A stretch of DNA of 32,253 nucleotides. It comes from a virus. Lineage: Duplodnaviria > Heunggongvirae > Uroviricota > Caudoviricetes. Positions 1-32,253 of this stretch are shown here, one piece after another. The stretch covers positions 1-32,253 of IMG/VR virus record IMGVR_UViG_2558860288_000008. One strand, 5' to 3'. Within the stretch, counting starts at the first letter, position 1; every line of letters starts with the position of its first letter. Under the pieces are notes generated by a model. The model was not told the DNA's origin. It made no database searches and saw only the letters and a list, made by a program, of their open reading frames with translations. The position numbers were made by a program, and so were the translations under genes.

Positions 1-219
1 TTACATCCACATAATTTGCTGCCCTGACGGCAATGGGTGCGGCCTTACGGCGTGGACTTCTCCCGGCTTGACGATGTATCGCTGTACCGACTCATAAGTG
101 ATGAACGTGGCGCTGCAATTCACGTTCTGACACTGGTGATAACGCTCTTTTGTCGTGTCAGTGATATAGCGACTTGTACGCGCATGTGCGGCATGCTGGC
201 ATAAAGGACAATGAAACAT
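1..219 (-). CDS. ogr: Late gene transcription activator Ogr (zinc-finger), 72 aa
   Basis: Translation MFHCPLCQHAAHARTSRYITDTTKERYHQCQNVNCSATF... has the Cys-x2-Cys ... Cys-x4-Cys pattern of P2 Ogr; ATG at 217-219 (minus) preceded by GGAAGA. The track ORF extends further upstream from a non-ATG codon. Confidence 0.9.
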   Translation of the reverse strand: MFHCPLCQHAAHARTSRYITDTTKERYHQCQNVNCSATFITYESVQRYIVKPGEVHAVRPHPLPSGQQIMWM

Positions 220-243
220 CGCGAGCACCTCTTCCGGTTTTGT

Positions 244-272
244 TGATGGTGCCATTTTAGTTAATTTATCCT
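244..272 (-). promoter_or_regulatory. Candidate sigma70-type promoter for ogr (-35 TTGTTT at 267-272, -10 TAAAAT at 244-249, minus-strand sense)
   Basis: Hexamers read directly from the sequence with a 17-bp spacer, about 25 bp upstream of the ogr ATG; no experimental support. Confidence 0.35.
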
Positions 273-300
273 TATAAAACAAACAGATAAAAATAAAACA

Positions 301-1464
301 TTACTCATCACCTTCTGTTTCGTACTCCACATCAGAAAGCCTGACCTCAAGCTCCAAGGACGTCGTGAAGCCGCTATTATTCAGAAAGTGTGTCACCTTA
401 GTGATTGTCCAGTCCTGCTCGTCTATGACGCGCTTAAAGCCTGACACTTTAACCGGTGTTTCCGTGTAAATATCTGCCCGACCGGTAGCCAGGCTGATGG
501 AGAACTCCGCCACACCCCGTTGCAGTTTATCCCACTTCGCCTGAGCGGCGCGCATGGCCTGCGCTTTCGTGGCATATACCGTAGTCAGGGCAAAAACGTT
601 GTCAGCCTCACCGGCCATGTATTCACCTTCGCGCGCTTCCGGTACTTTTGGCGCTTTCTTCTGCGTGACCGGTTTCGCTTTCGGGTGCTCCAGTGCGCGC
701 AGGTGTTTTTCTTTCTTTTTGCGTTTCAGTTTTACTTTCTGCTTTTGTGGCTTCGGGTCTTTGGTGTGTAACCACTTTGCCGTTACGCCGGTATAGGCTC
801 CACGGTCAGCAATCGCAAAATGATGACGGTCGCCGTCGCTGCGGGTGATGGTAATCTGCGGGATTTTTTTACCGCTGGCCGTCACCCCCTGCCCCGCTTT
901 GAGAAACAACAGTTTTCCCATTTTTACCGCCACCTCACCGCCGTTGCGTTCTGCAAGACGGGTCAGGAATTTCGCATCAGACTCCTGCGACTGGTCGATG
1001 TGCGGGATTTTAATTCCGGCCAGTGACGGAGCGACACTGGCTTCCAGCCTGTTACGGGAGGCTATCGCCTCAACAATCGCACCGAGCGTGGTGTCATGCC
1101 AGGAGCCTTCACGGCGGGAATTGAGCGTCCCGCGGAAATCTGCACTCCGGGCGCGGATGGTAACCACATCCGGCGCGCCCCGGTGTTCAACCTCATCAAC
1201 GGTAAATTTCCCTTTGCATACCAGGGCAAAACCTTTCCAGCCGATATACACCGTCAGAACAGCGCCACGAACCGGCAGTTCGACCTGCCCGTCGGCATCG
1301 TTCAGTTCAATATCAAGCTGATCAGCCTCAAAGCCCCGGTTATCCGTCAGGGTCATGCTCATCAGACGGTCGCTGATATTGCCGGTAATATCCCTGCTGT
1401 CGAGCATCAGCATGTAATCCGGCGTCAGCGTACTGCCTGCATCAAATGTCAGCGCATCCAGCAT
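301..1464 (-). CDS. D: Tail protein D (late control/tail), 387 aa
   Basis: Translation MLDALTFDAGSTLTPDYMLMLDSRDITG...; same length and position (between ogr and U) as P2 gpD; stop/start overlap with U. Confidence 0.9.
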   Translation of the reverse strand: MLDALTFDAGSTLTPDYMLMLDSRDITGNISDRLMSMTLTDNRGFEADQLDIELNDADGQVELPVRGAVLTVYIGWKGFALVCKGKFTVDEVEHRGAPDVVTIRARSADFRGTLNSRREGSWHDTTLGAIVEAIASRNRLEASVAPSLAGIKIPHIDQSQESDAKFLTRLAERNGGEVAVKMGKLLFLKAGQGVTASGKKIPQITITRSDGDRHHFAIADRGAYTGVTAKWLHTKDPKPQKQKVKLKRKKKEKHLRALEHPKAKPVTQKKAPKVPEAREGEYMAGEADNVFALTTVYATKAQAMRAAQAKWDKLQRGVAEFSISLATGRADIYTETPVKVSGFKRVIDEQDWTITKVTHFLNNSGFTTSLELEVRLSDVEYETEGDE

Positions 1465-1943
1465 TATTCCGCCCCCGTCATCCCCGTGAATCTGGTCGCC
1501 AGACTACCGGCCTTACCGATGAGCGACTCCGCCTGTTTACCGATATCGCCATAAAGCGCGGCCAGTGATTCATCCACGCGGGTGAGTGACAGCGTAAAAT
1601 CAATTTTCCGGGGTGTGCCGTCTGCAAAGAAAATACTCCCTGTTTCACTCACCCTGCTGATGACATACATGCCGTAAATCATGCCTGTGCCATCCAGCAA
1701 CGGCCACGCCCGGCCTTCCTCTGCCATCAGCCTGAGCGTGGTCATCGTCAGCTTTCCGCCGGTCAGTTCGGGATAAAGCACACCGGCCAGCGTCAAGTTT
1801 TCCTCACCCACACCGAGAAACTGGTAGGCCTCCCGTTTACCGATACGGGAATTTGACGGCCAGCGATAATCTGATTCACGCTGCATGGTCTGGTGTGGCA
1901 GCGTCTGGCGCATAAAAACAAACATACCTAACGCGAGCATCAT
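1464..1943 (-). CDS. U: Tail protein U, 159 aa
   Basis: Translation MMLALGMFVFMRQTLPHQT...; position and length match P2 gpU; ATG at 1941-1943 (minus). Confidence 0.9.
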   Translation of the reverse strand: MMLALGMFVFMRQTLPHQTMQRESDYRWPSNSRIGKREAYQFLGVGEENLTLAGVLYPELTGGKLTMTTLRLMAEEGRAWPLLDGTGMIYGMYVISRVSETGSIFFADGTPRKIDFTLSLTRVDESLAALYGDIGKQAESLIGKAGSLATRFTGMTGAE

Positions 1944-1957
1944 TTTTCGTCACCTCC

Positions 1958-4405
1958 TTAACCGTCATGCATCATGCTGGCACGGGCGCGGGCACGTTTA
2001 TCCCGCTCGTATTTTTCGAGTGCATCCTGTAACTGGCGGTCGAGCTGTGTCTCCGGCGCAGTACCGCCCGTCAGGCTGATGTGATATTCGTTTTTACTCT
2101 GGTCCACATAAGAGCGACCAGCCGGTGCCGTGACCGGCTGATAAGCCTGATAGCCTGCATAAGAGCTGGTCGCCGGAATATAACCACCGGTGCCATACGT
2201 GGCGGCATTAGTCCTTGCGGCGGTCTGGTCAAGTGTGTCTGACTCTTTGTTGATAACACCGAGTTTTTCCAGTACCCAGTCAATACCGCTGCGCAGTTTG
2301 TTGAACGCATTAAGCGGCAGCATTAACGCGTCAGCCAGTGCCTGCCCGAACATGACGCCCGTGTCACGGCAACGGTTCAGGGTGTCCTGTGTGGCTTTGA
2401 CCGGGGCAATCAGGTTTTTAAACCACTGCCACACGGCCTGTAACTTTTCACCCAGCCAGTCAAACACCGGCTTAAGTGGCGTGAACAGTTCCCCCACCGG
2501 CGCAAATGCCGCTTTCAGCCCTTCCACCACACCGCCAAAGAATGCGCTGACAGGCTCCCAGTATTTACGGATAAGCAACGCCCCGGCGACAATGGCGGCC
2601 ACCACGGCCACAACCGGCCAGCTAATCGCCCCGATGGCGGTTATAACAGCACTGCCAACCGTCGTGAAGATTGCCCCCATTGCGCCTGCTGCCGCGATGA
2701 TGGCATTGATGCCGGTGATAACCGGCCAGGCTACGAGGCCAATGGCACCGATGACACCAATCAGTGCCAGTGCACCACCGACAATGATGCCGATGGTTGA
2801 CGCCAGTGATTTGTTTTTCTGGATCCAGCCGTCGAGTTTTAACACATACTTTGTGGCCGTCTGCGTGAGATTACGCAGTGCGCCTTCCTGCTGGTCAAAC
2901 AGGTCAGTCCCCACCGCCTCATAAGCGGACTGAAACTCCTTAAAGTCACCGCCGAGGTTGTCCTGCATGATATTTACCAGCTCTGCGGTCTTCCCGTCTG
3001 AGGCTTTAAACGCAGCGGTCAGTTTGTCCAGCTTTCCGGTTGAGGCGGCAGTCATCAGCACAGCGGCGGCTGAGCTGGCCTCCTCCCCGAAAATGGTTTT
3101 CATGTATTCAGCCTGCTGGGCAGTACCGAGCCGGTTTTTCTCAAAACTGGCCTGCATTTCTTTCAGAATGGTAAATATTGGCCGGGTGTTTCCCTTGCTG
3201 TCTGAGGTTTTCACGCCAAGCTCTTTGAGTGCATCCCATGCTTTTCCCGTTGGTGCCTGCAGGCGACTTAACACGGCACGGCTTCCCGTCCCCGCCATTG
3301 AGCCTGTAATTTTTGCATCATGCAGCGCCCCGACCATTGCGGCGGTTTCTTCAATGCTGACACCGGCATTTTTTGCCACAGGTGCGGCATAGGTCAGCGC
3401 ATCGCTCATGCCGTCAAAATCGGCGGCGGTTTTGTTCATCGTCATGGAGAGAACGTCCCCGATATGAGCGACCTTATCGTTTGAAAGCTGAAAGGCGGAT
3501 TTCATCCCCATCAGCAGGGCGGCGTTTTCCTCCATCGTGCGGCGGTTCGCCAGTGCCATGTTCAGCGTGACCGGCGTTGCCGCCTGAATGGCATCAACAT
3601 CCCCACCCGCTTTCGCGATGATTATCTGTGCACCGGCCGCATCATCCGCCGAAGCGGCGGTATTGTCGCCGAGCTGGCGCGCCTGTTTGCGTAGTGCGGT
3701 CATTTCGGCGGAGTCTTTTGCCACTCCGAGCACAGCCTGCAATTCTGAGTTTTTTTGCGCAAACTCGTAGCCGGGCATCAGCAGCTTAACACCGGCCATC
3801 GTTCCCGCCGCCGCAATCCCCACACCGGCAGCGCCGACTGAAGCCATTTTTCCGGCCAGTTCCTTTCCGGCCTGATAACGCTGTTTTACTGCGTTAAGTT
3901 TTGCCTGTTGCGCACTGACACGCGCCAGCGCGTCACGCTGCCGGTTAAGCTGTGCGGTGGTTTCACTGATACGGTTTTTCAGCCCCTGCTCATCATGTGC
4001 AAGATTGCGGGTATTAATTCCCACAGCAGCCAGTTCCCGCTGCTGGCGTTTAACGGAATCCGTCAGGCGGTTATATTTCGCCTGTAAGTCCTCCGCTGCT
4101 CGCTTTGCGGATTCCAGCACTTTCGCCTGAGCACGGGTCGGACGCTCGGTGTTTTTAAACTGTGTGGCAAGGGCTTCGGCCTCCTGCCGAGCCTTTTCAA
4201 GTGCATGACCAGTCACGGCGAGCTGTGCACTGGTCTTGCGAAATCCCTCAATACGGGATGCCTGACCGTTCAGCTCGCGCAGTGATTTTTGTGTTTCCCG
4301 GATATCCCCCGACAGCGATTTGCTCGCTGTGCGGATGGATTTAAACGGGCGGGATGCCTGGTCAACAGCCCTGAGCAATACCTGTAATTTTACATTGTTA
4401 CTCAT
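1958..4405 (-). CDS. T: Tail tape measure protein T, 815 aa
   Basis: Long Ala/Gly-rich, coiled-coil-like protein with a hydrophobic central segment (IGIIVGGALALIGVIGAIGLVAW...), located after E/E' as in P2; length matches P2 gpT. Confidence 0.9.
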   Translation of the reverse strand: MSNNVKLQVLLRAVDQASRPFKSIRTASKSLSGDIRETQKSLRELNGQASRIEGFRKTSAQLAVTGHALEKARQEAEALATQFKNTERPTRAQAKVLESAKRAAEDLQAKYNRLTDSVKRQQRELAAVGINTRNLAHDEQGLKNRISETTAQLNRQRDALARVSAQQAKLNAVKQRYQAGKELAGKMASVGAAGVGIAAAGTMAGVKLLMPGYEFAQKNSELQAVLGVAKDSAEMTALRKQARQLGDNTAASADDAAGAQIIIAKAGGDVDAIQAATPVTLNMALANRRTMEENAALLMGMKSAFQLSNDKVAHIGDVLSMTMNKTAADFDGMSDALTYAAPVAKNAGVSIEETAAMVGALHDAKITGSMAGTGSRAVLSRLQAPTGKAWDALKELGVKTSDSKGNTRPIFTILKEMQASFEKNRLGTAQQAEYMKTIFGEEASSAAAVLMTAASTGKLDKLTAAFKASDGKTAELVNIMQDNLGGDFKEFQSAYEAVGTDLFDQQEGALRNLTQTATKYVLKLDGWIQKNKSLASTIGIIVGGALALIGVIGAIGLVAWPVITGINAIIAAAGAMGAIFTTVGSAVITAIGAISWPVVAVVAAIVAGALLIRKYWEPVSAFFGGVVEGLKAAFAPVGELFTPLKPVFDWLGEKLQAVWQWFKNLIAPVKATQDTLNRCRDTGVMFGQALADALMLPLNAFNKLRSGIDWVLEKLGVINKESDTLDQTAARTNAATYGTGGYIPATSSYAGYQAYQPVTAPAGRSYVDQSKNEYHISLTGGTAPETQLDRQLQDALEKYERDKRARARASMMHDG

Positions 4406-4825
4406 TCGTGTTTCCGCTTCGCCGGAGCGCCTTTTCGCGCCATGTGATGAGTTCGGTCAGGCTCATGGGATACAGTTCTGATGGCGGCCAGTGAAATATC
4501 ACTGCCACATCCGCCATCAGGTCATCGACCGACAGATTTTTCGGGAACGTCACTGCACCGAGTTCGGCGACAAAAAACCGACCACCTTACCGGCCAGCGC
4601 CACAAGGTCAGGCAGTTCCAGTGCGGCGACCTCCTGCTCGGTCAGCATCGGTGCCGTCATGCGCGGCAGCACTTTAATCAGTGCATCGACTTCGGAGTTT
4701 GCGACCGCAGCCAGACTGACACCGCGCAGCGTCCCGGCATTAGGTTTCATCAGCGTGACCTGTTCGATAACCTGCTCACCACGCCTGACCGGATTGTCCA
4801 GGGTAATCACATTTTCTTTGTTCAT
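4398..4825 (-). CDS. E+E': Tail assembly chaperone E+E' produced by a programmed -1 ribosomal frameshift
   Basis: Hand-translating the -1 frame downstream of the slippery site gives FFVAELGAVTFPKNLSVDDLMADVAVIFHWPPSELYPMSLTELITWREKALRRSGNTNE, ending at TAA 4398-4400, which overlaps the T start codon. Confidence 0.8.
4550..4825 (-). CDS. E: Tail assembly chaperone E (zero-frame product), 91 aa
   Basis: Translation MNKENVITLDNPVRRGEQVIEQVTLMKPNAGTLRGV...GFLSPNSVQ; the conserved position between FII and T. Confidence 0.9.
   Translation of the reverse strand: MNKENVITLDNPVRRGEQVIEQVTLMKPNAGTLRGVSLAAVANSEVDALIKVLPRMTAPMLTEQEVAALELPDLVALAGKVVGFLSPNSVQ
4571..4577 (-). other. Slippery heptamer T-TTT-TTG for the E/E' -1 frameshift
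   Basis: On the mRNA the E frame reads GGT TTT TTG TCG; the plus strand shows caaaaaa at 4571-4577. This is the classic tail-chaperone frameshift arrangement. Confidence 0.8.
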
Positions 4826-4881
4826 GGTTTTCTCACTTCTGAATCGGGGTTAACCGGTCAGCCAGGCTGACCGGATGAAAA

Positions 4882-5400
4882 TCACAGGCCGATATTGCGG
4901 CGGTGTTGCTCCAGCCGGTCGACGCCGTTCACCTTCTCAATCATGTTGATGGTGTCGATTTCGACCAGCTCCTTGCCGTCCATCGTCAGCCGGAAATAGG
5001 TGCAGACCACGGAGATTTTCGACTCGGTGTCTTCTCCCTGTTTGCCCTCGCCGGTGTCGATTTCTTTCTGACGTCCACGCATGACCACCTCGACGGCCAC
5101 CGTTTCGCCGGTATCGTCGCGCTGGTAAGAGCCTGCAAAACGAATCGGTACGGCATCCACACCGGTTGCGGCGTAAAGCTCCCAGATAACCGAATCCGGG
5201 AAGCCACCGAGCGACCACTCCATTGACAGCGCATCGTCATCAAGGCCGAGGTCTACCGGTGCGCTGCCGTTCATCCCCGCACCGCGATAGTTTTCGAGCT
5301 TACGGGTCAGTTTTGGTAGCGTGACGGACTTCGCGACGCCCTGATAGCTGTAGCCGTTCAGAAAGACGTTCATTAACTTGAGTTTGCGCGGCATTGCCAT
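4882..5400 (-). CDS. FII: Tail tube protein FII, 172 aa
   Basis: Translation MAMPRKLKLMNVFLNGYSYQGVAKSVTLPKLTRKLENYRGAGMNG...; follows the sheath gene; length matches P2 FII. Confidence 0.9.
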   Translation of the reverse strand: MAMPRKLKLMNVFLNGYSYQGVAKSVTLPKLTRKLENYRGAGMNGSAPVDLGLDDDALSMEWSLGGFPDSVIWELYAATGVDAVPIRFAGSYQRDDTGETVAVEVVMRGRQKEIDTGEGKQGEDTESKISVVCTYFRLTMDGKELVEIDTINMIEKVNGVDRLEQHRRNIGL

Positions 5401-5412
5401 CGGTCAGGCTCC

Positions 5413-6603
5413 TTAATTGCTGTTAACCGAGGTGACCAGATTTGCCAGGTATTTATCGGTAATACGCTGGCGCAGGGTCAGGTTTTCAAGAGGAGGCACC
5501 GGTGTATAGTCGTAGTCGATATACAGTTTTCCGGCCTTGAGGGTTTCCGCATCGTTGGATTCTTCGCTGAACCAGCAGGTCGCATCCACGATATAGCCGT
5601 TTGTTTTCAGCTCACGGAATTTGGCATTGATACCGTCAACGATGTCGCGAATCAGCGTTGCGGTGATGGGCTTGTCCACCGCCCACATGTGCGCCTCAGC
5701 CATCGTGTCGGCCAGCACCTGCGCGGTGCGGGTGTAGTTTTCAAAGAGGAACAGCGGGTCATCAGAGCAGGTACGGTTACCCCAGAAGCGGAAACCGTCG
5801 CGGCGAATCAGCGTAGTGACGCCTGACTCGTTAAGCAGGTCAGCATCGGTGCCGGACTCCTGCAAATCCCAGAATACAGATGCACTGATGCCGGTAACAC
5901 CGTTCACCCCAACGTTGGACAGCGTTTTATGCCAGCCCTGCTCCTGGTCGATTTTAGCGCGCAGCCCCAGCGCACGGGCAGTGGCATACGCGGTGGCGGT
6001 GGTACTGGTGACCGTATCCCATGCGAGGAAATCCGGCCAGATGACCATCAGCTCACGCTGGCTGAAATTCTGGCGGTAAGCTTTCACCTCGGAAATGGTC
6101 TTACAGCCCCATGCGCTGATATACCCGAAAGCGCGCAGCTTCTGACAGACGGATACCAGTGCAACAGCCACCTCTTTGGTGTCCAGTCCCGGCACACCGA
6201 GAATACGCGGTTTAACACCGGTTACCGACTCCGCCGCCAGCAGGGCTTTCAGTCCGGTGTACTGACCGTTTTCGTCGGTGGTGCCGATGATATTGGAAAC
6301 GGTCTGCGCAAGTTTCGTTTCCTCGTCGTCGCCGGTGCCGTCTTCCACACGCACGACAACGGTGACCGGTTTTGACTGGTCGGCGATGGCCTGCAACGAT
6401 GCCGCCAGCGTGCCTTTTTTACCGGCCTTTGCAATTGCGCTCTGCACATTGGTAATCAGCACTGGTTTATTGAGGGGGAAGATTTCCGCATCCGCATCGC
6501 TGGCCGTGCAGACCATGCCAACAATGGCGGTGGATACGGTGGAAATGACGCGGGTGCCGTCGTTAATCTCCAGCACCTGCACGCCGTGATGATAGTCACT
6601 CAT
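5413..6603 (-). CDS. FI: Contractile tail sheath protein FI, 396 aa
   Basis: Translation MSDYHHGVQVLEINDGTRVISTVSTAIVGMVCTASDADA...; GGAG ribosome-binding site upstream on the minus strand; length matches P2 FI. Confidence 0.9.
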   Translation of the reverse strand: MSDYHHGVQVLEINDGTRVISTVSTAIVGMVCTASDADAEIFPLNKPVLITNVQSAIAKAGKKGTLAASLQAIADQSKPVTVVVRVEDGTGDDEETKLAQTVSNIIGTTDENGQYTGLKALLAAESVTGVKPRILGVPGLDTKEVAVALVSVCQKLRAFGYISAWGCKTISEVKAYRQNFSQRELMVIWPDFLAWDTVTSTTATAYATARALGLRAKIDQEQGWHKTLSNVGVNGVTGISASVFWDLQESGTDADLLNESGVTTLIRRDGFRFWGNRTCSDDPLFLFENYTRTAQVLADTMAEAHMWAVDKPITATLIRDIVDGINAKFRELKTNGYIVDATCWFSEESNDAETLKAGKLYIDYDYTPVPPLENLTLRQRITDKYLANLVTSVNSN

Positions 6604-6989
6604 CCGTTTAACTCCGTGGTTAATGGGTGCAACTATTTTCTGTTGGGCAGTGCATGAGACGCTATTTGACCTGGCTGGTCAGTGGATGAAACAACAGATA
6701 AAGAAAAGGCAGGCAATTCGCCCGCCTGTCCTGATTTGTACTCACTCATTTTCCGACTGACAGTTTACATAGCCCAAAAGCTATCAAATCTGACAGTTTC
6801 CTTTGAGCGAGAAGCGGAAGTTGTTCATTTATACAAGTCTGAAAGATGACTACCGAAGCTACAGCGATTCGGTTCATTCATCCACAAATAGTTCCTTTAC
6901 ATTTCATATGTTGATATCCACAATATGCGACAGAGCAGCGCTATGTTTTTATAACCATATGTTTTTCAATTGCTTTAGTTGAGGTAATA

Positions 6990-8576
6990 ATGATACCAAT
7001 CAAAGATCTAACTCTTGGCTATGCTGATGCTGAAAATTATAAGAGAAGGGAGAATAAAGAATTACTTAACAAAGTGTTCATACGTGATAATCACCTATCT
7101 AGATTATGTGAACCAAATATATCGTTTCTTGTAGGAGAGAAAGGTACTGGTAAAACCGCATACTCTATCTATCTCTCAAATAACAATATTAACAATACGC
7201 TAGCTACAACTAAATATATAAGAGAGACAGAATATCAAAAATTTATCACTCTTAAATCTGAAAAGCATTTAAATTTGTCTGACTTCTCTGGCATATGGAA
7301 AGTTATTCTATATTTATTAATATCAAAACAAGTATTAGATAAAGAAGGGAAAATTTCAAAGTTACTAAATTATTCAAAATTCTCATCACTTAATGATGCA
7401 ATAGATGAGTATTATCTTAAGGCATTTTCACCAGAAATAATTCAAGCCCTCAGTTTTGTTCAAGAGTCAAAAGTTGCAGCCGAACTACTTCATAAGCATG
7501 CAACCTTAAAAGGTGAAGAAAGAGAGTCTTTATCTTTTTCTGAGAGCAGATTTCAGATAAATTTATTTTATATACAAAAAAAATTTGAAGAGGCCTTTAG
7601 CCAAATACGTTTATCTCAAAATCATATTTTATTTATCGATGGTATTGATATCCGCCCTTCCTCAATTCCATACGATGATTATCTAGAATGTATAAAAGGA
7701 TTAGCTCACGCAGTCTGGGAGATTAACAACGATTTCTTCCCAAGTATAAAGGGAGGAAAAGGGAGAATGAAGGCCGTTCTCTTGATCAGGCCAGATATAT
7801 TTGAATCCATAGGATTACAAAATCAAAACGCAAAAATCAGAGATAATTCAGTATTCTTGGACTGGCGGACAGAATATGTTAACCACCGTAGCTCTCAATT
7901 ATTTGAGGTATTAGATCATCTGCTTAGGACTCAGCAAGACATGGCCCTTAAAAAGGGACAGGCATGGGACCATTATTTCCCTTGGGATTCACCCAACGTC
8001 CATGATAATTATAACCACCCCACATCATTTATTAATTTCCTTCGCTGGTCATATTATCGCCCAAGAGATATATTACGGATGCTCGAAATTATCAAATCAC
8101 ACGCCAGCGGTGATGATGGGAAAAATCAATTTAGTCTAGATGACTTTGAAAGTCCTAGCATGCAAAGAGATTACTCTAACTATTTACTTGGAGAAATAAA
8201 AGATCATTTATCATTTTATTATGGAAGTGAACATTATGAGATTTTTTTAAAGTTCTTTGAATTCCTCTCTGGAAAAGATACTTTTGATTACGCTGAATAC
8301 CTCTTAGCATATGAACAACTTGAAACTCATATTAGTTCCATTTCCACAACAAAACCAAAATTCATGACAACTGCAAATGACTTCCTTCAGTTTCTTTTTG
8401 GTCTCAATGTAATATGCTATATAGAAACAACCGAAGATAATAATAGGTTTATACGTTGGTGTTTTAGAGAAAGAAGTTACGCAAATATCTCACCAAAAAT
8501 AAAAACAGGAATGAAATATCAAATATTTTATGGCTTGGAAAAAGCCTTAAACGTCGGAAAGGCTTTAAAAAAATAA
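6990..8576 (+). CDS. AT-rich accessory gene: 528-aa P-loop NTPase of unassigned family (candidate anti-phage/exclusion protein at the Z/fun position)
   Basis: Walker A GEKGTGKT (aa 49-56, nt 7134-7157), Walker B-like hhhhD (HILFIDGID), and a possible sensor-like RPRDILRML motif. GAGG ribosome-binding site before the ATG at 6990. Strand is opposite to the flanking late genes and the base composition is strongly AT-rich compared with them. Confidence 0.8.
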   Translation: MIPIKDLTLGYADAENYKRRENKELLNKVFIRDNHLSRLCEPNISFLVGEKGTGKTAYSIYLSNNNINNTLATTKYIRETEYQKFITLKSEKHLNLSDFSGIWKVILYLLISKQVLDKEGKISKLLNYSKFSSLNDAIDEYYLKAFSPEIIQALSFVQESKVAAELLHKHATLKGEERESLSFSESRFQINLFYIQKKFEEAFSQIRLSQNHILFIDGIDIRPSSIPYDDYLECIKGLAHAVWEINNDFFPSIKGGKGRMKAVLLIRPDIFESIGLQNQNAKIRDNSVFLDWRTEYVNHRSSQLFEVLDHLLRTQQDMALKKGQAWDHYFPWDSPNVHDNYNHPTSFINFLRWSYYRPRDILRMLEIIKSHASGDDGKNQFSLDDFESPSMQRDYSNYLLGEIKDHLSFYYGSEHYEIFLKFFEFLSGKDTFDYAEYLLAYEQLETHISSISTTKPKFMTTANDFLQFLFGLNVICYIETTEDNNRFIRWCFRERSYANISPKIKTGMKYQIFYGLEKALNVGKALKK

Positions 8577-8585
8577 AAAACAAAA

Positions 8586-8610
8586 ATGGCGAGTGGAAAA
8601 CACTTGCCAT
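8586..8610. terminator. Hairpin (10-bp stem ATGGCGAGTG / CACTTGCCAT) flanked by an A/T tract; terminator-like, most convincing for minus-strand transcripts
   Basis: Stem-loop read directly; on the minus-strand RNA it is followed by a long U-tract (UUUUGUUUUUAUUUUU); on the plus strand it follows the NTPase stop but lacks a 3' U-run. Confidence 0.45.
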
Positions 8611-8976
8611 TCACCTCATAGTAATAACTAATAGTAGATAATTTTAACGGGACGCAGACCGAATTGTGTAATCTGAACATTTACCAAATATTTAAAATAT
8701 TATCTGAACTGAGTGATGCCAATCATAGCGCCAATACCTCTTCGCAAGTGACACTTGATGCAGAAAGCTATTTTTAAAACACGCGATAATAATCATCTCC
8801 TATGCCCTATCATCTTATGATTCTGTACAGGAAGACGCACGTTAGCTATGCAATCAAAACACACTGATATGACCATTGTTCTTGTTTATAAGGTCCGCTT
8901 TTGGCACAGAGTGGACTTCAGATTAGGCTTTACTCTGTGCCATAGATATGTAAGTTCACAACAGAGGTCATACAAC

Positions 8977-9504
8977 TTATTGCGGCATTTCCGGCCATTC
9001 AGGATTTGCAGGATCCACACGGCTGACCAGAACGCTGTAACGTTCCCATGACTCCAGTCGTGCACGTTCCTCATCCGTCGCCATATTCAGCCTGACAGCG
9101 CGTTCCAGTGGCTGAATAACGTTTTCCGCTTCGGAAAGTAACGCGGCCTTTTGTGATTCTGCCTGTTGTTGCTGTTCATCTGCCGTATAAATCCGTTTAA
9201 CCACAGCACCATCCTTAAACATCCATTTACCTGAGTCGTCAGCACGTCGGTTGGAGGTAATATCAGGAACCTCAACAACGCTAAAACCTTCAGGATTAAG
9301 CGTTGAAGCATCTCTGGTGATAGCGACAATAATATTATTTTCATCGTAAACAATCTTTATTGTGTCTGGCTGAAAGTTCTTCACTTCCTCATACCAGTTT
9401 TTTCCGTCTTCGGACCATAACCAGATAACATCAAAATTCTTTGTTAGCTGATATTGCTCTTTTGTTTTTGGATTACCTGACTTAATGTTCTTTAAATGCT
9501 GCAT
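8977..9504 (-). CDS. G: Tail fibre assembly chaperone G, 175 aa
   Basis: Translation [41 protein letters not shown]...; immediately downstream of H; length matches P2 gpG. Confidence 0.85.
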
Positions 9505-9507
9505 AAC

Positions 9508-11517
9508 TTACACCTGCGCAACGTTATACCATGTGCCATTGATGTATTTTTGTATCGGCCTGAAGATGGCTTCATCATCGCCATCTACTTCACCAATGAT
9601 TCTTAATCCGGTAATCGTGTGTCCGGCTTTTTCATAACGACCACCTCGCGCCATCAATTGAACAACTCGCGTACCCAGGCGAACATCTTTCACATAGCGG
9701 GAATCAAAATTTCCCCAGTTGCTGGGTTGCATCTGACCGTTAACAGCAAATATTACCGAGTTATCTGTATTTCGCTGGCTATAGAAATGCCATCCGGCCT
9801 CATCGCCTAACTCTGCAACCACTGGACGGGTGGAAGCACCCCATAAATTAAAGGTAATATTCTTCGTGGATGTATTAGAGCTGGATAGCGAGAACTTTTT
9901 ACTATCACCTGCCTGAATATTTTTAAAAGCAATAGCCACTCCATTCTGAAAACGGAATACACGCTGACTGTTAGCATAAACATCAAGAATACCGTCTCCA
10001 TTCTGTTTAAATCCGGTATCATTATCACCAAGAACAATAGAGCTACCACCTAGTGCATTCGTCGTACCAACTCCAAAACAGCCATTAATGACGGCATTAA
10101 CAAGAATATTTAGTGCATCCCATTTCAACGTCATCAGGTCTTTTGTTGTGGTACTCTGGCGGCTTCTCCATTTGAAATATTCATTGCCGTTATCCCCCGT
10201 TTCAAACCACATGTATGAATCAGTGTCACCATCGGCATCATTTTTAAATCCAATCTTCGCCCAGTCAGTATTTCGAATCCAGGCAAGGATTGAGTCGTTT
10301 TCAAAAGTAAGTCCACCGGACAAGGTATCGCCATTTTTTTGCACGGCGTTCCCGGCTCGGTTTACCGTTTCCTGTAAACCGAGATATTCGATAACGGCGG
10401 CAACGGTCGATTTAGCCAGAATATCCCGCCCGACTTTTGTCAGGGTCGCCAGGCTGGCAACATCATTCCCCGTAAAATACGGAAACCTGTCTGCCGCAGT
10501 AGCAAGCCCCGCCAGCGCCGTCAGGGTAGCATCTTTCGGTTGCTTACCCGCAAGCGCATTAGTCATGGTGGTAGCAAAATTCGGGTCATTGCCCAGCGCC
10601 GCCGCCAGCTCGTTCAGCGTATTCAGTGCGTCAGGCGACGAGTCTACAAGGGCGGCAATCGCGGCCATAACGAAAGCCGTGTTTGCGATCTGAGTATTAT
10701 TCGTTCCCTGTCGCGCAGTTGGCGTCGTTGGCGTTCCGGTCAGTGCAGGGCTGTTTAATGGCGCTTTTTTGTTCGTTTCATCCATTACCGTCTTAACGGC
10801 TTTTGGTGTTGCGGCGAGCGTTTCAGACGTGCTGTTGGTGGCGCTACTAAGCTGGACAAGGCCTTTTCGCGCTGTGGTGGCGTCCTGTGCGGTATATTTC
10901 CCGTTAGCCAGGTCATACGCGGCCTTTACCGCTTTCGGCGTTGCGGCCAGTGTTTCAGACGTGCTGTTGGTCGCACTGCTTAACTGAGTAAAACCTTTTG
11001 CGGTCAGCGAGGCGTCAGGGTGACGTCGTGACTGTTCATGTTCTGCAATTTTGTCATCAACGTAATCCTGCGTCGCCATCACCGTTGTGGTGTCGATGGT
11101 CAGATCCACTGAGGCCACACTGCTGACGATAATGACCATGCGGCAGGTCTGCGAACGTCCTGAGCCTTCGGCAAGGGCTGGCTTATAACTTTCGGCCATG
11201 TTCGCCACGGCAATTAACGTTCCCGCATCATCGTACAGGCCAAGCTCACGCATCCAGAAACCGCCCACCTCCGGCGGAATAACCAGCTCTGCGATAATAT
11301 AATTACTGTTTCGTTTGTCCTGGCTGATTTTGTTCAGCGCATGTCGCCAGACTTCGTGGATAAGCCCGGTCTGTCCGGCATCCGGGACAGGCAATTTACC
11401 ACCGCCATCCCCGACGGCCATCGTGGTAATGTTGACCTTCCGCCCTCCCGGCGCGGTTGCCGCTGCCAGCTTTGCTGCACCGGCAGTGGTGATAACGGTT
11501 TTGAATTTTGTGCTCAT
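9508..11517 (-). CDS. H: Tail fibre protein H, 669 aa
   Basis: Translation MSTKFKTVITTAGAAKLAAATAPGGRKVNITTMAVGDGGG... with an internal repeated motif QLSSATNSTSETLAATPKAVK; length and position match P2 gpH. Confidence 0.9.
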   Translation of the reverse strand: MSTKFKTVITTAGAAKLAAATAPGGRKVNITTMAVGDGGGKLPVPDAGQTGLIHEVWRHALNKISQDKRNSNYIIAELVIPPEVGGFWMRELGLYDDAGTLIAVANMAESYKPALAEGSGRSQTCRMVIIVSSVASVDLTIDTTTVMATQDYVDDKIAEHEQSRRHPDASLTAKGFTQLSSATNSTSETLAATPKAVKAAYDLANGKYTAQDATTARKGLVQLSSATNSTSETLAATPKAVKTVMDETNKKAPLNSPALTGTPTTPTARQGTNNTQIANTAFVMAAIAALVDSSPDALNTLNELAAALGNDPNFATTMTNALAGKQPKDATLTALAGLATAADRFPYFTGNDVASLATLTKVGRDILAKSTVAAVIEYLGLQETVNRAGNAVQKNGDTLSGGLTFENDSILAWIRNTDWAKIGFKNDADGDTDSYMWFETGDNGNEYFKWRSRQSTTTKDLMTLKWDALNILVNAVINGCFGVGTTNALGGSSIVLGDNDTGFKQNGDGILDVYANSQRVFRFQNGVAIAFKNIQAGDSKKFSLSSSNTSTKNITFNLWGASTRPVVAELGDEAGWHFYSQRNTDNSVIFAVNGQMQPSNWGNFDSRYVKDVRLGTRVVQLMARGGRYEKAGHTITGLRIIGEVDGDDEAIFRPIQKYINGTWYNVAQV
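10798..11003. repeat. Imperfect ~75-bp direct repeat, two copies 132 bp apart, inside gene H
   Basis: The DNA block ...gttgcggcgagcgtttcagacgtgctgttggtggcgct... recurs as ...gttgcggccagtgtttcagacgtgctgttggtcgcact...; it encodes the duplicated peptide with a 44-residue period. Confidence 0.8.
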
Positions 11518-11527
11518 TATTCCTCAC

Positions 11528-12058
11528 TTATCCGGGGTAAACCGTAATTACATCGCCGTCATAAGCCACACCACCGGCAAACAGGTAGCCGGGAATGTCC
11601 CGGGTAATGTTCAGACCAATAAGGTGGCGGCTTGCAGGTTTGGCATCAGCAATCAGCCGTTCCATTTCCTGATACATTGCCTCTGTGATGCCGCTTTCCA
11701 GTACACCAATATCAAGCCGGAAGGTGCCGGGCGGGTCACTGTTTTCCCACCACTCCGTCACGTTGATGAGATAGCCGAGCGGCTCCACCACACGCCGGAT
11801 TGCACCTATTGTGCCTTTATGACAGTGGATGAAATAGGCATCGCGGATAACGGCGCGTTTTGTCGCTTCCGGCCACTTTTCATCCCACCTGTCGACCGAA
11901 AACGCCCACGCCAGCCACGGCAGCAGATTTGCCGGGCAGGTGTCCGGGTTCCACAGCTCACGAATACTGACCGGCGTTTTTTCAATTTCCGCACAGGCTT
12001 TTGCGGCGGCGACCTCAAGCGGTGATGAGCCGGTCGGCAGCAGTCGCGAATCACTCAT
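11528..12058 (-). CDS. I: Baseplate/tail protein I, 176 aa
   Basis: Translation MSDSRLLPTGSSPLEVAAAKACAEIEKTPVSIRELWNPDTCPANLLPWLAWAFSVDRWDE...; position J-I-H; overlaps the J stop. Confidence 0.9.
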   Translation of the reverse strand: MSDSRLLPTGSSPLEVAAAKACAEIEKTPVSIRELWNPDTCPANLLPWLAWAFSVDRWDEKWPEATKRAVIRDAYFIHCHKGTIGAIRRVVEPLGYLINVTEWWENSDPPGTFRLDIGVLESGITEAMYQEMERLIADAKPASRHLIGLNITRDIPGYLFAGGVAYDGDVITVYPG

Positions 12059-12959
12059 CCGAGCCTCCGGTCACGACGCGGTATTCGGTACAGAAAGACG
12101 CCTGCGTACTGTTGAGCACGATGTCGGCCAGTGGTGCAGCCAGTTCGACACGCTGCACACCTTCCACATGCAAAGCGGCATAAATGGCAGACAGACGGAT
12201 GTCGCGCCCCAGCCGGTGCTGTGCCGTGATATACGCTTCCAGCTTTTTCACAGCGGCAGCGCGGATGGGTTCGCTTTCGGGACCAGGGTAAAGGTAAAGC
12301 GTGGCGTTTATCTGGTATTCAACGATGGCGGCAGACTGCACGGTCACGCGGTCGGCCACCGGCCTGACGTCCTCGCCATTAAGGGCGTTACGCACCACAG
12401 CCAGCAGGTCTTCGGATGCGACGCCGTTATTTTCACGTGACAGCACAGAGATGGTGACACAGGCCGGAGACGGACTGGTGACAGAAATATCCGCGACACG
12501 CCCGTCAGCACTGCGACCATGATACTGATAGGCTCCCACTGACCCGGCGACGCTTAAGCCCTCAAAAGCCTGCTGAATACGCAGACGATAATCGGTGTCA
12601 GATTCCATCACTGCCGGTGTCGGCGGAATGGTCGAATCATCTGCCGGGGTGATAGTCAGGCGCGTGGTGTTGTAATTGGCACCAATCACATCAAGGTCAT
12701 TACCGGCGGCACAGGCCAGCATCACCGCCCGCGCAGCCTCATTCACACGCTGACGCCAGATAAGCTCACGATAAGCATTTTCCTCCAGCAGTTTGACGAG
12801 AGGCTCAGATTCCAGTGTCAGGGTACGGGCGACCGCCTCCTGCTGGTCTTCCGGGTAAAGGGAAATCAGTGTCGCCTTGCGTTCGGCAAGAATGGTTTCA
12901 AAGTCCAGCTCCTCGACCACATCCGGTGCGGGTAGCTGGTTCAGGTCGATAATCGGCAT
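12051..12959 (-). CDS. J: Baseplate assembly protein J, 302 aa
   Basis: Translation MPIIDLNQLPAPDVVEELDFETILAERKATLISLYPEDQQ...; length and position match P2 gpJ. Confidence 0.9.
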   Translation of the reverse strand: MPIIDLNQLPAPDVVEELDFETILAERKATLISLYPEDQQEAVARTLTLESEPLVKLLEENAYRELIWRQRVNEAARAVMLACAAGNDLDVIGANYNTTRLTITPADDSTIPPTPAVMESDTDYRLRIQQAFEGLSVAGSVGAYQYHGRSADGRVADISVTSPSPACVTISVLSRENNGVASEDLLAVVRNALNGEDVRPVADRVTVQSAAIVEYQINATLYLYPGPESEPIRAAAVKKLEAYITAQHRLGRDIRLSAIYAALHVEGVQRVELAAPLADIVLNSTQASFCTEYRVVTGGSDE

Positions 12960-12963
12960 GGTT

Positions 12964-13311
12964 TCAACTCACAGGGATGGTTAACGAAAGTGGCTGGCCG
13001 GTGTCGTTGTGCTGGCCGGTTAACGTGACCGTCATTCGCCCGTCAAAACTGCGCTCAGTGGTGACGGATGACAGGGTGACGCGGGGTTCCCATTTCAGCA
13101 CTGCCATGTAACAGGCGACCTTAATCTGCAACTCAAGCGCCGGAGTCTGCGGCTGGTCAATCATTGACGCCAGCAACGAGCCGTAATCACGACGCATCAC
13201 CCGTGAGCTGACGGGTGTGCGCAGGATATCGCCGATACTCTGGCTGATATGTTCAAGGTCAGTGACAGTCAGGCCATCACTGCGATTCATTCCGAGATAA
13301 CGCGCTGTCAT
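12964..13311 (-). CDS. W: Baseplate wedge protein W, 115 aa
   Basis: Translation MTARYLGMNRSDGLTVTDLEHISQSIGDILRTPVSSRVMRRDYGS...; length matches P2 gpW; overlaps the V stop. Confidence 0.9.
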   Translation of the reverse strand: MTARYLGMNRSDGLTVTDLEHISQSIGDILRTPVSSRVMRRDYGSLLASMIDQPQTPALELQIKVACYMAVLKWEPRVTLSSVTTERSFDGRMTVTLTGQHNDTGQPLSLTIPVS

Positions 13312-13943
13312 AGAGGACTCCCGGTTGTGCCGCCGCTGTCGCCGGGGTGTTTATGGGTATGCAGTACCTTCCCGTTTGATGAGAGTTCACCGCCGGTGTG
13401 TTCAATGTTGCCACGCATCGTCCCGCCCTTCTGTACTTCCAGCGTGCCGGTAATCAGCCTGTTGGTGCAGACCACCTCCGGTGTGTCCAGGGTGATGCGG
13501 GTTGACGCTTTCACCATGACCACCGGCACCGTGGCAGTAACAGAATCAGAAGCCGTCACGCTGGCCGTTTTAATTCCGCTTACCGTGAGTGCACTGGTTT
13601 CGGGTTCATACTCAATCACCGCCCCGTCAGGGAAACGGATATGCAGGGCATCCGCCGACGCAGACGGCGCGGGGTTATCGCCGGAATAAATCCCCGGCAG
13701 AACGAACGCCGTGTCAAGTTCACCACCCACGGCCAGAATCAGCACCTGTTCCCCCACGGAAGGTGCCCACCATGTGCGCGAACGTCCTGCGCGATGGGTC
13801 AGCCACTGAAGCCAGTCGGTGCACATGCCGCCGGTCTGCACGCGGCAGCGACCGGCGTTAAGGTCGGTTTCGACGATAATGCCGGTGCGAATCATGTTGC
13901 GCAGTGCGCGCGCGAGTTCCTGAATATTTGCGAGAGTGTTCAT
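13308..13943 (-). CDS. V: Baseplate spike/assembly protein V, 211 aa
   Basis: Translation from the internal ATG: MNTLANIQELARALRNMIRTGIIVETDLNAGRCRVQTGG...; the track ORF begins at an upstream TTG; ATG at 13941-13943 (minus). Confidence 0.9.
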   Translation of the reverse strand: MNTLANIQELARALRNMIRTGIIVETDLNAGRCRVQTGGMCTDWLQWLTHRAGRSRTWWAPSVGEQVLILAVGGELDTAFVLPGIYSGDNPAPSASADALHIRFPDGAVIEYEPETSALTVSGIKTASVTASDSVTATVPVVMVKASTRITLDTPEVVCTNRLITGTLEVQKGGTMRGNIEHTGGELSSNGKVLHTHKHPGDSGGTTGSPL

Positions 13944-14026
13944 GCATGTGAGATTGCACAATATATAAAAGTTATGCTATCTGGATTCATTTGTAGAACT
14001 ACCAGACAACATTCAAGGAGAGCGTA

Positions 14027-14812
14027 ATGGTCAGCTATAATGTGACTAATGTGTGGGGGCTAATCGTTTTTTTCCTTTGTAGCTTTGCAGTATTAGCATT
14101 TTTTAGCTTTGGTAAAAGTAACCTTATGAGGCTTATTGCACATTATTTCAATTTTGGATATTCAGACAAAAAATTAAAAAGACTTGACCGCGAGTGGCGC
14201 GACATTCAACTATTTAAAATAATTAACGGAATCAATGTATCAGGCATTGAAAATGTGAGAATGATACAGCAGGGACTGATTGATGGAAAACTAAAAACAT
14301 CGTATTTTTTCCTTACTCGCATCTGGGGTGACATAACAAAACCACCACACATAATTAAAACAATAATTGTAATTCTGGCCAGTATTTTTTACATTCTCCT
14401 CGCATGTTACATACACAACGAACAATCCGTTATAGTAAGGGATGCCATAGGCATACCATATAAAAACATGATGTACTATGTTTATAGTGACAAAGTTCTT
14501 TTATCCTTCAAAAATAAAGCAGTTGAATTTAATAAAACTTATAGCCTTGCCGATTGCAAGAGACTGCAAAACGTATTTATAAAAGACACACTTCCTGAGA
14601 TCGCCTGCAATAAGCTCTTACAGCTAAACGAGGAGGACTCCGAATGGTTAAGTCAGGAGATTAAAGATAATAACAGTCACAAAAAAGCATTATTAATACT
14701 ATCCCTCGTCTATTTCACTTCAGGTCTGGTTATATTCCTGTCATATACAAAATTCTTTTACGCCAATAAGAAGGTTTTAGAATACAAAGCATCAAATAAA
14801 AATCACTCATAA
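14027..14812 (+). CDS. AT-rich accessory gene: 261-aa predicted membrane protein (three hydrophobic helices), function unknown, at the orf30 position between S and V
   Basis: GGAG ribosome-binding site before the ATG at 14027; hydrophobic segments VWGLIVFFLCSFAVLAFFSF, IIKTIIVILASIFYILLACYI and ALLILSLVYFTSGLVIFLSY; opposite strand to the late genes; AT-rich. Confidence 0.75.
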   Translation: MVSYNVTNVWGLIVFFLCSFAVLAFFSFGKSNLMRLIAHYFNFGYSDKKLKRLDREWRDIQLFKIINGINVSGIENVRMIQQGLIDGKLKTSYFFLTRIWGDITKPPHIIKTIIVILASIFYILLACYIHNEQSVIVRDAIGIPYKNMMYYVYSDKVLLSFKNKAVEFNKTYSLADCKRLQNVFIKDTLPEIACNKLLQLNEEDSEWLSQEIKDNNSHKKALLILSLVYFTSGLVIFLSYTKFFYANKKVLEYKASNKNHS

Positions 14813-14820
14813 ACCTCTAA

Positions 14821-14851
14821 ACATTGAGCGACCAGCATGGCCGCTCAATGT
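14821..14851. terminator. Bidirectional terminator-like hairpin between the convergent membrane-protein gene and S
   Basis: Perfect 10-bp inverted repeat ACATTGAGCG ... CGCTCAATGT with an 11-nt loop, followed by T-rich sequence on both strands. Confidence 0.5.
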
Positions 14852-14883
14852 TTAATTGCGCATCAGCCTCTGCCTGGATAAAA

Positions 14884-15336
14884 CTAACGCTCAAGGTGAA
14901 CCAGGATAATCTCTTCAATCATCTGCACATCCTCACCGGTAAAGCCGAGCAGAGGACGCGCCGGATAATCAATTTTCTTACCGTCTTTCCGGTTTTCTTC
15001 CGACAGACCGAACTGATGCACACTGGCGATTTTCGGCGACTTCCCGCCGTAAAATTCCATTGATGCCTGCTCCGGGCTGGCGCGGATATGCAAAAAACGA
15101 CTGGTAATAAGTTTCGCAAACATTTTTCGCTTAACACGGCCAGTCTTTTTTCTGGCGCTCTGCTGCTGGCGTGGCGCGTAGGGTGTGCCGTCCGGGGCTT
15201 TCTGAGCCATCACCCGACGCTGCTGACTCTGCCGCAGACGTTTCGCCAGTTCGGCACTCAGTCGCCGACGCCCTGACGGTGACAGCGACTCAATCAGTCC
15301 GGTCAGCCGGTCTTCAAAACGCTTAAACTCATTCAT
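14884..15336 (-). CDS. S: Tail completion protein S, 150 aa
   Basis: Translation MNEFKRFEDRLTGLIESLSPSGRRRLSAELAKRLRQSQQRRV...; position after R; length matches P2 gpS. Confidence 0.9.
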   Translation of the reverse strand: MNEFKRFEDRLTGLIESLSPSGRRRLSAELAKRLRQSQQRRVMAQKAPDGTPYAPRQQQSARKKTGRVKRKMFAKLITSRFLHIRASPEQASMEFYGGKSPKIASVHQFGLSEENRKDGKKIDYPARPLLGFTGEDVQMIEEIILVHLER

Positions 15337-15796
15337 CCCACTTGCTCACCAGTTCGCCATTGATATAAAGCTCCATCGGGCGGGTGACCGGCTCCGGCGG
15401 CGTGGGTTCCGGGATATTCTTCACATGCAGCGCGCCGTCCACCTCACTGACCAGCGTGCGCTCGGTCAGCATCAGGCTGATGCTGATATCAAAGCTGCTG
15501 TCATTGTTGATGTCTGCATAAAACGTGAAGCCCTTTTTCTGGCCTTCGTCGGTGGTCATGATGTCGGGCTGATTTTCCCGCAGCCACGCCAGCACCGGCA
15601 CGATGAGCAGGTCAAAATCACCGGTAAAGTCGGTCACAATGACATTGAGCGTGTAACGCTTTTCGAATGACAACGACGCCGCCAGTGTGGAGGCAATACT
15701 CCCGTTATCCACGAATATCCGCAGCATATCGGGGTTAGTTTTCAGCACCGTGACGGCATCAGTCAGCGCCCTGAGCAGGCTGTCGGGTTTGAGCAT
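15329..15796 (-). CDS. R: Tail completion protein R, 155 aa
   Basis: Translation MLKPDSLLRALTDAVTVLKTNPDMLRIFVDNGSIASTLAASL...; length matches P2 gpR. Confidence 0.9.
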   Translation of the reverse strand: MLKPDSLLRALTDAVTVLKTNPDMLRIFVDNGSIASTLAASLSFEKRYTLNVIVTDFTGDFDLLIVPVLAWLRENQPDIMTTDEGQKKGFTFYADINNDSSFDISISLMLTERTLVSEVDGALHVKNIPEPTPPEPVTRPMELYINGELVSKWDE

Positions 15797-16049
15797 CGTT
15801 TTCGTCCTGACAGTGTTTAATCATTTTTACCTGGCTGGCACAGCGTGCCAGCGCGTTCTCAAGCTGCCGGATATCGGCACTTAAATCGCCGTTCGTCTCC
15901 GGGTCACTGCCCGGCATCGGGCAAAGACTCACTTTCGGGCAGGCGTTGTGGACAATCACTGGCGTCGGTGCAGGCTGGGCGCTGGTGCAACCGGCGCACA
16001 GCATCAGGCAGGTCAGCGCCGTACCAGCGGCGAAAATCTTCGTTTTCAT
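15759..16049 (-). CDS. lysC: LysC, Rz1-like outer-membrane lipoprotein spanin subunit, 96 aa, starting inside lysB in another frame
   Basis: Translation from the internal ATG (16047-16049, minus): MKTKIFAAGTALTCLMLCAGCTSAQPAPTP..., with a lipoprotein signal peptide and lipobox Cys; extends past the lysB stop and overlaps the R start, as in P2. Confidence 0.8.
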   Translation of the reverse strand: MKTKIFAAGTALTCLMLCAGCTSAQPAPTPVIVHNACPKVSLCPMPGSDPETNGDLSADIRQLENALARCASQVKMIKHCQDENDAQTRQPAQGAD

Positions 16050-16329
16050 TGAGTAACCTCGTGATGGTTTTCTCGCGCTGCGCTTCACGCTTCGCGGCGT
16101 TCTCCAGCTCCTGACGCAGTACCACCTGCGCCAGCTCGTTTTTATCTGCCCTGGTGATGGCAACATGAAGCTGATTTTTCAGCATGGTGATGGTCGTCTG
16201 CTGCCCGCTGGCGACACTGTTCGCCCTGTCCAGCGAGGTGCACAGGCTGGCGTTTTTATGCTTCGCCAGAAACAGACCCGTCACCGCCAGCGATAACAAC
16301 ACGACCAGTGCAATCATCAGCTTTGACAT
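15904..16329 (-). CDS. lysB: LysB, Rz-like inner-membrane spanin subunit, 141 aa
   Basis: Translation MSKLMIALVVLLSLAVTGLFLAKHKNASLCTSLDRANSV... (N-terminal transmembrane helix followed by a coiled-coil-like region); length matches P2 LysB. Confidence 0.85.
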   Translation of the reverse strand: MSKLMIALVVLLSLAVTGLFLAKHKNASLCTSLDRANSVASGQQTTITMLKNQLHVAITRADKNELAQVVLRQELENAAKREAQREKTITRLLNENEDFRRWYGADLPDAVRRLHQRPACTDASDCPQRLPESESLPDAGQ

Positions 16330-16742
16330 GGTTCCCGCCCCTCAAAACGCTGACGGCAGGCCGTACGTATCAGCCGGAAAAACACCGACGCCACAAGATA
16401 AATCAGCGCGGTAAAAATCCACCCGGCAGCGACCAGCGCGATAAACGTCGCCACCATCACCACCAGAGCCGCCGCCCGTCTGCGCCACGGCACCGGCTGC
16501 AAAAACAGCGCCGTGACAATCTTCACGGCCAGCGATTCCGGCGGCAGCTCCCGCCCGTAGCGTTCCAGTACATACTCTGTGGCATACACGCCGACACCAC
16601 CGGCAACCACACAGATAACCGTCGCCAGAATCGCCCAGGCGGCGACAAAATTGACGGCCACGCTCTGCGGGTAAATCAGGGACAGTGCCAGCATCAGCGC
16701 CAGCGACACGTTCAGCATCAGTGAAAGGGATAATTTCTTCAT
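16317..16742 (-). CDS. lysA: LysA, membrane protein influencing lysis timing, 141 aa
   Basis: Translation MKKLSLSLMLNVSLALMLALSLIYPQSVAVNFVAAWAILATVICVVAGG... (multiple transmembrane helices); position between K and lysB. Confidence 0.85.
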   Translation of the reverse strand: MKKLSLSLMLNVSLALMLALSLIYPQSVAVNFVAAWAILATVICVVAGGVGVYATEYVLERYGRELPPESLAVKIVTALFLQPVPWRRRAAALVVMVATFIALVAAGWIFTALIYLVASVFFRLIRTACRQRFEGREPCQS

Positions 16743-16756
16743 GGTGTTTACTCCGT

Positions 16757-17254
16757 TTAAGCCGGTACGCCGCCAGCGGTACGCCAGACGGTGACCAGTT
16801 TTTCCAGTGAATGCTCACGCTGACCGTAACCGGCACCCGGCAGGGACGCCCAGATATTGCGACAGCGTGAAATGGCGCGCTCAATGCGTCCCGCCCGGAT
16901 GTCATCCAGTGCACCGCGTTCGCGGATCAACTGAATGGCGAGTCTGTCCTGTGACAACGGACTGAAATCCGGCAGGGCAAGCTGTTTGCGGTAGTGCGGC
17001 CAGAACAGGTAAAGCTGCTGATAGCGACCGGAAGCCGTGGACTTTTCACCGCGACGGTTAAATACCTTCGCCGGTCGGCCATGCGCGAACGGGTGGTCAC
17101 TGTAGTCGGTGAAAATTTCCGGCTTCCCGTCCAGTCCGGTGACTATCACGTCATAGCCCCGGTTTTTCGTCAGCGGATGATTCGCCGTCCCTTCGGACAC
17201 GGCCAGCATGTCGAGAAAGGCGGCGATATTCTGATGCGTGTTAATTACCGGCAT
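16757..17254 (-). CDS. K: Endolysin K (lysozyme-like murein hydrolase), 165 aa
   Basis: Translation MPVINTHQNIAAFLDMLAVSEGTANHPLTKNRGYDVIVTGLDGKPEIFTDYSDHP...; position after the holin gene. Confidence 0.9.
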   Translation of the reverse strand: MPVINTHQNIAAFLDMLAVSEGTANHPLTKNRGYDVIVTGLDGKPEIFTDYSDHPFAHGRPAKVFNRRGEKSTASGRYQQLYLFWPHYRKQLALPDFSPLSQDRLAIQLIRERGALDDIRAGRIERAISRCRNIWASLPGAGYGQREHSLEKLVTVWRTAGGVPA

Positions 17255-17535
17255 TACTGTTTCCCCCTGCCCTTAAAGCGGCGCTGAATGGCAATCTCAA
17301 TCACCTGATAACCGGCGATACCCAGCATGGAGCCAATGCCGCACACCGCAGGCAGTGACAGGTCAGGAAACTGCACCAGAACAACACCGGCAACCATTGA
17401 GACAAAACCACCGAGCAACATGCGCCCGATAAACAGACGCGGGGTGATGGGTTCACCACCGGCAAGCACCTTGCCGACAACAATCAGCACCCCAATCATG
17501 AAAAGCGACAGGACGCTTTTTTCTTCTGCTGTCAT
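17254..17535 (-). CDS. Y: Holin Y, 93 aa
   Basis: Translation MTAEEKSVLSLFMIGVLIVVGKVLAGGEPITPRLFIGRMLLGGFVSMVAGVVLVQF... (small, multiple transmembrane helices, charged C-terminus). Confidence 0.9.
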   Translation of the reverse strand: MTAEEKSVLSLFMIGVLIVVGKVLAGGEPITPRLFIGRMLLGGFVSMVAGVVLVQFPDLSLPAVCGIGSMLGIAGYQVIEIAIQRRFKGRGKQ

Positions 17536-17538
17536 GCG

Positions 17539-17742
17539 TTACTCCCACAGATTGACAGTTTCAGCCACGGGCGCGGTCTGAACGTCGGGCAGTTCGACGG
17601 CGGTGCCGTGTGGCAGCACCGCACCCAGTTCAGCCAGTCCCGGATTTGCGGCGAGCACGGCCTCGACCACGCCCTCAGTGCGCCCGTAATACCGGACACA
17701 AATGGCGTCGAGCGTGTCGCCCTGTAGCGCAAAGGTCTTCAT
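17539..17742 (-). CDS. X: Tail protein X (LysM-like), 67 aa
   Basis: Translation from the internal ATG (17740-17742, minus): MKTFALQGDTLDAICVRYYGRTEGVVEAVLAANPGLAELG...; the start overlaps the L stop (ATGA). Confidence 0.85.
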   Translation of the reverse strand: MKTFALQGDTLDAICVRYYGRTEGVVEAVLAANPGLAELGAVLPHGTAVELPDVQTAPVAETVNLWE

Positions 17743-18251
17743 CAGATTTGACTCACGATGCAGCGCGGCTTGTCCTGGATGCGCGCCACTGCCCAGCGCA
17801 TATCCCGCCACAGTTCATCGATGGTGCTGTCAATGCTGTCAGCCTTCTTGTCGCCTTTCGCACTGGCATCCACACCGCGATAACGCTCATAAAGCGACGC
17901 GGTCGCCATCGCACACACGGCGCGCTCGTAGTAAAAAACTTTGATGCTTTCACCGTCGATGTCGTCCGCCGGGACGTCCGCCAGACGCGTAAAACCGGCA
18001 GCAATTTTCTGTTCGCGGTACTCGTACAGCTCCGCATTCGTTTCAGCCATGCCTGACTTGATGGCCTCACGCAGACGGGCGGGGGCGACGGTCTGCTCAA
18101 GGCGCATACGTTCCCGGACGCGCTTCGGGTCGATATCGGGAAAAAAGAACGTGTTTTTAATCACCGGCTCGTCGCCTGCCGGTTGCGGGATGACCACCGT
18201 ACCCTCACCGGACACGGGAGCCTCCTTTCGCGGAATAATCAGCGTCATCAT
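17742..18251 (-). CDS. L: Head completion protein L, 169 aa
   Basis: Translation from the internal ATG (18249-18251, minus): MMTLIIPRKEAPVSGEGTVVIPQPAGDEPVIKNTFFFPDIDPKRV... Confidence 0.9.
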   Translation of the reverse strand: MMTLIIPRKEAPVSGEGTVVIPQPAGDEPVIKNTFFFPDIDPKRVRERMRLEQTVAPARLREAIKSGMAETNAELYEYREQKIAAGFTRLADVPADDIDGESIKVFYYERAVCAMATASLYERYRGVDASAKGDKKADSIDSTIDELWRDMRWAVARIQDKPRCIVSQI

Positions 18252-18350
18252 GACTACCTCTGAAAAGTCGGGCGGTGGACGCCGGTACAGTGTCAGGTGA
18301 TTCACCCTCACTGACCGGCGTGCCGCCCTGGCGCGGGGCGCATTCGGTTG

Positions 18351-19094
18351 TTAACTGGCTTTCTTTTTCGGGCGTCCACGTTTTGCCGGTGTCACGCTCC
18401 GGGTCTTACGCGGGGCGCGGGTGGCCGCTTTTGGCTGCAGCTCCGGCTTCGGTTTCAGCTCCCGCTCCAGTCGTTCAATCTCTTTTTTTACGCCTGCCTG
18501 ACAGTCGAGCTGTGTCGCACGTTGCAGGTGCGACAGCGCACCGGCGGCATCACCAGCGTCACGCAGAAACAGACCGGTGATTTTGTGCAGCTTTGCGCGC
18601 ACTTCATCAGGCATGTCAGCCGTGGCGGTCAGTTCAAGGGTCTCCGTCAGCAGGCGGGTATCCACAGACTCACCGGCAGCGTGAGCACGCATGGCCGCGA
18701 GCGCCACCTCCTCGGTGAACATGTACGGCGGGGTGCGGCGGTGTTTACCCGGCATGGTCAGACCGTACTTCAGGGCATAACGGGCAATCTCCAGTGCACC
18801 GGCAATATCGCCGGTATCCAGACGCCACAGCATGACCGTCATCAGAATGTCATCCTGTGCACCTTTGCCCTGCTCCAGCACGCCGTTCACCCACGGCAAC
18901 CAGAACGGCAGCAGTTCGCGTTTTTTCGCGGCCTTCAGCTCTTTTGAATAAATCGCTTTCAGTGTGCGCTGGTCTGCGGCCAGCTTGACCAGCATCTGCT
19001 CATAGACAGTTGCATGTCGCAGCGGGGCGGCTTCCCGCTGCGCGGTCATCGCTGCCGAGACCCGCATCATGTGGCGCTGTGCGGGACTCGTCAT
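18351..19094 (-). CDS. M: Terminase endonuclease/small subunit M, 247 aa
   Basis: Translation MTSPAQRHMMRVSAAMTAQREAAPLRHATVYEQMLVKLAADQRTLKAIYS...; position N-M-L. Confidence 0.9.
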   Translation of the reverse strand: MTSPAQRHMMRVSAAMTAQREAAPLRHATVYEQMLVKLAADQRTLKAIYSKELKAAKKRELLPFWLPWVNGVLEQGKGAQDDILMTVMLWRLDTGDIAGALEIARYALKYGLTMPGKHRRTPPYMFTEEVALAAMRAHAAGESVDTRLLTETLELTATADMPDEVRAKLHKITGLFLRDAGDAAGALSHLQRATQLDCQAGVKKEIERLERELKPKPELQPKAATRAPRKTRSVTPAKRGRPKKKAS

Positions 19095-19097
19095 CGG

Positions 19098-20171
19098 TTA
19101 CGCTCCCGGCTCTGCGGTCGCCTTAGCCGGTGTGGAGAAATCACCGACCTTAATTTTTTCCACCAGACAACCGGCGGCGTAGTCTTCCACCACGTAATCA
19201 ATGTTCATTGACTCGTAGTTCTCCACGCGGTCGAGTTTCGGGTTTTCCTCAATCACGCGGCGATGGCTGTCATCCATGTAGTAGATGGACAGGTTTTCCA
19301 GCTTTGTGATGAGCATCGCATCCGCCGGGAAGTACGGGACGCGTACCGCCGGCAGGTTACCGATGCGTTTCTGGCTGATGATGACGTCAGCGGCCAGCAT
19401 TTCGCTGTTGTCCTGCTCCTTGTTGACGATGGGAAAATACTTGTCCGCCAGTAGCTGACGTCCCACAATCACCACAAGGTCAGGGTCTTCCTGATACCAC
19501 GGCTCAATAAGGTTGTTGGTCGCATCCATCACCAGTGCGTCAAGGCTGGCATAATCACCGCCCTTACCCACGCGGATAACCTCAGAGGTGGTGTGCCCTT
19601 CCTCGTCAGTGACCTTGCTCATCACGCGCGCCGGGGCTTCATTGCGGTATTTCTGCAGCCAGCCGACCGCCACATCCTGCAGCATCGGATTACTGTTGCG
19701 GTCAGAGGTTTCGGCACGCTTCACGCCGTTAAAACCGGCCATGATGAAATCAAGGGACTGGCGTTTGATAATGGCGTTACGGATACGGAGCTGGAAATCC
19801 TGATAACGCGCCCACAGGTCCAGCGTTTTGTAGCGGATATAAAAATCGAAGTTAACCTGGTCGCATTCGTACTTGTTGGACGCCAGCTTCGAGAAGTCCT
19901 TCGGCTGACGCTCGGTGCCACCGGCGGTGTCGGTGGTGCTGGCGATGGAGCCGGTGACACCGATACCAATTTTTTCCCCTTTCATTTCGCTGACCGGCAC
20001 AATGTTGATGCGGGTCAGAAAGTCAGAGGACTCCTGCATGGTGTTCATCAGGGTCTGGGTGACCGACGGTTCAACGGTGAATTTTTTCGACACATCACCG
20101 GCGTCGATGCCGTTCAGTTCGGCAACACGGGACAGGTAGGCATTAAATTTAAAGCGGGTTTCCTGGCGCAT
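19098..20171 (-). CDS. N: Major capsid protein N, 357 aa
   Basis: Translation MRQETRFKFNAYLSRVAELNGIDAGDVSKKFTVEPSVTQTLMNTMQESSDFLTRINIVPV...; length matches P2 gpN. Confidence 0.9.
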   Translation of the reverse strand: MRQETRFKFNAYLSRVAELNGIDAGDVSKKFTVEPSVTQTLMNTMQESSDFLTRINIVPVSEMKGEKIGIGVTGSIASTTDTAGGTERQPKDFSKLASNKYECDQVNFDFYIRYKTLDLWARYQDFQLRIRNAIIKRQSLDFIMAGFNGVKRAETSDRNSNPMLQDVAVGWLQKYRNEAPARVMSKVTDEEGHTTSEVIRVGKGGDYASLDALVMDATNNLIEPWYQEDPDLVVIVGRQLLADKYFPIVNKEQDNSEMLAADVIISQKRIGNLPAVRVPYFPADAMLITKLENLSIYYMDDSHRRVIEENPKLDRVENYESMNIDYVVEDYAAGCLVEKIKVGDFSTPAKATAEPGA

Positions 20172-20229
20172 AGTTTTTCCTGAAATTAAGGGTTAATCGT
20201 GAAGGTTTTCCCGGACTGACTGACGCCGG

Positions 20230-21084
20230 TCAGCAGTTCGTCATCAGGGCGTCACCGCCACCGCCGGTGGCTTTACTGCGGCGCTGCTGGGTCAGACTTT
20301 CGGTGTGGTCGAGACTGTTTTTCAGGCGGGTGAATGCCTGACTGGTTTCATCCGCCCTGTCAGTCACATCCTGCTTAAGTGCGGAAAAGGCGGTTTCCAT
20401 CTCAGCAAGGCGCTGCTCAGTGGCGCTCAGTTTTTCCTGCACATGCTCAGCGACAGCGGTCACCGCTTCATGCACGTCATTCAGACGGGCGTCATCGCTG
20501 GCCTGTTTGCGGCCAAAAATGGATTTCACCTTTTCGGTCAGGGCGGTGAACACGGTTTCAGGCAGGTCTTCAAATTCCAGCTCAACAGGCGTTGCCACTG
20601 AAATCAGGTTTTCAGGGCTTAATTTGAAGCGGTTCAGAGGGTTGTGTTTTGCCGTGCGGCAGAATTCCAGGTATTCCGTGCCGAGGCTTGCCGGGTCATC
20701 GGTGACGGCCAGACCCACCAGATAACATTTGCCGGTATTGGCAAAGTTCGGCTGAATTTCCATTGAGGTGTAGACCTTCTGCGCGGCCTTGTTCATCGCG
20801 ATAAGGTCATCGGTCGGGGTGATTTTCGCAAACAGCGCCCATTTGCCTTTCAGCGCCGAATCATCGTCAATCTTTTCGGCCTTCAGTTCGACCACATCGC
20901 CATAACGCTTAAAAATACCGTCAGGCAGGATGCCGCGCAGATGTTCCAGGTTAATGCGGCAACCATAGACTCGCGGGTCAAAGGTTTCGGCCATTTCCTG
21001 AATATCCTGCGCACTGATGACACGCCCGTCACAGGTGTCACCCTCAACGCCGATACGAAAGAATTTTGAGACTTTTTTTGCCAT
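20230..21084 (-). CDS. O: Capsid scaffolding protein O, 284 aa
   Basis: Translation from the internal ATG (21082-21084, minus): MAKKVSKFFRIGVEGDTCDGRVISAQDIQEMAETFDPRVYG...; GGAG ribosome-binding site upstream. Confidence 0.9.
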   Translation of the reverse strand: MAKKVSKFFRIGVEGDTCDGRVISAQDIQEMAETFDPRVYGCRINLEHLRGILPDGIFKRYGDVVELKAEKIDDDSALKGKWALFAKITPTDDLIAMNKAAQKVYTSMEIQPNFANTGKCYLVGLAVTDDPASLGTEYLEFCRTAKHNPLNRFKLSPENLISVATPVELEFEDLPETVFTALTEKVKSIFGRKQASDDARLNDVHEAVTAVAEHVQEKLSATEQRLAEMETAFSALKQDVTDRADETSQAFTRLKNSLDHTESLTQQRRSKATGGGGDALMTNC

Positions 21085-21257
21085 TGTCAGGAGTCCTGAA
21101 TAGTGATTAGAGGAGTCACATGTCGGCATCAGTTTCCCGACGATGCGCATCCTCCGCCATCAGTCCCGGATGGCTTATCACTGACACAACAGCACCTTAG
21201 CGAATCGCGGGGCGCGACTCAGTAGCCTTGCCGTGTATTCATCACGGCGAGGTATTC
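21085..21257. promoter_or_regulatory. Divergent late-promoter region between O (minus) and P (plus)
   Basis: By analogy to P2, the Ogr-dependent P_O and P_P promoters lie here. Only an imperfect TGg-N12-ACA element (21171-21188) and a TGTCGG-N10-CCGACG dyad (21121-21142) were seen; no exact consensus match. Confidence 0.5.
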
Positions 21258-23030
21258 ATGACCATCACCACAGACACCACTCTTTTACACGACCCGCGTC
21301 GTCAGGCGGCGCTGCTGTACTGGCAGGGATTTTCCGTGCCGCAGATTGCCGCCATGTTGCAGATGAAACGCCCGACGGTGCAGAGCTGGAAACAGCGCGA
21401 CGGCTGGGACAGCGTTGCCCCCATCAGCCGTGTCGAAATGAGTCTGGAAGCGCGGCTGACCCAGCTCATCATCAAACCGCAGAAAACCGGCGGTGACTTC
21501 AAGGAAATTGACCTGCTCGGACGCCAGATTGAACGACTGGCACGGGTCAACCGTTACAGTCAGACCGGCAACGAGGCAGACCTTAATCCGAACGTCGCTA
21601 ACCGCAACAAAGGCGGGCGTCGCAAACCGAAAAAGAATTTTTTCAGTGACGAGGCCATCGAAAAGCTGGAGCAGATTTTCTTTGAGCAGTCTTTCGAATA
21701 TCAGTTGCACTGGTATCGCGCCGGGCTTGAGCACCGCATCCGCGATATCCTGAAATCCCGCCAGATTGGCGCGACGTTTTATTTTTCCCGCGAGGCGCTG
21801 CTGCGCGCCCTGAAAACCGGTCATAACCAGATTTTTCTGTCGGCCAGTAAAACGCAGGCGTATGTGTTCCGCGAATACATCATCGCCTTTGCCCGGCTGG
21901 TTGACGTTGACCTGACTGGTGACCCGATTGTCCTGGGCAATAACGGCGCAAAACTGATTTTTCTCGGCACCAACTCCAACACCGCACAGAGCCATAACGG
22001 CGACCTGTACGTCGACGAGATTTTCTGGATCCCGAATTTTCAGGTGCTCCGTAAGGTGGCATCAGGTATGGCCTCACAGAGTCACCTGCGCTCGACCTAT
22101 TTCTCCACCCCGTCCACGCTGGCGCACGACGCCTACCCGTTCTGGTCCGGTGAACTGTTTAACCGGGGACGCGCCAGCGCCGCCGAACGCGTGGAAATCG
22201 ACGTCAGTCATAACGCCCTTGCCGGTGGGCTTCTCTGTGCGGACGGCCAGTGGCGACAGATTGTCACCATTGAGGACGCCCTGAAAGGCGGCTGCACATT
22301 GTTCGACATTGAGCAGCTTAAACGCGAAAACAGCGCCGACGATTTTAAAAACCTGTTCATGTGTGAATTTGTTGACGACAAGGCATCGGTGTTCCCGTTC
22401 GAGGAGCTGCAACGCTGCATGGTCGACACGCTGGAAGAATGGGAAGACTATGCGCCGTTTGCCGCAAATCCGTTCGGCTCACGTCCGGTATGGATTGGTT
22501 ACGACCCGTCACACCGTGGCGACAGCGCCGGATGCGTGGTACTGGCACCGCCGGTGGTGGCCGGTGGCAAATTCAGAATACTTGAGCGTCACCAGTGGAA
22601 AGGCATGGACTTTGCCACCCAGGCGGAATCCATCCGCAAACTCACCGAAAAATATAACGTCGAATACATCGGTATTGATGCCACCGGCCTCGGTGTCGGC
22701 GTGTTCCAGCTCGTGCGCTCGTTCTATCCCGCCGCGCGCGATATCCGCTACACACCGGAAATGAAAACCGCAATGGTGCTCAAGGCAAAAGACGTTATCC
22801 GTCGTGGCTGTCTGGAATATGACGTCAGCGCCACCGACATCACCAGCTCGTTTATGGCTATCCGCAAGACCATGACCAGCAGCGGACGCAGCGCCACCTA
22901 TGAGGCCAGCCGCAGCGAGGAAGCCAGCCACGCCGACCTCGCCTGGGCGACCATGCACGCCCTGTTAAATGAGCCACTCACCGCCGGTATCAGCACCCCG
23001 CTGACATCCACCATTCTGGAGTTTTACTGA
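21258..23030 (+). CDS. P: Terminase large (ATPase) subunit P, 590 aa
   Basis: Translation from the ATG at 21258: MTITTDTTLLHDPRRQAALLYWQGFSVPQIAAMLQMKRPTVQSWKQRDGWD...; the track ORF begins at an upstream TTG. Confidence 0.9.
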   Translation: MTITTDTTLLHDPRRQAALLYWQGFSVPQIAAMLQMKRPTVQSWKQRDGWDSVAPISRVEMSLEARLTQLIIKPQKTGGDFKEIDLLGRQIERLARVNRYSQTGNEADLNPNVANRNKGGRRKPKKNFFSDEAIEKLEQIFFEQSFEYQLHWYRAGLEHRIRDILKSRQIGATFYFSREALLRALKTGHNQIFLSASKTQAYVFREYIIAFARLVDVDLTGDPIVLGNNGAKLIFLGTNSNTAQSHNGDLYVDEIFWIPNFQVLRKVASGMASQSHLRSTYFSTPSTLAHDAYPFWSGELFNRGRASAAERVEIDVSHNALAGGLLCADGQWRQIVTIEDALKGGCTLFDIEQLKRENSADDFKNLFMCEFVDDKASVFPFEELQRCMVDTLEEWEDYAPFAANPFGSRPVWIGYDPSHRGDSAGCVVLAPPVVAGGKFRILERHQWKGMDFATQAESIRKLTEKYNVEYIGIDATGLGVGVFQLVRSFYPAARDIRYTPEMKTAMVLKAKDVIRRGCLEYDVSATDITSSFMAIRKTMTSSGRSATYEASRSEEASHADLAWATMHALLNEPLTAGISTPLTSTILEFY

Positions 23031-24064
23031 TGAGCAAGAAAAAAGGGAAAACACCGCAACCTGCGGCAAAAAAAATGACCGCCAGCGCCCCGAAAATGGA
23101 GGCATTCACCTTTGGTGAGCCGGTGCCGGTACTCGACCGCCGTGACATTCTGGATTACGTCGAGTGCATCAGTAACGGCAGATGGTATGAGCCGCCGGTC
23201 AGCTTTACCGGTCTGGCAAAAAGCCTGCGTGCTGCCGTGCATCACAGCTCACCGATTTACGTCAAACGTAATATTCTGGCCTCGACATTTATCCCGCATC
23301 CGTGGCTGTCCCAGCAGGATTTCAGCCGCTTTGTGCTGGATTTTCTGGTGTTCGGTAATGCGTTTCTGGAAAAGCGCTACAGCACCACCGGTAAGGTCAT
23401 CAGACTGGAAACCTCACCGGCAAAATATACCCGCCGTGGCGTGGAGGAGGATGTTTACTGGTGGGTGCCGTCCTTCAACGAGCCGACAGCCTTCGCGCCC
23501 GGCTCCGTGTTTCACCTGCTGGAGCCGGATATTAATCAGGAACTGTACGGCATGCCGGAATATCTCAGCGCCCTTAACTCTGCCTGGCTGAATGAGTCGG
23601 CCACGCTGTTCCGCCGCAAGTATTACGAAAACGGCGCACATGCCGGATACATCATGTACGTCACCGATGCCGTGCAGGATCGCAACGATATCGAAATGCT
23701 TCGCGAAAACATGGTCAAGTCGAAAGGCCGCAACAACTTTAAAAACCTGTTTCTCTATGCCCCACAGGGGAAAGCCGACGGCATTAAAATTATCCCCCTC
23801 AGTGAAGTGGCGACGAAGGACGATTTTTTTAATATCAAAAAAGCCAGCGCCGCTGACCTGCTGGACGCGCACCGCATCCCCTTTCAGTTGATGGGCGGCA
23901 AGCCGGAGAACGTCGGGTCGCTGGGTGATATTGAGAAAGTGGCAAAGGTCTTTGTCCGCAATGAGCTTATCCCGTTACAGGACAGGATCCGCGAGATAAA
24001 CGGCTGGCTCGGCCAGGAGGTCATCCGCTTTAAAAACTACTCACTGGACACTGACAACGGCTGA
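23030..24064 (+). CDS. Q: Portal protein Q, 344 aa
   Basis: Translation MSKKKGKTPQPAAKKMTASAPKMEAFTFGEPVPVLDRRDILDYVECISNGRWYEPP...; the ATG overlaps the P stop (ATGA). Confidence 0.9.
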   Translation: MSKKKGKTPQPAAKKMTASAPKMEAFTFGEPVPVLDRRDILDYVECISNGRWYEPPVSFTGLAKSLRAAVHHSSPIYVKRNILASTFIPHPWLSQQDFSRFVLDFLVFGNAFLEKRYSTTGKVIRLETSPAKYTRRGVEEDVYWWVPSFNEPTAFAPGSVFHLLEPDINQELYGMPEYLSALNSAWLNESATLFRRKYYENGAHAGYIMYVTDAVQDRNDIEMLRENMVKSKGRNNFKNLFLYAPQGKADGIKIIPLSEVATKDDFFNIKKASAADLLDAHRIPFQLMGGKPENVGSLGDIEKVAKVFVRNELIPLQDRIREINGWLGQEVIRFKNYSLDTDNG

Positions 24065-24069
24065 ACATC

Positions 24070-24091
24070 GCCGCCTGCGGGCGGCTTTTTT
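24070..24091 (+). terminator. Rho-independent terminator after Q
   Basis: GC-rich hairpin GCCGCC-tgcg-GGCGGC followed by TTTTTT, beginning 5 bp after the Q stop codon. Confidence 0.75.
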
Positions 24092-24221
24092 ACATCCCGT
24101 CATCACGCCCTCACACGCTCACCACCGCACAAAACACCCCGCAGACACACCAACAATCTAAACGCCATCACGACGCGCTGAGACGCTGAAAAAATACAAT
24201 CAGCACCACCGTCAGCGCGCA

Positions 24222-24240
24222 GTGCTTTCCCCGCCTCGCC
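24222..24240. other. cos cohesive-end site (19-nt P2-type sequence)
   Basis: The plus strand reads gtgctttccccgcctcgcc; its reverse complement GGCGAGGCGGGGAAAGCAC matches the P2 19-nt cohesive end as I recall it (memory, not a search). It sits just downstream of Q, as in P2. Confidence 0.6.
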
Positions 24241-24662
24241 CGCCCGCTTCATGGGTCGGTTTTAATGCAGGTGCATGACCACCATGGTGTCGCGCCTATT
24301 CTGACGGAGCACGATCTAAACTAGCAGCTCCAACGCATGCAAAACAATGCGCCTAATGCTTGCACATCTGAAAATAAAAATCGTGTAGAAAGATATAGCA
24401 AAGTCTGCATATTAAAGCTGGCTGGCACGCAACTCATATCGCAGTGATTTGCCAATTACATTGCGCAAAATTTACACTAACAACGGTTATCAAGAAGCAG
24501 GCGCAAATTGATTATCAAAAACTCGATCTAATCTATTGATCTAGACACGAATATTTATGCATCCTGATATTGTTTTAAAGGTCTTTGATTGCCTAATCAA
24601 GTCCTGCACTACTTTGGCGTACAACACTTACATAAAGTTGAAAACTACAGAAGGGCACAAGA

Positions 24663-25748
24663 ATGGGTTACGAAGTTGATTTCTTAGCAGTTGGAGAAAA
24701 AAAAAGTGGAGATGCTATCTGCATAAGATGGGGCAACCTCCACGGAACAAGAGCAGAGCAAAAAGTTGTCGTAATTGATGCGGGGTACGCAAGCACTGGT
24801 CCACAAATAATTGAACATTTACAGAAATACTATCATACAAATACTATTGACTTACTCATATCCACGCATCCAGATAGCGACCATGCTGGCGGCCTTGAGC
24901 ATGTGATTGAGAATGCGGAAGTCAAAGAGTTCTGGATTCACCAGCCTTGGGAGCATAATGAAAATCTCGCGCAGGAATTTGCTGATGGAAGGATAACAGA
25001 TGCAAGTATTGCCAGACGTATACAAGATAATCTACAAAAAGCCTATGATGCCGTCAAATCAGCGAAAAAAAAAGGAATAGAAATTAAGGAGCCTTTTCAA
25101 GGCAGGACTTGGGACAATTCTAAACTGGTTGTTATTGGACCAACACAAGCATACTATGAAACATTAATCCCCGATTTTGCAAGAATGCCTGAAAAAGCAG
25201 AAACAACTGCAACCAGTGGTACAGATGCATATAACTACTTTTTTGAGAAAGCCAAAGAACAAGTCGAGTATATTGCTGATTGGTTCTCTGATGAGGGAAT
25301 TGATGACAAGGACACAACTACTGCACAAAACAATTCAAGCGTTATATTAAAAATTGAAATTGACAATAAAACACTAGTATTTACAGGTGATGCAGGAATA
25401 ACTGCATTAGATATGGCTGCTGATCATATAAATAATAACTCATTATCATTTATTCAAGTGCCCCACCATGGAAGCAGGAGAAACATCGGTCCAGCGGTGC
25501 TAAATAAGCTCGTTGGAAATATTGTAAGCGAAGGAGGAAGAAGTGGTGTTTGTGCATTTATATCATGCGCACCGGATTCCGATAAACACCCTCATCAAGC
25601 GGTCATTAATGCTTTTACAAGGCGTGGAGCCAAAGTAGTCGCCACAGAAGGCACCAATAAACGCCATTCTAGTAATGCCCCCGCCAGAGATGGCTGGACT
25701 GCAGTCACCCCACGCTCATACGCAAGGAGTTATAAGACTGAAGAATAA
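24663..25748 (+). CDS. AT-rich accessory gene: 361-aa metallo-beta-lactamase-fold hydrolase, ComEC/Rec2-C-terminal-like (candidate nuclease; candidate anti-phage effector)
   Basis: MBL motifs read in order: VVVIDAG (Asp motif), THPDSDHAGG (variant of HxHxDH), VPHHGS, and a C-terminal ...SCAPDSDKHPHQAVINAFTRRGAKVVATEG resembling the ComEC MBL domain tail. GAAGGG ribosome-binding site before the ATG at 24663. Sits in the cos-to-A interval where P2 carries tin/old. Confidence 0.75.
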   Translation: MGYEVDFLAVGEKKSGDAICIRWGNLHGTRAEQKVVVIDAGYASTGPQIIEHLQKYYHTNTIDLLISTHPDSDHAGGLEHVIENAEVKEFWIHQPWEHNENLAQEFADGRITDASIARRIQDNLQKAYDAVKSAKKKGIEIKEPFQGRTWDNSKLVVIGPTQAYYETLIPDFARMPEKAETTATSGTDAYNYFFEKAKEQVEYIADWFSDEGIDDKDTTTAQNNSSVILKIEIDNKTLVFTGDAGITALDMAADHINNNSLSFIQVPHHGSRRNIGPAVLNKLVGNIVSEGGRSGVCAFISCAPDSDKHPHQAVINAFTRRGAKVVATEGTNKRHSSNAPARDGWTAVTPRSYARSYKTEE

Positions 25749-25753
25749 TTCGT

Positions 25754-25775
25754 TAAGCTGCCTTAGGGCAGCTTA
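25754..25775. terminator. Bidirectional terminator-like hairpin between the convergent MBL and membrane-protein genes
   Basis: Perfect 9-bp inverted repeat TAAGCTGCC-ttag-GGCAGCTTA followed by TTATT; it overlaps the stop codon of the minus-strand gene. Confidence 0.55.
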
Positions 25776-26251
25776 TTATTAGCCTTACTCACTCTTAATG
25801 TAATAAACTTAATTTGCTTAACGTACGACACAATAAAAACAAAAATCAAAAACAATGAAATCCATTTCGACGCCATGTAATCACCACCAACTACAAACGA
25901 AACAAAAAACAAAGAAAACAAAAAAACCAAGGACATAGAGAATAACGTCCTATACATATTTGCAGTTTCTTGAAGAAGCTCTATTTTATTATCCTTTCTA
26001 CATGCTGAGATATATTCCTCATATGGAACAAATTTTACCAGCCCCAAAAATTTCAACACAGGCTCAAAAACAATAGACCCAATCCTTCCGATAATTATCC
26101 CCGTAAAATAGTAAAGTACCACATTCTTAACAACATCATCTGTGGATAATATCACATTGGTTGCCCGCTCAAACAAATAAATAAACAAAGCACCGGGAAA
26201 GAGATTGTTAAATATATTATAAGACGATATTTTTTCCCATAAACCATCCAT
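25763..26251 (-). CDS. AT-rich accessory gene: ~162-aa polytopic membrane protein (about four hydrophobic helices), function unknown
   Basis: Translation ...GALFIYLF..., ...YYFTGIIIGRIGSIVF..., ...LFSMSLVFLFSLFFVSFVVGG..., ...WISLFLIFVFIVSYV...; ATG at 26249-26251 (minus) with an AAAGGTG ribosome-binding site; the track ORF begins at an upstream GTG. Confidence 0.65.
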   Translation of the reverse strand: MDGLWEKISSYNIFNNLFPGALFIYLFERATNVILSTDDVVKNVVLYYFTGIIIGRIGSIVFEPVLKFLGLVKFVPYEEYISACRKDNKIELLQETANMYRTLFSMSLVFLFSLFFVSFVVGGDYMASKWISLFLIFVFIVSYVKQIKFITLRVSKANNKLP

Positions 26252-26366
26252 ACAACACACCTTTTAACCAATTTTAAAGACGCCATTTTCATCAAAAGAA
26301 ACAAAAATAGCAAGAACATCAGAACAAACTCTTTGAACACCTGAAAATATTATGTTCCGACACCAT

Positions 26367-28646
26367 TCATTTTGTAAAAGCAGAATATCCCAAACACACA
26401 TCGATTGTAGGATATATAAACGTCTTCCTGCCATATGTTATGGTAGCCCCTCGCGCCAGCGCCTCAAGCTCCCATCGCTGCGGCCTGATACCGTTCTGAG
26501 CAAGGTCAACGCGGATACGGGTAATTTGCATTCGTTCCGACCGGGTCAGTCTGGCCGATGGCGCTATTTCATGCGGTTTTAACGGGCTTCCGTTTCTTTG
26601 CTGACGGTTTGGTCTTCTCAGGCCGTGTTTTAATGCGCTTCTGAGCGCCCTCACGACCTCCGGGTCATTCCATTCGATAACACCGTCATCTACCAGATTA
26701 AGCACTGCTGCGGCGTGCTCAGAAGGCGTGGGAGCCGGTAACGAAGTATCACCACCGGTGAGCTTTCCACAGTTATTGACAGGACTCCGAGGCGCGGCGA
26801 TGCCGCTTTTTAAAGTCAAAGGCTCAACGACCGGAACTTTCGGCACAATGCGCCAGTCCGTCGTTCTGGTGATATGAATATGACGCGCGCCGAGATGCGG
26901 CGCGTAAATGCCGACCACTCTCTCGACTTCTTCCTCGTACTCGTTAACGTCATCCGACGGGCTACGGGCGACTCTGACAGTCTGGCAATCACGCGGAACA
27001 TTTGCCCCACCCTGCGCGCTGATATACAACGCAAAATCACCACTGTCTGCGGCGGCACGTGCAGCCTCAACGCGTTCGTCAAACTCATCAGCAATGCTGA
27101 CGCCGCGAGGCAATTTGCGTAGTTCACGGTAAGCCCCCATTGTCGGCAGGCCAACCGTTTTAAATTGCGGGATGCGCCACGTTGACGCCCATGCGGTAAC
27201 AGCCGCAGCAGTATCTTTCAGCGGCCTGCCGGTATCGTTATCGAGCTGACCATCCAGTGCATAGCCGTCGATGTTTTTTGAAATGTATTTCGCGATATAT
27301 CCCGCAGCACCGCCCCGGTTAAGGTGTTTTGCCTGAAAACGGTTTCGCGCGGCTCCTCTTTCGTCGCCATCCTCTTTGAGCGCATAGCGACGCATGATTT
27401 CGATAATCTGGTTACGCTGGCGTGGATTACAAAAAAGCATCATATGCCAGTGCGGCGTTCCGTCGTGGTGTGGCTCGACGACTCGCAAACCGTAGACCTG
27501 TAAATCATTATCCTTGAATGCCGTGCGCATCAGGCTCCAGATACGGCAGAGATAACGCTGCGCATCCTTTGGATTAAATGCCTCATCGTTCCAGCCGTGA
27601 TTAAGCTGGACGGTTTTACTTTCGCCTTTTCCGACCTGACGTGTCGGGTGATACTTTGACGGCGCGGTCAGCGTGATAAACATCCCCACATCACCCTCTG
27701 CGGCGGCGTAACGCTCAATACCGGCAATGGTGTTCATCAGCTCCATCCGGCGAATTTCAGGATTAGAAATACTGCCCATCACCTTACTGATAAGGTCGAT
27801 GCGCTCGCCGGTTTCCCTGTTTTCAAGGTCACACGATTTAAGAAATTCCAGATTTGCCTGGCGGCGCGCACGCACATCACGAATGGCATGTTTACTGGCA
27901 TAAGGAGAACGGTCTTTATTGACCTCCCCGACAGCAATCAGTAACGCCTCATGCCAGCGCATACGCTGGCCTTTAAGCTGATGAGTCCACCACTCATCGT
28001 TAAACAGACGGGCAATGGCAGAATATGCCTGCCTCGTGGTCATCTGTCCTTTACGGTATTTTTTCCAGTAGAGAGGGGAAATATTGAAAGCACGTGCAGC
28101 GCCAGCAACATGACCATACAGATGCGCCTGCGCCTCATCTGTAAACAGCGATTCTTTCTCGCCATGTGCATCAACCCATGCATCGCAGAGTTCCTCATAC
28201 ATCATGAAAAGCTGCGATGAGATACGGGCGGCAAACTTTTTCAGCTCCTTGTCATTCATCCCCGGCAGACGCGCATAATGGTCACGCTCTGCCAGAAACA
28301 GCAACGACGCGTCGGTATTCATTTCATGGCGCTGATTCACGCGCTCAATACGCGGCCATAAACGGCGCTGAAAAGTGGATGTGAGGAAATAAAACCCGTG
28401 CACCGGGCTTTTATTGCGCCGGATGTAGTCATAGCGTGAAGTAAACAGCGAGCGCAAAAAGTAAGGCAGGCGATTAATCGTGGATAAAACACCTTGCACC
28501 TGACGCATCTCGTCACGTGTAAGGGGTCTTTCGCGCCCGACGGCCTCGCGTGGCGCGTTCCATGCATAAGCACCGGTAAACGTCTCACCGGTGCCTGCGG
28601 CAAATACTGACGGAGGGACAAAACGCCCGGAGGCTTTAACGGCCAT
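26367..28646 (-). CDS. A: Replication initiation protein A (rolling-circle nickase), ~759 aa
   Basis: Translation from the ATG at 28644-28646 (minus): MAVKASGRFVPPSVFAAGTGETFTGAYAWNAPREAVGRERPLTRDEMRQ...; contains a paired-histidine motif (HHDGTPHWHMM) and YxxK-type motifs (GYIAKYISKN) of rolling-circle initiators. Confidence 0.9.
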   Translation of the reverse strand: MAVKASGRFVPPSVFAAGTGETFTGAYAWNAPREAVGRERPLTRDEMRQVQGVLSTINRLPYFLRSLFTSRYDYIRRNKSPVHGFYFLTSTFQRRLWPRIERVNQRHEMNTDASLLFLAERDHYARLPGMNDKELKKFAARISSQLFMMYEELCDAWVDAHGEKESLFTDEAQAHLYGHVAGAARAFNISPLYWKKYRKGQMTTRQAYSAIARLFNDEWWTHQLKGQRMRWHEALLIAVGEVNKDRSPYASKHAIRDVRARRQANLEFLKSCDLENRETGERIDLISKVMGSISNPEIRRMELMNTIAGIERYAAAEGDVGMFITLTAPSKYHPTRQVGKGESKTVQLNHGWNDEAFNPKDAQRYLCRIWSLMRTAFKDNDLQVYGLRVVEPHHDGTPHWHMMLFCNPRQRNQIIEIMRRYALKEDGDERGAARNRFQAKHLNRGGAAGYIAKYISKNIDGYALDGQLDNDTGRPLKDTAAAVTAWASTWRIPQFKTVGLPTMGAYRELRKLPRGVSIADEFDERVEAARAAADSGDFALYISAQGGANVPRDCQTVRVARSPSDDVNEYEEEVERVVGIYAPHLGARHIHITRTTDWRIVPKVPVVEPLTLKSGIAAPRSPVNNCGKLTGGDTSLPAPTPSEHAAAVLNLVDDGVIEWNDPEVVRALRSALKHGLRRPNRQQRNGSPLKPHEIAPSARLTRSERMQITRIRVDLAQNGIRPQRWELEALARGATITYGRKTFIYPTIDVCLGYSAFTK
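26776..26795. other. Candidate origin of replication / A-protein nick region inside the 3' part of gene A
   Basis: The reverse complement of plus 26776-26795 is GCGCCTCGGAGTCCTGTCAA, which matches my recollection of the P2 ori nick-site region inside A (memory only). Confidence 0.4.
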
Positions 28647-28911
28647 ATGAGCCAAAAGCCTCTGAACAACGCTTGCTGAGTTGCTCAACCTGCGCGTTTA
28701 AATCAGCAAAAGACTTTGCGCTTCCGGTCAGAATATCGTGATGCATCAGGCCGGAAACGAGCTGGCTTAATTTCGGGTAATAACCAACCACCGCCAGCCA
28801 TTCCTGACCGGCGTTTTTACCGCTTTCCGCTCTCTTTTTCTCGTGGAGAATAAACTGAAAGCTGTCACTGGTAACGACATAACGTTCGCCAATTTCAATA
28901 CGAATACTCAT
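28636..28911 (-). CDS. Small early-region protein (P2 orf83 position), 91 aa
   Basis: Translation MSIRIEIGERYVVTSDSFQFILHEKKRAESGKNAGQEWLAVVGYYPK...; ATG at 28909-28911 overlaps the stop of the upstream gene. Confidence 0.7.
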   Translation of the reverse strand: MSIRIEIGERYVVTSDSFQFILHEKKRAESGKNAGQEWLAVVGYYPKLSQLVSGLMHHDILTGSAKSFADLNAQVEQLSKRCSEAFGSYGR

Positions 28912-29132
28912 GCCGTTCTCCGGTAATGTTTGTTTTTTGCTTCAAAGACTGACTGACAGGAAACACAACGCGTGGCTGACGGATAAGCCGCACGACGGGC
29001 AGCAGGTATTGGCGCGTCACACTCTTCGCAAACCAGCGCAGAAACACCGCAATGCTTTACCCTTGCCGCGTTAATCTGGCGCTCCAGTAATTCAGCCTGT
29101 TGTTCCTGAATAAAATCTACGTTGTCCGGCAT
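28908..29132 (-). CDS. TraR/DksA-type C4 zinc-finger protein (P2 orf82 position), 74 aa
   Basis: Translation ...CEECDAPIPAARRAAYPSATRCVSCQ... with the Cys-x2-Cys ... Cys-x2-Cys pattern. Confidence 0.75.
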   Translation of the reverse strand: MPDNVDFIQEQQAELLERQINAARVKHCGVSALVCEECDAPIPAARRAAYPSATRCVSCQSVFEAKNKHYRRTA

Positions 29133-29134
29133 TA

Positions 29135-29434
29135 TCAGCTCCTTTTATCGTTAAGTTTCCTGGATACATCAGCGCAATAACTGGTAAGTTCTGTCGTTAA
29201 TTTTGTCAGTTCATCCACGGAGGAAATTTGCTTGTGGAATACAGCGCGTTTAACAAGTAAATTGACCACATCAGACAGGAGGTTTAATTCATTCTGATAA
29301 ATCGCGATAACAGATTCAGTTATGTCGCGTTTTTCTTTATCAAGACAAAGTTGAATAAGAGACAAATCGCCATTTTCCATAACGGCGATTTTTAAGGCGT
29401 TATTCAGTAATACAACTGAATGAGAACAGGACAT
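29135..29434 (-). CDS. Small early-region protein (P2 orf81 position), ~99 aa
   Basis: ATG at 29432-29434 (minus) with a strong GGGGAGGTG ribosome-binding site; overlaps the stop of the upstream gene (ATGA). Confidence 0.7.
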   Translation of the reverse strand: MSCSHSVVLLNNALKIAVMENGDLSLIQLCLDKEKRDITESVIAIYQNELNLLSDVVNLLVKRAVFHKQISSVDELTKLTTELTSYCADVSRKLNDKRS

Positions 29435-29658
29435 CAAAGCACCTCCCCGCGAGACAATCCGATATTGTGAAATTTTTCCGACTCCTGACTGAGCAGCTCG
29501 ACTATCTCCACGCGGGATAACTCCGCCTTTGTGATATGGCGAATCATGGCGTCAAGATGAGAAGAAAAGCGCGTCGCAGCGTCGGCCTGTGCTTCGGTTC
29601 TGGCCTGTTGCAGCAGTAATGCGTATTTACCGCACTGATTTTCAGAAACTGTATGCAT
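29434..29658 (-). CDS. Small early-region protein (P2 orf80 position), ~74 aa
   Basis: ATG at 29656-29658 (minus) with a GGAGAAAG ribosome-binding site; the track ORF begins at an upstream TTG. Confidence 0.65.
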
Positions 29659-29721
29659 GACTTTCTCCAGGCAAAAAGAAGCCCCGCACAATTAAGTGCG
29701 TTAAAAACTCTGGTTAATTAC

Positions 29722-30222
29722 TTAATGCAGATATTGCTCTGGTTTTACCGACGTCAGAATTGTCGGTGCATACTCAAACAGGCTGAATAATTCACGTAAT
29801 GCACGGAATAAAGCATCACGCCAGTAACATGATTCTTCATTAATTCGCCAGTATGGCTGGTTGAATTCTTTTTCAGTCAATCCGGCATGCATAAATAAAG
29901 TACGACGCTGACTGACTGTTAAAAAACTAATATATGCATACTCACTTGCGCCAACCTGACGGCGTTTTGAGAATGCCCCACGCAGTTCATCAATTGCACA
30001 AACCAGCCGTTCACGTTCGACGTCGTTCATTTCTTCAAAACGCATCGTTGCGTGACGCTGTTTTAACTGCGCATGGAAGCAAACCGTTAGCCGTTCGCGT
30101 TCCATCATCTGATTATAATAATCGCATGTCTCCTGCCAGCGAGGGACGGCCAGATGCTTACCAATTATCCGGCGCATAGCTGCTGGCTGTTTTTCAACGA
30201 GATTGAGCGTCATCACTGTCAT
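29722..30222 (-). CDS. B: Replication protein B (helicase-loader-like), 166 aa
   Basis: Translation MTVMTLNLVEKQPAAMRRIIGKHLAVPRWQETCDYYNQMMERERLTV...; length and position match P2 gpB. Confidence 0.85.
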   Translation of the reverse strand: MTVMTLNLVEKQPAAMRRIIGKHLAVPRWQETCDYYNQMMERERLTVCFHAQLKQRHATMRFEEMNDVERERLVCAIDELRGAFSKRRQVGASEYAYISFLTVSQRRTLFMHAGLTEKEFNQPYWRINEESCYWRDALFRALRELFSLFEYAPTILTSVKPEQYLH

Positions 30223-30389
30223 TTCCAGACCCTCCGGCTTTTCAGAAAGGTCAGAGCCTTTTTTAACGGACTCTGTTTTTTGGTGCGGATAATGATTCCC
30301 TTACGCCCCTTACCGTGGGTGATGGTGAAGTCAATCGCCCTGGGGCTTTCGTTACGCAATAACTGAGCAATACAACGAGGCTCGTTCAT
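30219..30389 (-). CDS. Small early-region protein (P2 orf78 position), ~56 aa; start uncertain
   Basis: Internal ATG at 30387-30389 (minus) preceded by AAGGTGGAAAGG; the longer track ORF would overlap cox by ~80 bp. Confidence 0.5.
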   Translation of the reverse strand: MNEPRCIAQLLRNESPRAIDFTITHGKGRKGIIIRTKKQSPLKKALTFLKSRRVWK

Positions 30390-30399
30390 CCTTTCCACC

Positions 30400-30771
30400 T
30401 TAAGCCGCACGGCCATGTCTTGATTTGCTGTAACCAATGCGATTTTTCCAGTCATGCCATTCTGTCGGAGCTTCATCAACTAGCTGGGCTGCGTACTTGT
30501 CCCACTCACGGCGATTAATCCATAATTCAGCTTTCCCTCTTGGTTTTAATGGGTCTGTCATGTAGAAGGCTGGCAGCTTTCCTGCTTTAGCCATTTCAGC
30601 CACCGCGCGTGGTGTCTTACCGATGTAAAGAGCAAAACCTTCTTTCGACAGCAAATCAGATGGGCGCTCTGAAATCTGAATGCTTTTACGTTTGGCTTCA
30701 TTTTCGAAACTTGCCTCATCGCTGGTTGGACAAGAAATTTCTACATTTGTCGTCACTTTGCTATCCTCCAT
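30400..30771 (-). CDS. cox: Cox-like excisionase / early-promoter repressor (helix-turn-helix); start uncertain (up to 123 aa)
   Basis: The segment FALYIGKTPRAVAEMAKAGKLPAFYMTDPLKPRGKAELWI resembles the Cox DNA-binding region; first gene of the early operon, divergent from C. Confidence 0.7.
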   Translation of the reverse strand: MEDSKVTTNVEISCPTSDEASFENEAKRKSIQISERPSDLLSKEGFALYIGKTPRAVAEMAKAGKLPAFYMTDPLKPRGKAELWINRREWDKYAAQLVDEAPTEWHDWKNRIGYSKSRHGRAA

Positions 30772-30778
30772 AAGATTT

Positions 30779-30824
30779 GCGATTCACCAACTGGAGCCAT
30801 CTAGAGCCTTTTTGAGCGAATCAC
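30779..30824. promoter_or_regulatory. C/cox lysis-lysogeny switch region with two 9-bp direct repeats (GCGATTCAC and GCGAATCAC), candidate repressor operator half-sites
   Basis: Repeats read at 30779-30787 and 30816-30824 in the 93-bp cox-C intergenic region; by analogy P2 C binds direct repeats near Pe. Promoter hexamers were not confidently placed. Confidence 0.35.
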
Positions 30825-30864
30825 AAATTGCCAAGTAACAATATAATTGGAGATTAGCAAAATT

Positions 30865-31164
30865 ATGTCAAGTGAACAAAGTGAGAAACTAAAGCTCATC
30901 CGTGAATCCGAACGCCTTAAAACTAAGGAACTTGCTGAATTAATTGGAATTAATTACTACACATATCATGGATATGAATCAGGAAAATCAAAAATGCCTA
31001 TGGAAGCAGGTATGAAGCTGTTTAAGCATCCACGCTTTCGCAAGTATCGTGACTGGTTCATGTTTGATGAAACAGATCCAGCAGCTGGACAAATAGCCCC
31101 GGCTCTCGCACACATTGGGCAAGACTCAACAACCTTGCACCACTCAGACCAGAAGACTGGCTGA
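30865..31164 (+). CDS. C: Immunity repressor C, 99 aa
   Basis: Translation from the ATG at 30865: MSSEQSEKLKLIRESERLKTKELAELIGINYYTYHGYESGKS... (helix-turn-helix); GGAG upstream; directly followed by int on the same strand. Confidence 0.85.
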   Translation: MSSEQSEKLKLIRESERLKTKELAELIGINYYTYHGYESGKSKMPMEAGMKLFKHPRFRKYRDWFMFDETDPAAGQIAPALAHIGQDSTTLHHSDQKTG

Positions 31165-31257
31165 CGATTTATTCAGCATATGTGTGTAGTAAATGTACGA
31201 AAGAAAATTGCATTAATTTTCAAGTAGTAGAAGTAAACAGCGTCATCGGAGGGCTTT

Positions 31258-32253
31258 ATGTCTATTAAAAAGCTCGATGATGGTCGTTATGAAGTGGACG
31301 TCAGACCGCAGGGTGCAGATGGAAAACGTATCAGGCGGAAATTTAAAACTAAAGGTGAAGCTCAAGCATTCGAACGTCATGTACTGGTTAACTACCACAA
31401 CAAAGAGTGGTTGGAGAAACCAGCCGACCGCCGAACTCTTACAGAGTTGTTAGGCAGATGGTGGATATATCACGGAAAATCACATGAGCGTGGAGATATT
31501 GAACGGGGGCGTTTAACGACAATAATCGCCAAATTTGCAGAAATGGGAGTGTCCAGAGCTGACCAGCTAACAAAGAAAACGATAACTGATTATCGCGTTG
31601 TAATGATGAACGATGGTCTGAAACCAGCCAGCGTAAATCGACATCTGGCAATAATGAGCGGGATGTTCACCAAGTTAATTGACGCCGGTGAATACCACTC
31701 TCACAACCCGTTCCGTGAGATTAAACGGTTACGTGAAGCTGTTACGGAAATGGCTTTTTTGTCCAGTGAAGAGATTACGCGGCTGTTATCCATGCTTGAT
31801 GGTGATGAATTAAATGCAACTCTGGTCTGCCTTTCTACTGGTGGACGCTGGAGTGAAGTATCTAATTTAAAAGCTGAACACATCATTAACCAGATGGTTA
31901 CGTTTATGAAAACTAAAAACGGAAAACGCAGGACAATTCCCGTTTCGCAGGACCTGATTAAACGGATCAAGACCAAAAATTCAGGCAGGCTTTTTAATGC
32001 CAGTTACTACAAAGTGCGTAACGCTCTCAGGGAAGTAAAACCCGATTTACCTGACGGACAAGCAGTACATGTTTTGAGGCATACATTTGCCACACATTTT
32101 ATAATGAATGGAGGTAACATAATCACATTGCAGCGCATCCTGGGTCATTCTAACATTCAGCAAACTATGACCTACGCACACTTTGCACCGGATTTCTTAC
32201 AAGATGCTGTGACTCTTAACCCGGTGTCAGGAATGTCCATAATGCGTCCATAA
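31258..32253 (+). CDS. int: Tyrosine integrase, 331 aa
   Basis: Translation MSIKKLDDGRYEVDVRPQGADGKRIRRKFKTKGEAQAFERHV... with catalytic-region motifs (...HVLRHTFATHF..., ...MTYAHF...); GGAGGG ribosome-binding site; stop TAA at 32251-32253 is the window end. Confidence 0.9.
   Translation: MSIKKLDDGRYEVDVRPQGADGKRIRRKFKTKGEAQAFERHVLVNYHNKEWLEKPADRRTLTELLGRWWIYHGKSHERGDIERGRLTTIIAKFAEMGVSRADQLTKKTITDYRVVMMNDGLKPASVNRHLAIMSGMFTKLIDAGEYHSHNPFREIKRLREAVTEMAFLSSEEITRLLSMLDGDELNATLVCLSTGGRWSEVSNLKAEHIINQMVTFMKTKNGKRRTIPVSQDLIKRIKTKNSGRLFNASYYKVRNALREVKPDLPDGQAVHVLRHTFATHFIMNGGNIITLQRILGHSNIQQTMTYAHFAPDFLQDAVTLNPVSGMSIMRP

Follow-up and report, generated by a model that had tools for sequence, protein, structure and literature searches.

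fun(Z) in a P2-like prophage: an allele of a known phage-exclusion gene and the AAA+ ATPase it is predicted to encode

What occupies the interval between the tail genes FI and G of the prophage studied here, and how might its product exclude other phages? The stretch of DNA analysed, hereafter the window, is an IMG/VR virus record of 32,253 nt (IMGVR_UViG_2558860288_000008). A preliminary description of it had placed a single AT-rich gene of 528 codons at the position of P2 Z/fun, opposite in strand to the tail genes, and had wondered whether this gene encodes the classical Fun protein or has replaced it. The account of the locus was accurate. The interval contains only one long open reading frame (ORF; Table 1), which begins with ATG and shares locus and strand with P2 fun(Z); the other ORFs of the interval are 50-67 aa long and are unannotated in P2. 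The GC content of the gene is 0.328 and that of its surrounding cassette 0.334, against 0.564 for FI and 0.509 for the window. A chance ORF can be dismissed, since the gene has 1805 homologues (E<=1e-3 in a 90%-clustered database) and its family forms 690 clusters at 50% identity.

The alternative posed by the preliminary description is settled in favour of the classical protein. In a tblastn comparison the encoded protein is 99.4% identical to P2 Fun(Z) (NP_046777), with three substitutions (E442K, E517A and A519S) that all lie outside the invariant positions described below. By its sequence, then, the window carries one allele of fun(Z), the classical gene of P2 for lysogenic conversion and phage exclusion, and replacement cargo at the Z hotspot is ruled out. 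The gene is already known, and the window adds no new biology in this respect because it simply holds another copy. What the present analysis contributes is a predicted fold, a set of invariant residues, a variable insert, a winged helix and evidence of partner independence; new here are the fold, the invariant residues, which fall into four catalytic or sensor classes, the consistently solitary occurrence of the gene in its varied carriers, and its AT-richness relative to its flanks.

Table 1. Features of the FI-G interval and of the fun(Z) product in window coordinates; domain and motif assignments drawn from the structure model are predictions.
Feature	Position	Strand	Basis or remark
FI	5413..6603	-	flanking gene of the interval
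Junction inverted repeat, left arm (imperfect, 18 nt)	6801..6818	.	pairs with 8894-8911 at the cassette junction
Variable Z-region cassette, ~2.07 kb, GC 0.334	6823..8892	.	homology breaks and composition; lies between conserved P2-type backbone flanks
Shine-Dalgarno GAGG	6981..6984	+	direct sequence reading; 5 nt before ATG
funZ (fun(Z)) CDS, 528 aa + stop	6990..8576	+	ORF list; identity to P2 Fun(Z) NP_046777; NF047389; phrog_13260
Walker A / P-loop GEKGTGKT, residues 49-56	7134..7157	+	follows strand 46-49 in model; K55 is the Walker A lysine
All-helical insert, 126 aa, residues 79-204	7224..7601	+	model secondary structure and pLDDT; between core strands beta2 and beta3
Walker B ILFIDGID, residues 213-220	7626..7649	+	strand 211-217 in model; D217 and D220 invariant
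R267 (LLIRPD)	7788..7790	+	invariant; end of core strand beta4 (strand 260-266)
RPRDILRML, residues 357-365	8058..8084	+	start of lid helix (358-372); R359 invariant, P358 and D360 nearly invariant
Winged-helix domain, ~residues 413-528	8226..8573	+	model; C-terminal, topology H-S-H-H-S-S
Hairpin, 9 nt past the funZ stop codon	8585..8611	-	T-run follows on the - strand; P2 V-operon (H, G) terminator
Junction inverted repeat, right arm	8894..8911	.	pairs with 6801..6818; same basis as left arm
G	8977..9504	-	flanking gene of the interval

By its nucleotide similarity the window is a P2-like prophage (97.9% identity to P2 over positions 1-24240), and funZ sits in a sharply bounded cassette within the P2-type backbone. 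The homology of Wphi and P2-EC58 to the window ends at 6813-6822 and restarts at 8893-8902; the Z-region is known as a variable locus (PMC3091744). The two arms of the junction repeat are 78% complementary, which taken alone is weak, and coincide both with the homology junctions and with the 'right/left inverted repeat' annotations of AJ512683. In E. coli APEC O1, funZ lies at the same Z-region locus, between G and FI and on the opposite strand. Other defence cargo is found at the Z hotspot of sister phages. The hairpin downstream of funZ folds with -18 kcal/mol (z=-5.7) and matches in sequence a terminator annotated in P2, and the V-operon (H, G) terminator at this position comes from the cassette. 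A second gene or sRNA hidden in the 400-nt stretch 3' of funZ was also considered; the terminator hairpin was all that was found there, and an Rfam scan of 6500-9100 gave no match.

The phenotype of the gene is documented for the P2 allele, which also makes lysogens hypersensitive to FUdR. According to the P2 GenBank annotation, the 'cloned gene blocks growth of T5 ... confers sensitivity to FUdR'. The preliminary description had likewise named T5 as the target, correctly as far as it went, and had understated the range: in the BASEL papers (PMC8594841, PMC11990801) the cloned gene protects E. coli from most of the tested phages larger than ~60 kb, among them T5-like, T-even, rV5-like, Felix O1-like and Kuravirus phages and some that are N4-like. 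Its proposal of a single-gene candidate for phage exclusion was well founded, the gene being that of P2 Fun(Z), which protects when expressed alone. Rousset et al. 2022 cover the old/tin hotspot and do not mention fun. Our literature search returned no mention of Sll1717, the family name introduced below, and no mechanistic paper for funZ and phage; the 'funZ' of Glaesserella is unrelated and stands for 'function unknown gene Z'.

To which family does the protein belong? The label 'unassigned' in the preliminary description is out of date. The NCBIfam profile NF047389, 'P-loop ATPase, Sll1717 family', scores 210.8 bits, far beyond its curated threshold of 75 (E=4e-62), and matches at full length (residues 9-520 to profile positions 1-454 of 454), and the E. 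coli copies bear the same name in RefSeq. PHROG 13260 also matches over the full length (E=4e-212). The claim of a P-loop NTPase is upheld; neither the NF047389 name nor PHROG 13260 gives a function. Pfam returned nothing past threshold for FunZ, the best matches being Sigma54_activ_2 and AAA at E~0.06, and profile searches of the PDB with narrow and broad family alignments gave no significant match. The defence-HMM scan that the preliminary description had proposed was equally unproductive. PADLOC v2.0.0 gave no significant defence family; its best match, PDC-M28C, covers only residues 17-74 (E=0.0033) and was found in at most six of 55 FunZ family members (best E 5e-6). We regard this as noise at the level of the P-loop and reject membership of a named PADLOC system.

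In the structure model the core is an alpha-beta-alpha fold with strand order 5-1-4-3-2, Walker A and Walker B motifs and a C-terminal helical lid, as expected of the AAA+ superfamily. The core carries a 126-aa helical insert and is followed by the lid and by a winged helix with which the protein ends at residue 528. With good support from this prediction, FunZ would be a stand-alone AAA+ ATPase in the neighbourhood of Cdc6/Orc1, archaeal ATPases, TnsC/MuB, BrxC and the STAND proteins. The nearest structural neighbours of the model are DNA-binding AAA+ switches. Of the traits looked for in ORC/Cdc6 proteins, the model has an insert after beta2 and a C-terminal winged helix that may bind DNA, whereas the Pfam ORC-CDC6-like profile stays at 16-24 bits, below its threshold of 27, and does so in relatives only. 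From topology, the insert may lie where AAA+ proteins of the ORC/DnaA type have their initiator-specific, DNA-contacting motif. No other segment is so poorly conserved: identity to the window protein is 0.25-0.31 as against 0.47-0.48 in the core, and residues 141-183 of the insert are modelled at low confidence. Of the fold options raised in the preliminary description, the AAA+/STAND-like one is favoured by prediction and the other two are rejected: FunZ is assigned neither to the KAP NTPases, with their transmembrane helices inserted in the P-loop domain, nor to the ABC-type ATPases of defence systems (Old, PARIS AriA, Gabija GajA), with their signature motif, Q-loop and, usually, a TOPRIM partner or domain.

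In the family alignment, which spans 25-62% identity, the invariant residues are K51, G52, G54, K55 and T56, D217 and D220, R267, and R359. These residues suggest that an ATPase may be needed. The Walker A, Walker B and RPRDILRML motifs are where the preliminary description had them, K55 included, and its guess of a sensor motif at RPRDILRML is plausible because R359 is invariant across the family; from its place in the modelled lid, this motif is a candidate sensor 2 or GxP-like motif. Walker B is non-canonical, with DGxD instead of DE. R267 appears, from its location in the model, to lie at the sensor-1 position. An arginine at sensor 1 is typical of STAND proteins. No invariant arginine was found between beta4 and beta5 that could serve as an arginine finger, as judged from the family alignment and a model that holds no bound nucleotide.

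The STAND-like traits of FunZ, namely a layout resembling NBD-HD1-WHD and the arginine at sensor 1, raise the question of whether it senses a phage protein. On this view a NOD module reduced to NBD, helical lid and WHD would make up FunZ, and its variable insert or winged helix would recognise a protein conserved among large phages; the ligand would free it from autoinhibition and lead to exchange of ADP for ATP and to oligomerisation, and the oligomer would be toxic or recruit a host factor. We consider this unlikely, for several reasons. Firstly, neither Pfam nor the model reveals a sensor built of repeats (TPR, LRR or WD40) or an effector domain at the N terminus, and all STAND matches in Pfam, among them nSTAND3, AAA_16 and NPHP3_N, fall below their cut-offs. 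Secondly, the lid bears R359, a sensor-2 trait of AAA+ proteins that is usually missing from STAND proteins. Thirdly, the targets span unrelated phage families, which is difficult to reconcile with a single-protein trigger. Finally, whole-protein identity across distant phyla is 63-79%, whereas defence NLRs usually diverge fast in the surfaces with which they sense ligands.

The distribution of the family bears on two further explanations. From Proteobacteria to Methanosarcina, FunZ is encoded by phages, ICEs and plasmids and within operons for type I R-M, and homologues from Methanosarcina and bacterial phyla reach 57% identity. A conserved partner gene was sought in 80 funZ loci and none was found; the sole recurrent neighbours were type I R-M genes, present in five loci, in orders such as hsdM-hsdS-funZ-hsdR and hsdM-hsdS-RhuM/Fic-Abi_2-hsdR-funZ. 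It stands alone in a Proteus prophage, in islands of Pseudomonas, in an ICE of Salmonella, on the Shewanella chromosome and on a plasmid of Lactococcus, and homologues lack a partner in hosts as distant as Clostridia and Methanosarcina. On p3107B it adjoins ToxN/AbiQ and an FRG protein, and in Neisseria island 31 a WYL protein or else a helicase can stand in its place; these settings and the R-M operons point to a defence context. In nearly every host it is AT-richer than its flanks. Copies also lie within operons that mobile elements use for transfer or tails, and two relatives have C-terminal fusions to cold-shock domains. Thymidylate synthase and DHFR genes lie ~7 kb from a Chromohalobacter homologue, which we take as coincidence because the arrangement does not recur among the 80 loci.

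Could FunZ act upon a partner that its neighbourhood does not reveal? As a remodeller or matchmaker, after the manner of Cdc6, TnsC or clamp loaders, it would spend ATP on loading, sequestering or taking apart another protein complex on which large phages depend or which they carry in, for example a replisome or recombination component or a host nuclease that it unleashes, and the block would not come from the binding of FunZ itself. The closest neighbours of its fold (Cdc6/ORC, TnsC, MuB, RFC and BrxC) all recruit or load partner proteins, and FUdR sensitivity fits a disturbance of host replication or repair proteins. Against this stand the missing partner gene, the occurrence of the same protein in bacteria and archaea despite their differing replication proteins, and its ability to function after transfer among widely different mobile elements; we hold the explanation to be improbable. 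Still less credence, to the point of regarding it as highly improbable, is given to exclusion being a side effect of a role in element maintenance or addiction, or in the control of host nucleotide metabolism. The FUdR sensitivity paid by lysogens, the rarity of funZ in E. coli (13 of 5426 complete genomes) and its seat in transfer or tail operons would suit such a role. However, the P2 record lists fun(Z) as non-essential, protection is broad and strong, unrelated taxa have the gene within operons for type I R-M and adjoining Abi and toxin genes, and the same hotspot holds other defence cargo in sister phages.

On balance, we lean towards the explanation that this fun(Z) allele encodes an ATP switch which needs no partner, has nucleic acid as its target and so gives phage exclusion. 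FunZ would be a switch governed by its nucleotide state and not a motor. In its ATP form it may assemble, via the insert and the winged helix, on nucleic acid such as replicating or damaged DNA or intermediates, and this assembly would itself block the replication or expression of phage DNA and, under thymineless stress, those of the host; abortive or arrested infection would follow. The link to nucleic acid is drawn because of the DNA-binding AAA+ neighbours, the winged helix and the cold-shock-domain fusions. For the specific step, the blocking of infection by a switch assembled on nucleic acid, our confidence is lower and falls somewhat short of even. The trigger may be a universal effect of infection by large virulent phages in place of any one phage protein; massive phage DNA replication, breakdown of host DNA and disturbance of the dNTP pool are candidates. 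A trigger of this kind would explain the breadth of targets together with the FUdR phenotype, and also why the same partnerless protein is kept from E. coli to Methanosarcina.

A bolder extension of this switch explanation, about which we are rather doubtful, is that FunZ/Sll1717 forms a new mechanistic class of immunity by one protein: an effector-less AAA+/winged-helix switch, kept from P2 to Methanosarcina, that reads a universal signature of large-phage replication in nucleic acids or nucleotide pools and arrests infection by ATP-dependent assembly on DNA. The signal would be the same as that arising from FUdR-induced thymineless stress, and no nuclease, NADase, pore or partner would be involved. 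If a protein free of effector domains alone gives broad immunity, its mode of defence is unlike the nuclease, NADase and pore paradigms.

How, then, does the window gene compare with known systems? Its closest counterpart is P2 Fun(Z), with which it shares gene, locus, strand, length, flanking tail genes and terminator. The prophages themselves differ: the window has a Wphi-type allele of the pF promoter/activator-site region adjoining funZ in place of that of P2, lacks old and tin and holds other cargo at the old/tin hotspot, and has a different immunity/integrase module. Among proteins of related predicted fold, the archaeal AAA+ proteins SSO1545 (2fna), PAB2304 (2qen) and the C-domain of MJECL15 (3h92) are 12-15% identical without a sequence-profile match, lack the 126-aa insert and have PDB titles that state no function. 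Cdc6/Orc1, TnsC and MuB have a DE Walker B, whereas FunZ has DGxD, an arginine at sensor 1 and no invariant arginine finger; its insert is much larger than theirs, and no replication or transposition role is known for FunZ. The defence systems BREX (BrxC), RADAR (RdrA) and the Avs/NLR-like STANDs rely on partner genes or on effector and sensor domains, whereas FunZ is solitary and effector-less. The other lysogenic-conversion genes of P2, old and tin, are like funZ AT-rich, anti-phage morons in variable cassettes; Old, however, is a nuclease of the ABC-ATPase/TOPRIM kind and Tin is aimed at the T-even phages' ssDNA-binding protein, and the predicted fold of FunZ differs from both.

The preliminary description, which placed a single-gene NTPase and candidate for phage exclusion at the Z/fun position, was essentially right, and the gene is the P2 fun(Z) that has already been tested. 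The 528-aa product (FunZ) shares 99.4% amino-acid identity with P2 Fun(Z), from which it differs by three substitutions (E442K, E517A, A519S). This alignment settles whether the locus carries the classical Fun protein or a replacement: judged by sequence, it is the classical protein, and replacement cargo at the Z position is ruled out. As a discovery the gene is thus not new, being both known and tested. The interval between the tail genes FI and G is 98.5% identical at the nucleotide level to P2 15275-17651, and among 50,697 phage records searched, P2 alone encodes the FunZ protein. Both the ORF list and base composition bear out a lone long, AT-rich ORF on the strand opposite to the tail genes (GC 0.30-0.37 at 7001-9000 vs ~0.57 in flanking tail genes; 0.328 for funZ vs 0.509 for the window). 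The three motifs first proposed lie where they had been placed, and since GEKGTGKT spans residues 49-56, K55 is the Walker A lysine. Other ORFs in the interval encode 50-67 aa and lack annotation in P2, and an Rfam search of the interval returned no match.

Coordinates of features in the window, the FunZ protein and two homologue loci
Feature	Position	Strand	Remarks
FI	5413..6603	-	Flank of funZ interval
Imperfect 18-nt inverted repeat	6801-6818 / 8894-8911		Exactly at both cassette junctions
GAGG	5 nt 5' of funZ ATG
funZ	6990..8576	+	ATG start, 528 aa; sole long ORF between FI and G
Strong hairpin	8585-8611	-	-18 kcal/mol, z=-5.7; annotated V-operon terminator
G	8977..9504	-	Other flank of funZ interval
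361-aa metallo-beta-lactamase-fold protein	24663..25748	+	HPDSDH motif; PADLOC PDC-M48B E=6e-99, LmuA-like 6e-28
165-aa ORF	25763..26260	-	Several long hydrophobic stretches; PADLOC PDC-M48A E=7e-49
123-aa ORF	30400..30771	-	cox position
105-aa ORF	30847..31164	+	Position of P2 C repressor (assigned by position alone)
Integrase	31258..32253		Reaches window end
FunZ beta1	residues 46-49		Walker A strand
FunZ GEKGTGKT	residues 49-56		Walker A
FunZ beta2	residues 70-76
FunZ helical insert	residues 79-204		126 aa, between beta2 and beta3
FunZ beta3	residues 211-217		Walker B strand
FunZ ILFIDGID	residues 213-220		Walker B
FunZ beta4	residues 260-266
FunZ beta5	residues 287-290
FunZ lid	residues ~296-375
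FunZ RPRDILRML	residues 357-365
FunZ linker helices and winged helix	C-terminal part, past lid
Salmonella enterica ICE homologue	L013 (of L013-L015) 10001-11587		91% identical
Lactococcus cremoris 3107 plasmid p3107B homologue	L016 7001-8578		39% identity; annotated 'hypothetical protein'

The window is a P2-like prophage in reversed orientation, with positions 1-24240 corresponding to P2 24254..1 (97.9% identity) and 26425-30389 to P2 30255..26291 (96.7%). Of the ~40 nucleotides that differ from P2 between FI and G, some 35 fall within ~75 nt at 6630-6705, the pF promoter and Ogr-activator-binding region, where the window is identical to Wphi and not to P2; as a Wphi-type pF region adjoins a P2-type funZ, the backbone is mosaic right up to the cassette. 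Cassette edges were mapped against Wphi and P2-EC58, which bear different cargo at the Z position. Homology to these backbones stops at 6813-6822 and starts again at 8893-8902, delimiting a variable cassette of ~2.07 kb (~6823-8892, 33% GC). In the Z-region record AJ512683, a left and a right inverted repeat are annotated at the same places as the repeat at these junctions. Since the hairpin downstream of funZ is the annotated V-operon terminator, the H-G tail-fibre operon takes its terminator from the cassette.

Three variable loci are known in P2-like phages, namely the Z-region, the old/tin ('TO') region and orf30 (PMC3091744). In the window, the cos-proximal old/tin hotspot (24241-26424) holds two genes in place of P2 old and tin, of which the 165-aa ORF, by inspection, likely encodes a membrane protein. 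Peduovirus P24E6b and phages D8, 11W and 12W carry this cassette at 100% identity and all lack funZ, so that the Z and old/tin hotspots assort independently. A third AT-rich island (14001-15000, GC 0.35-0.39) lies near the position of P2 orf30 (P2 9439-10224) and, falling within the stretch 97.9% identical to P2, is presumably the P2 allele. The immunity/integration module (30390-32253) differs from that of P2, to which it gave no megablast match.

Homologues of FunZ are widespread, with 1805 matches in a 90%-clustered database and 690 clusters in a 50%-clustered library (E<=1e-3), nearly all of 510-570 aa. Those 63-91% identical occur in Salmonella, Proteus, Pseudomonas, Shewanella, Methylobacter and Thermodesulfobacteriota. 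When one genome per species was scanned, the gene turned up in Alpha-, Beta- and Gammaproteobacteria, Thermodesulfobacteriota, Myxococcales, Bacteroidota, Chloroflexota, Cyanobacteriota, Clostridia and Lentisphaerae, as well as in Methanosarcina at up to 57% identity. It is rare in E. coli (13 of 5426 complete genomes, all at >=99.8% nucleotide identity), where strain APEC O1 carries it at the same Z locus. The GC content of the homologues lay below that of their flanks in 54 of 55 loci, by a mean of 18 points (0.38 vs 0.62 in Pseudomonas; 0.34 vs 0.62 in Methanosarcinales), and this AT-richness holds family-wide though the proteins share only 32-79% identity with the copy in the window. The cause may be constant mobility, amino-acid composition or selection such as xenogeneic silencing.

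Outside P2-type loci funZ is always solitary and mostly found on mobile elements: at the integrase end of a lambdoid prophage in Proteus, and between two integrases, beside R-M genes, in Pseudomonas. In the Salmonella ICE it stands alone and reversed within a conjugative-transfer block (TraC/TraG/TraU-type), a placement which mirrors that within P2 tail operons. On the dairy plasmid p3107B the homologue is adjoined by a FRG-domain protein, with a ToxN/AbiQ toxin a few kb away, and could represent a lactococcal Abi gene that has escaped recognition. FunZ is one of three alternative occupants of a variable island in Neisseria meningitidis, the others being a WYL protein and a helicase (PMC8627216). 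When all flanking ORFs of 80 funZ loci were clustered, no recurrent partner gene emerged; the sole recurring neighbours were type I R-M subunits. Homologues lie inside such operons or at their end: four Clostridia MAGs have the order hsdM-hsdS-funZ-hsdR, and Nitrincola tapanii has hsdM-hsdS-RhuM/Fic-Abi_2-hsdR-funZ. Rare domain fusions comprise a C-terminal cold-shock domain in two proteins (23-25 bits, slightly under the Pfam cut-off of 27) and, in one, an N-terminal Ser/Thr protein kinase (E=3e-35) ahead of a FunZ-like NTPase without the winged helix.

The family had at first appeared unassigned, which fails as regards its label and stands as regards its function. FunZ matches NCBIfam NF047389 'P-loop ATPase, Sll1717 family' over its full length (210.8 bits, cut-off 75), the name RefSeq gives to the E. 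coli copies, and phrog_13260 in PHROGs, to which no function is attached. Pfam holds no model for it, a sequence-profile search detected no solved structure as a relative, and PADLOC v2.0.0 has no model for FunZ or for 55 relatives, placing the candidate outside the systems named there. Across 55 full-length representatives (25-62% identical), K51, G52, G54, K55, T56, D217, D220, N246, R267, N278, Y329, F347 and R359 are invariant, and D269, N286, W292, P358 and D360, among others, nearly so. As these include Walker A and B residues, the strongest constraint falls on nucleotide binding and hydrolysis. Walker B reads DGxD, not DE. The suspected sensor motif, RPRDILRML, holds up as plausible: invariant R359 begins a modelled lid helix and could plausibly serve as sensor 2. 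Between beta4 and beta5 the alignment shows no invariant Arg, hence no clear Arg finger. Taken with the putative sensor-1 Arg, these features would suit a slow switch ATPase better than a processive motor.

An AlphaFold2 model (52 homologues as input; pLDDT 76, pTM 0.78) has residues 141-183 as its sole long low-confidence stretch, with 495-501 and the last three residues also below 50. The model and its structural matches yield an architecture of N-terminal helices, AAA+ base, insert, lid and winged helix. Initiator-type AAA+ proteins bear extra DNA-contacting helices at the beta2-beta3 position, and by topology the insert of FunZ may correspond to these. Its second half is the least conserved segment (0.25 identity to the window protein vs 0.47-0.48 for the core).

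In the P2 record, fun(Z) carries the note 'cloned gene blocks growth of T5; nonessential; lysogenic conversion; confers sensitivity to FUdR'. FUdR disturbs DNA synthesis. Protection by the cloned P2 gene, a broad target range and the FUdR phenotype are published. P2 Fun/Z was expressed in E. coli K-12 in the BASEL studies (PMC8594841, PMC11990801), and later work widened the range to Kuravirus and one Gamaleyavirus. The literature's label, 'Abi', would by itself imply death of infected cells; our literature search turned up no mechanistic paper. Prediction supports well an AAA+/winged-helix fold, a reliance on the nucleotide site, and the lack of an effector domain or partner gene. We tentatively propose that FunZ would be an ATP-state switch acting on nucleic acid, because DNA-binding switches are closest to it in structure, a winged helix is present, some relatives bear cold-shock fusions, FUdR perturbs DNA synthesis, and its targets share genome size and lifestyle, not one protein. 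Moreover, since the protein has been retained without a partner in settings as different as phage P2 and Methanosarcina, its target must be universal. An Arg at the sensor-1 position is a feature of STAND proteins, and in FunZ R267 would occupy that position; this, the WHD, the variability of the insert and the fusion to a kinase in one relative support the main rival reading, in which FunZ would be a STAND-like protein sensor that acts as effector through its own oligomer. However, FunZ lacks sensor repeats, and its target breadth and unusually high conservation also make such a sensor unlikely. That FunZ is a matchmaker or remodeller we consider distinctly improbable, and a primary role outside defence would be very surprising.

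What remains of interest is how this single-gene defence protein, broad in range, devoid of an effector and without a PADLOC v2.0.0 model, works; the predicted fold, invariant residues and context data render its mechanism directly testable. A Foldseek search placed the model, as an AAA+-type NTPase, closest to archaeal Cdc6/Orc1 (2qby_A, E=9e-5, whole-length alignment), and none of the matches listed was described as an ABC-type ATPase. Values in the structural-neighbour table were 10.5 for both TnsC (7mbw) and the N-terminal BrxC of BREX, 10.3 for Cdc6, 10.2 for the archaeal ATPase SSO1545, 10.0 for P. aerophilum Cdc6, 9.4 for PAB2304, 9.3 for MuB, 8.3 for MalT, 7.9 for RdrA of RADAR and 7-8 for NLRs/Apaf-1. 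Within this company, SSO1545 (2fna) is the sole entry matched well by both halves of FunZ.

What the first reader, a model, noticed from the sequence alone, without database searches (positions are those of the whole stretch)
13944..14883. Third moron between V and S: 261-aa three-helix membrane protein on the opposite strand, bracketed by hairpins
An AT-rich ORF with its own ribosome-binding site interrupts the late-gene cluster in antisense orientation and ends at a perfect 10-bp-stem terminator shared with S. It has three hydrophobic helices (N-terminal, central, C-terminal) and hydrophilic loops rich in Lys, Asn and Tyr. This is the P2 orf30 position. Small membrane proteins at such sites often act in superinfection exclusion or abortive infection, but the function here is unknown.
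Basis: partly seen in the sequence, partly recalled or inferred. Interest (0 to 1): 0.5.

Follow-up and report, generated by a model that had tools for sequence, protein, structure and literature searches.

The report
Phage P2 orf30 membrane protein gene
This is the long-known but still unexplained gene orf30 of bacteriophage P2, a small three-pass inner-membrane protein. It belongs to a fast-evolving, always AT-rich family that keeps the same slot between two tail genes in P2-like prophages across enterobacteria, and it most likely acts for the lysogen at the cell envelope.

Summary
The ORF is real: window 14027-14812, + strand, 261 aa, 34% GC in 57% GC flanks. It has an AAGGAG ribosome-binding site, three hydrophobic helices and a 13-bp hairpin before gene S. 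It is phage P2 orf30 itself (1 aa and 3 nt different), and the window is a P2-type prophage. So the feature is already known, annotated "nonessential", with no function assigned in the annotation or papers I could search.

New here:
- Orf30 belongs to a family of about 250-270 aa proteins. One member passes the Pfam threshold for DUF6216 (uncharacterised).
- Ten of 12 distant relatives (17-39% identity) lie in the same place, beside V on the opposite strand, in P2-like prophages of Serratia, Sodalis, Buttiauxella and metagenomes. Two of these prophages are decayed remnants. Enterobacter has lone chromosomal copies.
- All 13 family genes measured have GC3 of 0.25-0.42, against 0.57-0.79 in neighbours.
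- The gene evolves about 7 times faster than W, V, S and R (dN/dS 0.46 against about 0.1). The membrane helices are the least constrained parts and the two soluble domains the most.
- Predicted topology is N-terminus out and C-terminus in, with a conserved cytoplasmic helical domain and a periplasmic domain carrying two conserved cysteines.
- No match to any known defence or exclusion family, and no informative fold match.

The best guess, unproven, is a lysogen-expressed envelope protection (phage exclusion) factor.

The parts
13944..14026 (.). V-orf30 intergenic region (83 bp, 36% GC). It holds the late promoter PV for V, which reads leftward. Any promoter for orf30 must also lie here or further upstream inside V.
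   Evidence: The P2 annotation maps the V transcription start to window about 13943. The region is 96-100% conserved among 10 alleles. No consensus sigma-70 site was called. The only candidate is a weak extended -10, TGcTATCTG at 13975-13983 with TTGCAC at 13954-13959 (read).
13985..14012 (-). Ogr/Delta activator binding site of late promoter PV (TGT-N11-ACA dyad at 13992-14008).
   Evidence: Feature 'activator binding site; activation of pV promoter' in AF063097 at 10239-10266, mapped to the window. The dyad was found.
14015..14020 (+). Ribosome-binding site AAGGAG, 6 nt before the ATG.
   Evidence: Read. AAGGAG is also present upstream of the Serratia homologs.
14027..14812 (+). orf30 coding sequence (261 aa plus TAA stop), the same gene as P2 orf30.
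   Evidence: It matches PHROG 2407 end to end at E 5.5e-149. The AlphaFold2 model has pLDDT 84.3 and pTM 0.75.
14051..14110 (+). TM1 (residues about 9-28), a signal-anchor-like helix. The N-terminus is predicted to be periplasmic.
   Evidence: Hydropathy. The N-terminal tail has no K or R in any of the 29 family members. dN/dS is 1.17, so it is weakly constrained.
14111..14347 (+). Predicted cytoplasmic helical domain (residues 29-107). It is the most conserved part and carries the motif D-x-Q-L-F-[KR]-x-x-N-G-I-N-V...D-A...I...G.
   Evidence: Alignment A2: G68 and G87 are invariant, Q61 and D76 nearly so. Net charge is zero or positive (0 to +9) in all 29 members. dN/dS is 0.34.
14348..14413 (+). 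TM2 (residues about 108-129).
   Evidence: Hydropathy. dN/dS is 0.71.
14414..14686 (+). Predicted periplasmic domain (residues 130-220): a four-stranded sheet plus helices, with two conserved cysteines (C177, C194).
   Evidence: Secondary structure of the model. C194 is invariant, and the loop holds exactly 2 Cys in 28 of 29 members. dN/dS is 0.30.
14687..14746 (+). TM3 (residues about 221-240), part of one long helix spanning residues 202-260.
   Evidence: dN/dS is 0.87.
14747..14809 (+). Lys-rich C-terminal tail (residues 241-261), predicted cytoplasmic. It contains a conserved N-x-K...K motif.
   Evidence: K+R fraction is 0.19 across the family. K254 is nearly invariant. dN/dS is 0.29.
14818..14854 (.). 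Two-way hairpin with a perfect 13-bp stem, between orf30 and S. P2 annotates it as the putative rho-independent terminator of the O late operon. It probably also ends the orf30 transcript.
   Evidence: z -5.3 and -5.0. P2 feature at 9397-9433. Conserved among alleles, with changes mostly in the loop.

Best explanation
Shown: the feature is bacteriophage P2 gene orf30, carried by a P2-type prophage. It encodes a 261-aa inner-membrane protein with three membrane helices.

Predicted from sequence and the model:
- The N-terminus lies in the periplasm.
- An 80-residue helical domain lies in the cytoplasm.
- A 90-residue sheet-plus-helix domain with a probable disulfide lies in the periplasm.
- A Lys-rich C-terminal tail lies in the cytoplasm.

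Shown: the protein belongs to an uncharacterised family linked to Pfam DUF6216. That family has long occupied the gap between baseplate-spike gene V and tail-completion gene S in P2-like phages of Enterobacterales. It always sits on the strand opposite the late genes and is always AT-rich.

Inferred mechanism:
- The gene is transcribed on its own from the prophage. The promoter overlaps or abuts the Ogr-dependent PV promoter, and transcription ends at the shared hairpin.
- It works for the lysogen rather than for virion production.
- The three helices serve only as anchors. The work is done by the two soluble domains on either side of the inner membrane.
- The most likely job is envelope-level protection of the lysogen against other phages, either by blocking genome entry at the inner membrane or by sensing entry and aborting infection. 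That would make it a fourth exclusion gene of P2, beside old, tin and fun(Z).

The identity part is near certain. The stated confidence refers to the functional part.
For: Identity:
- 99.7% nt and 260/261 aa to P2 orf30, with the same neighbours.

It is a real protein:
- The ORF is improbable by chance.
- 461 of the 464 E. coli genomes that carry it have a full-length copy, and there are no indels among the 10 alleles compared.
- dN/dS is about 0.3 in both soluble domains.
- The hydropathy pattern is kept at 17-25% identity.
- The AlphaFold2 model is confident (pLDDT 84.3).

Family and fixed position:
- The profile search found 44 cluster representatives.
- hhalign between the P2 group and the distant group gave 99.95% probability over 251 columns.
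- The Sodalis member passes the DUF6216 cutoff, 28.9 against 27.3 bits.
- 10 of 12 relatives looked up lie beside V on the opposite strand.

Useful to the host independently of virions:
- The ORF is intact at the centre of two decayed remnants, J'-W-V-orf30-S' (L004 and L019).
- Lone chromosomal copies with their own hairpin occur in two Enterobacter species.

Independent expression signals:
- AAGGAG ribosome-binding site and the downstream hairpin.
- Serratia relatives carry TGnTACAAT extended -10 boxes about 27 nt before the ATG.

Pattern typical of conflict genes:
- Serratia prophages with W 99%, V 94% and S 91% identity have orf30 proteins only 46% identical.
- dN is about 7 times that of neighbouring genes.
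- One locus carries two tandem paralogs.

Analogy within P2: the other AT-rich, opposite-strand, nonessential genes are all annotated as lysogenic-conversion genes that block other phages: fun(Z) blocks T5, tin blocks T-even phages and old blocks lambda.

Anchor argument: the TM helices have the highest dN/dS (0.7-1.2) and no conserved polar residues.
Against: - No experiment or transcript data were available. No sigma-70 consensus promoter was found upstream in P2 itself.
- No similarity to any PADLOC defence model or to any Pfam or NCBIfam family of known function.
- In the papers I could search, orf30 is listed only as 'unknown'. The exclusion phenotypes annotated in the P2 record belong to old, tin and fun(Z), and none to orf30.
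- From my own knowledge of the classical work of Bertani and Six, P2 lysogens can be superinfected by P2 and give double lysogens. Orf30 therefore cannot be a general block to P2-type injection.
- The elevated dN/dS (0.46, below 1) is concentrated in the TM helices. It can be read as relaxed constraint rather than an arms race.
- About 60% of E. coli P2-like prophages lack the gene.
Confidence: 0.35

Rival explanations
1. Orf30 is a lysogenic-conversion factor aimed at something other than phages. For example, it could be an inner-membrane immunity or tolerance protein against tailocins, colicins or contact-dependent toxins, or an envelope-stress or colonisation factor. The periplasmic domain would bind a host envelope component and the cytoplasmic domain would dock on a host protein.
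For: It explains the same observations as the leading hypothesis: retention in prophage remnants and as a lone Enterobacter gene, purifying selection on both soluble domains, and independent expression signals. It also fits the absence of any phage-exclusion phenotype assigned to orf30 in the P2 annotation.
Against: There is no homology to any known immunity, toxin or envelope family. The family is almost confined to one slot of P2-like phages (10 of 12 contexts). The allele divergence between near-identical prophages is easier to explain by conflict with other mobile elements.
Confidence: 0.2
2. Orf30 is an accessory gene of the phage's own lytic or establishment cycle. It could tune lysis timing, protect the infected cell from secondary adsorption, or help genome entry or exit. 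In that case it is dispensable in the laboratory but useful in nature.
For: The gene sits between tail and lysis genes, and its upstream region overlaps the Ogr-controlled PV promoter. It is annotated nonessential rather than as a conversion gene. In several relatives its 3' end overlaps S, which suggests coupling to late transcription.
Against: It is on the opposite strand from all late operons. A divergent Ogr-dependent start, 55 nt from the dyad, would fall inside the ORF and remove the conserved TM1 (coordinates). Convergent late transcription would oppose its expression rather than drive it. It stays intact in remnants that can no longer make virions and as a lone chromosomal gene. Most E. 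coli P2-like prophages, and the sequenced P2-like phages Wphi, fiAA91-ss and pro147, lack it.
Confidence: 0.15
3. Orf30 forms an oligomeric membrane channel or pore, like a CorA-type funnel or a holin-like effector. When triggered it would depolarise the membrane and kill the infected cell (abortive infection).
Confidence: 0.08
4. The region is not a functional protein gene. It would instead be an AT-rich spacer or H-NS-bound insulator between two late operons, or the template of an antisense RNA, with the ORF present only by accident.
For: The AT-richness is extreme and persistent, including at third codon positions. No clear promoter was found in P2.
Against: The ORF is improbable by chance (1.7e-9). 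The reading frame, length and three-helix pattern are kept down to 17% identity. dN/dS is about 0.3 in the loops. The structure model is confident. The empty site works with only 66 bp.
Confidence: 0.02

Closest known systems
Bacteriophage P2 orf30 (AF063097 9439-10224, protein AAD03281; PHROG 2407)
   Same: It is the same gene: 260/261 residues (I141 here, T in P2), 3 nt differences, and the same neighbours V and S, Ogr site and terminator hairpin. PHROG 2407 matches end to end.
   Different: Nothing of substance. The window copy is a prophage allele. An identical copy exists in E. coli FDAARGOS_1286.
Pfam DUF6216 (PF19723), an uncharacterised family with a profile of 270 positions
   Same: Same length. 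Relatives match collinearly from end to end. The Sodalis member P0030 scores 28.9 bits against a cutoff of 27.3, over 10-255 of the protein and 10-265 of the profile. Nine of the 29 family members give weak hits. The P2 group and the group that holds P0030 are homologous at 99.95% hhalign probability.
   Different: P2 Orf30 itself gives no Pfam hit even at E<=1. The family name carries no functional information, and the only paper that holds the name does not have it in its title or abstract and was not read.
The other P2 lysogenic-conversion genes: old, tin and fun(Z)
   Same: They are AT-rich, nonessential, on the strand opposite the neighbouring phage genes, placed at operon boundaries, and variable among P2-like phages.
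   Different: There is no sequence relationship. P2 annotates Old as an exonuclease that blocks lambda, Tin as blocking T-even phages, and Fun(Z) (about 530 aa) as blocking T5; Orf30 is a membrane protein with no known phenotype. The old/tin locus (between genes A and Q) is a very diverse hotspot, with 1,650 gene arrangements reported in PMC9122126. The V-S gap has essentially three states in E. coli: empty, orf30 or an R18C-type ORF.
Inner-membrane superinfection-exclusion proteins (P22 SieA, T4 Imm, HK97 gp15)
   Same: They are small phage-encoded inner-membrane proteins. SieA is expressed from the prophage (PMC10883804 abstract). HK97 gp15 is a moron inside a tail-gene cluster (my own knowledge).
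   Different: No sequence or fold similarity was detected. Orf30 is larger, with structured domains on both sides of the membrane. No block of DNA entry has been shown. P2 can superinfect P2 lysogens (my own knowledge).
CorA/ZntB/Mrs2 divalent-cation channels
   Different: Orf30 has no GMN motif and a different order and number of TM helices. Its soluble domain is predicted on the opposite side of the membrane, and its TM helices are not conserved. Foldseek found nothing.

Membership tests
P2 orf30 (same gene) | Near-identical sequence to AF063097 orf30 | tested here: met
   99.7% nt over 1000 bp; 260/261 aa.
P2 orf30 (same gene) | Located between V and S on the strand opposite the late genes | tested here: met
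Pfam DUF6216 (PF19723) | Score at or above the Pfam gathering cutoff (27.3 bits) | tested here: not met
   P2 Orf30 has no hit at E<=1. The relative P0030 passes at 28.9 bits. Eight other relatives give sub-threshold collinear hits.
Pfam DUF6216 (PF19723) | Homology to bona fide members by profile comparison | tested here: met
   The profile of the P2 group finds P0030 at E 8.5e-14. hhalign of A3 against A4 (which contains P0030) gives 99.95% probability, E 2.2e-38, over 251 columns.
Moron (independent accessory cassette in a phage late region) | Absent from closely related phages at the same site | tested here: met
   Wphi, fiAA91-ss and pro147 have a 66-bp V-S gap. The empty junction occurs in at least 1024 of 5426 E. 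coli genomes, against orf30 in 464.
Moron (independent accessory cassette in a phage late region) | Base composition unlike the surrounding genome | tested here: met
   34% against 57% GC; GC3 0.36 against 0.58-0.66.
Moron (independent accessory cassette in a phage late region) | Own promoter and own terminator | tested here: inconclusive
   The hairpin is present and significant. No consensus promoter was found in P2. Extended -10 boxes occur in Serratia relatives. No transcript data.
Moron (independent accessory cassette in a phage late region) | Recent horizontal acquisition | tested here: not met
   Homologs at 17-39% identity occupy the same slot in several genera, all with low GC3. The AT-richness is a maintained family trait, not a fresh import signature.
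Known anti-phage defence systems (PADLOC-DB 2.0) | Match to a model of a known or candidate defence protein | tested here: not met
   0 families at E<=1.
Superinfection-exclusion membrane proteins (SieA, Imm, gp15 type) | Inner-membrane location | tested here: met
   By prediction only: three hydrophobic helices and a positive-inside pattern across 29 members.
Superinfection-exclusion membrane proteins (SieA, Imm, gp15 type) | Sequence or fold homology to a characterised exclusion protein | tested here: not met
   Nothing in Pfam, PADLOC or NCBIfam. BFVD and PDB Foldseek gave E>0.05 and TM<0.25.
Superinfection-exclusion membrane proteins (SieA, Imm, gp15 type) | Expressed from the prophage and blocks genome entry of a superinfecting phage | not testable with these tools
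   This needs RNA-seq of lysogens plus plating, adsorption and DNA-entry assays.
CorA-type channels | GMN signature, two C-terminal TM helices, cytoplasmic funnel domain | tested here: not met

The most novel reading that the evidence does not exclude
The Orf30/DUF6216 family would be a previously unrecognised single-gene, inner-membrane phage-exclusion (or tailocin/bacteriocin-immunity) module. It would have co-evolved with P2-like phages at one fixed locus. Allele swapping through the conserved V and S flanks would give different specificities. The persistently low GC, including third codon positions, would be selected because it places the gene under H-NS-type silencing or timing control.
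Probability: 0.25. Interest if true: 0.6.

Novelty: already known. Interest (0 to 1): 0.3.

Why it matters
P2 is a textbook phage, and orf30 still has no function assigned in its annotation or in any paper I could search. Taken alone, the finding only rediscovers that gene.

The comparative picture built here makes the question easier to test:
- The gene is one member of a family tied to one slot of P2-like prophages, present in about 9% of complete E. coli genomes.
- The family is kept in decayed prophages and evolves much faster than its neighbours.
- Its two soluble domains, on opposite sides of the inner membrane, are the constrained parts.

If it proves to be an exclusion or immunity factor, it would complete the set of P2 conversion genes. 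It would also add a membrane-level, single-gene system that current defence catalogues miss. If it does not, it is an ordinary nonessential phage accessory gene.

Tried and rejected
- Pfam, NCBIfam and PADLOC scans of the protein. These gave nothing, or one meaningless sub-threshold hit to a tick-cell protein family.
- PDB sequence search with the family profile. This gave only chance hits to NDH subunits at E >= 0.08.
- Foldseek against PDB and viral models. Nothing was significant. The top hits were claudin/TARP-type folds at E > 0.1 and TM < 0.25. The afdb50 library was not available.
Folding gave no signal.
- A consensus promoter scan. It found no site upstream of orf30 and only internal matches, about twice the number expected from shuffles (6 found against 3.1).
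- A divergent, Ogr-dependent late start for orf30. Rejected because a start 55 nt from the dyad centre would fall inside the ORF and remove the conserved TM1.
- Whether other occupants of the V-S gap are hidden family members. The R18C 246-aa ORF and the extra 273-aa ORF in L005 are not (HMM search).
- The search for related loci with the full family alignment failed because the alignment was too divergent. The closer subset found only three Enterobacter loci.
- Literature. There is no functional study of orf30. It is mentioned only as 'unknown' and as one of three variable regions. Two papers could not be retrieved.
- Diversifying selection on the periplasmic domain. Not supported: dN/dS there is 0.30, and the excess change is in the TM helices.
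Full report
**1. What is in the sequence**

The window holds an ORF at 14027-14812 on the + strand, with an ATG start and 261 codons. Its GC is 0.34-0.35, while both flanks are at 0.57.
- An AAGGAG box at 14015-14020 lies 6 nt before the ATG.
- The neighbours on the - strand are V (13308-13943) and S (14884-15336). The finding's coordinates are exactly the V-S gap.
- Hydropathy shows three peaks, at residues 9-28, 108-129 and 221-240. The protein is rich in L, I, K, S, N, F and Y.
- At this composition an open frame of 261 codons has a probability of about 1.7e-9. In 1000 shuffles of the gap, none gave a stop-free run longer than 183 codons, against 271 observed.

A hairpin with a perfect 13-bp stem plus three inner pairs lies at 14818-14854. 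It folds far better than shuffles on both strands (z -5.3 and -5.0). Its T-runs are weak, and the consensus scan did not call it. The upstream side has no significant structure (z +0.21).

**2. Identity**

The 1-kb region is 99.7% identical to bacteriophage P2. The protein differs from P2 Orf30 at one residue (I141 against T). The first 24 kb of the window match P2 at 97.9%, so the window is a P2-type prophage in reverse orientation.

The P2 record annotates the following:
- orf30 as "nonessential";
- the hairpin as the putative terminator of the O late operon;
- a 28-bp Ogr activator site for the V promoter, which maps to window 13985-14012;
- the V transcription start at about 13943.

Family databases give no function. 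Pfam and PADLOC find nothing, NCBIfam gives one meaningless weak hit, and PHROG 2407 ("unknown function") matches end to end.

The literature held here mentions orf30 in only two ways. It is listed as "unknown" and as one of three variable regions of P2-like phages, together with the tin-old and Z/fun regions (PMC3091744). Phage R18C carries a different ORF at this place (PMC6823313). Recent hotspot studies analyse the cos-proximal (A-Q) locus or mention the Z/fun and other loci, and none of the passages I searched mentions orf30 or the V-S gap.

**3. A family tied to one slot**

A word-indexed search found only four close clusters and one 39% relative. An exhaustive profile search of 1.84 billion cluster representatives found 44 hits, of which about 25 are full-length proteins of 239-271 aa at 16-31% identity.

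I looked up the genomic context of 12 distant members.
- Ten lie directly beside V, on the opposite strand, in P2-like prophages. These include five Serratia loci, Sodalis sp. RH24, Buttiauxella agrestis and metagenomic contigs.
- An Enterobacter MAG shows the same arrangement.
- Two of the ten are decayed remnants that keep only J'-W-V-orf30-S' (L004 in S. rubidaea, and L019). L019 has two tandem paralogs.
- Two Enterobacter species carry a lone chromosomal copy among ordinary genes, with no V or S remnant and with its own hairpin.
- One member (P0016) lies in an unrelated context.

The link to Pfam is as follows.
- The Sodalis member passes the Pfam cutoff for DUF6216 (28.9 against 27.3 bits, end to end).
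- Eight other members give weaker collinear hits.
- The P2 group and the distant group are homologous over 251 columns at 99.95% hhalign probability.
- P2 Orf30 is therefore a divergent relative of DUF6216, a family with no known function. The only paper that holds the name does not have it in its title or abstract, and I did not read it.

**4. Site occupancy**

Wphi, fiAA91-ss and pro147 have only 66 bp between V and S. R18C has an unrelated 246-aa ORF on the late strand.

Counts among 5426 complete E. coli genomes:

| State | Genomes |
|---|---|
| V gene present | 1581 |
| Empty V-S junction | at least 1024 |
| orf30 present | 464 (461 full length, all chromosomal) |
| R18C-type ORF | 77 |

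The gap is thus mostly a presence/absence polymorphism of one family. It is not a highly diverse cargo hotspot like the old/tin locus.

In P2 the whole 66-bp block is replaced: the PV promoter is AT-rich and the hairpin sits next to S. In the Serratia loci the GC-rich block of the empty site is kept next to V, and the orf30-like gene follows it.

**5. Evolution**

All 13 family genes examined have 33-38% GC and GC3 of 0.25-0.42. Their neighbours have GC3 of 0.57-0.79, in hosts of 51-62% GC. Because the family has diverged to about 20% identity, the low GC is a maintained trait rather than the mark of a recent import.

The gene changes much faster than its flanks.
- Between Serratia prophages L003 and L008, W, V and S are 99, 94 and 91% identical, but the orf30 proteins only 46%.
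- Among ten E. coli and Yersinia-phage alleles, which have no indels, pooled dN/dS is 0.46 for orf30 against 0.10-0.12 for W, V, S and R. dN is about seven times higher.

Constraint by domain:

| Region | dN/dS |
|---|---|
| TM1 | 1.17 |
| TM2 | 0.71 |
| TM3 | 0.87 |
| Cytoplasmic loop | 0.34 |
| Periplasmic loop | 0.30 |
| C-terminal tail | 0.29 |

The helices behave as interchangeable anchors, and the soluble parts carry the constraint. The intergenic regions are 96-99% conserved.

**6. Protein anatomy**

Across 29 members:
- the N-terminal tail never contains K or R;
- loop 1 has zero or positive net charge (0 to +9);
- loop 2 is neutral to acidic in most members and holds exactly two cysteines in 28 of 29;
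- the C-terminal tail is K/R-rich.

By the positive-inside rule this gives an N-out, C-in topology, with loop 1 cytoplasmic and loop 2 periplasmic.

The invariant residues are G68, G87, C194 and I212. The strongest motif is D-x-Q-L-F-[KR]-x-x-N-G-I-N-V...D-A in the cytoplasmic domain.

AlphaFold2 with the 29-sequence alignment gives pLDDT 84.3 and pTM 0.75. The predicted elements are:
- helix 6-40;
- a small helical domain, 48-94;
- helix 109-134;
- four strands, 140-173;
- short helices;
- one long helix, 202-260, that contains TM3.

**7. Expression signals**

The gene has a strong ribosome-binding site and a downstream hairpin.

In P2 the only promoter candidate on the + strand is weak: TTGCAC-N18-TATCTG, preceded by TG, at 13954-13983. 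It overlaps the core of PV. The scan called nothing there.

Four Serratia relatives carry TGnTACAAT (or TGnTAATAT) extended -10 boxes about 27 nt before the ATG. These lie just beyond the Ogr half-site.

In three relatives the 3' end overlaps S convergently. I infer, but have not shown, two things. First, the gene is transcribed on its own in the lysogen. Second, late transcription from PV and from the O operon competes with it.

**8. Most likely function**

*Shown.* It is P2 orf30. It is a real membrane protein of a conserved family, placed outside the late operons. It is optional, retained in dead prophages and as a lone host gene, fast-evolving, and unrelated to known defence families.

*Inferred.* It serves the lysogen at the envelope. 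The three other AT-rich, opposite-strand, nonessential genes of P2 are all annotated as prophage-expressed blocks to other phages. The pattern of allele divergence and paralog stacking also fits conflict with other mobile elements. I therefore commit to a phage-exclusion or entry-sensing role as the single most likely function, at about 35%.

*Against.* No phenotype has been attributed to orf30 in the P2 annotation or in the papers I could search. P2 can superinfect P2 lysogens (my own knowledge of the classical literature). The elevated dN/dS sits in the anchors rather than in the periplasmic domain.

*Rivals.*
- A conversion factor aimed at bacteriocins, tailocins or the host niche (about 20%).
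- A lytic-cycle accessory role (about 15%).
- A triggered pore (about 8%).
- A non-gene (about 2%).
- The remainder is something not yet imagined.

**9. Verdict**

The comparative results give a sharper, testable picture but do not make the finding itself novel: a fixed slot across genera, maintained AT-richness, a link to DUF6216, domain-wise constraint, and retention in remnants. Interest is 0.3.

Noticed in passing
window 6800-8800: An AT-rich block (28-39% GC) at the position of P2 fun(Z) (P2 15675-17261). P2 annotates fun(Z) as an opposite-strand lysogenic-conversion gene that blocks T5. I did not check whether the window allele equals P2 fun(Z).
   Followed up: partly
window 24400-26400: An AT-rich block just past the cos junction (about 24270), at the position of P2 old and tin. 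P2 annotates these as lysogenic-conversion genes that block lambda and T-even phages.
   Followed up: partly
window 9200-10400: A moderately AT-rich stretch (40-44% GC) corresponding to the 3' part of tail-fibre gene H and to G. This is the usual mosaic, host-range part of P2-like phages.
   Followed up: no
L019 6001-6771 and 6900-7658: Two tandem orf30-family paralogs lie side by side next to V, in a decayed P2-like remnant with a J fragment, W, V and an S fragment.
   Followed up: partly
L004 6486-9021 (Serratia rubidaea chromosome): A prophage remnant reduced to ogr, J and W fragments, V, an intact orf30-like gene and S fragments, embedded among ordinary chromosomal genes.
   Followed up: partly
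L006 5968-6759 and L007 6001-6753 (Enterobacter chromosomes): Lone orf30-family genes (35% identity to P2 Orf30, 33-35% GC) with homologous flanks in two species. There is no V or S remnant, and each has its own downstream hairpin. The neighbours are an ECF sigma factor, DsbD, an MCP and a LacI-type regulator.
   Followed up: partly
L005 6915-7736 (-): In an Enterobacter MAG prophage, an additional 273-aa ORF with no Pfam match and no relation to orf30 sits between the orf30-like gene and S.
   Followed up: no
L003 8779-8801, L008 5776-5804, L020 6794-6804: In Serratia and Sodalis prophages the orf30-like gene and S overlap convergently by 11-29 bp, unlike P2, where a 71-bp spacer with the hairpin separates them. 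The GC-rich hairpin block of the 'empty site' stays next to V in the Serratia loci.
   Followed up: partly
L011 1922-2662 (phage R18C) and 77 E. coli genomes: An alternative occupant of the V-S gap: a 246-aa hypothetical ORF on the late strand, unrelated to orf30, present in 77 of 5426 complete E. coli genomes.
   Followed up: partly
L031 5001-5768 (Buttiauxella agrestis): The orf30-family protein P0058 is labelled 'flagellar basal body-associated protein FliL' in its source record. Nothing found here supports that name.
   Followed up: no

What the first reader, a model, noticed from the sequence alone, without database searches (positions are those of the whole stretch)
24241..26366. Accessory island at the cos-to-A (tin/old) hotspot: ComEC-like MBL-fold hydrolase plus convergent polytopic membrane protein
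In P2 this interval holds the anti-phage genes tin and old. Here it is instead occupied by two AT-rich genes of quite different character. One is a 361-aa cytoplasmic metallo-beta-lactamase-fold protein with ComEC-type motifs (VVVIDAG, THPDSDHAGG, VPHHGS) and a ~150-residue insertion of unknown function. The other is a ~162-aa protein with about four transmembrane helices, encoded tail-to-tail and sharing a hairpin terminator with the first gene. Neither resembles Old (no Walker A/Toprim pattern seen). A nuclease-like effector paired with a membrane protein at a known defence hotspot is a plausible but unproven anti-phage or superinfection-exclusion module.
Basis: partly seen in the sequence, partly recalled or inferred. 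Interest (0 to 1): 0.8.

Follow-up and report, generated by a model that had tools for sequence, protein, structure and literature searches.

The report
Untested MBL-plus-membrane-protein defence candidate in P2
The two genes are real and sit in the known P2 prophage defence hotspot, but the pair is already catalogued as an untested anti-phage candidate (PADLOC PDC-M48), so the finding is correct but not new.

Summary
Between cos (24222-24240) and gene A (stop at 26367) lies an AT-rich cassette. It has a 361-aa cytoplasmic metallo-beta-lactamase (MBL) gene (24663-25748, +) and a convergent 162-aa four-helix membrane-protein gene (25763-26251, -). A 9-bp hairpin lies at their junction.

The pair is not new. 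Both proteins match PADLOC PDC-M48B and PDC-M48A over their full lengths. PDC-M48 is one of 145 computationally predicted, untested "phage defence candidates". The exact accession pair (WP_021533447 + WP_021533448) is already listed at this P2 hotspot in Rousset et al. 2022. I found no experimental test.

One result goes beyond the databases. In 80 species-level loci from many phyla, this MBL family is almost always adjacent to a small polytopic membrane protein. The partners fall into at least four families with no detectable similarity to one another, and PADLOC covers only the window's type.

The best reading is a two-component anti-phage module: the MBL is a metal-dependent nuclease or phosphodiesterase effector, and the membrane protein is its anchor, gate or sensor. 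This is inferred, not shown.

The parts
24222..24240 (.). cos cohesive-end sequence. It is the left boundary of the cargo island, not part of the module.
   Evidence: The sequence GTGCTTTCCCCGCCTCGCC is read directly. That it is the reverse complement of the P2 cohesive end is from my own knowledge. Linear records of phages P24E6b and 11W end at window base 24241.
24542..24571 (+). Candidate sigma-70 promoter for the MBL gene (TAGACA-18-GATATT, 9 of 12 matches), about 90 nt upstream of the ATG.
   Evidence: This is a consensus match only. The number of such sites in the region (8) is close to the shuffle expectation (6.3).
24663..25748 (+). 361-aa cytoplasmic ComEC/Pce-type metallo-beta-lactamase-fold hydrolase (WP_021533447.1; PADLOC PDC-M48B).
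25754..25775 (.). Perfect 9-bp inverted repeat (TAAGCTGCC / GGCAGCTTA, 4-nt loop) at the junction of the two convergent genes. It is a possible bidirectional terminator.
   Evidence: -18 and -16.9 kcal/mol, z about -3.5. An 8-bp version is conserved in the 73% allele. The terminator scan did not call it.
25763..26251 (-). 162-aa inner-membrane protein with four predicted helices (WP_021533448.1; PADLOC PDC-M48A). It lies downstream of gene A on the same strand.
   Evidence: ORF. PDC-M48A at 6.8e-49, residues 4-162 of the 165-aa GTG-start ORF. No Pfam family above cut-off. AlphaFold pLDDT 89.4. No PDB fold match (best E 0.25). Predicted topology is N-in/C-in, with conserved residues on the cytoplasmic face.
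26349..26378 (-). Candidate sigma-70 promoter for the membrane-protein gene (TTTACA-18-CATAAT, 10 of 12 matches). It overlaps the end of gene A.
   Evidence: This is a consensus match only.

Best explanation
The island is a self-contained two-gene accessory cassette, equal to the PADLOC candidate system PDC-M48, carried in the P2 cos-proximal defence hotspot. It most likely acts as an anti-phage or superinfection-exclusion module.

**Shown**
- The large protein is a soluble ComEC/Pce-type MBL-fold enzyme with an intact, invariant di-metal site.
- The small protein is a four-helix membrane protein whose conserved polar residues lie on the predicted cytoplasmic face.
- The two genes travel together across phyla, in several gene orders.

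**Inferred**
- The MBL is the catalytic effector, most probably a metal-dependent DNA nuclease or phosphodiesterase. Related defence-associated MBLs and ComEC work this way.
- The membrane protein anchors, gates or senses for the MBL at the inner membrane. The enzyme would then act only on infection, or only on DNA entering at the membrane.
- There is no protease gene in the island, so activation would differ from the protease-cleaved Avs-linked MBL zymogens.
For: **Identity of the pair**
- Both genes match PDC-M48B and PDC-M48A over their full lengths.
- The exact accession pair is listed at the gpA-gpQ hotspot, which normally holds old and tin and many validated systems.

**The MBL as an enzyme**
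- The fold is ComEC/Pce-type.
- The catalytic residues are invariant.
- The next-best PADLOC hits are the MBL effector modules LmuA (5.6e-28), RTasMBL (3.9e-21) and Avs1a (1.3e-15).
- The Avs-linked MBL was shown to be a Zn-dependent dsDNA nuclease (preprint PMC12642450).

**Linkage to a membrane partner**
- In 80 species-level loci, 72 have a recognisable small polytopic membrane protein; 67 of these are adjacent or overlapping. The other 8 loci are mostly truncated contigs or partial MBL genes.
- The pair keeps its convergent layout from 100% down to 54% MBL identity. It does so in P2/186-like prophages of Yersinia and in a Pantoea chromosomal site next to an AbiJ-like gene.
- Elsewhere the pair sits directly after a type I RM operon or next to DUF4365.
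- No third gene is conserved.

**Selection**
- Both genes are under purifying selection.
Against: - I found no experimental test of this pair. PDC systems are explicitly untested. Literature searches for PDC-M48 and for the accessions returned nothing.
- Flanking genes in the 80 loci are heterogeneous. Many are housekeeping genes, and only a minority are methylases, integrases or Cas. Defence-island enrichment was therefore not demonstrated here.
- The substrate is unknown. The second-best structural relative is a phosphorylcholine esterase (Pce), not a nuclease.
- Membrane proteins are usually regarded as effectors in defence systems, and both parts here look effector-like, so it is unclear which part senses infection.
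- Physical interaction between the two proteins was not tested.
Confidence: 0.5

Rival explanations
1. The roles are reversed. The small membrane protein is the killing effector (membrane depolarisation or pore formation, giving abortive infection). The MBL enzyme is the sensor, regulator or antitoxin that controls it.
For: - The membrane partner is the exchangeable part. At least four partner families with no detectable similarity to one another are scattered over the MBL tree. In modular defence systems the swapped part is usually the effector.
- Rousset et al. note that transmembrane proteins in defence systems are believed to be suicide effectors.
- The two genes have separate candidate promoters and are convergent, as expected if they are regulated independently.
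Against: - The MBL metal site is invariant, and related MBLs are effectors in Lamassu, DRT and Avs contexts.
- The type-1 membrane protein has strongly conserved polar motifs on its cytoplasmic face rather than a generic pore-former pattern.
- There is only a sub-threshold holin hit (E 0.051).
Confidence: 0.17
2. The cassette is not a defence system. It is cargo with another role, for example a membrane-associated phosphodiesterase acting on envelope or lipid phosphodiesters (Pce- or NAPE-PLD-like), or a DNA-processing function related to ComEC.
For: - The hotspot also carries non-defence cargo such as partition systems and toxins.
- Many chromosomal neighbours in the 80 loci are housekeeping genes.
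Against: - The pair was originally picked up because it occurs embedded inside BREX, DISARM or type I RM systems.
- It is seen here next to type I RM, AbiJ-like and DUF4365 genes.
- Its closest sequence relatives outside the family are defence effector modules.
- It has a patchy, mobile distribution: 45 of 5426 complete E. coli genomes, all in the P2 hotspot in the two sampled.
Confidence: 0.15
3. The pair serves the phage's own cycle, for example degrading host or competitor DNA during lytic growth, or countering host defences, rather than protecting the lysogen.
For: - The membrane-protein gene lies directly downstream of gene A on the same strand, so it could be read through from the early operon.
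- The cassette is carried by viable phages (12W, D8, 11W, P24E6b).
Against: - The same pair occurs in non-prophage chromosomal sites and across phyla without P2 genes.
- The NAR 2026 survey found very few anti-defence genes in P2.
Confidence: 0.08

Closest known systems
PADLOC PDC-M48 (phage defence candidate; Payne et al. 2024 bioRxiv 10.1101/2024.01.29.577857)
   Same: Both window proteins match its two components over their full lengths (PDC-M48B 6.4e-99, PDC-M48A 6.8e-49), and the genes are adjacent. This is the same thing.
   Different: No difference in content. PDC-M48 is only a computational candidate from guilt-by-embedding and is untested. In the models I probed it covers only the type-1 membrane partner. 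The type 2, 3 and 6 partners found here have no PADLOC hit.
"hypothetical + Lactamase_B" arrangement at the P2 gpA-gpQ hotspot (Rousset et al. 2022, Table S5; PMC9122126)
   Same: The accessions are identical (WP_021533448 + WP_021533447) and the locus is the same.
   Different: It is only listed there. The accessions occur in one stored supplementary file, the hotspot locus table. I did not find them among the cloned and tested systems, but some stored files are truncated.
Beta-lactamase-like domain of ComEC (PDB 9ic4)
   Different: ComEC's MBL domain is fused to an OB fold and a large competence channel. Here the MBL is a separate soluble protein with about 120 extra residues. Its membrane partner is a four-helix protein with no match to any Pfam family above cut-off, the Competence domain included. 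The TIGR00361 score is 50.9 against a cut-off of 190.
Protease-gated MBL effectors of Avs, Hachiman (HamMAB) and DRT systems (Avs1a; Evans et al. 2025 preprint PMC12642450)
   Same: They share the defence-associated MBL lineage at profile level (Avs1a 1.3e-15, RTasMBL 3.9e-21). The Avs-linked member is a latent Zn-dependent dsDNA nuclease. The window protein also has a variable, low-confidence linker (residues 182-193).
   Different: No protease or STAND gene is present. The NCBIfam Avs1a score is far below cut-off (62.7 against 420). The partner is a small membrane protein.
DefensePredictor system "PRO1" (reads as DS-42 in the flattened supplementary table; Science 2026, PMC13092281)
   Same: It is an E. 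coli system listed in that paper's supplementary table with a DS number, and it is built around a standalone 363-aa ComEC-like MBL hydrolase annotated as an LmuA-hydrolase/Avs1A homologue.
   Different: Its MBL is only marginally similar (BLASTP E 0.025; hhalign probability 50%). Neither of its two partners looks like a polytopic membrane protein by eye (not computed).
Rst_Hydrolase-3Tm (HAD-like hydrolase + transmembrane protein, from P4; Rousset et al. 2022)
   Same: The logic is analogous: a hydrolase plus a small membrane protein in a phage or satellite hotspot, with activity against T7.
   Different: Its hydrolase is of the HAD fold, not MBL, and it is in the P4 hotspot rather than P2. 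The two are not homologous. I recalled this system from memory as a lead and rejected it on reading the paper.

Membership tests
PADLOC PDC-M48 candidate system | Match to the PDC-M48B (MBL) profile | tested here: met
   PDLC04676, E 6.4e-99, residues 3-355 on profile positions 5-353 of 357.
PADLOC PDC-M48 candidate system | Match to the PDC-M48A (membrane protein) profile | tested here: met
   PDLC04670, E 6.8e-49, residues 4-162 on profile positions 1-162 of 164.
PADLOC PDC-M48 candidate system | The two genes are adjacent | tested here: met
   A 14-nt spacer separates the convergent stop codons.
PADLOC PDC-M48 candidate system | Demonstrated anti-phage activity | not testable with these tools
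   PDCs are described as untested or unvalidated. No paper was found for PDC-M48 or for the accessions.
Metallo-beta-lactamase superfamily, ComEC/Pce-type | Pfam Lactamase_B score above the gathering cut-off | tested here: met
   50.9 bits against a cut-off of 22.7.
Metallo-beta-lactamase superfamily, ComEC/Pce-type | Metal-binding motifs (HxDxDH, a downstream D, and HH) are present and conserved | tested here: met
   H69, D71, D73, H74, D243, H268 and H269 are invariant in 47 sequences. They align to the ComEC motifs.
Metallo-beta-lactamase superfamily, ComEC/Pce-type | MBL fold closest to ComEC and Pce | tested here: met
ComEC/Rec2 competence protein (the RefSeq name for this protein) | Full-length match including the polytopic competence channel domain | tested here: not met
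   TIGR00361 scores 50.9 bits against a cut-off of 190, and only profile positions 558-660 match. The protein has no transmembrane segment. The RefSeq name overstates what is there.
Avs1a / protease-gated MBL module | NCBIfam Avs1a equivalog score above cut-off | tested here: not met
   62.7 bits against a cut-off of 420.
Avs1a / protease-gated MBL module | Adjacent protease or STAND NTPase gene | tested here: not met
   Only two ORFs with homologues lie between cos and gene A. Neither has a protease or NTPase domain.
Lamassu (LmuA hydrolase effector) | Presence of the LmuB SMC-like partner | tested here: not met
   The LmuA profile hits the MBL region (5.6e-28), but there is no other gene in the island.
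P2 Old / Tin | Homology to the Old (ATPase-Toprim) or Tin profiles | tested here: not met
   Neither protein has a PADLOC, Pfam or NCBIfam hit of that kind.
Rst_Hydrolase-3Tm | HAD-like hydrolase component | tested here: not met
   The hydrolase here is MBL-fold. The Rousset system is HAD-like and comes from P4.

The most novel reading that the evidence does not exclude
The window's pair may be one branch of a much larger, phylum-spanning family that is only partly catalogued. In that family a ComEC-like MBL nuclease would be coupled to interchangeable small inner-membrane proteins (at least four families with no detectable similarity to one another). That would be a membrane-coupled way of licensing or positioning a defence nuclease without a protease.

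Two concrete versions are possible:
- A "ComEC in trans" that attacks phage DNA as it enters at the membrane.
- A membrane partner that opens an auto-inhibited MBL. S59 and K145 are invariant and both lie on the predicted cytoplasmic face.
Probability: 0.3. Interest if true: 0.65.

Novelty: already known. Interest (0 to 1): 0.35.

Why it matters
If the pair protects against phage, it would add a validated system to the P2 hotspot repertoire. It would also give a simple two-gene model for how a latent MBL nuclease is controlled from the membrane, which differs from the protease-cleaved MBL zymogens described in 2025.

The partner-swapping pattern seen here suggests that current defence-finder models miss most of this family. 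Of 72 loci with a typed partner, 62 have a partner type with no PADLOC hit for the representatives I scanned. As it stands, the finding confirms an existing, untested prediction.

Tried and rejected
1. **Rst_Hydrolase-3Tm (a lead from memory).** Rejected. The paper says that system is a HAD-like hydrolase from P4.
2. **Literature searches.** Searches for PDC-M48, for the six RefSeq accessions and for MBL-fold plus phage defence plus transmembrane found no experimental study of this pair. The NAR 2026 P2/P4 paper has no stored supplements.
3. **Homology among the membrane-partner types.** Jackhmmer did not link them. hhalign gave probabilities of 5% or less, except types 2 and 3 at 57% over 30 columns. 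A trimmed type 1 against type 3 comparison gave E 0.22. By eye, types 1 and 3 share an N-terminal "SYN..xxP" motif and an "N.Y.R" motif, but this is not significant.
4. **Fold of the membrane protein.** There is no PDB match (best E 0.25). The afdb50 library was unavailable.
5. **Defence enrichment of neighbours.** Scanning 116 flanking ORFs gave a heterogeneous mix with no conserved third gene and no clear enrichment. The longest ORFs were excluded by the size cap, which biases against large defence proteins.
6. **DefensePredictor PRO1.** It is a different, barely related MBL with partners that do not look like membrane proteins.
7. **6A-MBL.** There is only a 41-residue motif-level hit (2e-08 against a cut-off of 220 bits), so the protein is not a member.
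8. **Not possible here.** Structure prediction of the two-protein complex and inspection of active-site occlusion could not be done with the tools or caps available.
Full report
**1. What is in the sequence**

The interval 24241-26366 lies between two landmarks.
- On the left is the P2-type cohesive-end sequence (GTGCTTTCCCCGCCTCGCC, 24222-24240). Linear records of P2-like phages end at window base 24241.
- On the right is the replication gene A ORF (26367-28688, minus strand).
- Upstream are the terminase (21228-23030) and portal (23030-24064) genes.

GC drops from 0.52-0.59 in the flanks to 0.33-0.44 in the island.

The island holds two substantial ORFs.
- A 361-aa protein at 24663-25748 (+).
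- A convergent small protein at 25763-26251 (-). It is 162 aa from the ATG used by RefSeq and phage records, which has an AAGGTG Shine-Dalgarno-like sequence upstream. It is 165 aa from an upstream GTG.

The stop codons are 14 nt apart. A perfect 9-bp inverted repeat (25754-25762 / 25767-25775) spans the junction. It folds at -18 and -16.9 kcal/mol on the two strands (z about -3.5), and an 8-bp version is kept in a diverged allele. Its loop contains the small gene's stop codon and its U-tracts are weak. The terminator scan did not report it, so terminator function is plausible but not shown.

Candidate sigma-70 promoters lie about 90-100 nt upstream of each gene (24542-24571 on the plus strand; 26378-26349 on the minus strand). 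These are consensus matches only. The small gene is on the same strand as gene A, so read-through from the early operon is also possible.

**2. The genes are real**

- The exact proteins occur on about 630-660 contigs.
- The DNA is 100% identical in phages 12W, D8, 11W and P24E6b.
- It is at least 99% identical in 22 complete E. coli genomes. Another 23 genomes carry a roughly 73% identical allele, so 45 of 5426 genomes have the cassette.
- In the one genome examined for each allele, the cassette sits in the portal-to-gene-A interval of a P2-like prophage.
- Between the alleles the MBL is 75% and the membrane protein 64% identical. Synonymous sites are near saturation (pS 0.75 and 0.67) and pN is 0.14 and 0.24. 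That indicates purifying selection on both genes.

**3. The large protein**

- Pfam Lactamase_B scores above threshold (50.9 bits against 22.7).
- An AlphaFold model built on 47 homologues is confident (pLDDT 89.6, pTM 0.89). Its only disordered stretch is residues 182-193.
- A profile search of PDB sequences aligns the motif blocks STHPDxDHxGGL, NNSS and PHHGSR with ComEC.
- H69, D71, D73, H74, D243, H268 and H269 are invariant in the family.
- The protein has no hydrophobic segment, so it is cytoplasmic.

Between the two aligned blocks the family has 129 residues where ComEC has 58. It carries invariant residues (W96, F106, D108-G109-R110, D113, S115, W207, D210). The LmuA and RTasMBL profile matches cover it, and the Avs1a match covers it from residue 126.

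The RefSeq name "ComEC/Rec2 family competence protein" is not justified. TIGR00361 scores 50.9 against a cut-off of 190 and matches only the MBL tail of that model.

**4. The small protein**

- No Pfam or NCBIfam family is hit above threshold.
- The AlphaFold model (pLDDT 89.4) has four long helices at 10-31, 40-68, 89-121 and 126-157, plus a short one at 77-86.
- No solved structure resembles it (best E 0.25).
- Hydropathy gives three clear transmembrane segments. The fourth, N-terminal helix falls below the peak threshold used.
- The two short loops (32-41 and 122-127) have no Lys or Arg and are the least conserved parts. The N-terminus, the 64-100 loop and the C-terminal tail carry the positive charges and nearly all the invariant residues: K7, Y11, N15, P19, G20, R56, G58, S59, R101, Y143, K145 and Q146.
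- This fits an N-in/C-in topology with a conserved cytoplasmic face, which is where a cytoplasmic partner could dock. That last step is inference.

NCBI records widely call this family "phosphohistidine phosphatase". Nothing here supports that name.

**5. What is already known about the pair**

- Both proteins match, over their full lengths, the two components of PADLOC PDC-M48: PDC-M48B at 6.4e-99 and PDC-M48A at 6.8e-49.
[quoted passage not shown] They were predicted because they occur embedded inside BREX, DISARM or type I RM systems. The authors call them untested (bioRxiv 10.1101/2024.01.29.577857). The DefensePredictor authors call them unvalidated.
- The window's proteins are WP_021533447.1 and WP_021533448.1. 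That exact pair is listed as "hypothetical + Lactamase_B" among the gpA-gpQ hotspot loci in the supplementary tables of Rousset et al. 2022 (PMC9122126). That paper established this interval, which holds old and tin in P2, as a defence hotspot.
- I did not find the pair among the systems they cloned. Some stored supplement files are truncated.
- Searches of the paper library for PDC-M48, for the accessions and for MBL-fold defence systems with transmembrane partners returned no experimental study.

**6. Leads that did not hold**

- I recalled "Hydrolase-3TM" (Rst_Hydrolase-3Tm) as a possible identity. The paper shows it is a HAD-like hydrolase from the P4 hotspot, so it is not this system.
- DefensePredictor lists with a DS number a three-gene E. 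coli system, PRO1, built on a ComEC-like MBL. Its MBL is barely related to this one (BLASTP E 0.025; hhalign probability 50%), and neither of its two partners looks like a polytopic membrane protein (by eye, not computed).
- The NCBIfam hits to Avs1a and 6A-MBL are far below their cut-offs.

The MBL family is large: 2399 database clusters at E of 1e-5 or better, nearly all about 360-370 aa.

A scan of one genome per species returned 80 loci from many lineages: Gamma-, Alpha- and Betaproteobacteria, Acidobacteriota, Planctomycetota, Bacteroidota, Actinomycetota, Cyanobacteria, Campylobacterota, Saccharibacteria and others.

In 72 of the 80 loci a small polytopic membrane protein of a recognisable type is present, and in 67 it is adjacent or overlapping. 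The partner types are:

| Partner type | Approximate length | Loci |
|---|---|---|
| Type 1 (the window's type) | 165 aa | 10 |
| Type 2 | 215 aa | 25 |
| Type 3 | 240 aa | 34 |
| Type 6 | 165 aa | 3 |

The eight untyped loci are mostly at contig ends or have partial MBL genes. L075 and L079 have another two-TM neighbour.

- The types are not detectably homologous to one another.
- Types 2, 3 and 6 have no PADLOC or significant Pfam hit.
- On a neighbour-joining tree of the MBLs the partner types are interspersed. The window's MBL is sister to a type-2-partnered gammaproteobacterial clade, although its own partner is type 1 (no bootstrap).
- Gene order also varies: membrane gene first, MBL gene first, or convergent.
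- The type-1 membrane protein in turn is found next to MBL genes in Firmicutes, where a shorter 297-aa MBL lies beside a DUF4365 gene. In an unclassified bacterium it lies directly after a type I RM operon.
- In Enterobacterales the convergent cassette is kept from 100% down to 54% MBL identity. It appears in a Yersinia P2/186-like prophage at the same hotspot and in a Pantoea chromosomal site next to an AbiJ-like gene.
- A scan of 116 flanking ORFs found no conserved third gene. The neighbours are a mixed set: a few methylases, integrases, recombinases, one Cas protein and one KAP NTPase, but also housekeeping genes. The module is therefore a two-gene unit. Defence-island enrichment was not established by my sample.

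**8. How it most likely works**

Shown:
- An intact ComEC/Pce-type di-metal hydrolase.
- An obligate genomic association with a small inner-membrane protein.
- Mobility of the pair between phage hotspots and chromosomal sites near defence genes.

From the literature:
- Defence-associated MBLs of the Avs, Hachiman and DRT lineage are effector modules.
- The Avs2-linked MBL is a zymogen. A phage-activated protease cleaves it at two linkers, and it then becomes a Zn-dependent dsDNA nuclease (preprint PMC12642450).
- HamMAB requires its MBL (PMC13069673).

Inferred:
- The window's MBL is the catalytic effector, most likely a nuclease.
- There is no protease here, so the membrane partner would provide localisation, gating or sensing.
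- The variable, disordered linker at 176-198 could be an auto-inhibitory element by analogy. This is speculation.

I put about 0.5 on this reading. The rivals are:
- Reversed roles, with the membrane protein as the killer (0.17).
- A non-defence role (0.15).
- A phage-cycle role (0.08).

**9. Novelty and verdict**

However, the pair is an exact member of an already catalogued candidate system and was already listed at this locus. I rate it "already known" as a candidate with unknown mechanism, and set interest at 0.35.

The part that may be worth pursuing is the partner-swapping pattern. Most of the family, namely the loci with type 2, 3 or 6 partners, is not captured by the PADLOC models I tested.

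Noticed in passing
window 6990-8576 (+): There is a second AT-rich island (GC about 0.34) between the tail sheath gene (5413-6603, -) and the tail-fibre assembly gene (8977-9504, -). It encodes a 528-aa protein with no Pfam or PADLOC hit. The protein is 91% identical to proteins that NCBI names "funZ protein" or "P-loop ATPase, Sll1717 family". This is the classical P2 Z/fun cargo gene at the second P2 hotspot (the last point is from my own knowledge).
   Followed up: yes
window 14027-14812 (+): There is a third AT-rich island (GC about 0.37 over 14001-15000) with a 261-aa ORF that has no Pfam or PADLOC hit. I did not look for homologues. It may be another accessory gene.
   Followed up: partly
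window 25763-26251 (-) and 24663-25748 (+): Public annotations of both genes are misleading.
- The membrane-protein family is widely named "phosphohistidine phosphatase", with no profile support.
- The MBL is called "tail protein" in NC_049389. This label probably comes from PHROG 7043, whose 1077-position profile it matches only at positions 619-901.
- RefSeq calls the MBL a "ComEC/Rec2 family competence protein", although it scores below that model's cut-off.
   Followed up: partly
L084 5403-5840 (E. coli 4/1-1, NZ_CP023844): The roughly 73% identical allele of the cassette carries an extra 145-aa hypothetical gene (WP_001752367) upstream of the MBL gene. It has no Pfam hit. The window has no counterpart in its 420-nt cos-to-MBL spacer. 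Whether this is a third component or separate cargo is unknown.
   Followed up: partly
L003-L082 (genome-contig loci): The same MBL family is paired with at least three further small membrane-protein families: type 2 (about 215 aa, 25 loci), type 3 (about 240 aa, 34 loci) and type 6 (3 loci). None has a PADLOC hit or a significant Pfam hit. On the MBL tree the partner types are interspersed.
   Followed up: partly
L085 5001-6436; L088 5001-6576; L091 3430-6604: The type-1 membrane protein plus an MBL also occur outside P2 prophages.
- In Faecalibacillus, with a shorter 297-aa MBL, beside a DUF4365 gene.
- In an unclassified bacterium, directly after a type I RM operon.
- In Pantoea, next to an AbiJ-like gene.
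   Followed up: partly
window 26349-26378 (-) and 26367: The best promoter-like site for the membrane-protein gene overlaps the last codons and stop of gene A. The two genes are on the same strand, so the membrane-protein gene could be expressed both constitutively and by read-through from the early operon.
   Followed up: no
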